A DNA stretch of 51,119 bases from Girardia tigrina (lineage: Eukaryota). The notes under the pieces are model-generated. The model was not told the DNA's origin. It searched no databases and saw nothing but the letters and a program-made list of their open reading frames with translations. Position numbers and translations under genes: made by a program. Location of the stretch: the NCBI GenBank assembly GCA_001938485.1, contig MQRK01230303.1, positions 4,839-55,957 of the forward strand, in the 5' to 3' direction. Shown here piece after piece: positions 1 through 51,119 of the stretch (its first letter is position 1; the number at the start of each line of letters is the position of its first letter).

Positions 1-75
1 TAACTATTTGTAACTATTATAACTATAATTATAACTATATTTACAAATATATTTATAACTATATTTATAACTATT
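1..75. repeat. Degenerate TAACTAT(A/T) simple tandem repeat
   Basis: Several TAACTAT units in the first ~75 nt. Confidence 0.6.
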
Positions 76-87
76 ACGTTATACTGC

Positions 88-112
88 CCGGAAACTTTTT
101 GGACGACCTAAT
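88..112 (+). mobile_element. Isolated mariner-like terminal inverted repeat
   Basis: CGGAAACTTTTTGGACGACCTAATA followed by TA. Its reverse complement TATTAGGTCGTCCAAAAAGTTTCCG resembles the mariner TIRs at ~36128-36150 and ~49075-49102. Confidence 0.45.
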
Positions 113-2059
113 ATATATTGGTAAGGTTATTAAAGGCGGATTCGTTTGGAAATATTACCAACAACTCATGATGAATAAATGTAAGATTCACCTCTGTGGG
201 TGCCCCAATAATCGAGGCTCAATTACTTACGAGGCGCCCACTACCTACTGTCACAACTAAAGTACAATTCACGTGTTTGCCATCACATGAGCCTCGTGAC
301 CTCCCACGTAACAGATTACCGCCGTGACGACATAAAAATAGAATTGTTAAGAAAAAAGGTAGACTCCGATCGAATAACATTTTGCAGATCACACCTTGCT
401 GATTGAATACATGGCAATATTAATTACTTAATTAATACTTTAAAAGGTTTCTCCAATTTTTAGTTGATTATTAAAACAAATTTTATTATTTTTTGATTTT
501 TGGTACTTACTTTTATTAATTATTAAAAATTTTTATCTTGACAATTTCAATCTGATTTTTTTATTGTTAACTTTAATTTATTTTTATTAATAATGATCAA
601 ATTTACTATTTTTCTCATCGTATATGATTCCCACCGAAATATGATAATTTTAATTTTTTGTGTAAAAATGCGAGCAGTACATTAGCCCCCCCCTTGGAAG
701 AGGCACAACCATCGAGTCGACATGGGTTGATTACTCGAGGTCAGAGGAGTCTTCGACATCACGTTGATTCCATAGTGCGAAGCTGGTTTTGAGTGGTGTT
801 CAGCGTGGCGGAGGGTTTGGTTCTGGTTGTATTCGAATTGGAGCGGACTGTTCGGGCGCTGTCTCCCGGCGATGTATTCCCTGTGGTGTAACGGAGTTCT
901 TGTCGGGAGGTAGTTGATTCTTCTTTTGTTCTGGGTCGCTTTTGAATCTGCAGACCTTAATGCCGGTGTTGGGTCTCCTGATTTTGTTCTGGCTGCTGAT
1001 CCATTTAATGTTGTTGACAAGATTACTAATGTTGTTTTTGTTGTTTACGAGGGTAGGGTTGTTGTCATTGGTTTTGTCGAGGCTGAAGATAATGTTACTG
1101 TTATTGGTAAGGTTATTGCTGTTGCTGATGTTGATAATGGCGATTTCTTCATTGTCGTTGCGATGTTTATTGGTGTCATTATCGTTGTTGGGCGATCGGA
1201 CGCGTCTCCCTCACTCTACATCTACAAGTAGTGAAGAGTTCAGAGCGCCTTCGGGTTCGAAGGCCAGGACGGGTAAATAGCCCCCCCAGCCTGGTCAGCC
1301 TCGATAGAGGATGACATGTATTAGTGTTGCTTTTCGATTATTTCGGCTTCTTTCTGCTTAAGTTGTGCATTTGTTGCATCTATAAGTAATTGTCTCGGAT
1401 TGTTCATAGATTTGGAATCCAATAATGTCTTAGACATAATCCAAACGAAATACACAACCATATAATCAGTCAAAAAGAATAATACTGTCTTCTTATACTT
1501 GCGAAATCCAGATCCGGAACAATGACGGGAATTTTGTTGTAGATTTGTAGCGCTCAGATAGAAAATTAATTTATTTGGATAGAGTATTAATTTATTTGTC
1601 ATGCCTGCGTACAGAAGGAGAAACTAAAGTTTGTCTCGTAAAGTTAAGGCACTAAAATAACTCTGTAATCCGAGAATAAATAATCGTAATTGAATTCGTC
1701 TATTTTGTCAAGTATATAATAATTGCTTTTCAACAAACAATCATGTCCATATACCCTGGTGAGGTTGTAACATCCCTCATATGAAACCAATGCAGTTACG
1801 TCCATTGGTCTCAGAAGCTGTGACGTTGAACAGACCTTGTAATTCGGAGCGGTTGACATTATTGACGGTTAGAAAAATGTGGAAGATAATAAATAGATAC
1901 TTTAACACACAAATAATAATTCCTTTATTCTAGTTCAAACGACATTACACCGATTTGAATAATTTCATTTCATACATAATTTATTTTGTACAGTAAAACA
2001 AAGACTTTTTGAATTAATATTTTTTATATTAATTTTCATTTCACAAAATAACCACACAG

Positions 2060-3180
2060 CACATCAGACTAATGCGTGAATCGATTTTTGAAAGACAAAC
2101 GCGCATTTTCTTGTCAAAGTCTCTGTCGTTTGCTAAATTTTATTTCAGTAAAAACTGAACAAAAAATTATAGAAATAAAAGCTTATAAATGGTAAAAGAG
2201 ATTACAAAGCTTTCTTACGTAATTTAGGAAATTTTTTTTACTCAAGCACAACGAAAACCCAGACACATTCTTTTCAGTGAATAATCTATTAAAAAATCGT
2301 TCTCAAATCAATTAAATTTTTATCCTGTTTTCCTTCAAGATTTGTAATTTTACAGACTATGAATAGGTTGACAACCAATTCCTTTTCTGATGCATCTATA
2401 TTAGGAAAATACTTCACAAAAGATGCTGATAAACACTTCAAATTGTCTTCAATTTCTTGCTTGAATAGGATATTTAAAGGATTCTTATCAACCGGAGTAA
2501 AGATGCAAAGTCTGAGTTGCTTATTTTTTTAAAATTCCATAAGCCAAATTTTTCTTTAAGCGGTTTTAACTTTCCAAAGTTACTGAGCATAGTGAAAGTA
2601 AATTTTCCACAGCATTTAGCAAACTTAAGGTATCCTTCTTTAGTTTTTCGAAAAGATCACTCAAGAATGAAACTTACAACCACTTAACATCACTGATTAG
2701 GAAATTAAAATCAATTTCTTCGGTATTAATGAATGCGAAAATTTAAGTTTTCCTGAAAACGTTTGGAGCGTGCTTGACACAAAGGCTTGTTCCAACCCAC
2801 TGATTCCTTGATTCATTTAAGAATTCACATAAGAAATATTTGGAAGTGTTCGATATTTCACACCTTTTTTCACCGTCGATGTTTTACCAAAACGCTTGAA
2901 AGCCTGCATCGCAGAAAAGGAGATCTTTCCAATGAAAGTGATTTTGTATTGTAAATATACACATTCTTAAGAAATGTTTTTGAGTTTTTCAATCTGTTTT
3001 ATTCGTCATTGCTTCAACACCTAACTTCATACATTGAAATCGCAATTGCTGGACACCATACATTATCATTATTTTTGCTCTCTTTGTGAACAGAACACTT
3101 GAAGCAACTTTTACACTTCAAAAATAAATAAAATTACAAATCTAAATTGTAGAACTGTAATTCCTTAATAATGTCTAAAC
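2060..3180 (-). mobile_element. Highly degenerate MULE/Mutator-like transposase relic
   Basis: The minus strand near 2570-2615 reads ...YFHYAQ*LW, like the MULE (G)C(F/Y)FH(F/Y)xQ..W motif. There are many stops and frameshifts, and no TIRs were recognised. Confidence 0.4.
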
Positions 3181-3724
3181 AAACTTCATTAATTTTAAAT
3201 TCTAATAATTTTCTCGCGACTTTTTTTCTCTTTTATTCGAAAAACAAAAATATATAATAATAATAAAGATAAAAAAATTATAATTCAGAATCACTAAATT
3301 CATTCTAAAATACAAATTTAGTTCCAAAAGAATCTTAACAATAAAATATATCAATTTAAAATGTCCACCTTTCGCCAAGACTTCTGAACTTAAATACATA
3401 CACAATTTTTAAATAATAAAATTTAATTAATAAAATATTCATTGACATCCCTGAACCCATCAATCTGGTGCCCCTTTGGAATGATAATTTATACTTGGAT
3501 TATACAATTTTGTATTGGATACGGTTTCAATTAAAACTTTCTCAAACTTTTTCATCAATCGTATTTTCAAATTGCTGTTTTCAAATATTAAAATACATTA
3601 CAGATTAATATTTAATAAAATATTAATAAAAATATTTTTTGATTTATTTAAAGATAAAAAGGACATTTAAATCACAAACTAATGTAAATAAATTATAGAA
3701 GTAAATTTAAAATAATTTTCAATT

Positions 3725-4665
3725 TTAAAATAAAAATATGTGCTGCAGCAAGTCGTCAATTGTCGCTCGTTCCGATGGATCTCCTCGTAAACAGAGACCG
3801 ATGAAGTCTTTTAGTCTCTCAGTGGCATCTTCTGGATACGTAAAATCGATTCGTTTTCTAAATCCGATTTGATATATCACTTGCGGAGTGCTTTTATAGT
3901 TGTAAAATGGTATCCGCCCTAAATTGAAAATGTCGTTTTATTCATTGAATTTAATTTAATTTTTTATTCGAACCGGTAACCATCTCAACCAGTGTTGCTC
4001 CAAATGACCAAACATCAGCAGCAAATCCATAAGGTTCACCACAAATTATTTCTGGTGCCATCCAATTAGCGGTTCCCCTTGCTGATTCGAGAACTCCATT
4101 TAACTCATCTGAATTTGCAACTTTTGTCAAGCGTTTCGCCCATCCGAAATCGCACAATTTAATATTATCTTTGTCGTCTAATAGGATATTCTCTCCTGAT
4201 ATAATTTATTTTACAGTTTCACTTGAAAGAATTTAGTACCTTTAATATCTCCATGGATAATTTGGTTATCATGTAAATACTGTAATCCTTCTAATATTTG
4301 GTCCGAATATTTGGAAATTTTAGATTCTGGTAACGCATTATTCTTCACATATGATCCCAGAGTTCCCTAGTAAATAGTCGATGACATCCACAGTTAATAA
4401 TTGATCAAAATTCATTACACCTGGCAAGTACTCCATCAATAAACATAAAGCACTATATGTATCTATTTGTCTCTCAAATCGAACAATTCTCAGATGATTT
4501 AATGATTTAATTACGGATAATTCATTGCTGAATGAATCTTTCTTTTGTTCGGTAATTTTGAACACTTTCATTGCGTATATTTTATTCGATCCAATCTCTG
4601 TACACTTGTACACAGTTCCAAATGCGCCTTTGCCCAAATATTTGTTTTGAATAAAATTTTCGATA
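3725..4665 (-). CDS. Ser/Thr protein kinase, STE11/MEKK2-3-like MAP3K-type catalytic domain (spliced; start exon uncertain)
   Basis: Exons 4665-4419, 4366-4240, 4195-3974 and 3918-3725 are joined by GT-AG introns of 52, 44 and 55 nt into one open frame. Motifs: LGKGAFGTVY, AMK, MEYLPGGTL, HGDIKGENILL, DFG, GTANWMAPE, DVWSFGAT, DPSERATIDDLLQH, then TAA. A possible first micro-exon (ATG at 4783) is speculative. Confidence 0.88.
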
Positions 4666-4819
4666 CTGAAATATTATTTAAGTAATCGATATAATTATTA
4701 TTATTATTATAATTATTATTATAAACGAATATTTTAAATTTTTAATTCAAGAAATTATATCTAAATGTTCACATTTTTACCATAAAAATTAATGATAGGA
4801 AATTATTTCAGCAAAAACT

Positions 4820-5460
4820 GAGGGATAGTTTCAAGTTCGTGCCGAACGTTTAATGAAACAGGTAATTTAGTACGAGACATTCGTCTTTAGTTCTTCATTG
4901 CCAAAAATTTCCAAACCATTTTGCGAGTTTGTTGTTTGTATGCTGTTTAGATTGGTGACTCTCCTATCCAGATGGTATTGTGTTATTGATTAGCCTCATC
5001 TGAGAACCATACGGTTTGCACTTTTCCTCAACTTTATATCGATTACTTAATTCTGTTGATTTTGAAACCCAGTTGTGGTCATCAGTTTATGATATTTGAT
5101 TCTGCGATAACATTTCAAGTGACTTTCCTTTAAAATATTGAACACTGATCCCTTTGAAATATGCAATGCAGATACCGTTTGTCATTGACTGCTGTGCGGA
5201 AAACTAGGATGAAGACTGCCATTCTAAGCAACGCTTGTTAAACCTGAGATTGAAGTTTTCGTTTTCTATCGTTACTTTCTAACGTATTTTGGCAGCGGCC
5301 ACACTAATATTCTTCAGTTTATTACACACAGTCTGAATTTCTGTAATATCAGCAAAAGATTGAGCAAAAACTTCGGTGCACTTTTTAAAGCCTCAAGTAT
5401 GGTGTTCCTTCTTAAAAAGAGAAATAACACTGCGTTGAAAATCAGTCAATTGCGGAACCA
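4820..5460 (-). mobile_element. Degenerate Tc1/mariner-superfamily transposase relic
   Basis: The minus strand at ~4993-5010 reads WFSDEA (first catalytic-Asp motif), with a C-terminal-like VRHELETIP near 4825-4845. A 47-bp piece recurs in opposite orientation at 9601-9647. Confidence 0.6.
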
Positions 5461-5989
5461 TTCTCTAAAGAGACAATAAATAATAAAATATATCATGTGC
5501 TATATAATAATAGAACAGAAATATCAACCAATCAGAGTCAGTTAATCAGCCTTTATCACATGATTAATTAAATAAAAAAGTTCCTTTGGTTTTTTTATCT
5601 AAATATAGATTTGTTTATCTTTATCACTTTAATTCAATACACTTTCGTTTCATAAAATCTTCTGGTTTTACTCTCTGTAAGCATCTTTCACGAACTATTG
5701 ATCAAAAGTTTTGGGGACCTGAACTGGAAGGAAGCAATTCTATACCTAGACGATATATTGATATATTTTAAAGACAAGAAAGAACATCTAAAAAGAATAA
5801 AGAACAAAATCGTTTTGCGAAATCTCCAAAAATTATTGATCGCCGTCGAACATATTTCGCATCGAACATAAATCGTCCATAGCTTCTTCAGAATTGACTG
5901 ATGATAATCATTAATTGAAGTCCTGAGGAGGACTGTTTCACGTTCTCTCCAATAATTAATTTTCGATAAATAACAATAAATGTGTTCTC

Positions 5990-8900
5990 GGGATCCAGTA
6001 CTTATTATTTTCCGTTGCTATAATGTCATCTCTCAGTTTCCATTTATTTGTTCTTCCTTGTTTCAAATCTTTCTTGATTTGTTCGATTTCTTCATTGTCA
6101 TTCTGCCATTTGAAATTATTTGGTTCTTCGTGTATCGCTAGAATTCAAGTTTTAATCTTTCTTTTCTTTGCTTCTTCATGTGCTGTTTGGCACTGACTAC
6201 ATAATTCGCAAGAGTTTCTCGACATAGTATCTGCATTTGAGTGTCTTTCACCTTTCCTGTATTCCATTGTCATATCAAGACCGCTAAGAAAATTTATCCA
6301 TGTTTGAAATTGCGGTGTTATTGGGTTCTTTGTGGTCATCATAAACGTAATAGCTTTGTGGTCTGTTCGCAACAAGAATCTTTTCCCATATAAGAAATGC
6401 TTAAAATGNNNNNNNNNNNNNNNNNNNNCTAGTAATTCTTTTCTGGTAATGCAATAACCAAGTTCATGTTTATTCATCTTATGAGAACCATATGCTATGA
6501 CTCTTTCTCTTCCACTCGAGTCTTTTTGTGACAGTACTGCTCCAATCGTATCGAAACTTGCATCTGTGTCCAATATAAATTCTTTATCGAAATCTGGATA
6601 CTTCAAGATTGGAGTTTGAACCATTTTTTCTTTTAATCTTTGAAAAGCTTCGTCACATTCTTTTGTCCATATTATTTTCTTATCCTTGTTTTTGCCACAC
6701 AGGCCTTCTAAAACTTTCGAATATCTTGCATAATCTTTTATGAATTTTCTGTAATAATTTGCAAACCCAAGAAACTCCTTAAATGTTTAATACATGATGG
6801 GTTTTGAAATTTGTTAATCGCATCAATCTTTGTTTTATCAGTTTCTATACCATCTTTACTTATTACGTAGCCCAGAAATTTGGTCTTTTCTACTAGAAAT
6901 TGACATTTCGCTGGATTTATCCTCAAACCTGATTCTTTGATTTTTTGAAACACATTCTTTATTCTTTGTATATGTTCTTTCTTATCTTTAGAAAATATCA
7001 AGATATCATCTAGATATACGACTGCTTCCTTCGAGTTCAATTCCCCAAGAATTTTTACCATTAGTTCTTGAAAGGTGGCCGGGGCGGCTGCTATTCCGCA
7101 TGGCATTCTTTTAAAACAATATTGACCATTCTTTGTCGAGAATGCCGTTTTAATCTTTGATTCTTCCTCAAGTTCAACTTGATAGTATGCGTTTCCCAAG
7201 TCAATTGTAGTGAAATACTTTGCACCATTCAATGTGTTTAACATATCATCCACATTTAGCATAGGGAATGCTGGTCTGAGAGTAACTTTATTTAATTGTC
7301 GAAAATCCATACACACTCGTATTTCTTGTTTCTCTTTCTTCCAGACGCATACCAATGGAAAGTTCCATGGTGAACTACATTTTTCGATTATATCATTTTC
7401 TTCAAAATTTTTAATAACTTCGTCTAATGTTTCATCAAAATGCTTTGGTTGTCTATACGGCTTTACTAACACCGGTTCACCATTAGTCTCAATTTTGTGT
7501 TTCGTCAACGATGTTTTCCCAATATCCCATTTATCTGTCATGAATATCGACTTAAACTCTTTTATCATGTTCATCAACTGATCATCGACCTTACCTCGGT
7601 ATAGGTCCGTTATCCTTTTCAATCTGTCTTCATCTGATGGGCTATCCCTTATCATAAATACATAACTATTTTGTATTGATTTATTAATCAGCTTTATCCC
7701 AAAATTATCCAAAAAGTCCACCCCTGCTATCATTTCTGGGTTCATTCCTTTGACAACATAGAATTTTATATTCTTTTGGTTCCCTTCAATTTTAATCTTC
7801 AAGAGTACTGTTCCATAATTTATTAATTTCAAAGCATTTGCGCACGCTAAGCGTCTTCGCGATTCTCTAATCCTAAAATTTGGTATGTTCTTAATTAAAC
7901 TTAATTCAATCACATTTACTCTAGCGCCGGTGTCTAAAAGACAGTGTACTTCTCTATCTTTAATGTAAAAATCTATACTTGGTCTACCATCCAGTTTGTC
8001 ATATTTAATGTTAAGCTTTGTTATTTTTAAAATTTCTTCATTCTTCGTTTTGTTTCTTTTTTCTTCCATTTTACTACTAAAACAGTTTCCTTCACATTCT
8101 TCTTTCCAACAATCTAATTTACAAACTTCGAGGTGGTTATTTCCAGTCATACAATTACATATACAATCACACACACCATCATACTTATTTTTATCATTTA
8201 ATGAAGCACATTGATCACCGCTCCTGGTGATCGTGCCTCCTCGTTTCCCTGATCATTTTCATACGTTTATCTCTTTATCGGGGAAGACCCTTTTAGTTAA
8301 CTTTCCTTGATTTGATCTAGTCCATTCGTTTTCGCTGTCGTCATTGCATTCATCAATTTCCGCAACTGGGTATTGACGATTTTGAGGTCTATTATGGTAT
8401 CCTGCATTATGTTTTTTCTTCCAATCGCTGTTTCTACTGTACTGTTCTCTTTCCTTAAATCTATTCTTGTTAAGATAACATTGAGTTCTATAATGGCCAT
8501 TTCTGTTGCAGTGAGTACACTTCACATTTGGGCAATCTCTTCTTATGTGGCCTTCTTGACATGCAAAACATTTTACAGTTCTGTTAGAATTGTTTTTCGG
8601 TTTGAATCCATTATTACCTTGGTTCCTATTGTTGTGTTCGTAATGTCTATGCGGGATTCTTTCGTTGTGTACAACTTTGCGTCTAGGTACGGTTTTCCAA
8701 TTATCTTGTTTATTTACCGTTGTATATGCGCCACTGTTTCCTCACTTTCCATTTTACGTAGTTCGTACATATTGGTAACTACGCTTTTTATATCTTTGGT
8801 TTCAGTTGTTCCTCTCAGTTTTAATTCTTTTTTGATTTCATAACTGTCAACCATATTTAAATAGGCAAGGTTGAGTAGTTCTTTTTCAGACAATTTTTCT

Positions 8901-9344
8901 TTTGTTAATATATTCACAAGTTCTTCTGGGTTGGAGGATCTCCCCCGTAAGTTTACCAACTCTTTCATTGTATCAAGAATTGATTTTTCTTTAGTAAATG
9001 CAGCCTTCAATTTTTCTTTGTAATTTTTACCGTCCATCTCTAAATATATTTTTTATTGCCAATGTTGTCATAAACACAGTCACCATCACTATTTTCCTCT
9101 CTTCTGTTATACCCATAATGTTGGATTAGAGTTCGAAATTATCAATGAAATCTTCCAAATCCGATTCTGATCCATTGAATTTTTCACATCCCATAATGTT
9201 CGTTGTCACATGAGCCGTGGTCGCCATATTAACAGCATCACAATTTGAATGCAAACATTTATTGACAACACAAACGGTTTCTTCACAACAATTTTCATTG
9301 GTCATCTTTCTTTGATTAATATAGTTTTTTTTTAATATATTCAA
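5990..9344 (-). mobile_element. Ty3/gypsy LTR retrotransposon relic (gag-protease-RT-RNase H; integrase and LTRs not seen)
   Basis: Gag fragments with a CCHC knuckle CTHCNRNGHYRTQC (8259-8525), aspartic protease LLDTGA, RT motifs SPWNFP / DFRQLN / YLDD (6738-8174), and RNase H DTDAS...IGAVLSQ...TDHKA...NAD (6145-6624). Frameshifted and truncated after ~5990. Confidence 0.95.
8203..8249 (-). promoter_or_regulatory. Programmed -1 ribosomal frameshift signal (gag-pol): slippery G GGA AAC plus downstream stem-loop
   Basis: Minus strand: CA GGGAAAC GAG GAGGCAC-GATCACC-AGGAGC-GGTGATC-AAT-GTGCTTC. The -1 frame (GGG AAA CGA...) is continuous with the pol ORF 6738-8174. Confidence 0.75.
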
Positions 9345-10271
9345 ATCTAAAAAAACAATGAATGGGAAAGTTTAATAATAAATTTTAATTTCTCATAATT
9401 TTATTGGATAAAAGTCATTACATAATTTTTTAAATAAACATTAATTTTTAAAATATATTACATTTAATAAGTTAAAATCATTTACTGAAAATATTATTAA
9501 AAATCATAATTACCAAACTTTAATTAATTAGTACTTAAAATTAATATCATTAAATTAATTTCATTAGATTCAAATAATCAATCAATAAACATATCAATCC
9601 CATCTGAGTAGGAGAGTCACAAATCTAAACAGCATACAAACAACAAAATTACAACATTCCAAATTATCCCTCACACTTGTAATTATTTTTGTAATCTTTG
9701 CAATCAATTTTCCAACGAAAGTTACGCAATCATCATTTTTTAATTTTCTAAAAAATACAATACAATTCGTGGAAGAGCTTTAAGTTGATCCCTTCAGAAC
9801 TCAGGAATTCTACACTAGAGACATTAATAAACTTGTTTCTCTTTGGCAAAAATAGATTGATTCTTATGATTTATATTTCAATTAATAAAGTTTATTCTGT
9901 GCTGAATTACATTTTTTTAAAGTTTACATTTCTTTTGCAACAACCTAATATTAAATCAGAATTAGTAAAATTAAAAATATGGTATTCTACTGTATTCGGG
10001 TACATGACGATATATGTCCTATTCAAAAGTTAATAAGTGTATAAATGATATCAACTAATAAATGAATTGTTCTGTACGTCCACGCTTTATGCGGGAAGAA
10101 GTCCATTTGCGATCAGTTTTGTTTATCTTTAGTAAAAGGGTAAATTACTAAACACTTTATAATTTTTACATTAGAAACAATTGAATTGGGAAATGTAGTT
10201 GTAAAAAAAGATTTAAAATAGTTGCTAATATCATAATAGATTGATTAAAAAATTATATATATATATATATG

Positions 10272-13200
10272 CAGTGGTGAGCTATAAGGGGCTCGCATGA
10301 GTTCTTTGTTAAATGGTTCTATGATTTTCCAGCAAGTTTTTTTTATTTCCCTTGTTCTTTTTTTATATATGTAATAAACAACAGTAACTATTAGCATTAA
10401 TATTTAAAAGTATTATTTACAGATTTGTTTTAATAATTTTACAAACATTTTCACTCATAAAAAATGAATACAAATAAATTTATTAAATTTCTTTGGAGAA
10501 GAAAAAAGAAAGAAATATGATACTATTGAAGTTGAGAATGAGGTTAACAATAATACGCACATTGATTCAATTAATGTGATACAAGTTGGAAAAGAAAATG
10601 AAAATAATTTACCTGATTGTTGGAGCGAGAAGCAAACATCGTATTTTAAAATACAATACAAGTGGTTATAAATTACAAATGGTAAATTGGGATGTCTTAT
10701 TTGCTCCGAATATAAAAACTTGAGTCTTGAAGAAAAACATTGCCATGTATCAAAGTAATGAATAGAAATGAAGTTGGAACCGAATGGAAACACTAAAGAT
10801 TCAAGAACCACGTAATCTAAGCAAAACGAATCATAAAAATAACCGAAGAAAGTAAGAAATCAATATTACCAAATTTAATTGATAACTTCAAAAATATTTA
10901 ATTCAGTCTATAGTCTGGTGAAGAGAAACCGACCGATGTCTGATTTACCCGATTTAATAGAGCTTGAGATTAAAATATTATTAATAAAAAAAAATTTTAT
11001 AAAAACAACCACGTTTTTCAAGCATTACCAATGCACTAAAAAGAGGAAAATAATTTTTTTTCTAGACATGTGTGAAATTTTATACCTAACCAAAAACGTG
11101 GGGCATAGAAATGATCAATTGTTACTAAAAAGCAGTAAAGAGGAAATAGCAGTTACTAATAGCAGTAATTCAGAAATCCGCCCGAAATATTATTTTTAGA
11201 AATATTATTTAACTATTTTTAGTTATCATTTAGGAATTTTTTTTTCAAAATTTTTTTTTATCAAATTGTATTGTCATCGGAAGCAAGCCTGTATAAAACT
11301 TCATTCATGAAAATAAACGAAAAGATTGCTATTTAATACAGTGCATAAATTTGTAGATAATCGTAAGTGGTTTTTTGCAAAAAACATTAGAAAAATTTAT
11401 TTTTTTTCAAAATTTTTTTTATCAAATTGTATTGCCATTGGAAGCAAGCCTGTATAATAAAATTCAGCTCAATTGGGTGACTGAAAGTGGTCGAAAAATC
11501 AATCGCAAGATTTGTTCCAGACAGACAAACAGACAAGAAAGCAAGCTAATAAAAACGTGGTAAAAATGGTATTGATTTTGGATTATCGTTGCATTCTAAA
11601 TTCTCAGGAATTAAAATAGCCAAACACATTTTCAAACAGATAAAACTAGAAATATTATTTAAAATAATAGAAAAAAATTGCAAAATTGCTATTATATTTG
11701 GCGAATCGACAAAATTATCAAAAACAAGTGTATTAGTAGTTTACTTACAAATTGAGATTACTGAACCATGTGTGATTTTTCTCTATCTTGTAGAGTTAGA
11801 AAATACTACCGCCAAATGTATACATGCTAATTTTATAAATACTTTAAATGCATATGGATTTACGATGAACTATTTGAAAAATCATCTCCTTGCATTTTGT
11901 TCTGATGAAACAAGTATCATATTACGAAACAAATCAAGTGTTGCTATCAAACTTCTAGAAACATATTCCTACATTGTGATTTGGCATTACATAGCTCATC
12001 GTTTAAAATTAGCTTTAGATGATGCGATAAAAAACATTAAAGAAACATTGAAGAAAAAAATTAAAATCATTTTTAAATATTTATAGATAAATTATATTCT
12101 TGTTACCATTAATCGCCTAAAAATAAACGAGAATTAGATATTATTCCTAAAAAACTTGGTATTGAAACTTTAAAGATCAACCATGCATGTAGTTTAAGAG
12201 CAACTCTTGCTGTATGGAGGAATTACCCAGTTTTATGGCAGCATTTTGCTGTGAATAACATTTATAAAGGCTTTTTAAACCGACTTTTAAATTTAGAATT
12301 TTTAAAAGATCTAGCATTAATGATCGATATCCTGCAGGAATTATCGTATCTCTCAGAAGGCCTACAAATTCGTAATATAAGCATTGTAAGAGCTATTTCG
12401 TTGATAATGCGAACAATCAATGTAATTAATAATTTACAAAATTCTTCTGGTTGTTACGTATCTAAAATTGAGTATATGTTAAAATCACAAGAATTTGAAT
12501 GTAATATCAAATTTCATAAATTACCACGAGAAAAATTACTTAACTCACTCGTGATGTCTTTAAAGGTTAGATTAATGCAACAAAGCAACTTTAAACTTAA
12601 AGATTAAAATTATGAAGATTCAGAAGATGAGTAATTCAAAAACATATTTAATGTATTTCTCCTGAAATATGGAATATAGAAGAAGTTACGTATCCCTGGC
12701 CAGAAGGAGAAAAGAGAATAAGAACTTTGAATTTTATTTTGAAAATGAAATTAAAATAAACGACTTCAGAGATTTAGTAGAAAACACAATCACTGGAAAA
12801 TTCCAAATCGAAATTCTCAAAACCGTGAAAAAAGCCAAGATCATTATGGAAACAATAGCAGTTAGCAGCTCTGAAGCTGAACGAGCTTTTAGTTCGATGA
12901 ACAATATCGTTACAACGAAAAGATCTTCTCTAACCGTTAAACGTGTTTCCGATTTTATGACTATCTGCTAAAATGAAAAATCTTTGGAAGAATTTAAACC
13001 TAACCTATATGTTAAATCTTTTTTAAAAAATCATCGCTTGGCTTTGGATAAACCTAAAGAATCAAAAGACGTGAAGTAGGAATAAAATACTGTATGGCGG
13101 CTTCTGGAATAAGTTGTCATTGCCAATATTCTTGTAGTAGTACTTTTAAGTTCTCTTTTACAAATGTCATATTTTTTTTATTTTATTATATTGTTTGTTG

Positions 13201-13378
13201 TATTATTTGTTGTATTTATTATTAATATATATTTTATTTGAAATGAACCATTGAAACCATATTTAAACCTTGATTTTGTGTTTTGTGTCAGTCTCAATGA
13301 CACATTGTTAGATCATAGTTCATACGATTCGCGAGAAAGGAGCAAGCCCCTTGCTAAAAATTTCATAGCTGACCACTG
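10272..13378 (+). mobile_element. hAT DNA transposon (ZNF862/DUF4371-like transposase, degenerate) with TIRs and 8-bp TSD
   Basis: TIRs CAGTGGTGAGCTAT / ATAGCTGACCACTG; TSD TATATATG at 10264-10271 and 13379-13386. Transposase fragments RNRPMSDLPDLIEL, FCSD, HYIAHRLKLA and the dimerisation motif VSSSEAERAFSSMN. Confidence 0.92.
10975..11565 (-). mobile_element. Non-autonomous Helentron/HINE (DINE-1-like) insertion nested in the hAT transposase
   Basis: Interrupts the hAT frame (LIELE | KNGIDFGLSLHS). Sub-terminal inverted repeats ACCACGTTTTT (11008-11018) / AAAAACGTGGT (11551-11561), an (ACAG/ACAA) microsatellite next to one end, a small hairpin GCATT-ACC-AATGC (11022-11034), insertion in an A/T run, and an internal ~60-bp duplication (~11237-11300 and ~11400-11460). 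Confidence 0.55.
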
Positions 13379-14035
13379 TATATATGTATCCATTGAATTT
13401 ATAAACCTATTTTTGAAGGCTTTTACTCCATCAATTTTCTTCGAATTTGGCACACTTACTCATTCTCGATGAAAATAAATAATTATGTGAAAAAATGATC
13501 AAAAAACTTTTTAAGGTCTCAGAATTGTGATAAAAACGGTCCATCGAAGTTCCTGAACATTGTTAATTAAAAAAGATCTACTTATAAATTCTAAGTAGTT
13601 TATATTAATTTTTTATTGTTTTTTTAAAATTATTTGTTTAATTAAATCTTTGTTGGCAAAGTAAATATCTATCTGCATAAAGGAATAGATATAAAAAATT
13701 TAATTTTTTGATTTACTAGTTAGTTCAAATTTTCACATGATCATTTATTGTCATCAAAAATGAGTAAGTGAGCAGTATGAATAAAATTGATTGAGTAAAA
13801 AGCCTTCAAAAACAGGTTTCTAAATTCCATGGAAAATAATTTATTTTTTTCTTTTCAATTAGTAATATATCGGCAAATAAATTTCTCATCTGGTCACTCT
13901 ATTCGTCCTCGTCATTCGAAAATATTCATTACTCATTTTTTTTGTTTTCCCTCAAATTCTATCACCACGATAAATAATTACAATAAATAATGTTGAGCAT
14001 TTTGTTTTAATACTCCAATAATAATAATTATCGAT

Positions 14036-15760
14036 TTACATTTCTTTAATGTGGTAATAAATTACGATTCTATCTTCTCTGTTTCTCGTTATTTTGCGTC
14101 GGTCCAAGAAATTATCGTCTGTTTTCACTCGATTGGTTTTGTTTCTGTCATAATATAATTCCAAAGAGTCTTTCGGTACGTCAAATCGATTCGATAGAAA
14201 TTTGTTGATACTCGATATTCGATTGTTGTCAGAACAGACTTCGAATGATCGACATTTGCTATTGATTGGGACGAGCGATAAGGATAACTCGATTTTACTG
14301 GAGATAAGTGAGTCGATAATTATAAGTAAATCGATAATCAAATTTTACTCTGAAATAATTTTGTAATAAATATCGATTTTGTAATGATCAACGCAAAAAT
14401 TTTCAGAATTATTTAATAATTCATAAATATTTGAATCGTTTATTTTATATTGAGATATCGATTGAGGTTGAGAGAATAATTCGATTGAGGAAGGAGGCAC
14501 TTTTGTTAGATTGGAGATTTCAGAGATGATATGTGATAAATTGCTGGACACTGAATTTATTTTGTATGATTCACGATTGATATTGACTGGGACAAAGTTT
14601 ATTGATAGAGGAGCACCACCGCCTCTTCTATTACAAATTGATTAATTAATTAATGCGAATAATATTAAAATTATCTAACAATGGTATATCCGCACTGATT
14701 GTGTTTCCATCTTCTATTCCATAATACTCGAGTGTTCTGTGATCATCTAATCGTGTGGAATCAAATTTAAATTTCAGGTCGTTAAACTTATCTCTGTCAA
14801 ATTCTCCTCTTAAATCACATATACGATATTTCAAATTGCGAATTATCTCATTCGATCTCGTATGTATCATGTATCTATATTTTCCATTAACTTCATGTAT
14901 TGTCACTGTAATCGGTCTGATAAATAAAATGATCATAATTAAACCATTCTCGATCGCTCTCACCTTCCGCCATATTGTTCCATACAAATCTCATATGTCC
15001 GTCTAAATAATTCTCTCGCTGATTATTTGTATAAAATATCAATATAAATCGATCACTCACATTCATTTTTAGAAAAATTTCTAAACGATTTTTCTGAATT
15101 TGATGCGCAGTTCCTATTGCAAATTGATCAATTAATTCAGTCGAATAATATTAAAATTATCTAAAAATGGTTCATACGCATTGATTGTGTCTCCATCCTC
15201 TATTCCATACGACTCGAGTGTTCGGTCACCATCTAATATTTCGCCTGCAAATGAAAATTCCATTGATTGAATCGTGCTTGAGTTTGTTCCCATTCGATCA
15301 CATAATCGATACTTCAATTGGCGAATTGTCTCATTCGATCTCGCTTGTATCGTGTAGTTACGACCGTTTGTGATCACATCTTGTATAATCACACTAATCG
15401 GACTACAATACATCAAATGATCGATAAATCACTCTCAATCGACACAACTCGCTCTCACCTTCCACGCCGCAAATGCTCTCTATTGAATCTAAACGGAATC
15501 AATTATTAATCGACTCATTCCCTTCCTCAAACTCACTCTCGGTATTCCTCATTCCAGTCAAACAAAACATAATCGTCTTGTCCAATCTCGTATTTCCCAA
15601 TCCATTCGTGAGGAAAACAAATTCTATTTTCGAATATCAACAGAATATCCTCACACGGTTTGTCTACTTCATCCGCCAGCCTCTTCATGACATCCGATAC
15701 GCTGGCACCCGCTTTTATATTTAATGTATAATTGCGATTATCGTAACTTTTGAATCTCAT
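14036..15760 (-). CDS. Multi-ubiquitin/SUMO-like domain protein (~454 aa, 8 exons; 3 clear and 2 probable beta-grasp repeats)
   Basis: Exons 15760-15537, 15488-15459, 15402-15178, 15113-15061, 15018-14964, 14916-14680, 14627-14349 and 14297-14036 total 1365 nt in one open frame, with GT-AG introns of 42-64 nt. UBL signatures FAGEILDGDRTLESYGIEDGDTI and FDSTRLDDHRTLEYYGIEDGNTI. Linkers HLRRG|SP, EQYGG|RP, PLRGG|GAP. Confidence 0.82.
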
Positions 15761-16408
15761 TTCGATGAAAAATTAAACGATTTTATAACACTTTCCTCTC
15801 TGAATACTCCGCTATCTTCCGCAATCACTTACTAATTCCGCGTTTATTCAGTCAAACAAATTGTATTTTCATAACGAATGATTACGGATAACTTTACAAC
15901 TGAAATCGTCATCGACAGTGAACCTCGATTAATAACAATTTTTTTAAATTTCTTTTTGTATTTTTCGAATAAACTAGCAAATCAAAAAATTAAAATTTTT
16001 CTATTCATTTTTTATGCAGACAGAACTCTCTACTTTGTCGACAGTTTTAATTAAAAAAAATAATTAAAAAAACAATAAATAATTAATATGAACTACTTAG
16101 AATTTATAATTAGATATCTTGCAATTGATATTGTACGGGAAATTCGAATTTTCCGGTTTTTTCAATTTCGGGATCTTAAAAATTTTGTTTCGATCAAATG
16201 TTCACTTTGTTAAGACACTGGGTAAAGGAGAATTTGCTTTCCTTCACTCGACTATGTGCTTAACAAGGAAGATCAACAATCTTCAATTATTTTTTTTAAA
16301 CCTTTTTTCTAAGTTCCTTTAAACAAAAGAATTAATGTTGATACTCACTGAATTTTAATTTTAATTTAAAACCTTTTATCAAAATCAACAATTAAATGAT
16401 TATATCTT

Positions 16409-16862
16409 ATGGGCGATGGTGTATAGTTTACACCAATATTTATAGGGACAGGATGCAGGTAACGAGACGAGGTAATGAACAATGATCGTCGTATGTTTGA
16501 TGATTTCCGACGTCGTCCTGTTTACAGGAAGGCTAAAGAGGACTATAGCGATGTCGATCGTTGCATTCGCAACATCCTGCTTAGCGGTGGCAGCATCTTT
16601 GTCGGCGCGTGGACCAACAATATTTATCGTTTCGACGAACTTGGCAAGGTAAACTATTAGTATGCGTTTGCTAATTGTTTATACTTATTCAGGGTCTACT
16701 ACAATGATGTCGAGACAGCGATTTCGCTTTGGATTAGGTGACTTTAATTCTATTAATTAAGAATTTTTTAACTTTTCAGGTTATTCAAGCAAGCCAAACG
16801 GACCGAAATCTCGCCCCGACTCGGCATTCCGACAAGCTGGGAGCCAATTAAAACCACTTGAG
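16409..16862 (+). CDS. Small spliced gene or pseudogene of unknown function, divergent from the UBL gene
   Basis: GC-richer exon-like blocks are separated by GT..AG introns of ~40-55 nt (near 16473-16527, 16649-16692 and 16738-16779). One frame reads through three exons (RLKRTIAMSIVAFATSCLAVAASLSARG...WEPIKTT*). Start and product are unresolved. Confidence 0.4.
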
Positions 16863-17594
16863 GATAATCGAGTTTGACTATCCTCAAATACGTGGAACAC
16901 GGGCTCTCATGCGTAAGGGGTGTCGGGTTTGGGACAGGATTTATATGAAGCTGCCTCGGGAGATTTGGTACAGGAAAGGGTTTGTATAATTGTGTCTCTG
17001 TCGTAACACTATGTTTCATAATCGAAATCTGTAAGCTTTAAATGATGCAATTAGAAACAGAGAATTGAAATACAAAATAAAAGAAAGGATGGAATGTTGT
17101 TAGTGAAAGATAAAGTATTATTAGTAAAACGTTTGACGAATTAGAATAAATTAAAAATGAGAGTGATAATAAAAAATTATATCGAATAGTATCGAGCATG
17201 GTGAAATCCTCTTTTACAAACTCATATAAAATATTTATAAAGTAACATCGGTCTCGAAATAAAACTGGATTTCAATAAATTATAATTGTGTGAGTCGAAG
17301 GACGACAAGGAACCTTTCGGAGATGACGCAGGCTGACCGTAGCATGTAAGGGGCACGCGGGCAGACCGACGTTTATTTCCTTGGGGTACGCCTCTCTCCA
17401 GCGGTAATCCTCATACGCCCCTCAGGAGCCAAAGGAGCCGAGTCGGTGTTTCATCGGGTTTCACCCCTCCACTGATAGTGGGCGTTGTCAGAAGACATTT
17501 CCACATCCCGCTCGGATAGCAATGCCTTTTAAAGGGGTGGATTGCAGGCCCAGACCCCCGTACTATGTTGGTCAGTACCCTAAAAAGGCAAGCT

Positions 17595-17693
17595 TCGGAC
17601 ACTTTAGCCTAGAGCAAGCTCTAGTTTCCCAGGGACACCACGTGGAGGTATGTCCGACTGGCTTAACACAGGTTACCAAAGTAACAGATCCCC
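17595..17693 (-). ncRNA. HDV-like (double-pseudoknot) self-cleaving ribozyme, copy 1
   Basis: Minus-strand RNA: P1 GGGGAU/GUCCCU with a G1-U wobble, P2 UCGGACAU/GUGUCCGA, P3 ACC/GGU, L3 UCCACGU, P1.1 CC/GG, P4 CUAGAG-CUUG-CUCUAG, and J4/2 GCUAA containing the catalytic C. Predicted cleavage is 5' of G17693. Confidence 0.88.
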
Positions 17694-19346
17694 AAAATTT
17701 TGGGGGGTAATCTTTGTTTATCGTGTTTAAAATCGAAATTTATCGAACGGTCATGATATTAGCATCATCCACTCAGAAACTGAGTTACCAGTCGGGTCAT
17801 CCTCGGTACTGGTAGAGAACACGAAGGCGCACCGACGTACACACAACGTGTTGATGTCACCGAAGGAGACGCGTCTGTTCCCGTAATTAATAAGAAAATA
17901 GAGAGCAATCACCGAGGGAGTATGAAGAGGGGTAAGATAAGTGTGAGTTGCCGTTTTACTCAGGAAAGCGGATGGGGGCTCAGGGCCAACGAAGATGTCT
18001 TGAAACGGAGGGAACACGACAATATATATGTTATTTTCTTCAATTTTGCATAAATATTATTTTGTTTATGTTTTATTAATTTTTTAAAATGTTTAAATTT
18101 AGATCTTTAAAAGTATTTTAATGGACATCATGTAAAAATTCAGTTCCTAAATAATTTTTCTCTAATTTTAAATCATTCCATTTTAAATTATTTTTTTAAT
18201 AAAACTTTCCATTGACAATTAAATTCAATAACATTATGATTTTTATTATAAACTTGATTTTAAAATATTCAATAAATTATTTTTTAATAAAAACTTTCCG
18301 CGTACAATTAAATTCGATAAACATTCTAATTTTATTTTAAATAGTGTTACATAATATTCAAAATCTTCTTTACAATATTCTTTAACTTTGATGATAATAT
18401 TTTAATTGTGAATTTTTAAAACTTAATTTTTATAAAAATTTGTCTCAATTTAATTAAAATATTATCATTACTCTAAACTTTTCAAAAAAAACTTATTTCA
18501 TTTTAATTAGTAACATACTATCTGTGAACTATAATTTTTACAAAAATTATTTCAATTTGATTAGTAGAAATATTACCTATAAAATGTATTTTTTATGCAA
18601 TCTTATTTATTTTAATTAGTAAAAAATATTATCTATAACTTAAATTTTTTATTTAAAAAAATATTTCATTTTAATTAGTCGAACATTATTTTTAATTTAT
18701 CTAAAATATAAATATGATTTTTAATTTAAAAATATCAAAAATTTAAAGTTCACCANNNNNNNNNNNNNNNNNNNNNNNNNNNNNNNNNNNNNNNNNNNNN
18801 NNNNNAGAAAGTTATTGTTTATATAGAAAGATGACCATTGCGTCACAGTGTGTTACGTCAAAATACTCTAATATGATTGGACGAATCACTTTGCACATTT
18901 AGACTAGGTTTACAAAACTTTATCTAGAGTGCTTCAGTAACTGTCCTTTCATAATTGTGATCAAAGTTACTAATCAAAACCCGAAAATAATAACTTTCTA
19001 ATTAAATACAGAACTGAAGATGCCACAAAAGTGGCGAAACATGTTTTCAAACGTCGGTCTTAGTCTTTTCGGAGATGATGCAGGCTGACCGTAGCATGCA
19101 AGGGGCACGCGGGCAGACCGACGTTTATTGCTTTTGAATACGCCTCCCTCCAGAGGTAATCTGCATACCCCCGTCAGGAGCCAAAGGAGCCGAGTCGGTG
19201 TTTCATCGGGTTTCACCCCTCAAATGATAGTGGGCGTTGTCGGAAGACATTTCCACATCCCGCTCGGATAGCAATGCCTTTTAAAGGGGTGGATTGCAGG
19301 CCCAGACCCCCGTACTATGTTGGTCAGTACCCTAAAAAGGCAAGCT

Positions 19347-19445
19347 TCGGACACTTTAGCCTAGAGCAAGCTCTAGTTTCCCAGGGACACCACGTGGAGG
19401 TATGTCCGACTGGCTTAACACAGGTTACCAAAGTAACAGATCCCC
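19347..19445 (-). ncRNA. HDV-like self-cleaving ribozyme, copy 2
   Basis: Same sequence as 17595-17693, offset by 1752 nt. Confidence 0.85.
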
Positions 19446-20628
19446 AAAATTTTGGGGGGTAATCTTTGTTTATCGTGTTTAAAATCGAAATTTATCGAAC
19501 GGTCATGATATTAGCATCATCCACTCAGAAACTGAGTTACCAGTCGGGTCATCCTCGGTACTGGTAGAGAACACGAAGGCGCACCGACGTACACACAACG
19601 TGTTGATGTCACCGAAGGAGACGCGTCTGTTCCCGTAATTAATAAGAAAATAGAGAGCAATCACCGAGGGAGTATGAAGAGGGGTAAGATAAGTGTGAGT
19701 TGCCGTTTTACTCAGGAAAGCGGATGGGGGCTCAGGGCCAACGAAGATGTCTTGAAACGGAGGGAACACGACAATATATATGTTATTTTCTTCAATTTTG
19801 CATAAATATTATTTTGTTTATGTTTTATTAATTTTTTAAAATGTTTAAATTTAGATCTTTAAAAGTATTTTAATGGACATCATGTAAAAATTCAGTTCCT
19901 AAATAATTTTTCTCTAATTTTAAATCATTCCATTTTAAATTATTTTTTTAATAAAACTTTCCATTGACAATTAAATTCAATAACATTATGATTTTTATTA
20001 TAAACTTGATTTTAAAATATTCAATAAATTATTTTTTAATAAAAACTTTCCGCGTACAATTAAATTCGATAAACATTCTAATTTTATTTTAAATAGTGTT
20101 ACATAATATTCAAAATCTTCTTTACAATATTCTTTAACTTTGATGATAATATTTTAATTGTGAATTTTTAAAACTTAATTTTTATAAAAATTTGTCTCAA
20201 TTTAATTAAAATATTATCATTACTCTAAACTTTTCAAAAAAAACTTATTTCATTTTAATTAGTAACATACTATCTGTGAACTATAATTTTTACAAAAATT
20301 ATTTCAATTTGATTAGTAGAAATATTACCTATAAAATGTATTTTTTATGCAATCTTATTTATTTTAATTAGTAAAAAATATTATCTATAACTTAAATTTT
20401 TTATTTAAAAAAATATTTCATTTTAATTAGTCGAACATTATTTTTAATTTATCTAAAATATAAATATGATTTTTAATTTAAAAATATCAAAAATTTAAAG
20501 TTCACCAAAAGGAACTCAAACACCAACAAATCCTCAAAACAAACTAAATTCATTATAACAACAACAACATCAAAACTTTGCCTTTGTAATTCAAAAGCAT
20601 GATTGCCGCCACGTGGAATTTCTTGTTC

Positions 20629-21544
20629 TCATCCTTGACGAATTCGGCGTCCAAAAATCTTAACCGGCTTTGAATATCTTTTGAAGATAAAATACCAATC
20701 TTTCACTAACTTGGAAATCCGAATTAATTTGAAGATGTGAAAGTTGGCAAAACGGATTGGGTACATCGTCCAGCAATAAAAATTCAATGGCAAAAACGGC
20801 AAATGTACTGGGCGACGATACATAAATGTCATTTATTCGTTCGGTCAATTCATCGTCCAAGCTGTTCGCAATATCAATCGCAAAGGATTGTTTCTTTGGG
20901 ACATTGATAGATACTTTTGTATCACTAATAATGAGAGGTGCCGATACTACGAGGATGCACAAAGTTACTAACTGGTAATGGGGGCTGTTAAAATTAGTAG
21001 GAATACTAAGACGATACAGACACATTACGTCCAAAACCCTCCAACGCCGAATAACAGTGGTTTTCACTACTACCATCTTTTTATTCAGATCGTTGTATGA
21101 GGTGATTTTGGTAAAAGTTCGCGGCTGGATACTCTACCGCGTATAACTACTCTAAAATTTTGATTAAACCGAACTGAACATCGCGGTAGAACATATTTCC
21201 GTAGTGCATTGGACGAATAGGCAACCCAAATAGCCTCGTGGAATGTCTGAAATGGGTTCATTAGGTGTCCACCTGGACGGAAGGGGTATCTCGATTGGGC
21301 AAATGGGTTGTTTTTGGAAAGCATGGATGAGCCTATTCTTACAATTCTCCATACGTTCAAGTCGTTCAAGTTGAGGCAATTCTCTATTTATGCGCATATC
21401 CCTAACAACGGTGGGCAAATCCTCGCACTGTCGATCAATGATTCCTTTACGCTCTTTGAATTGTGAAAATGATAAGTTACGATAGCCGGTAGACGGCTGA
21501 TTTTCAAAAAAAGTCTGTTTAATGTCAGAATATTTGTTCTGCAT
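20629..21544 (-). pseudogene. Degenerate intronless ORF of unknown function (probably mobile-element derived)
   Basis: ORFs 21164-21544 and 20660-21076 lie in the same frame and are separated by in-frame stops. No motif was recognised. Confidence 0.3.
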
Positions 21545-23031
21545 TTTGAAGAGGAATTCCTACGCTGTTTGGGATGCTGGTTTCATTTCTAGAAAAAGAT
21601 ATTAAATCATTGTGCACGTTTGCACGAATTAGAAGAAGAAAGAAAAAAATAATGAAATATAAAATTTCAAGGCTCGTAGAGCCAAAAATGATTTTTATAC
21701 CTGTGTTTGTTCTACGTACACTCTTGGCAGGTATTTCCCCAAGGATGTACGATATAAGTTTAAAACCGTCTGTTTTCTTTTATATTTTTTGTATATGTAT
21801 GTTATGTGCCACATTAACCATAAAGTTAGTGAAAATAATCTGACACTGAACAAGACAAAAGGCCATGTAAATAATTGTTGTCTATGTTTAATGTTATTAT
21901 TTGAGCTGTAAGACTTTTCCAAGTTTGAAGAAATGGATTGTATTTTTTGTGGGGACGATTGTGATTGTATTAGTGCTTCATAAATTTTAACTTGTAGTTG
22001 AGTAAATAAAGTATTGTATTATATAAATATGTGCCATAAATAATTGGAAGCAGTAACTGCAATATATTTTGTTGTAATGATGACTTTGATTTTGTTTTTG
22101 ATGACTAATGATTTTGTTGTAATCTTCTGTAATGACCATGTAATATATATTGTGAGTATAGGTTCATTATCGAAAATAAAAATATACGTTTTAGTGTACT
22201 CTTGCTTTTTAAAAGGTATTATATGATATGTGTTACTTGGTTACCAGTGACATATTTCGAGACGAATCTTAAAATATTATCTTCTAATATTATCCTTGGG
22301 TTTGCGCTTACGTCTCGCAAGATAAATGATAAGATTATTACTAAAATTAATAGAATGGGTGGACATTTTGTTGCATATTTGTATTTCTTGTCTGATTCAT
22401 CACACAATTTTTATTTGTTTGTTCATTTAATTGACGCCATTGGTGTGAATTCATAATTTTATTGTTTATTACGCAAGCATATCTGATTCAAGTCCTGATT
22501 TCTGATATATTGATTAGCTGCCCTTTTTCCTTCTATTGATGTAATCTCATTGTTTTCAATTAACTCAAATATTGATTAAACCAAATCTGATCCCTCTTTG
22601 TTACTATAATTGCTGTTTCACCCTTATGGTCTTGTAATGTTAAATCAGAGTACGTAATTAGAGGCACTATAACTGTATGAAAAGGTGCTTTATTGCGTAT
22701 TGCATCCATTAAGGCTGTGACTCCACATATATATTGTGAATTTATTATTACAAGATATTCGCATATATTCTTTATAAGTATTTCTTTGGTTTTATGAAAT
22801 TTATGTCGATTTATGGTGACTTGTAATGGTGTCTGGTTTGTAGAATTTTTTCTAACAAACAAAAATGGGTATTTTGTTTTGGTTTGTTGAAAAAATTGTT
22901 TATCGTGGAAATTTCCTTGAGCAAAATAAAAACCAATATCCTCTCTTAAAAGTGAAATTGTTGCATTCTAAGTAAACTCTCTTAGTTGTATATCTATATC
23001 CTTTTGTATTTTATCTTCTATTAATTTAGAC

Positions 23032-25488
23032 TAGGGTTTCTGGATGCTGTTTAACAGTAACAGTAAAACAGCTGTTTTTTCGTCAAAAAATCAAAAACAG
23101 CAAACAGTTGTTTTTTCATCACTGTTTTTTTACTGTTTTTCAGTAAAACTTAAAGTTTTCCTTTTAAAGTTTTACCTTTGAAACTTCTACCTGTAAAACT
23201 TTTACTGTAAACAATTTTTGGAGATTTTATTAACAAAAACATATGAAAAATGTATAAAAAGCGTTTAACCAAAAAAAAACTTCAGTATCCCGCCATGTGC
23301 GGGACAATTAATTTCTAACGGCCAAATTTTAAAACGTATTTTCACATAATGTGAAACAGAAGCCATTACTAATAGAAAATTAATCATTTAAAACAATTAA
23401 AAACAAATTAAAACCATTGATTTACTTAACGAAAATAATTAAATCAGAAAAAATATTTATTTCAGTAAAAGTTGCAATGTTTTTTTATAATGTGAATCAC
23501 ATTATAAATCGTTAAGTAAATCAACGATTTTAATTTGTTTTTAATTGTTTTAAATGATTAATTTTCTATTAGTAATGACTTCTGTTTTGGAATTTGCCAC
23601 AAAACGACGAAATCCGTACACAAAAGAGCTTGAAGGTCAATGCAATCGATGCAATAGCATAATTAAGTGCTCTGGCAATTCAACGACAACTTTAAAGAGA
23701 CATCTACAGCGGCATGGCATCAAGTTTGATCAGGCTGGGGAACCAAGCACATCCAAGGATGGAATTCAGACCGAAAAGAGACAAAAAACTGTTGCTGACT
23801 TTTTTGAACGAGAATCTCTCAAGGAAATTGTATCAGACATGGCAACGGATGGAGTAACTATTCGAGCAATAACAAGAAATAAGTTCATTAGAAAATCCAT
23901 AACACGCGATGGTCACAAATTGCCTGCGAATGAAACTGATGTCATGAAACTATTGTACGATGATTTTGAAGAAAAACAGAAGAAAATGGTTGATGAGATT
24001 CAAGCGAAGGTTGCGAAAGGTATCAAGTTCAGCATGACCGTCGATGAGGCTACAACTTTACGTGGTCGTCGATATTTNNNNNNNNNNNNNNNNNNNNNNN
24101 NNNNNNNNNNNNNNNNNNNNNNNNNNNNNNNNNNNNNNNNNNNNNNNNNNNNNNNNNNNAGCATGATTGAAATTCTTCGAGATCATCTCAAATCGTTTGG
24201 CATTTCAATGGAAAAAGATTTGGTTGGATCCACACAGGATGGAGCTGCAGTTAATAAAAGATTTATCAGCCTCATTGATGCTATCTGGCAGTTCTGTCTC
24301 AATCACAGTTTACACCTTAGAGTATGTGACACTGTACAAAAAGAAATCTGAAATTGAAGAACCAATCATCATTGATGAAGATCCAAATGAGGAAGATAAT
24401 TTTGATGAACCAACCGATTTTGAATTCATCAATGAAAACCATAATGAGATCGATTATCATGAAATACTCAAAAAGTCTCGCAAGATTGTCAAATTATTCA
24501 AACATTCACCTGTTCGAAATCATGTGCTTCAAACAAAAATCAAACAAATTCACTCTCGAGAAATTGAAATGCATTTGGATGTGAAAACACGCTGGAATTC
24601 AATCCCAACCATGCTTGAACCGTTAATTAAAACCGAAGCATCAATTCGTGAGACTCTTCAGGATTTCAAAGCACTCGATCTGATTGAAAACTTTGATTTT
24701 GNCGCTCTGAAATCATTGCTAGCAGCAATGGAGCCAGTTAAGCTAGCAGTAGAGAATCTTAGCAGAGAGGACTCAACTTTAATGAGCGCGGATACAATTT
24801 TAAATTTTATGTTCACAAAACTATCAAACATTAAAAATGAAATTGCAGAGAAATTACTGGAAAATCTAAAGCAGCGAGTTGGTGAAAGACTCAATCCCGA
24901 CTAAATGAATCTCTTACGCAGCCTGAAAGATCCATCGATTGTGCCTTCGAGAAACACGATTAATTTTGCAGGTAGTCTTGCAAAACGACTATTTGAAGTT
25001 TCTAACGAAGATACTGGCGATCAATTACCTCATGAAGAAATATCTGAAAATTTATCAATGCAGGAGGAACTAAATGCTTTGCTTCAAAAAAGTGAAACTA
25101 CAGTCACGCCAGCTAATGATGCTTTCAAGTGGCTAAAGTCGGAATTTACACTTTTCAAGAACACTGGACAGCGAACTGAAAACCTACAAAAACTCTTAAA
25201 TGTCATTTTGACCATCAAACCCACTTCCACGGACGTAGAACGCGTGTTTTCTGTCACCTCAAGTTTTTGCACAAAAATTCGATCTCGTCTATCAGATAAA
25301 TCACTGCAAGCATTGGTCTTTTTGAAATATTATTATAATAAATCAAATAAATAATTAAAAGGCTTTAATTTCATATTAAAAAGTTTTTTTCCTTACATTT
25401 AATTTAATAAAATTCAAAAAACAGTTTTTAAAAATCAGAAACAGTTAAACAGCTGTTTTTTGAAAACCACTGTTTTTCAGAAACCCTA
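23032..25488 (+). mobile_element. hAT DNA transposon (BED-finger transposase; near-complete, with a frameshift and stop) with TIRs and 8-bp TSD
   Basis: TIR TAGGGTTTCTG / CAGAAACCCTA; TSD ATTTAGAC at 23024-23031 and 25489-25496. BED finger CNRC..HLQRH, TVDE, TQDGA, CLNHSLHL, DVKTRWNS and PTSTDVERVFS. Sub-terminal AACAG repeats. Confidence 0.95.
23354..23587. repeat. ~79-bp-arm inverted repeat overlapping the hAT transposase start
   Basis: AAACAGAAGCCATTACTAATAG...ACTTAACGA (23354-23432) versus TCGTTAAGT...CTATTAGTAATGACTTCTGTTT (23509-23587), with few mismatches. Confidence 0.9.
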
Positions 25489-25619
25489 ATTTAGACTACT
25501 CGATGAGAATTGATCTTGTTCGACGTATTTCTGGGTAAGTTGTAATGATATCCTCATAATCTGTAGATTCCGAATTTCTATTCTTTGATATTGATTTATC
25601 CTTCTCTATCACTGCCACT

Positions 25620-26150
25620 TCGGGTTATCCAATCGACTCTTGATATCATTTAGCAACACCAAATTTTTCTCATCTACCTTGCTCTCCTACTTCGTTTCAC
25701 TCACAATTCTTTTTAGAAGACTAAACACTGGTCTTAACCAACCAGCAATAGGAAAATATCCGGTCATTCGTCCACACCACGAAAACACTTGCCGTTTTGT
25801 CGATACAGAAGTTGCTGACTTTGTTTAAATCTACCACGATATTGTCTATATACGAATCAGTAGCTTCTTTAATTTTTGGATCGCTTGTCAGTACGAATTC
25901 TTTCACAGCAAACATTATTTTTGGTGCCACGGCAACCCGAAACTAAGCCTGGCCGTTGTCCAATACAATAAGGGTAAGGTCAGACCAGTCTTGGATTTCC
26001 GGGAGTTGAACCAATATGTATTAAGTCATTCAGCGACCAGTGATGTGTGCAACTAGAAACTTAGGAAATTGCATCAAATGGAAACGAATCTTTGCATAAT
26101 AGATTTGAAAAACCCGTATATACAAGTAGAGACAAAATGTATATTCTGCC
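25620..26150. mobile_element. Gypsy-like reverse transcriptase relic with an internal inversion
   Basis: Plus strand from ~25950 reads VVQYNKGKVRPVLDFRELN...IDLKNPYIQV. Minus strand from ~25950 reads RLSFGL..APKIM...ATDSYIDNI (YIDD-like). Same family as 41593-42330. Confidence 0.8.
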
Positions 26151-26180
26151 CACAAGACCCCCCGGGTGGGAAGGTATCCC

Positions 26181-26551
26181 GTTGCCATGGCAACGGTTAT
26201 TATTGCAACGGTTCCGGTTACCATAGAAACGGTTCCGTTTCACTTGGAAACGCTTCTGATTAGTTCCCAGTATCCTAGCAGTGGTCGCGATCACCCTATC
26301 AACGCTTTTGATTGGTCCTTGGTTCCATAGAAACGGTCGCGTTCACCCTATCAACGCTTCTGATTGGTCCTTGGTTCCCAAGTAACAATGCGATCACCCA
26401 AAATACTTCTGATTGGTAGGTGGTTCCCTAGCAATGATTCCGATCACCATAGCAACGATTCCGGTTCACTTGGTAACAGTGATGCAAGATGGTTGTAACC
26501 ATGGTAACAGTTACGGTATCCATAGCAACCGTCACTCTTTCCATATCAACC
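26181..26551. repeat. Array of RFX X-box-like palindromes interspersed with CCAAT (CTGATTGG) boxes
   Basis: GTTGCCATGGCAAC (26181-26194), GTTACCATAGAAAC, GTTTCACTTGGAAAC, GTTCCATAGAAAC, GTTCCCAAGTAAC, GTTCCCTAGCAAT, GTAACCATGGTAAC and GTATCCATAGCAAC, plus three TGATTGG motifs in a ~50-bp repeat unit. Confidence 0.75.
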
Positions 26552-26559
26552 GAAGAAAA

Positions 26560-27620
26560 AAGTGCTAATCGATCACTGCACAGTGCACAAATGTGCTAAT
26601 CGATAGTGTACATTGTGCCGCACATTTTTAATGTGCTAGCACAGTGCTTTTTAAGTTGCATATGTGCAAAAGTGCAAAAATCAATACATAAATTTTTTTA
26701 AAAGTACTAGTTTCAAAAACCGATATCATGTGTTTGATGCACATTTTGATTCTCTATTTGAATGTGCAATTAGAAATTTCACATATTGATTACATTTTCC
26801 TATAATTAACATAATGTACAAATTTACACAAAATACACATCGATTTTAAAGGTACAAGGAAGCAGAATTTCATAAATGTGCTGATGAATTTGAATAATAA
26901 ATAATATACGTACATTCAGATTCCACATCAACATTTTCAAAAAGGTGTTGAAATATCGATATTTTCGAACATTTCTGAAATTATCAAAAAAGTGTTCAAA
27001 AATTGATTTTTTCGTATATATATATGAAACCTATATGATATATGTATGTTGTCTACCATCATCCAATACCTCATGAATCACCCAATGTAACTCATCATCA
27101 ATCACAAGTACCATGGTTACAGTAACCAAGATGCATAACATTTTATTTTACATGTAAAATATACATGTATAAAACTCCTATAGTACTTAAAACGTGTATA
27201 GACATTATACATAACATGTACATGATCTGCTAAAGTAGCTGATATAGACATTAACCATCAAAAGTACCATGGTTCCCGTAACCGGATCTAAATGCATAAC
27301 TTTTTAATATTATATATAAAAACAATCTAAAACACCTTAGAAACCATCACTGTTATTATTAAAACCTTGAACAACACCTTAAAAGACACCTTAAAAATCC
27401 TCGAAAACATGTAAAAACCACCAAAATTACAGAAAAAAAGTGTAAAAATCAAAAGTGCACTCATCTACACATGTGCTAATCAATACTGGACTAGGCTGTA
27501 CATGTGCTAATCAATACTGAACATTTTCTAATCATTAATGTATTAGGCTGCACATGTGTTAATCAATACTTCACATGTGCAAGTGTGCAAAATCAATAAG
27601 TTCAGAATTGTGCAAAGTGC
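26560..27620. repeat. Clusters of short GTGC(A/T) / ATGTGCTAATC repeats
   Basis: Repeated GTGCTAATCGAT / GTGCA motifs at ~26560-26680 and ~27455-27620, and an AAGTACCATGGTT...TAACC..ATGCATAAC direct repeat at ~27106 and ~27262. Confidence 0.55.
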
Positions 27621-28356
27621 AATATATTCATGTTTTAATATAATATAATGTAAAGTGTGGGAGAATGTCCATAGGGTATATAAGGCGAATAAAGCAAAAT
27701 ATCGAAAATCTGTCTGAACACATGGATAGTAACTCATATATAATCTTATGATCTCAGAATATGATCTTAGATTTTTGAAAAAATTAATACGTAGTGCTTT
27801 TTCAAACATATGCACATTATGTGTGCAAATATTATATTGTTGGGGTTTCGAAAAATACATATGAACACTTTTGATAAAATTTTATGTAGAAAAAATTTTA
27901 AAATAATTCTTTTGGTTAAATTATTAATTTCAAATAAAATAATATTTAGTTTAACAAAACTTGGAATTAAAAATTATAAATATTTTAGTCTTTGTTTTAC
28001 TTTATCAATTTTCAAGGCTGATGAAAATTACTATATAAACAGCAGCAAATCTAGTTTTAGTTTGTCCCAAAATATTTGCTGAAAAGTTCGACCAACAAGA
28101 ATTCTCGTAAACAAGTAGAGTGAATACCAAATTTACTTTATTCTATTCTTTAAAATATTGTTTTAAAAAAAACCATAAGTATCCCGTATGGGAGAAAAAG
28201 GTTTTTAAATTTAAAGTTTTAATCAAATCATCGTTCGTTTTTGGAGATTCACAGTTTTTACTGTAATCTGTTAACTCGCACGAAATATTGATTTGTGTTT
28301 GTATTCTGTCATCAAGAATTGAATTATTATTATTGTTTTAATTTATTTACATTTAA

Positions 28357-31300
28357 TCAACTTAACTGTTTGGTATCAGCTCCACGCGTATATAAGGCAG
28401 AACGTAACCATCTTCGATATTCTTCAGCCTTTTGAGCATTGGGTATATTTTTTAACCATTCTCTTGTACTTATGTTCTTACAGTTTTTACACCATGATGT
28501 ATTACTAAATTCATAAATGTCTTTAACTTCTTTACATTTTGTACATATTTCAAATATATTTTCTTGAACAACTGTGTTAAATTGAACTTCTTCTACTTTT
28601 TCATTCTCATAAATATCTTCTTCATGATATGATGATGCTTTATCAACTTGAAAAAATGATTCTTCTTCTATTTCCCAAGTCACATCATCAGAAATATCCA
28701 CTACCATTTTTCCATTTATTGCTTTATAATTTGAAATATAATAAGGATTCATCTTTGAATTTGCATCAGGTTCTCTCCTTTTTAAAAGATTCACATCATG
28801 TGTAAAGGTTTTAATGATGCAATCTTTTTTATCTGATTTCTTAATTCCATGTTGATAATCTTTTTCCCATGGTTTTATAATTTCCGAAGAAACATTTTCA
28901 GTTGATATTAATTTGAAGAAATCATCTGATTTAACTTTCTTTTTTATTTCCTTTGAATGTTTTCTTCTCTAATATCATTACATCGTTTAAAACTATGTTA
29001 TATTTTATTTTAGGTGCAATATATCGTCCAAATATAATTCCACCTTCTCCATAATCGTTTTTGCCTTGCCACATATTACCTCCAACGTAACCATTAGCAT
29101 TTAATTGATCATAATATTTTTAGATATATAAATTGAATAAGAATCTGAATAATATACATGAGGTTTTTTAAATCCATCAATAGTTTGTATAAATTTATTC
29201 ATGAATCTTTTTGAGTGTGCTAAAATAAATGATACAAAATGAACAGGGGTTGAAATGAGTTTTTATGTTTTTTACTTGATTTTATAATTCATTCTTTAGC
29301 TTCTTCAAATGTTAAATCAATTCCTTTTCGATTTTTCTTTCGTTTCACAACCCATAAATCTTTTCATTATTATTAAATCAACATAATTTTGTTTTAAGGT
29401 TGAAGTGCTCCAAATAAACATTTGATAATCCCCATTTGAATTGTTTTGCCATATAGTGAATTCATTAACAGTTTAACCATTTCATCTCCTACTTGATTTC
29501 CTTCAGCTTTATATTGTTTTCTTAAGTTGAATAATTTTTGAATAAATGATTTAAATGGAGACTAAGGTAAGTTTCTTTCATAAACAGTACCCTCATATAT
29601 ATTTAAGATTTCTCCTCCAGTTTCTACAATTTCTTGAATATCTACACTTGTTAAAACATCTCTAGCATATCCATTTCTAAATCTATTTACTTCATATTTA
29701 TTAGATTTCTCTCCATCTAAGATATTGTCTTTTACTGGAAGATGTTGTAAGAAGTTATCCGGTGGATAATGATATTTCACGTCAAAAAACCCTGTTCTTG
29801 GTCTAAACTTTTTAGAATTAAATAGTTTTAGAAATTCAAATTCGTCTTCTGGTTTAAATGCTCCTGCTGATTTAATATCAAGAAATTCACTATCATCATC
29901 GCTCATAGCACTTGGATATAAACTTGTAGCATCAAATGCCATTAAAAAATCAATTATCACAATTTTTGAGATTTTTATCTCTTCTCTAATTTCTAGAAAC
30001 TTTTTAACTGTTTCATTTTCTAGACATTCCTCCGGTATTGGTTTTTTAAGCCGTTTAAAGTCTTTCTGTCCTACTATTTTTAAAGTTGAATTTATAATCG
30101 ATGTCTTATACCATTACACAATTCAGGAATTTTTGTAAAATCGACATCGACATGTTTATTTAAAATCTTTAATATTTCATGCCATAATGGTGAATTGAAA
30201 TCTCTAATTGATGCAAACACTCTTCCTCCTGTGATTGATTTTCTAATAAAATCTCTCAGATATGGTTTTGAATGCGTATTAATGGGTTCTTTCTCAGGCT
30301 TAAACCATCATTTTAATGTTAAAGATGGAATTGTAAGACATGATGACATGTTTTGACCTACTAAATCCATCATCACTTTTGAATATTTTAAAACACAACA
30401 TGCTGCAGATATTACATCAAGTCTAAGATATGAGTCCCATTCGTCGCGTTTACTATGCTAATTACTTAATGTATGGTTTTCGTGATCTAATTTAGATTTT
30501 CTTAAATTCATAGGTATTTTAAATGTTTGACACATTGATTCTAAACTATATTTACAATGTTTATAAGAGTCTATAAATATTAGTTTTTGTAAAAACTGAC
30601 CGTTTAAATTTTTCTTTCTTGTTTTTTTCATAAACGATTGTTTAATTAATTCTTGATTTTGTGTACTTGTGAAAGGATTTGTATTTTTCCTAAATATTTA
30701 AATATATCGGTTAAACAAATTCTAATTCATTCGAATATTTGTACATTTTTATTAATTTCATCTAGTATAAGTTGATTGAGATTTTCTCCTGGATTTAAAG
30801 ATTCTCCTAAAATATTTTCAACATCTTTAATGCGTACAATTCCAACAACCAAGGTTCAAAATAACCCATTTTATTTGGTGATCCTTCTAAATCCCAGAAG
30901 AATGTATTATCTTCATTTACATTTTTTGTATTTATAATATAATTTATAATATCTTTAACATTTTTATCATTAGAAGTGATTTTGAATTTTGTAAAATTCT
31001 TTTTAATTTCTTCAATGCCTTTCTGTTTATTTTGTTTATCTATGAGACAATAGTGATTTTGATAAAGATAGAAAACCATGTCATCATTATTATCTCTAAC
31101 ATTTTTATTTGGATAAAGATGTCTATTATTTTCATCATATCTTAGAAAATTTGTATTAAATTTATTATTAAAGGATGCCATCTTTTTTCCGTCATAACAC
31201 CTTTTCCTGTATGACCACTATTACCATGTAAAAACTTTTTATATTTTTCAATCATAATTTCATTTATACATTCATATAGTGTTTTAGGTACAAAACATTT

Positions 31301-32113
31301 ATCTCCTTTATATGGGATAAGATCACGAGATTTTATAAGTTCTGCAATACCTGCAAGTGGTTTATCATAATTCACTAAAGCAGCGTAAATAAACCCTAAA
31401 TGTTGATAAAAACATAATAAAACTGAATCATGTTTAGTGGTATCAACATCATAACAGAATTTTCCACCAATAAATTTTCCTCGTGAATCTTTACGTACAT
31501 CATAAATCATAATATTAAACTTTTCTAAAAATGCTCCAAAATTTGATTTAATTTTCTTTGCGTTTAGCTTATTGATACATTTTATAAAACAATTTCCATT
31601 TGTGGGAATATAACAATACTCATTAGTGAATTCTTTTATATTATACCTAAAATCTATACCTTTTCCATACCTACTACGCTTTAATCTAGAAAATTCATCC
31701 TTTACAAATCTCACAACACCCGTATATGTATAAGGTGTTTCGTCAGAGGTTTCGTTAAACCTGTTTCTAAATGCTTCTAATGCTTGAAGATGAGAAAAAG
31801 CTGGAGGCCTATCACCAAAAACAGTTTTTCCGATGTCATTTCTTATTGCAGTACCAGGTATATCTACAACATATCCTTCTCTTAATTTACTTTCTACAAA
31901 ATTGAAAACATCTGTTAGATCTGTATTTTTAAAATATATTACTTCTGGAGGATTAAGCATTTCTCTAATGTCAAAGATAATATCATCATTATCAAGTTGT
32001 TGTTCCATTTCTTTTATACGTTTTTTGAGTTCCTTTAGTTTTTTATCCATTTTCTCTTTTTGCTTCCTTAATTCTTCTAAAGTCGTAGACTGCGGAATGT
32101 TTTTTCGCGCCAT
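28357..32113 (-). mobile_element. Polinton/Maverick (adintovirus-like) protein-primed DNA polymerase B pseudogene
   Basis: Frameshifted fragments in the expected order: N-terminal IPTNGNCFIKCI..LYQNHYCLI (vOTU-like), Exo I FWDLE, FIDSYKH, Exo III YLRLDV, motif A FDATSLYPSAM, motif B VKLLMNSLYGK (~29445-29480), a degenerate motif C YYSDSYSIY (~29130-29155), and a C-terminal CxxC..WCxxC. Confidence 0.9.
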
Positions 32114-32182
32114 TTTTTAAATAATTTTTTTATATAATGAATTTGTTTAATATATATATATATATATATATATAATAAAATT

Positions 32183-32413
32183 TCAAACTTTTACTTGTTT
32201 TTGTAAATTTGGTCTTACATTTCTTAGTCCTAATTCTTTTCTTGAACGTTTATAAATTTTAAGTAGATCCATAATTTCATGTTCTTTTGGAGTAATTTGA
32301 TGTATTAAGATAATTTTCCAACAATTGTTATAAGCAAGAAATGTATTTAAACTAAAATGATACAATGGAAGTTTTTCATCTTTTGATAATTCTTCGAGGT
32401 ATTGTTTCTCCAT
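32183..32413 (-). CDS. Small hypothetical ORF upstream of pPolB (Polinton-associated)
   Basis: ATG ORF of 76 aa, co-oriented with and just upstream of pPolB. Both ATGs are preceded by TAAAATG / TAAAAAATG. Confidence 0.35.
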   Translation of the reverse strand: MEKQYLEELSKDEKLPLYHFSLNTFLAYNNCWKIILIHQITPKEHEIMDLLKIYKRSRKELGLRNVRPNLQKQVKV

Positions 32414-32731
32414 TTTATTTAATAATATTTTACGTGAAAAAATATTTTCATCATTTTTTTATTTATTTATTTTTATATTTATAATTTCTTTCTATGATTT
32501 TATTTATAGTATTTTGAGGGAATTTCGATGAATTTCAGTCATTTTTTGATGTAAGAAAAAATAAAATGTTACTATGAAAAAAGTGATATTTTTTAAGTTC
32601 GTTTCTGTTTTAGAAATGATAGCATTTTTCGATGAATTTCAGTGATGTTTTTATATTTTTACAAATGTAGTATACACAAAGTTTTTATAGATTTTACAGA
32701 TTTTTCCTATTTTTTATTTATAGTTTTTCAT

Positions 32732-33057
32732 AGTAGTAATAGTGAACTTGGAAGGGGACGCAACACCTTTTTTTAAGAAAAAAACCCCTGTTTTCAGCTC
32801 TAAACACTATAGATTAATAAGTTTATAAACCATTGAAAGAAAATAGCAAACGATGAAAGAAGTTATTGATGTGTTTTTAAATTAAATATAATTTTAAAAC
32901 AATTTTACTGATTAAAAATATAAAAATATAAAACATGACCTGTTTCCGGCTTAAACTAGTCTAAAGACAGTGAAATCAGGGTCGAATTGGCTGAAAACAG
33001 GGGTGTTTTTTCTTAAAAAAAAGGTGTTAAGTCCCTTCCAAGTTCACTATTACTACT
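32732..33057. mobile_element. 326-bp fold-back with ~67-bp inverted arms beginning AGTAGT (Polinton-type terminus or MITE)
   Basis: AGTAGTAATAGTGAACTTGGAAGGG(G)AC..AACACCTTTTTTTAAGAAAAAA..CCCCTGTTTTCAGC and its reverse complement ending CTATTACTACT at 33057. No TSD seen. Confidence 0.8.
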
Positions 33058-33059
33058 GA

Positions 33060-33250
33060 TGGGCGGCTACCCTGAAGCTCATCTTCTAAGTTGGTACTGC
33101 CAGTGCGGAACTTTTGAGACCAACGCTGCACCGAACATTCCTTGAGAATTCCCGTGCCCCAGACTTAGTTGATAATTTGAGCGTGGCAGCTGAATTACAC
33201 CCTATCTTGATCTCGGAGAAGTAAATGTTGTGAAAATCACGTTTTGACAT
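33060..33250 (-). mobile_element. Mariner transposase N-terminal (HTH) fragment truncated at the AGTAGT fold-back
   Basis: Minus strand reads MSKRDFHNIYFSEIKIG... and ...VQRWSQKFRTGSTNLEDE..GSRP, matching the mariner consensus VQRWFxKFRxGxxxLED..RSGRP. Confidence 0.75.
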
Positions 33251-33493
33251 CTTCAATTGAAATCGAAATTATTAACAAAGAAACATTATTATAAGTTTTA
33301 GACAAATATATCTGAAAGATTGTGAATTAAGCTTTCGAATGACTCATAACATCATACATGCTTTAATCGTATAACATTGCGGTAAATATAAAAAATCAAA
33401 AACCTGAATTCTTTTTGCAGCAACATTAACAAAAAAAGATATTAAACAAAATACCCAAAAACAGAAACAATTATTGAAAACTAAATTATATTT

Positions 33494-34205
33494 TTACAAA
33501 TTATTAGTGAAGTTTATCCATTCCTTCACTAATTTTTGCTCATTCTCATTCAATGTCATTTGAGAATTGTGAATGTTATCTTTTGGTATTTGCTTTCTTA
33601 AAATATCAAATGCGTGTTTCATATTAATTCTTGCTTGAAATTCTTTCGATTTAGTCAAATATAAAAGAACGTGTAAATTTGACAAAGCAATAAATTTATC
33701 TTCTTTCATGAAGTGATTCATATATGCTTTAAAAGTGTTATAAGTTTGACATTCATTTATATTTTCTCTATTTTCAATAGGGAATCGACTGCCAGAATTC
33801 GAATTTTTAGAAAGGGTGAACATTTCGTCGACTGAAAAAGCTACATTTAAACTAACAAGAAAATATTCCACTGGTACGGACCGAGCCTCTTTTGTGACTG
33901 CATTTCCGTATTTATCAATTTTTTTGTACAAGATATCAGGTATAAACTGATTCTGTAATGCAAGTTTGGTGTATACAAGCTCGGGAGCGTCAAACAACGG
34001 TACCAGAATATTTTCCTTCACTAATTCCATGCAGTGATTTGATACTTGATATCCTTCAAAATCAATTTTATTCTCTTTATTTCCAGTGACGATTATAGTA
34101 ACAAATTTTGATCCATATTTTCCATCTGGATTTAAATTGCACTTGTTGGGAAAAATGTTTTGTAAAGTGGCTGCAGTTATGCATTCTTCCGCTGTCATTG
34201 TAAAA
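33494..34205 (-). pseudogene. NPLOC4: NPL4 (nuclear protein localization 4, p97/Cdc48 cofactor) C-terminal half, intronless, 5'-truncated by a repeat
   Basis: EECITAA..QN..PN.C...PDG.YGSKFVT..VTG....I.FEGYQVSN.CM.LV, PD..YK..DKYGN.V...AR..PVEY, FPIENR and LSN.H.LLYL are NPL4 hallmarks. The frame is open for 234 aa and abuts the AT-rich repeat at ~34207. Confidence 0.85.
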
Positions 34206-34206
34206 T

Positions 34207-37200
34207 GTAATAATTGTAATTAATATTCTTTTAATTTAAAAAATTAGTAAACAATAAAAATGTTTTTTTACATTTGTCAGTAAATTTATGAATATTTTTT
34301 AGTTAAATTTAAAATTAATATTTAATACACTATTGGGTTCTTGATGAAAAGAATTTATCATCAACACAAAATTTTATTTCTACCACAATTTGAGTTTTTT
34401 TAAAAAAATATTTCCGAGGAACTTTTGCACTTTCTTTTTACACAAACCATTATAAATAAGAATTGATATAAATATAAATATGGTTATCGTATTTTTTTCG
34501 AATTAAAATTTTATACTTTTTTTTAATAAAGAATTATAAAAAGAATTAAAATTTTGTCAAAGATTTTGTTTCGTCTTTTATTAAATTTCAATTTTATTGT
34601 ACCTTGAAATTTACTTGTTTCTCAATTAAATTTCCCAATTCTATACAATAGCATTTTCATTTCGTTTTCATAATAGTTATAAAAATTACTTTGGATTTAA
34701 TAATATTCGAAAATAGAATTTAAATTCGCTATTTCGTTTAATTTAACATTTTTTAAATTACCCCTTTTTTACATAAAAATAAAATTATATTTCCATTAAT
34801 AATTACGTTTTCCAAATAAAATTAAAACCGCAGTTTCATTTAAATCGATTTAATAGTTTTACAATTATATTTTGATTCCAATTAAAATTTCCAAAAAATA
34901 AAATTAAAGTGACATTTTTAATTTACTTCGATTTTATCGTGTAAAATAAAAGAAAGTTACAAAAATATTTTAGTTTACTTTCATTTCGCAAATAAAATAT
35001 TAAACTTTTGATTTTATTTCACTTAAATATTTTCATCAAATTTGAAATTAACTTTTTTATTTTATAATAAATCTTTTAATAATAAATCTTTTTAATCTCT
35101 CGAAATCAAAAATATTTTTTATCTAATTTTCTTTTATTAATAAGATATTAATTGAACAAGATATACGTAAACTCATTTTTCACTATCAGAGACGTGATTT
35201 AACAAGCTCAAATCTCTGTAAGGAGAATAATGCAACTCTTGGATAAGGTCCGATGAGTTTACGGATGTGTTCTAAATGGATAGAGAAATTCAGGAATTGA
35301 GATAAATCACAAGAAGACCAAGCAAAAGAAGGCAGACAATCGATAGAATTGTGTAAGCAATTTGATGAGATTGTGCAAGAGAATACAACCGCAACTATGT
35401 GGACAAAGGCATCGCAACTGAATGTTTCGCAAGATGCAGTCTGGAAATATCTGAAGAATATGAGGAAGAGTTTCATGTGCAATACATGGGTGACGCATTA
35501 TTTGTCTGATGAAACGAGGCAAAAAATCATTGAAATTTGTATCGAACCACCAATGAAAGAATTTACTGCATAGCTTTTTAACATGATACGATATTTGAAT
35601 GCATTTTGATAATTCTTTTTTCAAAATCTATGGAACAGTCACAATTAAGCACAAAACACATAACTTCGATATGTGCTTCTGAAAAAAACAATTATCTGGA
35701 ATATTTTGGGATTGTTGGAGAGTACTTCTTATTAGCATACTCAAAAACTGACTCAAAAGGAAGACTGATTGCTTCTTGCGCCACCATCACGATACTGCTA
35801 CTAAAGCAAAGGCGAATCTGTAAAAAAATAGAACTTCAACGGCTTCCTCAACCACAATTCTCTCCAAACTTTCTCCATCAGATTTTAATACATTCGTTTC
35901 CATGAAAGTAATACTGAGATGAAAGAAATTCACATGTTTGATTGTCACTCCGGTGTACGTCGAACGTTGGATTGGATGCAAGGATTTAGTGTTCTTCGTC
36001 GATAGTGTCAAAAAACGTCCTGGTTGTAGGGAACGATGTGTAGCATACTGTGGTAGCTATAAGGAGTTTTGACGAGATAATGACGAATAAATATTGCGTG
36101 TTATATGACTTTTTGTTTTAACTCGGAAAAGACTTATCGGCCAACCTATATTCACAAACTTTTGATTTTACGATTCCTTAGACCACAATGCACAAACATT
36201 TCCCTGTGCCTTGCTACCCTCAAACCTAAGTCATCATTAGAATCATTACATGATCCTTTGGGAGACATTTCCTAAAATAATTCATAATTATGTATCGTAA
36301 TATATTTACTCAAGTTCTACAAAAATTTGAACGTATGATTTCTCAAGTGGTTGTAAAATAGTGCTGTGATTTGACTTTATACGCTGATGTTTTGTAAAAT
36401 ATTTATTTAATAGAATGAACAAGTTTTTACTATTCACAATGTCATCATTTATGCAGAACATTTATTAATAGCACAAACAGAATCGCCATTTTACCAATTT
36501 TCAATCGTTCATCTTCCTTTGCGAAGACATTGATAACCTTTTCAATCCAAAATTGACAGACTCCAAATTAATTTAATAATTAAAATTAATTATCGATTTT
36601 ATTATTGATTAAATTATGTTGAAAAACTTTACTGATTTTTAAAATATTAATTATTTAAAATTAATTTTTACAAAATTTCAAAGCTTATTTGATACTTAAA
36701 ATTTTAAATTAAAGTGAGTAACTTCCAAATAATAAAAACGAAAAATACTAATCAGCCATCAAGGTAGAGAAGACCCATTGAAGAGTAACATTTACATATG
36801 TCACTAAGCGCATATTATTCAAAAATATTTAATTGCAATGACATAAAAATACTTTGAGAATTAATACATACGAATGGAGAATAAATATTGCTGTAGGAGA
36901 GAGAAGACGGAACTTTGTTGGGAACTTCTTTTCATTTGTTGCATTACTTTTGTTCGGGTTCCTTTTTGTGAACTTTAATTATTGATATTTTTTAAATTTT
37001 TGATATTTTGAAATTAAAAATCATATTTTGTATTTTTTAAAAAAAGTAATGTTCGACTAATTAAAACGAAATAAGTTTTAAATAAAGAATTTTTTAGTTT
37101 ATAGATAATATTTTAATTAAACTGGGACGATTTTTTATAAAAATTGTTTTAGAAATTGACAATTAAAATAACAGCTTTGGAGTGAAAGAATATTGTAAAG

Positions 37201-38790
37201 AAGATTTTGATATATTTTGTATCACTATTTAAAATCATAATGTTTATTGAATTTAATTGTCGTTAAAAGTTTTAATTCGGTTTTTTAATTTTTAAAGGAC
37301 AAAATATTTTTGTCCAAAAAAACTTAATGATTTAATTTTTGTAAAGAAAGTTGTTGAAATGTTTTAAATCGTAATATGAAAATTTTATTCTCAAAAAAAA
37401 ATAAATTAGGTTATAGAATTTGTAAATTTTCTTTTCATAATACTTTTTAATCAAGATTAAGTAAAATAAATTTCAAAAAATAAAAGTAATATTTCTCTTT
37501 CATCTTTTTTCCGGAAATAATATATTTAAACATAATTCTGTAGCAAATGAAGTAATATTCTTCCGTATTTTATGACGCATTAAATTTTAAATTTTGCCGT
37601 TTAAATTAAATTGTATATTTTACTTTCAAAAAATAGTTACAAATATTGATTTGTTTCAAAATAATTTAAATGCTTAATAATTCATGATGAAAGTTTATTT
37701 TAAATAATAATTTAAAATCGTCGCTAAGTTGTAGACCTAAACAGTTCTTAATTATACTATAATTATTAAAAAAATATAAAATCACATATTTAAACGTTAG
37801 TAATACAATTTTAATAATAAAATACAGTGTATTTTATTCATAAAAGTAAAATTAAATACAGTTGCAAATATTATTTAAATTATAGATAATTATAAAATTG
37901 TATAATGTAATAAGTGTAATTAATATTCTTTTAATTTAAAAAATTATTAAACAATAAAAATGTTTTTTTTACATTTGTCAGTAAATTTATGAATATTTTT
38001 TAGTTAAATTTAAAATTAATATTTAATACACTATTGGGTTCTTGATCAAAAGACCTTGTCATGAACACAAAACTTTATTTCTACCACAATTTGAGTTGTT
38101 TTTAACAAATATTTCCGAGGAACTTTTGCACTTTCTTTTTACACATTATAAATCAGAATTGATATAAATATAAATATGGTTATCGGATTTTTTTTGAATT
38201 AAAATTCTATACTTTTTTTAATAAAAAATTTTAAAGTTAATTAAAATTTTGTCACAAACATTTTGTTTCATCTTTTATTAAATTTCAATTTTATTGTACC
38301 TTGAAATTTACTTGTTTCTCAATTAAATTTCCCGATTCTATACAATAGCATTTTTTATTTCGCTTTTATAATAAATTTAAAAATTACTTTGGATTTAATA
38401 ATATTTGAAAATAGAATTTAAATTCGCAATTTCGTTTAATTTAACATTTTTTAAATTAACCCTTTTTACATAAAAATAAAATTATATTTCCATTAATAAT
38501 TACGTTTTCCAAATAAAATTAAAACCGCAGTTTCATTTAAATCGATTTAATAGTTTTACAATTATATTTTGATTCCAATTAAAATTTCCAAGAATTAAAA
38601 TTATAGTGACATTTTTAATTTACTTCGATTTAATCGTGTAAAATAAAAGAAAGTTACAAAAATATTTTAATTTACTTTCATTTCGCAAATAAATATTAAA
38701 CTTTATATTACTTTAGATTTTATTTCACTTAAATATTTTCATCAAATTTGAAATTAACTTTTTAGCTTTATAATAAATCTTTTAATAACC
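34207..38790. repeat. Dispersed AT-rich repeat family: ~880-bp direct copies at ~34207-35090 and ~37905-38790
   Basis: The two copies are collinear and highly similar. Segment ~36955-37270 is also the reverse-complement homologue of the AT-rich part of the 18020-18755 / 19772-20520 duplication. Confidence 0.85.
35165..36150 (+). mobile_element. Degenerate mariner element with right TIR
   Basis: Relics of WIEKFR, TWVTHYLS (WVPH-like) and PQPQFSP (HPPYSP-like), plus the terminal GAAAAGACTTATCGGCCAACCTATA. Confidence 0.75.
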
Positions 38791-39144
38791 CTACCGTAAA
38801 ATTTATTTTATTTCTTACATGAATTAATTTTTTACATTAAATTTCTGAATATCTTATTTTAATATATTTAGAACATTTTTTTTACGGAATTTAATTGTTT
38901 CATTATTAATTTGATAAGATTGTCACTTCAAAAATTTTATGAACTCAAAAACACTCCCAACATACACTAAGGTATTGAAAACATTTTTTTCATTAGAGTC
39001 TTTTTATTTATTTATTTGAAAATAAAATTTTTATATGTAATTAAAAAAATTGAAAATTAATTTTAAATTAATGTTTTTAAAATTCAAAATACATTTTAAT
39101 TAATGTATTTGACATAGTCACAGATTACTTTATTATTTATTAAT

Positions 39145-39335
39145 TAGCCCCTTCATATTGACCGACTCGGGCACATACGTCGAAGCTCGTGATGTATTTT
39201 GTAAATTTGTTGGCAATACTTCTCTGCAATTATTGTTTCACGCGTATTCAGAAAGCTGTGAGCAAGTAGACAGAATGCAGACCACCAAACAGTCACTATA
39301 ACCTTTTTTGGTGAGGTTTCGGTTTCGGAAAGTGG
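39145..39335 (-). mobile_element. Mariner transposase internal fragment
   Basis: Minus strand reads HFPKPKPHQK.VIVTVWWSAF.LLAHSFLNTRETIIAEKYCQQI..IHHELRRMCP. Confidence 0.8.
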
Positions 39336-40568
39336 TGACTATTAATAATTACTGTAATTATTGGTACTATTACTATTGTTTAAATATACCTTTATTTATT
39401 TTATAAATATCAATATTTAATTATCCATTATAAATGAAGAACTATTATTATTATTTTAATATTGTGGAAATAAACATTTTTCGAAATCTTCTTTTATGAC
39501 CAAAAAATTAATGGACTCCGGGAATTCAATTCAAAAGAAACTAATAGCGCTTAAAAAATTAATTTTATTTCATATAAACAAAACAATTAATTTCCATTCT
39601 TTTAATATTTAACAGTAAAATAATTAATTAATCTTTTTAAAATAACTTTCCTTCATACACAATTAAATAAAATTTTTTTATCTTTCTTTCAATATTTAAA
39701 ATCGGCTATTTTCATACAAGTTTTAAAATAACATCGAGATAAATCATGTCTTTATACAGATTTCCAAAAACTAGTCAAAAATACTAAACTGTCGTTGGAG
39801 GTTCAACTTTTCTATTTAAGAATTTGACAAATAATCATAGTAACGACTATATACAAAATATTTATACATTTTTTTCATCGGAAAAGAATAAAAATCGAGC
39901 ACAAATATCAAAAAAATTCATTGTTCACACTCTTTTCAACAAATTTCACAACAAAGTAATGCCTTATCTCATTTGCCATTTGCAAGGCACCACACATCAA
40001 ATTTACACTAACAAAAAATTATTAATTATTTAAATTAAATTAAACTAAATTGATCGCAATTCTAAACAACGCCTCGCTCGCAATATGTTACCATAATTAT
40101 ATTAATATATTTTTTAGAATTGTCACGACCCTTTCTGAGTTTAAACATTTTTGCAGACTCCTGAGCCCCAAGTGGTTATTAAGGGTCAAGCACAACCCAT
40201 TATGATTTTATGTATTCATCTGATTTTATATATTTATCTGTGACGTGGTCGGACGTCTCACCCTCGCCTGACATCTGACAAGCAGTGCCAAGTTTGGAGG
40301 GCCATCAGGCTCCTTTTTAAGTCAGCGCGAGCTGTGGGTCCCTCAACTAGCTAAACGCCGCTTGGGGCTGATTTTAATAATAGATACTATAATTTAACAT
40401 TGTCAATGATGTGCTTTTATCTATGAGTGCGTCCCTCATGCTTGTTTAAATTGTGGTTCGCTATCCTGGTACGTTTGTGAAATATTATTTTAATCATCGT
40501 AACTTGAGGCATTGCTATATTTCATGTGTTGGTGGCATTGTTATTCAGTTCTTTATCGAACATTACTT

Positions 40569-41560
40569 TTAATGTAACACTCTCATGTTTGTTGGATCGT
40601 TGATCTGTTTTATGTAATACTTGAATTGTTGCATGGATTTGAAATATAAAGAAACCACATGTACGTTTGAATTATCAGAAGGTAATTTATTCCTGATAAT
40701 TTTTGTGGCTTTACTAAGTATTTCTTCAGAAAGTTGTAAAAACATTTTTAATCTGGTTTTGGAATTTGTCATTGCTGTATGAATTGATTTCCAATTTAAG
40801 CCCGATTTCGATAACCGATAGCAAATGTTTGAGATTCCTTTGATTAGTGATCAGTAACAGTAACGTTGCTGTTCGATCTTCTCGTCGCCCCTTTCTCTCG
40901 AAAATCGTCTTGATGGTTTCAATGATTGCGGAATCAGATTTATCGACGATGAGCGATGGAATAAGAACTGTGAATATTCGATCAGTCATTGAGAGCAACA
41001 TATCGTGTTTTATCCAGCCGCACAAGCTCTGGATGGTAATGATACTCTCTGATCGTAGATTGATCAATACCCACTGGGAATTGACAGGATTCGAAACTAT
41101 TTCTTGACAAAAATCCATAATATACTCGACATTGTCGATTATAAACCACACAACTTCATTTTTGCGCTTCTCTTGGGCCTGATTATCACCGGGTAGTGTC
41201 TCGGACAGACAATAGAGCACCACAAAGATCACCGCTTGAGTTATTGTTCCGTAGCTTTTAAATCCAATTAAATCAACAATAAATGTGTTATAAGTCTGTG
41301 GACATTCATGTCGAATGAAATAAACCACAGATTTGGTGATTATCCATCGTAAAACTCTCTCGGAATCGTTATTTACATTTATTGATTGATATTCTTGTAT
41401 TATTTCCATCAAATAAGACTTTGTTTCATTTTTCCGCTGGAAAGGGGGCAGGTACCTCCAGTGCATAAAAATGATGCGAGCTATGCATCAGCCAGGTGTC
41501 ATGAAAAAGAAATCGAAGCCAAACTAAATAATTGAAATAAAAACGGCTGGTTAGTCGAAT
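40569..41560 (-). pseudogene. Exportin-5-like (Xpo1/importin-beta N-terminal region) intronless fragment with frameshifts
   Basis: KSVVYFIRHECPQ..GTITQAVIFVVLYCLSE and IFERKGRREDR resemble exportin-5 IKREWPQ..GETQTELVMFILLRLAE and VSRKGKLEDRK (recalled consensus). Frameshift near 40770. Confidence 0.6.
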
Positions 41561-41592
41561 GTGAGAGTTGCCGACAACCAACACAGCCACTA

Positions 41593-42330
41593 ATGGAGGT
41601 GGTTCAAGTGTCAAAAGATAAGATCAGGCCGGTACTCGACTACCGGGAATTCAATGAAGCAATCTCCAGCCATACCGCAAGTAGTTTGGTTTTCGCAGAA
41701 AAACTTCGAAATTGGTTGCGGATGGAAAGAGATCTTCAAATCATAGATCTGAGACGAGCTTATCTGCAGATCAAATTGAATCAATCGCTTTGGAAGTATG
41801 AGGTAGTAAAGCATCAAGCGAGGTCCTTTTATCTAACCCATTTAGGTTTCAGACTAAGTATCGCGCCAAAAATAATGCGAAGGATATTGAACACGTCTTG
41901 ACATCAGATGAAGCGGTGAAAGAAGGGACAAGAAAACAACTAGCTGATGTCAGTACTCACTCAATTCGGTTTAGAGACGAAACAACCCATAGCGATAAAC
42001 GAAAGCAGGGACTGGTAGTGAATGAAACAGCAAACAGAAATCTCAAATAGCAGCGAGACGGACCACTTCCACAACCGCCACACCAAATGACTTGTCCTAA
42101 TCTTTTCGCGTGGACAGAACAGTTGTTGGATCACTACCCAGTGGGTGGATGGTTGCGTCCATCGTGCAGCTTCATAAAACGAATTACCAGTGGGATAGAT
42201 TGGGACACCGAAGTGGAACAACAAATAACAGAACTAGGACGACAACTTGCAGAAAGAGTTAAGTTGAAAGATCCCGTTCAAGGAATCTAGGAAGTACCGC
42301 AATCTGATAAAGGGAGAGTGTGGAGCAACT
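41593..42330 (+). mobile_element. Gypsy-like RT/connection-domain relic
   Basis: KIRPVLDYREFN, IIDLRRAYLQI, LGFRLSIAPKIM, then HYPVGGWLRPSCSFIKR...DPVQGI. The YxDD segment is deleted or degraded. Confidence 0.82.
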
Positions 42331-42889
42331 CATCAATTATATTATACAGAAACGGTTTCGGATGCGTACACCAATTCAACTCAGCGACTTTGTTTGTGCT
42401 AGCACTCAGATTCGCAGTGACGACAAAGTGCCCCATTGCGCAAACAGCGTATGCTTGTGTACCCTGAAGGCAATGGGGCGTGTAATTAATTGTGATTAAT
42501 TATAAATTCATTTGTTTTAAGCTGTTGTTTGCTGATTCTGAGTTTATTTAAATAATTACTTGTGCATCATATTTATTTTTTTCTGATTCAGACGACACAT
42601 TTTTGATTTGTTTAATATTTACATGAACGTTACAAAATAATTTCTTGTTTATTTATTAGTTTTCACATTAAATTTTATGTTTTATATATAATTATAATTT
42701 ACTTTAATAACAAATCTATTTATTTATTTTATATTAAACATTAAAAATTAATTTTATATAAATTACTTTATTACGTTATTTTATAAAAATCTCATTTTAG
42801 CATAATCTATAAATCCACTTTTCGAGATGTAATTATTGAATTATTAAATTGATTAGATTTCAAAATCGAAAATTTATGAACTCAAAAAA

Positions 42890-44592
42890 AGCTCCAATGC
42901 ATACATACATTATGATGATAGCTCATGATACTGGTATGCTGTAGTACTGCCAAGTTGTGGATCCGGATTAAACGTTTGGATTGAGTTTAGAATAGCTTCA
43001 AAGTCACAATTCATGATAATGGGCACTTGAATTATATTCATAATCATATTATTTGAATTCGATATAATCTTCCTTTGGAAATTCCGCTCTGGTGCAATGA
43101 TTGTTATTGCAATAGGCCTTGTGCTCCTCCAATTTGATTATAGCTTCAGTACCATTAAAATGTATAAAACATCTTTTACAAATCTCGATCCTTTCTGTAT
43201 GTTTTGATATTTGATATCGGATAAGGCGCTCAAAGTTCTTGATCCATATAAAATGCCTCTTTTCTCCATCATCTAGCAATAAAAAATCCCGATGATCTTC
43301 TAATTCTTCCTTACATACAAGTAAGGGATAAAATTTTTCCTTCTCCAATCCAAAAATATTGATTGAAACATCGTTGCAGTTTCCAAGTTTATTGACTTCA
43401 TCCAAGCTCGGTGGGAATTTTATGCAGTTGAAGTCATATGGGTGCTGCAGATTGTTGTATATCCATACTAGTGATGTATGCTTCTGATCCTCAACAAATT
43501 TTGACAGCATGGCACACTTGAAGCACATGCTGTCATCTTTTCGGACATTGACACATGCCTTTTTATTAGCTATCCATTCAGGAAGCGGTATGTAGGAGCT
43601 GCCTCTCATTGGGGAGTATTTATGATCATTAATTATCAATTGGTTAAGGGATGCAATAGTCCATCTACTCTTCTTCTCTTTGCTATCATCAGCTTCCTTC
43701 ATTATCTTGGTATGTTCTTCATTGAGCCATTTCATAATATCATTGGATTCTAACATTGGTCTATTTTTGGTCTTGAAGGCTCTATGTGATAATTCATCAT
43801 CAAAATTGGTGAATGTTGCCTCCAAAATAAGGTTTACTTTGATAGCCTTGAAATCAACCATGTTGTCTTGTTTCCTTCAATGATTTCAATGGTTTCCTTC
43901 TTGGAATATTCCAGAAAATCATGCCTAGGTTAACCTGGGGAGCCTTGATAACATATTGATGTACCTTCTTATTCAATGAAGCTTTATGAATTGGTCTCTG
44001 TCTTGAGCTTTTTGATGGAATATTTGTGATATTTGTATCATTTTTACGTTTTGATGGAATATTTGAAGCCTTAGCTGCCTTGGCTGCCTTGGCTGTATTT
44101 GACACATGCATTTCTATTGGAACATTTGTAACATTTACATGTTTTAAGAGAACTTTTACCGTATTTGTAACATTCTTCTCAATTGGAACATTTGAAACAT
44201 TTAGTGTGGCGAGAACTGGATACGCTGATGATTGGAAGATAGTCTTCTTGGACTTGTTTGAAAAGTCACACAAATGGTCCTTGTGACATTCATAAATTTT
44301 GATTATAGTCACCACTACTTGCGTTTTGACATACTGGATAAATGTAATACTCACATCTATTGAACACATATCCATAGTAACGCTGCATTGTATCATGATA
44401 ATTTTGCGGATTGTGAATATTTGCCATGCAGCATCTATATAATGAACATTGTTGAATTTTAGTAGGAATTTTCTTATGAATCATCTTCGACATTTTTTCT
44501 TTGAATATATTTTTTTTCGATTTGATGAATGGAACTAGATGTTGTTTATGGTCATTGTAAAATTCTTCAACTAGTTCTGTACACAGCCTCAC
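42890..44592 (-). mobile_element. Second Polinton-type pPolB relic (N-terminal region to Exo I) with upstream low-complexity ORF pieces
   Basis: KYSPMRGSSYIPLPEWIANKKACVNV..DDSMCFKCA, SINIFGL, HFIWIKNFERL and the zinc finger CKRC..H..C. A shifted frame at ~42990-43030 gives Exo I VPIIMNCDFEAIL. Truncated near 42890. Confidence 0.85.
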
Positions 44593-45019
44593 ATGTTGGA
44601 CATATAAAATTTAAAAGATTTAAACGATTTAAGTTTACGTAAGATTGAATAAAAACTAAATGAACTAAATTTGAGAGTTGAAATAACACATATTGGGTTC
44701 GAGATTAAAATCGGAATTCAGGATGCAACATTTTTATCAATGCACAATATAACAATTTTTAAACAAATTTATGAGGAACAATATTTTCAATCGCATAAGC
44801 CAGATATCAAAAAATATAAATATAAACATATACCGACTGTTGATTGAAGAAGAGCACGCTGAGAGTAGCGCCGAGAGTCTAGTTCCTCTACGTTGTGGGG
44901 GTTAGGAGAGACACAACAGAAGCTCACTAATAATTTCTTTCTCAAAACAGCTTGGTCACTAAAAAAAGATTCACATCATTTGTTCGCCAGGAATCAAATT
45001 GTTTCGTCGTAACTTAACG

Positions 45020-45360
45020 TAAGATTCTAGGAGTCCTCTTGAATCGATCCATCAATTGCGACACATTCTGCAGATTCATTAGCTTTATAGCTGATTCCAT
45101 CGACTTGACGACACCCGCCATCGATCTCGTCACTTGCTTCATTGTGAAGGCCGTTTGCACTCACTCCGTCACCGCATCGATCCGAGAACCCAGTCGTCGA
45201 CAATCGAGTGCTTGACTCATCTGTTGCATCGCATTTTCTACATGCCTTCCATGTTGCCCTTTCGAATCGCCAGTGTCATTCTGTGTATCTCTTCTTTCTC
45301 GGATTTTTCACATTCTTTAGCGTTTCTTTTCAGATCGTTCGATGCCAATTTCCAATTATT
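45020..45360 (-). pseudogene. CHMP1: CHMP1/Did2 (ESCRT-III) intronless pseudogene fragment, absent from the ORF track
   Basis: Manual minus-strand translation: KLASNDLKRNAKECEKSEKEEIHRMTLAIRKGNMEG / ENAMQQMSQALDCRRLGSRIDAVTE*VQTAFTMKQVTRSMAGVVKSMESAIKLMNLQNVSQLMDRF. Confidence 0.88.
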
Positions 45361-46690
45361 AAAAAATAGGAGTCCCACTATAGATATATTTATAAATATT
45401 AATATTCAATTTTTGGGTCACCACATTACATTTAACGTTTTCAGCGGATATTCTATTNNNNNNNNNNNNNNNNNNNNNNNNNNNNNNNNNNNNNNNNCGT
45501 CTGGTTTACGGACCTCACGGTGAATATTTTTCATTAGTAAATAATTCTAAACTTTCAAATTCAGATTTTCATGTTTCAAATGCCGGGGTCATTAGGGGGA
45601 CTTTTTATTAGTTATTGCTAGCGATACAATTTATATTTTTGTATGGATATTGGATGATACGAAGAGACAAGGAACGGCATTAGATGGGGGAGGGCGTCAA
45701 CTTCCTCGGGAAAGTCGAACCATGGATAAATTCCAATGAGAACCGGTCGAAATGAAGCCAAGTAATTTTGTTTGCTTAACTAATTTATTCTGGCACCCGC
45801 ATAATATTTGGGTCCACTTTTCAAGTTATATTTCTACAAACAAACCCAGGTTCTCAGGCGGTAGCAACGATTGAAAATGTTATTTGGCTTCGACATTATT
45901 ATTTATTGATTGCTTCACAGGCTTGAGTTATCGAGGAATTGTGGCTTGATTAATACGACTTGCAGACTAAATTAAATGTTGAGGAGCGCGAATACACGTA
46001 TTTGAGGGTAAACATAAGGGTATGATTGGTTTCCTTGGATACATGTCTCAAAATTAAAATGATGGTCAGATATTTAAAATAATAGAAGTAAGGAACACAA
46101 CATTAAGATATGATGCTTGTTTTTTGTACATCTTTTTTGTTTATTGATCTACACTTAGTGGGCCTCTACATGACCAAAACGTAATATTAAGTGTTCCCTG
46201 ATCATTTAAACTTATGAGTAGAAGAACATTCTCAATAAATGCAAGTCATTTATATTGATGGAACTATGAAAAACACTTTTTAGTTAATATAAACTTCAAT
46301 ATTTTATAATGGTAATGAGTATTATTAGACAAATGAGATATATCGATAAAACAATGAAGTTCCACTAAATTCCAGTTATAACAATAACTGAAATTTGACA
46401 ATTAATAACATAAACACAATGTGATCTTTCAAAGTGTGCTTAAGGGAGTACCCTCATTGAAGATGAAAGATTTTTTCAGCGATACAGCGGCGTACTTTTC
46501 AAATGGAATTTCGTCTTCTGTAACACCTCACATCATGTTTCCAAAGTGGCTTGTTTCTTTTTATAACCTGAACTTAAAAAATTAAAATAGTGTCAAATTC
46601 TGCATGGAGAAGTAATTTAAATTAGTGGACACCACAATTATTAAAATCGAAAAAAGGACCATGATGATTCATCAATCTTTTGAATATAAA

Positions 46691-46957
46691 ATTTGTTGGC
46701 AATACTTCTTTGTAATTATTGTTTCACCCGTATTCATAAAGCTGTGATCAAGTAGACAGAATGCAGACCACCAAACAGTCACCATTTATTTTTGTGGCTT
46801 TACTAAGTATTTCTTCAGAAAGTTGTAAAAACATTTTTAATCTGGTCTTGGAATTTGTCATTGCTGTATGAATTGATTTCCAATTTAAGCCCGATTTCGA
46901 TAACCGATAGCAAATGTTTGAGATTCCTTTGATTAGTGATCAGTAACAGTAACGTTA
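46691..46957. repeat. Chimeric local duplicate: copy of 39206-39296 (mariner) fused to copy of 40702-40868 (exportin-like)
   Basis: ATTTGTTGGCAATACTTCT...CCAAACAGTCAC followed within ~10 nt by TTTTTGTGGCTTTACTAAG...CAGTAACAGTAACGTT, in the same order and orientation as the originals. Confidence 0.88.
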
Positions 46958-48204
46958 AATCAAAATAATGTGCAATTTCCCTAAGATAATCTAATAAATA
47001 ACGATTATAATAATCATTAACTATTGTCTCAATACATTTAGCAAAATCTTTGTAAGTCTTTCGAGAATGTGGTGGATCGTTTCCTATAATGCATGGATTG
47101 ATTAAGAACTCATTAAAACTTTGTTCCTCGTCAACTTCTACATCTCTAAACGGCGGCGAAGCTAGAAAGTGTTCCTCTCATTGAGTAGGTCTAGGATTAG
47201 TCGATTTTTCATCCAAATTCATCATATTTCCTTCTTTGAATTTTGTTTTGTTGGCATTGATATTTTTTGTATTAAATTTACGTTGACCATTTTCAACATT
47301 GATTCATCGACTTCCCTTGCCAGATCAGCGACGGCGGCACATCATTGGATCTCTTCGTCTTTTAGATTCCGGATCAATCGGTTGTTTTGTTAAACTAATC
47401 TACGGAAATTATTTAATAAAATAATTTAATTTGTTTTACTGAACACCGGGAACTTCACGCAGACAGACAGAAATCGTAATTCTATTATATAGATAGTGTT
47501 TTGTGTCTCGAAAATTTTAATTTAATAACGTTTAAGTCAAAACACATTTTTACAATTGATAAAATATTTATAAACCAATTAAAATATAAATTTACTTCAA
47601 GTTCGTGTCAAGTAATTGTGCTTCAATAGTATTAAGTAAATGCTGCGGATTTATAAGTAACTTTAAAATATTAATTTTAATAAACATTTTTGAAATTAAA
47701 ATATAATAAATATTATAGAAAGACAAAGAAAAATTGTTGAAATAATCATTATTAAAAAGACAGAAAACATAGCAAGGTCACCATGTCAACTGGGTCGATT
47801 TGCAGACAATTATTTTATTACAATTAAAATTAAAAGTCAGAATTGTTTTCAAAGATTTAATAAAAATACAAAAATAAAATTATTGAAACACTTTATTGAA
47901 AAGTTTGTTATATTTTTTTAATTTTTTAATGTTTACCACATTTTTTTATTAATATCAATTTTAATTAAATATTATTTATTAATTATTGATAATATTTTTA
48001 CTTATTATTTATTTTTGAATATTATAAACGAGATCAACATATGTAGTGGTCATAAGTTAAGTCCAGGCTTCTCTCTCGTTGTGGTAATTGATGATTATAA
48101 TTGGTGACGTATCTATAGGACATAGCGCAACTGGAACTAAGAATGGCTACGGAAGTGAATATCCTCAACGGAGGTGACATTGATCTCGGAGAAAATGTAC
48201 TTTC

Positions 48205-49102
48205 ATGCCGACCTATCACCGTAGATTCCGGAGCAATTCGTGAAGCCGTCGAAACAAATCCATTAATAAGTACTCGCAGATTGTCGGCCGAACTCGATAT
48301 TCCTCAAACATCCATTATACTACACCGACACGCTCTTGGCAAGGTCAATAGACGATGTCAAGAAGTGCCTCAAGAATGGACACAAATTTAATCGAAAAGC
48401 GTTTCAAAATTGCTTGAAAATCCGCGCGGTGGCCGTCGAATTGTAACTTGCAATGAAAAAAATATGTTTACTTCAGTAATCCAAACCAACCAAATCAATG
48501 GTTGGACCCCGGACAAATGGCGAAACCGGTAGCGAAACGAAATCGTTTCTCAAGGAAGGTACTTTTGTGTGTTTGGTGGAAATTCGAAGGCGTGATTCAC
48601 TTCGAGCTGGTTCCAAATGATCGTACCATCGACGCTGACCTTTACTGCGCCTAACTCGATCGAATATATGCGGCATTTGGCGAGAAATACCCCACTTTGA
48701 TCAATCGAAAGCGAGTTATTCTACAGCAGGACAATAAAAAACCGCACACCGCCAAACAAACGAAAGAAAAAATCAACTCTCGACGCCTATGAACTTCTTC
48801 CACACCCAGCGTATATTCCGGATCTTGCGCCATCCGACTATCACCTTTTCCGCTCTATGGCACACTTTCTTCGTGGGCGCAGCTTCAATAATCTGGCCGA
48901 GGTCGAAAACGGGTGTCACCAGTTCTTCGCTTCTAAGAACAAGGATTGGTACCGCAGCGGGATCGCACAACTTGCCCGTAGATGGGTTCAAGCTATAGAT
49001 TCAAATGGACTTTACTTTGAAACTTAAATTTTTTTTATTTGTTGTAAAATTATGTTTAAAGTTTTAATAAAAATACGAAAAGACTTTTGGTTCACCCTAA
49101 TA
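48205..49102 (+). mobile_element. Mariner (DD34D) transposon relic, 5'-truncated, with right TIR
   Basis: STRRLSAEL, VTCNEK, CVWW, LQQDNKKPHTA, PHPAYIPDLAPSDYHLFRSM and GLYFE*. TIR ACGAAAAGACTTTTGGTTCACCCTAATA. Confidence 0.92.
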
Positions 49103-49247
49103 TTACAAATTTTGATTTTTTTTATAAAATCTATAAATTAATATTAACACATTGAATGCTAAAAAGGCAACAATGTTCGATCATATTTTTCAAAAGAGTC
49201 TCTATGATAATAAAAGAAAAATTAAATTGTCAACAGCAGTCAATGTG

Positions 49248-49249
<2 letters not shown>

Positions 49250-49298
<49 letters not shown>
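49250..49298. repeat. (TA)n microsatellite abutting a large N gap
   Basis: Direct inspection. Other (TA)n runs occur at ~10254-10270, ~32149-32174 and 51099-51119. Confidence 0.95.
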
Positions 49299-49959
49299 NN
49301 NNNNNNNNNNNNNNNNNNNNNNNNNNNNNNNNNNNNNNNNNNNNNNNNNNNNNNNNNNNNNNNNNNNNNNNNNNNNNNNNNNNNNNNNNNNNNNNNNNNN
49401 NNNNNNNNNNNNNNNNNNNNNNNNNNNNNNNNNNNNNNNNNNNNNNNNNNNNNNNNNNNNNNNNNNNNNNNNNNNNNNNNNNNNNNNNNNNNNNNNNNNN
49501 NNNNNNNNNNNNNNNNNNNNNNNNNNNNNNNNNNNNNNNNNNNNNNNNNNNNNNNNNNNNNNNNNNNNNNNNNNNNNNNNNNNNNNNNNNNNNNNNNNNN
49601 NNNNNNNNNNNNNNNNNNNNNNNNNNNNNNNNNNNNNNNNNNNNNNNNNNNNNNNNNNNNNNNNNNNNNNNNNNNNNNNNNNNNNNNNNNNNNNNNNNNN
49701 NNNNNNNNNNNNNNNNNNNNNNNNNNNNNNNNNNNNNNNNNNNNNNNNNNNNNNNNNNNNNNNNNNNNNNNNNNNNNNNNNNNNNNNNNNNNNNNNNNNN
49801 NNNNNNNNNNNNNNNNNNNNNNNNNNNNNNNNNNNNNNNNNNNNNNNNNNNNNNNNNNNNNNNNNNNNNNNNNNNNNNNNNNNNNNNNNNNNNNNNNNNN
49901 NNNNNNNNNNNNNNNNNAATACAATATCATCTACACAACATAAATTTTTAACACATTAT

Positions 49960-51100
49960 TTTTATATTCATTATTTATTAAGAAACCCAAAAAAATAAGT
50001 AAAAATATAATATTTTATCATAAATCATAAAATGAAACATCAATAAAACATCAAAATATAAAAAAATATACATAGTTTTATATATATACAAATTTAAAAA
50101 AATCTGTTATTTTTGTTTGTTTTTGACGTCTTTTTAAAGAATTTCTAATTTCACATCTAAATATCCTTAAAGCCATAATATTATTATATTCTGTTCGCCT
50201 TTGATTAGCATACTCTAATAGTGTTTCTATACAATTTAATGCCGTTTCATGGCTTACATAACCACTGATGTCTTCTTCGCTTGAAGTATCACTCTCATTT
50301 TCTTCCTCTTGAGTGACAAGAGAAACGATTTCAGGGTCATCCATGCGTTGAAATCCGGGGTCATTCAAATCACGGTTGAGCCATTCTTTTATATTTTCTT
50401 CATCCACGTCTTTAAAAAAATTTATATTTTCTAATAATCCACATAATTCAGGTACAAAATTTTCTTCATTCTCTTTCGGATCCATTAAATCTTTTTCTAT
50501 GTCAGGAAGAATCTTTCTCCATGATCGAGCGAGTGTTACCGGCTTCACTTTGTCCAAGATTGCGCTATCCCATGTATAGCATCCAATATTGTCATTTTTT
50601 TCCAAAAATTGATCAAATTATCATCTTCCTCAACAAGAGTTTTCAGAAGTTTTTGACGATATAGACGTTTCATCGATGATATAACACCTTGGTCCATGAG
50701 TTGAATCAGTGATGTAACATTAGGGCGCAAATTTTTTTGATCAGAAGTCCATTGTTCTTCGCTGCAAGGAAACAGAGCAAATGAACAAACAAACTTTGAA
50801 AGACCCAAGGAACCGAAGATTTTGTGAACATTAGATTTTTTAGAACAAACGAAGATCCGAGAACTGACAAATGTGGGCAATAAATATCGAAATTAATGGC
50901 AGTGTGACGTTCCTGCGCGACCCTGTATGTATTTTTTTCAAATAACGCGAATATTCAAGATCGCAATTCATTAATGCGTCCTAAAATCGTCTTAGATAAA
51001 AAAATAATCAAACTAAATTTTTATTAAAAAAATATTTATTTTCAGGCACGATTAATCCGCAAACCGGTTAATCCGCGCACGGTTAATCGAGAGTACACTA
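49960..51100 (-). mobile_element. Tigger/pogo (TIGD/Jerky-like) transposon, internally deleted, with 5' TIR in a (TA)n run
   Basis: PNVTSLIQLMDQGVISSMKRLYR (P..TS..QP.DQG motif), DAIHGIAQSW..VKPVTLARSWRKI and QTKITDFF. Terminal TAGTGTACTCTCGATTAACCG with GATTAA(C/T)CG sub-repeats. Confidence 0.88.
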
Positions 51101-51119
51101 TATATATATATATATATAT

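Follow-up and report, generated by a model that had tools for sequence, protein, structure and literature searches.

Does the minus-strand locus at 14036-15760 encode a precursor that is cut into several small modifiers, or a protein whose ubiquitin-like domains (UBLs) stay in place? The original prediction had described tandem ubiquitin/SUMO-like domains ending in HLRRG|S, EQYGG|R and PLRGG|G, followed by two more beta-grasp-like units, and had read them as a precursor of new modifiers or, alternatively, as a multi-UBL scaffold or decoy. We studied the locus in the window, by which we mean the whole stretch of DNA analysed (51,119 nt; all positions refer to it). The genome measures 1.43 Gb, and the contig that carries the gene is rich in AT and transposons.

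Nine public runs contain the stretch. None of them is labelled RNA, and we treat their contigs as spliced transcripts because GT-AG introns are skipped exactly. The transcript data come from the contigs of six runs (X1, X2, X5, X6, X7, X9) from three studies. When the proposed model was rebuilt, it gave a 454-aa frame that is open over eight exons with GT-AG introns of 42-64 nt and starts at ATG 15760, with an in-frame stop upstream. The seven introns (15536-15489, 15458-15403, 15177-15114, 15060-15019, 14963-14917, 14679-14628 and 14348-14298) are all skipped in four of four runs (X1, X5, X6, X9). In a second set (X2, X5, X6, X7) three of four runs skip all seven, and the shallow X7 skips five. 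The proposed junctions are hence confirmed in contigs of the six runs. This includes the critical 14680/14627 joint that makes P-L|R-G-G, which was found in six of six runs, so that the LRGG indeed forms in transcripts. Upstream, the 5' UTR covers 15761-15853, with contig starts at 15830-15853; a 27-nt non-genomic tail at the contig ends of two runs is presumably a cDNA adapter. The locus is a real, expressed gene.

The gene does not end at 14036, where the original prediction had placed its stop. The apparent stop consists of the first letters of the intron-8 donor. In four of four runs the contigs leave the stretch at 14040, all with the same loose end, and the depth at 13952-14035 is zero. 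The joint from 14040 to 4665, which skips 9,374 nt (intron 8, 4666-14039), is present in four of four runs (X2, X5, X6, X7). After 4665 there are three further introns before the contigs end at 3646-3728. According to the spliced contigs, the full product has 716 aa over 12 exons and the order UBL1, linker, UBL2, linker, UBL3, unit 4, unit 5 and a kinase domain of 263 aa (aa 454-716). A real minor isoform that stops in intron 8 would still provide a kinase-less 454-aa poly-UBL precursor or scaffold. The unspliced donor does give an in-frame stop, with ATTAAA at 14011; in a paralogue the same donor is followed by a comparable stretch with AATAAA, and contigs drop rare forms. However, every exon-8 contig runs on to the kinase exons, the letters behind the donor have no depth in any of the four runs, and polyadenylation-type hexamers are common in 70% AT DNA. 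We consider such an isoform very improbable.

Several other features surround these exons. Intron 8 contains Gypsy-type (protease, RT, RNase H, zinc knuckle) and hAT-type remnants at 6145-8741 and 11553-12971. A second contig of run X9 agrees with exon 8 over part of its length and then diverges at 14115 for at least 255 letters, possibly as a paralogue or allele. On the plus strand, coding-looking segments at about 16400-17030 lie head-to-head with the UBL-kinase gene, about 0.6 kb upstream. Elsewhere, the window holds an NPL4-family exon (33494-34219, E 1e-53), an exportin-like fragment (40726-41487), a type B DNA polymerase fragment (29562-30113), a BED/hAT transposase (23554-25354) and a near-identical GC-richer repeat at 17408-18056 and 19160-19808, 1.75 kb apart. 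An Rfam match was found nowhere in the window.

What kind of kinase terminates the protein? Exon 9 (4419-4665, minus strand like all exons of the gene) encodes the N-lobe with GxGxxG at 465-470, K487 and E502 (PF00069, E 3e-16). Exon 10 (4240-4366) provides the catalytic loop HGDIK with D576. Exon 11 (3974-4195) carries DFG (594-596), the activation segment and APE (625-627), and matches MAP3K2 (PDB 9p6a, E 3e-14). The C-lobe follows in exon 12 (3646-3918), which also contains the stop (3727-3725), the 3' UTR and an AATAAA at 3648. All catalytic motifs are intact: GKGAFG, K487, E502, D576/K578/N581, DFG and APE, with HGDIKGEN as the catalytic loop. The HRD motif reads HGD here, as in three of the 17 rows in which this loop could be read, and the activation-segment Ser is invariant in eight of eight family rows. 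Whether exon 11, the family profile or the outside relative P0013 is compared with solved structures, MAP3K2 9p6a comes first, and after P0013 the top-scoring proteins are MEKK2/3-type and other MAP3K. We assign the kinase as MEKK2/3-like, from the STE11 group of MAP3Ks, and predict from its sequence that it is active. The accessible part of PMC12780230 reports that human MEKK2 dimerises and trans-autophosphorylates via helix alphaG, and that its PB1 domain drives recruitment of MEK5 while alphaG drives that of MKK6. In a by-eye comparison, four of the seven dimer-interface residues named there are identical in our protein, and F571 is Tyr.

The N-terminal part carries the three ubiquitin-like domains. 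UBL1 (aa 1-74) is encoded by the coding part of exon 1 (15537-15760), UBL2 (aa 85-159, without a C-terminal GG) by exon 3 (15178-15402) and UBL3 (aa 196-274) by exon 6 (14680-14916). In the spliced contigs, the linkers stem from exon 2 (15459-15488, ending in HLRRG|S), exon 4 (15061-15113) and exon 5 (14964-15018, ending in EQYGG|R). Exon 3 (PF00240, 46.2 bits) and exon 6 (29 bits) pass the Pfam ubiquitin cut-off of 25.4 bits, but exon 1 stays just below it (21 bits, E 3e-4). UBL1 is homologous to the N-terminal domain of P0013, which passes PF00240. Compared with the ubiquitin of this genome, the three domains have 15-22 of 76 residues in common. Exon 6 is a tandem duplicate of exon 3, with 81% DNA identity over 149 nt, intron included. 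In the UBL2 module, the donor matching that of UBL3 lacks its GT, and the transcripts use a donor 12 nt upstream (15177-15166 compared with 14691-14680).

Of the three proposed cut sites, two do not have the form of a ubiquitin or SUMO end. HLRRG|S has a single glycine, hence no di-Gly, and the nearest paralogue shows NLRDE|S at this place. EQYGG|R, which the original prediction had likened to the EQTGG of SUMO, closes the linker exon ahead of UBL3 and ends 37 residues past the strand-5 'TI' of UBL2, whereas the distance is 9 in ubiquitin and in UBL3 (28 too far); the nearest paralogue has EQIGG|R. The likeness of PLRGG|G to the ubiquitin LRGG, on the other hand, is confirmed, because it sits in exact register, 9 residues after the strand-5 'TI' of UBL3, and is made by the joint seen in all runs. 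An in-register di-Gly ends one of the five units, UBL3 only. That the LRGG (aa 275-278, 14618-14681) is created only by splicing is true but ordinary: RGG is encoded wholly in exon 7, the intron 14679-14628 splits only the Leu codon, and exons 3, 6, 7 and 8, which are all the internal beta-grasp exons, are bounded by phase-2 introns. A myristoylation-type pentapeptide after the LRGG was dropped as a candidate, as the pattern in the form used for the count fits 11 of 39 glycines here and, in a set of fetched proteins, 1,052 of 6,377. Residues I44, V70 and R72 of ubiquitin contact the E1 and the deubiquitinases (DUBs). UBL3 has Lys, Asp and Pro at these positions, which makes it less likely that the ubiquitin E1 and typical USPs would act on it. 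UBL1 has an Ile at the I44 position and does not keep V70. With a 263-aa kinase at the end of the protein and two of three sites that are not of the ubiquitin/SUMO type, a stand-alone precursor that is cut into several modifiers is not supported, and it is the scaffold or decoy reading that fits the result.

The two further beta-grasp-like units of the original prediction are upheld by structure prediction. Exon 7 (14349-14627) encodes RGG and unit 4, exon 8 (14040-14297) encodes unit 5, with 29% identity between the two related units (E 8e-10). Using a 22-row family alignment, AlphaFold predicted the beta-grasp fold with confidence for both (pLDDT 84 for unit 4, 86 for unit 5). The unit 5 model is without a second helix and matches UBL structures (TM 0.70; Z 9.4, rmsd 2.4, 78 aligned); among the 50 matches listed for it (VIA) there was no PB1 entry. 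The unit 4 model shows a second, PB1-like helix at 58-67, and here PB1 4mjs (Z 9.2, rmsd 2.9, 79 aligned) is tied with FAT10 (Z 9.0), followed by the MEKK3 PB1 (8.6) and IKK1 5ebz (Z 7.6). The sequences take neither side. Units 4 and 5 have no convincing match in Pfam, none of 22 unit-4/5 members matches Pfam PB1 at E<=1, no family locus is among the six PF00564 matches of the genome, and hhalign gives probabilities of 1-7% to PB1 sets and UBL sets alike. Canonical PB1 pairs employ a strand-1 Lys and an acidic motif; the conserved Lys and the full acidic motif are not present in units 4 and 5. The unit-4/5 profile had no sequence match among solved structures. Its five matches among 1.84 billion representatives were rejected, all being short and in unrelated repeat proteins. 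Unit 4 and UBL1, when searched against longer proteins, yielded no matches (weak negatives), and in the ESM Atlas the leads for unit 5 were all sub-0.9 and the matches of P0013 1-400 were kinase-driven.

The paralogue search that had been suggested revealed an expanded kinase family in the genome. Its nearest member, C189655, has the same three UBLs and five unit-4/5 copies, compared to two in our gene. Its kinase is 78% identical over exons 9-11, and its UBL1 is 80% identical, which makes UBL1 the best conserved non-kinase module. C189655 lacks LRGG and LRRG, with no GG at the LRGG position, and keeps EQIGG. A unit-4/5 exon lies directly upstream of the kinase in 18 of the 20 closest distinct kinase places (one miss is masked) and ubiquitin-like exons occur in 7 of these 20, whereby identical entries were merged and some of the remaining ones may be haplotypes in the fragmented assembly. 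At five more distant kinase loci and at the MEKK2/3-like gene of the genome, no unit-4/5 match was found. With paralogue junctions as predicted, a di-Gly after the last UBL is present in three of eight members (our gene, C221742a and the degraded C221742b) and absent in C189655, C159699, C131804, C75769 and P0013. In C221742a its distance from the ubiquitin register is 5 residues. Our gene and the more distant C221742 pair have in common that the unit-4 exon starts with R/Q-GGG. P0013, a Logan protein of 585 aa, combines UBL1, a second UBL, a unit-4/5-like stretch and the kinase without di-Gly. It is the only one of 120 listed protein matches with this architecture and is 38% identical over unit 5 and kinase. 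At five places (L040, L044, L050, L051, L054) we observed kinase-unit-kinase tandems; the DFG or catalytic motifs of the first kinase are changed in them, so that a pseudokinase may be paired with a kinase. Pairwise dN/dS values against C189655, from this single paralogue pair over 42-197 codons and without a significance test, are 0.49 for the kinase, 0.66 for UBL1, 0.53 for UBL2, 1.08 for UBL3 and 0.51-0.68 for units 4 and 5.

From these data we favour, with somewhat more confidence than doubt, a lineage-specific MAP3K with uncleaved, shuffled UBL modules, which would be interchangeable units for docking or sensing through which the kinase is recruited or clustered. We prefer it because the transcripts run continuously into the kinase, MAP3K2 is the best match and three introns are shared with a MEKK2/3-like gene (see below). 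It is further supported by the unit-4/5 exon ahead of the kinase in 18 of 20 places, the varying copy number, the missing di-Gly in five of eight members, the loss of I44, V70 and R72 in UBL3 and the dN/dS of 0.49 for the kinase against 1.08 for UBL3. On this reading, the LRGG would be the inherited tail of a donor UBL and dispensable in most family members.

Could the array instead be a side effect of duplicating exons in a genome full of repeats, made of redundant, drifting duplicates with little function? The degraded copies C69775, C221742b and C243127, dN/dS values of 0.5-1.1 in all modules and the tandem partners with degenerate kinase motifs would be expected from drift. This view is, however, difficult to reconcile with a 716-aa frame that is open over 12 exons, expressed in three studies and intact in its catalytic residues, with the same architecture in the distant P0013 (38%) and with a unit-4/5 fold that is kept at about 25% identity. 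We regard it as improbable. Another function for the N-terminal UBLs, chiefly UBL1, would be that of a degron or a proteasome/p97 handle, which shortens the life of the kinase or tethers it to ubiquitin receptors. UBL1 would be the natural candidate, being the most conserved non-kinase module, with Ile at 44 and a counterpart in P0013, and in the accessible part of PMC3741686 a wheat UBL-PI4K protein kinase is reported to interact with UFD1. Yet UBL1 is under the Pfam cut-off and lacks V70, and a degron leaves the five to eight modules, the family-wide unit 4/5 and the members without ubiquitin-like exons unexplained, so that we give this idea only a small chance.

Where did such a family come from? 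The genome has a separate PB1-bearing MEKK2/3-like gene (C236871). Its three internal kinase introns are shared with our gene in position and phase, which supports common descent with MEKK2/3; the intron that precedes the kinase is shifted by two codons and has another phase. In a 37-row kinase tree, from which C75769 and C225973 were left out (<110 aa recovered), the family forms a modestly supported 17-row clade (95/76) with a strong 12-row subclade that includes our gene (96/96). The tree does not resolve the link to MEKK2/3 and does not place the family as sister, and the UBL tree is mostly unresolved. A duplicate of a MEKK2/3-type gene may have shed its long linker and, by exon shuffling and tandem duplication, acquired ubiquitin-like exons out of the genome's large pool of divergent UBLs.

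This pool is substantial. Among 29 loci returned by our UBL searches, a selected and not a random set, we found 12 distinct single-domain UBL open reading frames (ORFs) that end in GG at the exact 9-residue register (C240450, C235718, C98962/C238126, two in C247168, C210950, C236377 at L131:1495-1725, C11593/C159081/C159082, C59553/C101557/C202547, C186569, C115852 and C232929). They mostly have 0-6 extra residues past the GG, one having about 20 to the stop, and share only 18-25 residues with ubiquitin. Additionally, long poly-UBL ORFs that have no introns and count from five up to nine or more divergent units are found at L145:130-2463 (C187624), L147:1483-2805 (C12560), L139 (C197494) and L138 (C187537), and two long ones carry GG after the last unit only, like an extended ISG15/FAT10. 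All ten of the free and poly-UBL ORFs that were scanned pass Pfam ubiquitin. Exon-repeat arrays with one UBL per exon are located at L017 (C238403), L092 (C211583), L014 (C212235) and L015 (C171558), with no di-Gly in the parts read. As a separate observation, at least 150 near-canonical ubiquitin copies exist genome-wide (3,445 candidates, 150 scored), many in open frames of 300-1,700 aa and possibly carried by a mobile element. The 12 free di-Gly ORFs are, judged by sequence, candidates for lineage-specific new ubiquitin-like modifiers. In this sense the proposed new modifiers may exist, but they are not products of this gene. Several free UBLs are matches of our UBL2, and in C221742a the identity of the last UBL is 33% to ubiquitin but 44% to one of the free UBLs; the kinases therefore appear to carry UBL copies from a private pool of putative modifiers.

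Such a pool also raises the question of cleavage at the one site that is in register. The three UBLs could form an ISG15/FAT10-like cap that is cut at LRGG|G, either by a host UBL-processing protease or by a microbial deubiquitinase lured by the decoy, which would free unit 4-unit 5-kinase and alter its activity or location. The LRGG is in exact ubiquitin register and is spliced in all six runs, the P1' residue is Gly and not Pro, and the 12 free in-register GG ORFs together with the two poly-UBL ORFs could imply broadly UBL-tolerant proteases. Moreover, C221742a/b retain R/Q-GGG despite a kinase divergence of about 0.8 substitutions per site, and such retention is stronger than one would expect of a dead vestige. 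However, with paralogue junctions as predicted, the di-Gly is absent in five of eight members including the sister paralogue, it is out of register by 5 residues in C221742a, and UBL3 has Pro at 72, Asp at 70, Lys at 44 and a dN/dS of about 1. Taken together, cleavage appears unlikely to us. Equally doubtful is its extended version, in which private di-Gly modifiers are paired with MAP3K baits and the cut at LRGG|G releases an activated kinase, so that the cap would be a deubiquitinase-sensing tripwire. If true, MAPK signalling would be wired directly to attacks on the ubiquitin system.

For the uncleaved MAP3K that we favour, all five beta-grasp domains likely stay attached to the kinase, and the array would replace the single PB1 domain as the input module. 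It would recruit or cluster the kinase and thereby promote trans-autophosphorylation, and MAP2Ks of a stress or defence pathway would receive its signal. If MEKK2 is a guide, dimerisation may proceed via helix alphaG, with phosphorylation of MKK3/6-type substrates. Only the pattern of expansion, shuffling and decay suggests a role in defence.

How does this architecture compare with known systems? Like MEKK2 and MEKK3, the protein combines N-terminal beta-grasp module(s) with a C-terminal kinase and keeps most dimer-interface residues. MEKK2 and MEKK3 proper, however, have one PB1 domain and a linker of approximately 200 aa, whereas here five beta-grasp units abut the kinase, three of them of the ubiquitin family. 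The protein also has HGD instead of HRD and belongs to a multi-copy, fast-changing family, in a genome that has a separate PB1-bearing orthologue as well. TBK1 and IKK, with an uncleaved single UBL C-terminal to the kinase, share the kinase beside a beta-grasp domain but differ in the position and number of UBLs and in the kinase family. ISG15, FAT10 and OASL are divergent tandem UBLs with di-Gly after the last unit only, and in UBA52 and FAU a UBL is fused ahead of another protein with GG at the joint. Compared with ISG15, FAT10, UBA52 and FAU, the partner here is a kinase, the GG is not family-wide, and key ubiquitin surface residues are lost. The plant UbDK-gamma/PI4KII-gamma proteins, as far as covered by the accessible part of PMC3741686, also bear an N-terminal ubiquitin-like domain on a protein-phosphorylating kinase, but they have the PI3/4K fold, one UBL in the wheat protein and an unrelated origin. 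Planarian map3k1 is described in the accessible part of PMC11981174 as a RING-bearing kinase. In the literature available to us (most subscription papers were outside reach), we found neither a UBL-array MAP3K nor a planarian family of this kind described. The fusion of a MAP3K to ubiquitin-like exons whose number, type and tail differ from paralogue to paralogue hence has no precedent that we could find in this literature. Immune sensor families are known for birth-and-death evolution and integrated decoys, and the pattern of the family resembles theirs by analogy. The kinase family, together with 12 or more free di-Gly UBLs, offers a test of whether an invertebrate lineage invented ISG15-like modifiers along with reader kinases.

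Follow-up and report, generated by a model that had tools for sequence, protein, structure and literature searches.

The window analysed here, 51,119 nucleotides of Girardia tigrina DNA, carries on its minus strand a short, GC-rich element, termed R, that belongs to a high-copy family that starts where an HDV-like ribozyme is predicted to cut. The reading slightly favoured for R is that it is a non-autonomous non-LTR retroelement of the SIDE/NARTc-like kind, nested in a second repeat termed U, and that its two copies in the window are alleles of one locus. The window as a whole is 31% GC and contains six N runs; remnants of transposons abound in it, among them an LTR-type pol frame.

A family that begins at the predicted cut site

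The family was traced in public sequencing runs. Part of 17290-18030 is contained in 20 of 24 listed runs, 18 of which hold small shares only, and seven runs were compared with the window, among them X4, X6, X13 and X16 from the small-share group. Matching contigs came from six of the seven, and the remaining run, X21, consists of raw reads (0 matches in 12.8 million) and is uninformative. Contigs on 16700-18755 number 8704 in X1, 7003 in X2, 622 in X4 and 494 in X6, and those on 18930-19590 number 3797 in X1, 13 in X13 and 35 in X16. Summed contig depth is not equal to copy number and is used here for edges alone, and the joints, loose ends, pieces and variants described are those found in the part of the matches that was listed. 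Runs X1 and X2 are near to the window, with 4 differences over 234 nt and 6 over 291 nt of 3' flank; because their majority alleles differ from it at several sites, they may derive from a different strain or species. Run X16 is recorded as an RNA library, and its 35 contigs fall alike across R, U and a neighbouring hammerhead repeat; they are strandless and possibly derived from DNA.

Just upstream of the ribozyme of copy 2, the summed depth in X1 drops about 400-fold, from 629k at 19413-19435 to 1.6k at 19459-19481, before rising again to 687k above 19528. All eight of the longest X1 pieces listed (of 3797) end at 19438-19447, and the predicted cut lies at 19445. The 5' edge of the family is thus the predicted ribozyme cut site. 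A second edge lies downstream, at the end of a 133-nt head (17561-17693, minus strand) that comprises the ribozyme and the first hairpin. Six listed pieces, from all four runs with contigs on 16700-18755, start at 17561-17563, and five of the eight listed X1 pieces start at the equivalent position, 19313. Because these relatives are 83-89% identical, carry other bodies and break at the end of the head, the ~133-nt head appears to be common to several families. The R body that follows it in copy 1 (17389-17594, minus strand) is non-coding, GC-rich and covered by contigs of X1, X2, X4, X13 and X16. The earlier note had proposed a multicopy, ORF-less, ribozyme-headed family on the strength of the two copies in the window; such a family does exist, but the evidence for it is in the contigs of the public runs and not in those two copies. 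An abundant family with a 133-nt head in several related species is useful for annotation and lends itself to studies of how the ribozyme is conserved.

The HDV-like ribozyme

The putative ribozyme of copy 1 occupies 17595-17693 on the minus strand, with a predicted cut 5' of G17693, and is identified by its helices, by a structural descriptor and by the 5' edge of the family. P1 is formed by 17693-17688 and 17636-17631, P2 by 17657-17650 and 17602-17595, and P3 by 17649-17647 and 17639-17637; a J1/2 hairpin spans 17685-17672, L3 spans 17646-17640, P4 spans 17624-17609, and the catalytic C, equivalent to C75 as read from the sequence, is at 17607. The nested double pseudoknot is complete at 17693, with 6 of 6 pairs in P1, 8 of 8 in P2, 3 of 3 in P3 and 7 of 7 in P4, and with P1.1 present. 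The cut position is a G, a G-U pair lies at the cut site, and both the conserved L3 and the catalytic C followed by an A in J4/2 are in place. The core of L3 is one base away from the conserved R2 motif CCUCCUCGUGG, as quoted in the available part of PMC5035012. At 6 bp, P1 compares with the usual ~7 nt of HDV-like ribozymes given in the accessible text of PMC3774820.

The descriptor finds exactly two ribozymes in the window, which are the two copies of R; it has no match among 3000 dinucleotide-shuffled versions of the 707-nt GC block or among 60 shuffled versions of the window. No Rfam family is matched by the region at gathering level, the best being a sub-threshold match to HDV-F-prausnitzii (RF02682), which reaches 21.3 bits where the gathering threshold is 44. 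The suggestion that a ribozyme heads the element therefore holds up, as all helices and the catalytic C were found and 0 of 3000 shuffles fit the descriptor; by this structural model the HDV-type fold is real, and self-cleavage is predicted. Only seven of the 34 variant rows listed fall within the ribozyme, six at five positions of the P4 tip and one, a minor variant, in P2, and among these rows P1, P3, P1.1, L3 and the catalytic C are free of substitutions. One contig of X1 and one of X13 lack a single base of L3. Scans of metagenome, viral and prokaryote-genome collections with a pattern for the ribozyme core gave 0 matches.

Cleavage may depend on the upstream flank. A 16-nt palindrome at 17690-17705, made up of upstream flank and filler together with the first four G of the ribozyme, is predicted to compete with P1, the energies being -7.8 kcal/mol for its pairing with the P1 strand and -7.4 kcal/mol for the alternative. 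Given this predicted pairing, the copy at this locus may cut poorly, and its ribozyme is possibly damped by the upstream palindrome.

Composition, coding content and label of the element

The GC-richness of the element is evident (54% over 17315-17693), but the description of its surroundings as otherwise very AT-rich fails nearby, where 17774-18021 is 50% GC. The same interval had been called structured; however, its 379 nt give folding z-scores of -0.24 and -0.92, with 40 of 100 and 19 of 100 shuffles folding equally well. The UGCCUUUU/AAAAGGCA stem singled out in that connection is present in the predicted fold of the window, in a domain with a folding z of -1.04 against shuffles; in X1, however, most of the depth carries an allele with a G opposite an A at 19336, the equivalent of 17584, so that one of the eight pairs is lost.

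The longest sense frame downstream of the ribozyme has 65 codons. No credible coding remnant was found in R, a search of 1.84 billion proteins with the 65-codon frame returning a single match, to a PKD-repeat protein, which was judged to be due to chance; a Pfam match to the same frame (E 0.088) was rejected. At this locus R has neither a poly(A) nor a microsatellite tail. It lies outside 28S rDNA, with flanks formed by the repeat U that have no rRNA match in Rfam. No hammerhead was found within R, the one hammerhead core found in the window being at 19014-19040. An origin in an rDNA spacer, tRNA, 5S RNA or snRNA finds no support from Rfam or ARAGORN. The earlier description of R as SIDE- or SINE-like survives in its first half: SIDE-like is the best label, and a strict SINE, which carries a small-RNA head, is not supported: the head is a ribozyme rather than a Pol III-type small RNA, with no tRNA detected by ARAGORN and no tRNA, 5S or 7SL match in Rfam even at E up to 5.

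Nesting of R in the repeat U

The extent of R is set by the repeat around it. The 5' part of U lies at 17710-18021 on the minus strand and, as judged from depth, joints and loose ends, consists of a high-copy block (17774-18021) and a low-copy linker variant (17710-17773). Its 3' part, module T (17306-17380, minus strand), contains an AATAAA and a hairpin; the earlier note had counted it as part of the element. Joints of U to T without R occur in contigs of four runs, X1, X2, X4 and X16. The exact empty site is found in X1, with joints from 17382 to 17704 or 17707, and in X2, with joints from 17382 or 17384 to 17704 or 17706, and in both runs these joints use the linker of the window locus itself. 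Other linker variants in X1, X2, X4 and X16 join T to U at 17764. From the empty-site joints it follows that the inserted unit is ~305-311 nt long and that the distal ~70 nt, or T, also belong to U. The ~380-nt unit described before is thus probably a composite of a ~305-311-nt element and ~70 nt of host repeat. Nor is 17315 the 3' end of the family, being simply where copy 2 is cut off; loose ends in all three runs with contigs on 18930-19590 continue like copy 1 for a few bases past the equivalent position.

The inserted unit is flanked on both sides by TACCCC(CC)AA, with six filler bases at the 5' junction. The 3' copy of this short direct repeat, TACCCCAA, is at 17381-17388, and the 5' copy, at 17709-17700, has two extra C and makes up 17694-17709 together with the filler. 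On the evidence of the sequence and the empty-site joints, the repeat may be a target duplication or a priming microhomology. A 6-nt match between the two junction windows arises in 1600 of 20000 shuffles (8%). Among the contigs listed none crosses the filled 5' junction or the junction of R with T, so the filled locus is attested by the window, and the R-T join is known from one locus.

Without an insert, U is ~390 nt long, and it is present in high copy in X1, X2, X4 and X6 with several linker variants. It starts with TG, has a TATA-like motif ~25 nt before T and carries its AATAAA inside T. A clear CA end, a primer site and a 4-6-bp duplication, looked for as signs of a solo LTR, were not seen; an LTR and a SINE-like repeat are both candidate classes for U. 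A possible 7-nt repeat flanking U (18022-18016 and 17308-17302) is also found in 418 of 20000 shuffles, and a scan of metagenomes with a U-block pattern gave 0 matches. The 3' flank of copy 1 (17211-17314) is joined to T in contigs of X4 and X6 at ~84-85% identity, which suggests either that U continues into conserved low-copy sequence or that the site is orthologous.

Two other accounts of the extent of R have to be weighed against the nested one. The ~380-390 nt of R and T together could be an established hybrid family, with a ribozyme head and a 3' end shared with U, in which case the locus would have arisen by recombination into U via T. T does resemble a shared 3' module, as at least two other sequences lie upstream of it (30 and 44 loose-end contigs in two surveys), a short GAGAG run stands just ahead of it both in R and in the U variants, and in an X13 contig the 350 nt preceding T are not joined to the U block; T is evidently common to more than one family. 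Hybrids of this sort also have a precedent in the R2/R1 hybrid SIDEs described in the available part of PMC3414825. Yet the exact empty-site joints have the same linker, in X13 and X16 the depth of T tracks that of U and not that of R, X6 has T next to an R bin of depth 0, and an X4 contig combines T and the downstream flank of copy 1 with non-R sequence upstream. The hybrid account is therefore considered unlikely, though still to be reckoned with. Direct observations of R without T, beyond the blur introduced by the divergence of copy 2, come down to two: a 232-nt X16 contig that matches R down to 19139 and whose other 142 nt do not match T, and one X1 contig that joins 19139 to 19047 and skips T. 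Since copy 2 has diverged at 19130-19138, an alignment would end at 19139 whether or not T came next.

The other account, close to the orphan 5' UTR of the earlier note, would make R the first ~305 nt of a full-length LINE of RLE, RTE or Ingi type, either undescribed or already in Repbase, with this copy truncated at its 3' end after priming inside the 5' UTR. Planarians are rich in RLE-type LINEs, including a non-site-specific R2 (PMC5035012, in the part available), the same X16 contig extends 142 nt beyond the R body, and long contigs of up to 1424 nt have the 133-nt head followed by other sequence. These long contigs, however, reach only 83-89% identity and cease to align at 17561, and their divergence and common break mark them as relatives of R, not extensions of its body. 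R moreover holds no ORF remnant, and retrotransposition usually truncates 5' ends rather than 3' ends. A truncated LINE is accordingly judged improbable, and nesting of a short element in U is the account retained here.

Two copies, probably one locus

The two copies of R lie in a duplication of 1441 bp (17315-18755 and 19067-20507). Copy 2 of R, with a truncated T, occupies 19067-19445 on the minus strand within the second duplicate, its ribozyme being at 19445-19347. The duplicates are identical over 1265 bp (17491-18755), 1062 bp of which are flank upstream of the ribozyme, and copy 1 of the duplication ends at a 50-N scaffold gap (18756-18805). All 16 substitutions between the copies fall within 17327-17490, which confirms the earlier observation that differences are confined to the distal part; all 16 lie within 176 nt of the fork of the copies, a placement with P ~2e-15 if differences were evenly spread. 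The different flanks also reported for the copies exist on the 3' side, but upstream the two are identical for 1062 nt until copy 1 meets the N gap at 18756. Because the 1265 identical bp include this 1062-bp flank and end at an N gap, they probably represent one insertion seen twice, and because both copies have the same upstream flank and the same site of insertion they lend no support to independent insertions. A near-identical pair of copies beside an N gap is no evidence for them.

It is thus quite probable that the two copies are alleles of one locus that were assembled side by side. On the simplest account, the alleles would have been kept apart over roughly one read length and collapsed further out, and the break into two contigs would go back to an insertion of Penelope type that interrupted T in one of the alleles. 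The 3' neighbour of copy 2 is indeed a high-copy repeat with a minimal hammerhead: a terminal-repeat fragment at 18806-19051 (plus strand), with the hammerhead core at 19014-19040 and a palindromic stem-III loop, which we take to be of Penelope type. A 15-nt filler separates this fragment from copy 2 and contains an inverted copy of 12 nt of T. The copies could instead be real and separate members of an amplified unit of U and T with R between them, either through a recent tandem duplication with gene conversion or as paralogs joined in a chimeric contig. Sixteen differences per 176 nt are many for alleles, and the summed depth of the linker variant is 1.6-2.9k compared with ~110 for long single-path X1 contigs, an excess which indicates that the linker itself is repeated. 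Separate copies are nonetheless doubtful, given the perfect identity up to a contig end at a round 50-N gap, a differing 3' flank that is the end of a transposon, and an order and orientation that suit an allelic bubble.

Other joints involve the same neighbours. Loose ends at 18985 and 18988, together with an X13 joint on the opposite strand, suggest an internal inversion in the hammerhead repeat, and the X1 contig that joins the R body (19139) to the hammerhead repeat (19047) indicates that R may adjoin this repeat at another locus. Within the duplication, an AT-rich dispersed repeat (14% GC) with 89- and 56-nt subrepeats runs from 18022 to 18755, where the N gap follows, and an inverted relative of it, with 80-85% identity, is found at 36991-37277.

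Comparison with known ribozyme-headed elements

Non-autonomous retroelements headed by a ribozyme have been described as R2 SIDEs in Drosophila rDNA (PMC3414825) and in trypanosomatids (PMC4035085), as far as the available parts of these sources go. Like R2 SIDEs, R is short and ORF-less and has an HDV-like ribozyme at its extreme 5' end in place of a Pol III head. Unlike them, it lies outside 28S rDNA, is dispersed and, by contig counts, far more numerous, lacks a poly(A) tail, has another repeat as its host and is matched to no parent LINE. With NARTc, RIME and SIDER, which bear the Pr77 hallmark of the trypanosomatid L1Tc/ingi clade, R shares a ribozyme head common to families with different bodies, and in both systems the upstream flank can modulate cleavage, a property that is predicted for R. 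The head of R is however ~133 nt long and includes a J1/2 hairpin, as against 77 nt in Pr77 elements, and R differs from these in lacking a poly(A) tail and a clean 7-11-nt duplication and in having an animal host (comparisons drawn from the accessible text of PMC4035085). The ORF-less derivatives of RTE, Ingi, Vingi and R2-clade LINEs, as presented in the part available of PMC5786205, are bipartite, combining a ribozyme-bearing LINE 5' end with a short 3' part; this is also the predicted design of R, but neither of its ends has been matched to an autonomous LINE in a comparison that had Repbase outside its scope.

Candidate autonomous partners from the same phylum are the planarian RLE-type LINEs R2-1_SM, R2NS-1_SMed and LIN9/15/24/25/26_SM (PMC5035012, PMC4640811, PMC3774820). 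According to the portions of these papers available, R2NS-1_SMed is non-site-specific (PMC5035012), the five LIN elements target rRNA or tRNA genes (PMC4640811), and the ribozyme of Schmidtea R2 cuts at -28, inside 28S rRNA (PMC3774820), in contrast to R, where the element itself provides the 5' strand of P1. Compared by eye, the ends of R bear no resemblance to the LIN end sequences given in the available text. A literature search found for free-living flatworms no ribozyme-headed non-autonomous element beyond the R2 ribozyme. The R family may already be listed in Repbase, and R probably adds one more case to an established type of mobile element, protein-less and headed by a ribozyme.

A proposed route of insertion

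In the proposed mechanism, R would be co-transcribed from an outside promoter, and cutting of the transcript by the ribozyme at G17693 would create the element's 5' end, a step for which the fold and the family boundary are observed and cleavage is predicted. By analogy, the reverse transcriptase of a partner LINE would then copy R at a DNA nick. Insertion would have taken place between the linker of U and module T, as suggested by the empty site in contigs of a close relative, and may have left behind the TACCCC(CC)AA repeat and the six filler bases, which are themselves observed. In the available text of PMC3774820, R2 elements with a cut site at their own 5' end are characterized by variable 5' junctions, non-templated bases and priming at microhomologies, and the filler at the 5' junction of R fits such microhomology priming by analogy. 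The 3' junction could be the natural end of R or the product of internal priming at the 6-nt match, and hence the family may be longer than this copy.

A bolder reading is that R is a site-preferring parasite of U, inserting at one motif immediately downstream of the TATA-like sequence and immediately ahead of the 3' module of U. Insertion at that motif has been seen at one site, and targeting is regarded as quite improbable. If it were true, U would give transcription, the ribozyme would remove the 5' part of U, and the RNA would keep the 3' recognition end of U, such that every insertion would create a hybrid element capable of using a second retrotransposition machinery. R would then be a live example of ribozyme-headed hybrids arising outside rDNA. 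The nesting is important only if it is proven to be targeted.

Other features of the window

Close to R, a GC-rich high-copy repeat at 16770-16990, with a summed depth in X1 of up to 125k and a 30-nt hairpin at 16858-16887, has no Rfam match. A likeness of T to this repeat was considered and rejected, as it was not significant in any of 30 comparisons among modules (R, T and U). Further local duplications, with 93-99% identity, pair 34197-35082 with 37897-38788, 40699-40867 with 46788-46956, and 39203-39299 with 46689-46785; one of them includes the end of an exportin-like frame, and they may be allelic or segmental. In a tree of 35 rows picked from 157 proteins, an NPL4 fragment at 33497-34219, with 241 codons and no stop, falls among flatworms (support 96/86) on a very long branch; it is possibly a retrocopy or a fast-evolving paralog. 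Fragments of a type-B DNA polymerase frame at 28360-32116 and 43052-43876, with a weak match to PF03175 and unnamed frames nearby, suggest Polinton/Maverick-like relics. Two tandem SUMO/ubiquitin-like coding units, ~486 nt apart and 72% identical, lie at 14628-15463.

What the first reader, a model, noticed from the sequence alone, without database searches (positions are those of the whole stretch)
17595..17693. Complete HDV-like self-cleaving ribozyme on the minus strand (second copy at 19347-19445)
Every element of the nested double pseudoknot can be paired by eye: P1 GGGGAU/GUCCCU with the G-U wobble at the cleavage site, 8-bp P2, P3 ACC/GGU around L3 UCCACGU, P1.1, a CUUG-capped P4, and J4/2 GCUAA with the catalytic C. 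HDV-like ribozymes are known to define the 5' ends of R2 and RTE non-LTR retrotransposons and their SIDE derivatives. Here no rDNA target and no RT ORF is adjacent. The overlapping ORF-track calls are probably spurious.
Basis: partly seen in the sequence, partly recalled or inferred. Interest (0 to 1): 0.88.

Follow-up and report, generated by a model that had tools for sequence, protein, structure and literature searches.

The report
HDV-like ribozyme heading a short retroelement
A 99-base stretch, present twice inside a duplicated segment of an animal genome, has every sequence and pairing hallmark of the HDV-like self-cutting RNA that many non-LTR retrotransposons use to trim their own 5' end; it is a new example of a well-known kind, not a new kind.

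Summary
On the minus strand, 17693-17595 and 19445-19347 are identical, and every helix of the nested double pseudoknot pairs. The active-site C, the G.U at the cleavage site and the L3 U/CC/G are all present. No dinucleotide shuffle of the window reached its descriptor score (0 of 140). The three best Rfam matches to the 139-nt stretch are all HDV-class models, though all fall below their gathering scores. The one outside relative found (a 772-nt ENA contig) is 88% identical. Its homology starts exactly at the predicted cleavage nucleotide, and its upstream flank is unrelated. That is the signature of a ribozyme-headed non-LTR retroelement. No reverse transcriptase, endonuclease or rDNA lies next to it, so it is most likely a short non-autonomous or internally deleted copy. 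The second copy is not independent evidence. Both copies sit in a 1441-bp duplicate that shares more than 1 kb of upstream flank and abuts an assembly gap. Covariation cannot be judged from two sequences, and catalysis is untested. This is a new member of a known kind, of modest interest.

The parts
17595..17693 (-). HDV-like ribozyme, copy A. P1 17693-17688/17636-17631; J1/2 17687-17658 (hairpin 17685-17672); P2 17657-17650/17602-17595; P3 17649-17647/17639-17637; L3 17646-17640; P1.1 17645-17644/17630-17629; P4 17624-17609; J4/2 17608-17603 with the putative catalytic C at 17607. Predicted cleavage is 5' of G17693.
19347..19445 (-). HDV-like ribozyme, copy B. Identical to copy A, with every sub-feature at +1752.
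17505..17693 (-). Core of the repeat family: ribozyme plus 90 nt. It is 88% identical to ENA contig L001:687-496. Homology starts exactly at G17693. A further 22-nt block lies at 17454-17433.
17315..17693 (-). Element copy A as far as copies A and B remain alignable (379 nt, 54% GC). All 16 A/B differences lie in 17327-17490.
19022..19445 (-). Element copy B with its likely 3' continuation. A 12-bp stem (19126-19115 with 19060-19049) spans the A/B boundary at 19067. Two small hairpins follow, down to about 19022. The 3' end is not defined.
   Evidence: z -2.29, against +0.25 for copy A
17690..17707 (-). Hairpin formed by the upstream flank with the first four G of P1 (also at 19442-19459). It belongs to this insertion site, not to the family, and could compete with P1.
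   Evidence: absent from L001
17315..18755 (.). Duplicated segment A. It contains the element, a 327-nt flank of 46% GC (17694-18020) and an AT-rich repeat of 14% GC (18021-18755). It ends at the assembly gap 18756-18805.
19067..20507 (.). Duplicated segment B, 98.9% identical to A. The stretch matching 17491-18755 of A has no difference at all.

Best explanation
The 99-nt sequence is an HDV-like self-cleaving ribozyme that forms the 5' end of a short, non-coding member of a non-LTR retroelement family. This copy is either a SIDE-like non-autonomous element or an internally deleted one. The proposed mechanism is inferred from the family. The element has no promoter of its own and is transcribed as part of a longer minus-strand host or read-through transcript. 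The nascent RNA then folds into the double pseudoknot. C87 (17607) in J4/2 acts in the transesterification at the phosphate 5' of G1 (17693). The upstream host RNA leaves with a 2',3'-cyclic phosphate, and the element RNA starts precisely at G17693 with a 5'-OH. What is shown here: the fold can be drawn without a mismatch, the site is far better than chance, HDV-class models are its best matches, and the family's homology boundary coincides with the predicted cleavage site. What is inferred: catalysis, co-transcription, and past copying by a reverse transcriptase supplied in trans. At this locus, an upstream flank hairpin that sequesters the first four G of P1 may slow or reduce cleavage.
For: There are 30 base pairs in six helices, with the conserved letters in place. 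The descriptor score is 61, against a maximum of 56 in 140 window shuffles and 52 in GC-matched shuffles. None of 100 shuffles gave a hit with the conserved letters. The top three of 4227 Rfam families on the 139-nt stretch are RF02682, RF00094 and RF01787, and the alignments match the P3-L3-P3 core and the J4/2 letters of the consensus lines. Independent contig L001 has 88% identity over 189 nt beginning exactly at G17693. The upstream flanks are unrelated: the local alignment score was equalled by 59 of 300 shuffles. Between the two sequences, both stem substitutions keep their pair (G.U to G-C in P1, G-C to G.U in P2). The P4 and J1/2-hairpin changes fall in loops. The literature fits. 'Conserved downstream, different upstream' is the stated signature of retrotransposon-borne HDV-like ribozymes, and such elements lack promoters (PMC6765202). 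R2 ribozymes have a P1 of 6-7 bp, a J1/2 of 23 to more than 700 nt and a variable P4 (PMC3774820). SIDEs are about 0.5-kb elements with a 5' ribozyme and no ORF (PMC3414825).
Against: All Rfam scores are well below gathering (21.3 against 44; 18.3 against 50; 16.2 against 37), and the whole-window gathering scan is empty. Only two independent sequences exist, so there is no compensatory double change. The one relative carries two changes in the L3 core, one of which unpairs P1.1, and it gets no HDV-class Rfam match. So it is not shown that selection keeps the core. Nested folding gives no signal (z -0.31), and a competing nested fold of -29.1 kcal/mol exists. The flank hairpin (-8.1 kcal/mol) competes with P1. 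No autonomous partner, defined 3' end, tail or target-site duplication was found. The two window copies share more than 1 kb of upstream flank, so they do not document two insertions.
Confidence: 0.65

Rival explanations
1. It is a fossil 5' fragment of a once full-length autonomous non-LTR element, cut down by deletion or rearrangement. On this view it was never a non-autonomous family that spread as a short unit. The ribozyme motif is intact by chance of recency and no longer has a role.
For: The two sequences share only about 190-260 nt after the cleavage site and then diverge. Copy A seems to lack the 3' stem partner that copy B has. No 3' tail or target-site duplication is seen. The relative's core carries two L3 changes and has no Rfam HDV match.
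Against: No RT or endonuclease remnant lies downstream on the minus strand. The window ribozyme has no mismatch in 30 pairs and all conserved letters.
Confidence: 0.2
2. It is a host-kept (co-opted) ribozyme that processes a host transcript, as proposed for the intronic CPEB3 ribozyme, and not part of a mobile element.
For: It lies among host genes: ubiquitin-like-domain ORFs at 14036-15760 on the same strand downstream, and a probable plus-strand first exon at 16475-16660. Its best-matching animal Rfam model is drz-agam-1.
Against: The relative shares nothing with the window on the upstream side or beyond about 260 nt downstream. The sharp boundary at the cleavage site fits insertion rather than orthology.
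Confidence: 0.07
3. The two same-sense ribozymes 1752 nt apart belong to a true tandem array. Its transcript is cut at each ribozyme into unit-length RNA, which is possibly circularised, as in hammerhead retrozymes.
For: There are two identical ribozymes in direct orientation at 1752-nt spacing. Tandem ribozyme-bearing repeats that give circRNAs are known for hammerheads (PMC7229834, PMC7761336).
Against: There are only two units. The duplicate abuts an N gap. The stretch 17491-18755 is 100% identical between copies while the last 176 nt differ at 16 sites, a pattern typical of assembly or conversion artefacts. The sequence after copy B (19066-18806) does not recur after copy A. The outside relative shares only the part from the cleavage site on, not the 1-kb upstream part of the 'unit'.
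Confidence: 0.05
4. It is a chance resemblance with no ribozyme ancestry.
For: All Rfam scores are below gathering. The nested MFE z-score is -0.31.
Against: No shuffle reached the score (0 of 140), and none of 100 had the conserved letters. Three different HDV-class models are the top three Rfam matches. The sequence is conserved in an unrelated contig with a boundary at the cleavage site.
Confidence: 0.02

Closest known systems
R2 5' ribozyme and R2-derived SIDEs (Eickbush & Eickbush; PMC3774820, PMC3414825)
   Same: It is an HDV-like double pseudoknot at the very 5' end of the element. P1 is 6 bp (R2: typically 6-7). J1/2 is long, P4 is variable, and the L3 U and G and the J4/2 C are conserved. 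A SIDE is a unit of about 0.5 kb with a 5' ribozyme and no ORF, like the roughly 380-425-nt unit here.
   Different: There is no 28S rDNA target: no rRNA match in the window, and the upstream flanks differ between the two loci. No similarity to a parental 3' UTR could be tested. No poly(A) or defined 3' end was found.
HDV-like ribozymes of RTE and baggins-type non-LTR elements (drz-Agam-2 family; PMC6765202, PMC4908430)
   Same: The elements are dispersed rather than site-specific, with conserved downstream and varying upstream sequence. They have no promoter of their own. J1/2 carries a helix.
   Different: RF01788 (drz-agam-2-2) gave no match at E up to 10. The J1/2 hairpin here does not bridge the ends of J1/2 as the P1.2 'pinch' does. 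No RTE-type RT or 3' microsatellite was found.
Rfam RF02682 (HDV-F-prausnitzii), RF00094 (HDV_ribozyme), RF01787 (drz-agam-1)
   Same: These are the best three Rfam matches. They share the P3-L3-P3 core, the P1.1 GG and the J4/2 letters in the printed alignments.
   Different: Scores are roughly 36-48% of each family's gathering score. P1 is one pair shorter than in the drz-agam-1 consensus. The 30-nt J1/2 is not modelled, so the models mis-assign P1 and P2.
CPEB3 intronic ribozyme (RF00622)
   Same: It has the same fold class and lies in non-coding DNA between or within host genes.
   Different: There is no Rfam match. The boundary evidence points to a mobile unit, not a conserved orthologous intron.
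Non-LTR retrozymes (tandem hammerhead repeats; PMC7229834)
   Same: Two same-sense self-cleaving motifs occur in direct repeats.
   Different: The ribozyme class is different. The 1752-nt spacing contrasts with about 150-300 bp units. There are only two units, next to an assembly gap.

Membership tests
HDV-like self-cleaving ribozyme (fold class) | Nested double pseudoknot in the canonical order: P1, P2, P3, P1.1 and P4, with the P1 3' strand directly after P3 and P1.1 directly after P1 | tested here: met
   30 pairs in 6 helices with no mismatch in the window copy. With the 3' partners slid by 1-3 columns, only 11-48% of cells pair, against 98% in register.
HDV-like self-cleaving ribozyme (fold class) | Active-site C in J4/2 followed by N-A-A; G.U wobble closing P1 at the cleavage site; L3 with a U and a G (reverse wobble) and two C for P1.1 | tested here: met
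   C87-U-A-A, G1.U63, and L3 U48, C49, C50, G53. The importance of the L3 G and U is stated in PMC3774820. None of 100 shuffles had a descriptor hit with these letters.
HDV-like self-cleaving ribozyme (fold class) | Score at or above the gathering threshold of a curated HDV-class covariance model | tested here: not met
   RF02682 21.3/44, RF00094 18.3/50, RF01787 16.2/37. RF00622 and RF01788 gave no match. These models are lineage-specific and cannot model pseudoknots, so this lowers membership in those Rfam families, not in the fold class.
HDV-like self-cleaving ribozyme (fold class) | Covariation supporting the helices | tested here: inconclusive
   Only two distinct sequences. There are 2 one-sided pair-keeping changes, 0 double changes and 1 unpaired cell in P1.1.
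HDV-like self-cleaving ribozyme (fold class) | Site-specific self-scission giving 5'-OH and 2',3'-cyclic phosphate ends | not testable with these tools
   No RNA data or assay is available here.
Ribozyme-headed non-LTR retroelement (R2, RTE, baggins, L1Tc and their SIDEs) | Copies share sequence from the cleavage site onward and differ upstream | tested here: met
   Window against L001: homology starts at G17693 = L001:687, and the upstream flanks are unrelated. This rests on only two independent loci.
Ribozyme-headed non-LTR retroelement (R2, RTE, baggins, L1Tc and their SIDEs) | RT and endonuclease ORF downstream (autonomous member) | tested here: not met
   No RT or EN domain in minus-strand ORFs downstream or in any ORF of 100 aa or more, except a Ty3-like pol at 6145-8174. 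At most it is a non-autonomous or deleted copy.
SIDE (short internally deleted element) | 3' end shared with an autonomous partner that supplies the RT; defined 3' end or tail; target-site features of that partner | not testable with these tools
   No partner element was found. No collection of animal genomes could be searched by DNA. The 3' end is undefined.
R2 | Insertion in the 28S rRNA gene | tested here: not met
   No rRNA match in the window at Rfam gathering. The two loci have different flanks.
Deltavirus-like circular RNA agent | Ribozymes in both polarities, a delta-antigen ORF and a rod-like circular RNA genome not encoded in host DNA | tested here: not met
   The ribozyme is on one strand only. 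It is embedded in a chromosomal segment with NPL4 and exportin exons and transposon remnants. The overlapping ORFs match no family.

The most novel reading that the evidence does not exclude
The 1752-nt direct repeat is real and part of a longer array. Its transcript is cut by the HDV-like ribozyme of each unit into unit-length RNAs that are ligated into circles. That would be a retrozyme-like, genome-encoded circRNA family driven by an HDV-like ribozyme instead of a hammerhead.
Probability: 0.04. Interest if true: 0.65.

Novelty: new member of a known kind. Interest (0 to 1): 0.3.

Why it matters
HDV-like ribozymes at the 5' ends of non-LTR retroelements are well documented. One more example mainly improves annotation. 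It explains a GC-rich non-coding block, marks the overlapping ORF calls as spurious, and flags a short repeat family whose autonomous partner remains to be found. It is a clean case in which the family's homology boundary coincides to the nucleotide with the predicted cleavage site. Rfam's lineage-specific models miss it at their thresholds. That shows descriptor-type or boundary-based evidence is needed to annotate this ribozyme class in animal genomes.

Tried and rejected
1. The Rfam gathering scan of the whole window found nothing. E-value mode gave only sub-threshold hits.
2. Nested MFE folding was uninformative for a pseudoknot (z -0.31).
3. Exact look-ups of two overlapping ORFs in public assemblies found nothing on record.
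4. A protein-word search with the 63-aa minus-strand ORF found no candidate. A search with P0001 found only itself.
5. The profile search of 1.84 billion representatives returned only P0001 plus four tandem-repeat proteins. I judged those to be noise from repeated low-complexity matches.
6. A 20-mer of the core in JGI metagenomes gave one hit.
7. A core 22-mer in viral contigs and a J1/2 21-mer in viral and prokaryotic genome contigs gave 0 hits.
8. A covariance model built from the two sequences, searched with filters off, found no third copy in the window (next best 13.5 bits).
9. The first loose version of my descriptor also hit AT-rich sites, so I replaced it with a scored version.
10. Ruminski 2011 and Webb 2009 are not held in the paper library, and the ENA sample accession appears in no paper.
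12. The control sequences were dinucleotide shuffles only.

Full report
**Observation**

On the minus strand, 17693->17595 and 19445->19347 are 99 nt each and identical. I number from G17693 = 1.
- P1 is 1-6 with 58-63. It has a G.U at the cleavage site, a U.G at the top, and three G-C and one A-U between.
- J1/2 is 7-36 and contains a 5-bp hairpin (9-13/18-22).
- P2 is 37-44 with 92-99 (8 bp).
- P3 is 45-47 with 55-57, around a 7-nt L3.
- P1.1 joins the two C of L3 (49-50) to G64-G65, which follow P1 directly.
- P4 is 70-75 with 80-85, with a CUUG loop.
- J4/2 (86-91) carries C87 (window 17607) followed by U-A-A.

**Is it more than chance?**

I wrote a scored descriptor of the HDV-type topology. 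It requires P3 and P1.1 to be Watson-Crick, P1 of 6-7 bp, P2 of 5-9 bp, a P4 hairpin and J4/2 C-N-R-A.
- The two sites score 61. The next best site in the window scores 50.
- The maximum was 56 in 140 dinucleotide shuffles of the window.
- The maximum was 52 in 40 sets of shuffles of the local GC-rich block.
- None of 249 descriptor hits in 100 shuffles carried the conserved letters: G1.U, and L3 U, CC and G.

Rfam at gathering thresholds finds nothing in the window. In E-value mode the picture is different.
- On the 139-nt stretch, the three best of 4227 families are all HDV-class models: RF02682 (21.3 bits, E 0.03), RF00094 (18.3 bits) and RF01787 (16.2 bits). All are on the minus strand at the site.
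- The printed alignments match the P3-L3-P3 core, the GG of P1.1 and the J4/2 letters of the family consensus lines.
- All three scores are less than half of the gathering scores.
- These models are lineage-specific, cannot encode the pseudoknots, and do not model a 30-nt J1/2.

The failure therefore counts against membership in those Rfam families, not against the fold class.

**The second copy**

The two ribozymes lie in a 1441-bp duplicate, 17315-18755 = 19067-20507, at 98.9% identity.
- Copy A's duplicate ends exactly at the N gap 18756-18805, so its true extent is hidden.
- All 16 differences lie in 17327-17490. The 1265 nt from 17491 to 18755, which include more than 1 kb upstream of the ribozyme, have none.
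- The sequences after the common part differ: 17314 downward against 19066-18806.

This pattern suggests an assembly or conversion artefact, or a recent segmental duplication. It does not suggest two insertions. The second copy is real in the sequence as given but adds no independent support.

**A relative from elsewhere**

The plus-strand ORF that overlaps the ribozyme (17522-17710) served as a handle. It found one protein, P0001, on a 772-nt ENA contig (L001).
- At the DNA level, L001 is 88% identical to the window over 189 nt, 17693-17505 = L001:687-496. A second 22-nt block follows at 17454-17433.
- The alignment begins exactly at G17693, the predicted first nucleotide of the cleaved RNA.
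- The upstream flanks show no similarity. The best local score was equalled by 59 of 300 shuffles.
- Nothing else of L001 matches the window.

'Conserved downstream, different upstream' is the published signature of retrotransposon-borne HDV-like ribozymes (PMC6765202).

**Pair counts**

I counted the full pseudoknotted structure on the two-sequence alignment.
- 59 of 60 cells pair.
- The two substitutions inside stems both keep the pair: G.U to G-C in P1 and G-C to G.U in P2.
- The changes in P4 and in the J1/2 hairpin fall in their loops, including a 3-nt length change in L4.
- There is no double compensatory change, and two sequences cannot give one with any weight.
- The relative also carries two changes in L3, one of which unpairs P1.1, and it gets no HDV-class Rfam match.
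- L001 has 0.85x coverage, so sequencing errors are possible.

Either way, conservation of the catalytic core in the family is not shown. PMC3414825 reports a SIDE ribozyme with two L3 differences that still cleaved, though at a lower level.

**Context**

The window is animal-type nuclear DNA of about 30% GC. It contains the following:
- NPL4 and exportin exons.
- A Ty3-like pol at 6145-8174 on the minus strand.
- hAT remnants.
- A run of ubiquitin-like-domain ORFs at 14036-15760 on the minus strand.

No non-LTR RT or endonuclease domain occurs in any ORF of 100 aa or more, and there is no rRNA match. The ORFs overlapping the element match no Pfam family. The apparent 'conservation' of P0001 is explained by the nucleotide conservation, and its ends run into unrelated flank. 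A covariance model built from the two sequences finds no third copy in the window.

**The 3' side**

Copies A and B stop aligning at 17315/19067. In copy B, a 12-bp stem joins 19126-19115 to 19060-19049, which lies across that boundary. Two small hairpins follow, down to about 19022. This 357-nt stretch folds better than 99 of 100 shuffles (z -2.29). Copy A's counterpart does not (z +0.25). Copy B therefore probably keeps more of the element's 3' part, and copy A is cut short. No tail, microsatellite or target-site duplication was recognised, so the 3' end is undefined.

**Mechanism**

The mechanism is inferred from the family. The unit has no evident promoter and would be transcribed within a longer minus-strand RNA. 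The ribozyme folds co-transcriptionally and cleaves 5' of G17693. This releases an RNA with a 5'-OH that begins at the first base of the element. An RT supplied in trans would have copied such RNA in the past.

At this locus the flank forms a hairpin with the first four G of P1 (17707-17690, -8.1 kcal/mol, against -7.4 for the P1 duplex). Flanking sequence is known to modulate cleavage in this class (PMC3774820). The J1/2 hairpin resembles, but does not reproduce, the P1.2 'pinch' domain of drz-Agam-2-1 (PMC4908430).

**Comparison and novelty**

The closest known things are the R2 5' ribozyme with its SIDEs, and the ribozymes of dispersed RTE and baggins-type elements.
- It works like them.
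- Membership in R2 is excluded, because there is no rDNA target.
- Membership in the SIDE category cannot be tested without a partner element.
- It is not a deltavirus-like agent: the ribozyme is on one strand only, there is no antigen-like ORF, and the setting is chromosomal.

I rate it a new member of a known kind, with interest 0.3. The most novel reading still open is a true tandem array giving unit-length or circular RNAs through an HDV-like ribozyme. I put that at about 4%.

The control sequences were shuffles only.
- Early in my own reasoning I began to write, from memory, a few letters of the L3 loop of the virus's ribozyme and of an R2/28S junction. None of those letters entered a tool call, a comparison or this report.
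- If those count as breaks of the element, that is a slip.
- The short search patterns typed were copied from the window as shown.

Noticed in passing
window 6145-8174 (-): A Ty3/gypsy-type retroelement pol: aspartyl protease and RT in ORF 6738-8174, and an RNase H domain in ORF 6145-6624. It is split into at least two ORFs, with a 20-N assembly gap (6409-6428) inside the second. LTRs and the number of breaks were not examined.
   Followed up: partly
window 23554-25354 (+) and 12669-12971 (+): hAT-type transposase remnants: a weak BED zinc finger and hAT C-terminal dimerisation domains. The first is interrupted by N gaps at 24078-24159 and 24702.
   Followed up: no
window 14036-15760 (-): A run of ORFs, each holding a ubiquitin-like domain (Pfam ubiquitin / Rad60-SLD), with a 486-nt direct repeat (14628-14776 and 15114-15262, 81%). 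This is probably one multi-UBL host gene, on the same strand and downstream of the ribozyme.
   Followed up: partly
window 16475-16660 (+): A 61-aa ATG-started ORF that looks like a genuine first exon of a plus-strand gene, with no Pfam match. If that gene continues to higher coordinates, the ribozyme element lies antisense within or just beyond it.
   Followed up: no
window 18021-18755 and 19773-20507; 36991-37277: An extremely AT-rich block (14% GC) with internal repeats of roughly 90-160 nt lies directly upstream of the GC-rich flank. An 80-85% identical inverted copy lies at 36991-37277, so this is a dispersed AT-rich repeat.
   Followed up: partly
window 17694-18020 (-): A 327-nt block of 46% GC immediately upstream of the cleavage site, in otherwise AT-rich DNA. 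It has no similarity to L001, no Pfam match for its 88-aa ORF and no Rfam match. Its nature is unexplained.
   Followed up: partly
window 34229-34996 and 37930-38693; 40699-40867 and 46788-46956: Further direct repeats: about 0.77 kb at 3.7-kb spacing (83-97% identical), next to the NPL4 exons; and a 169-nt repeat at 6.1-kb spacing (99% identical), near the exportin exon. They may be further assembly duplications or tandem gene fragments.
   Followed up: no
window 29562-29960 (-): A weak match (E 2.9e-4, below the Pfam cut-off) to organellar/viral type-B DNA polymerase. It may be a remnant of a Polinton-like element.
   Followed up: no
L002 (VFSW01100615.1) 1959-1978: The 20-mer of the ribozyme core occurs by chance at the 3' end of a GC-rich bacterial coding region. 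This is a reminder that short core words alone are not specific.
   Followed up: yes
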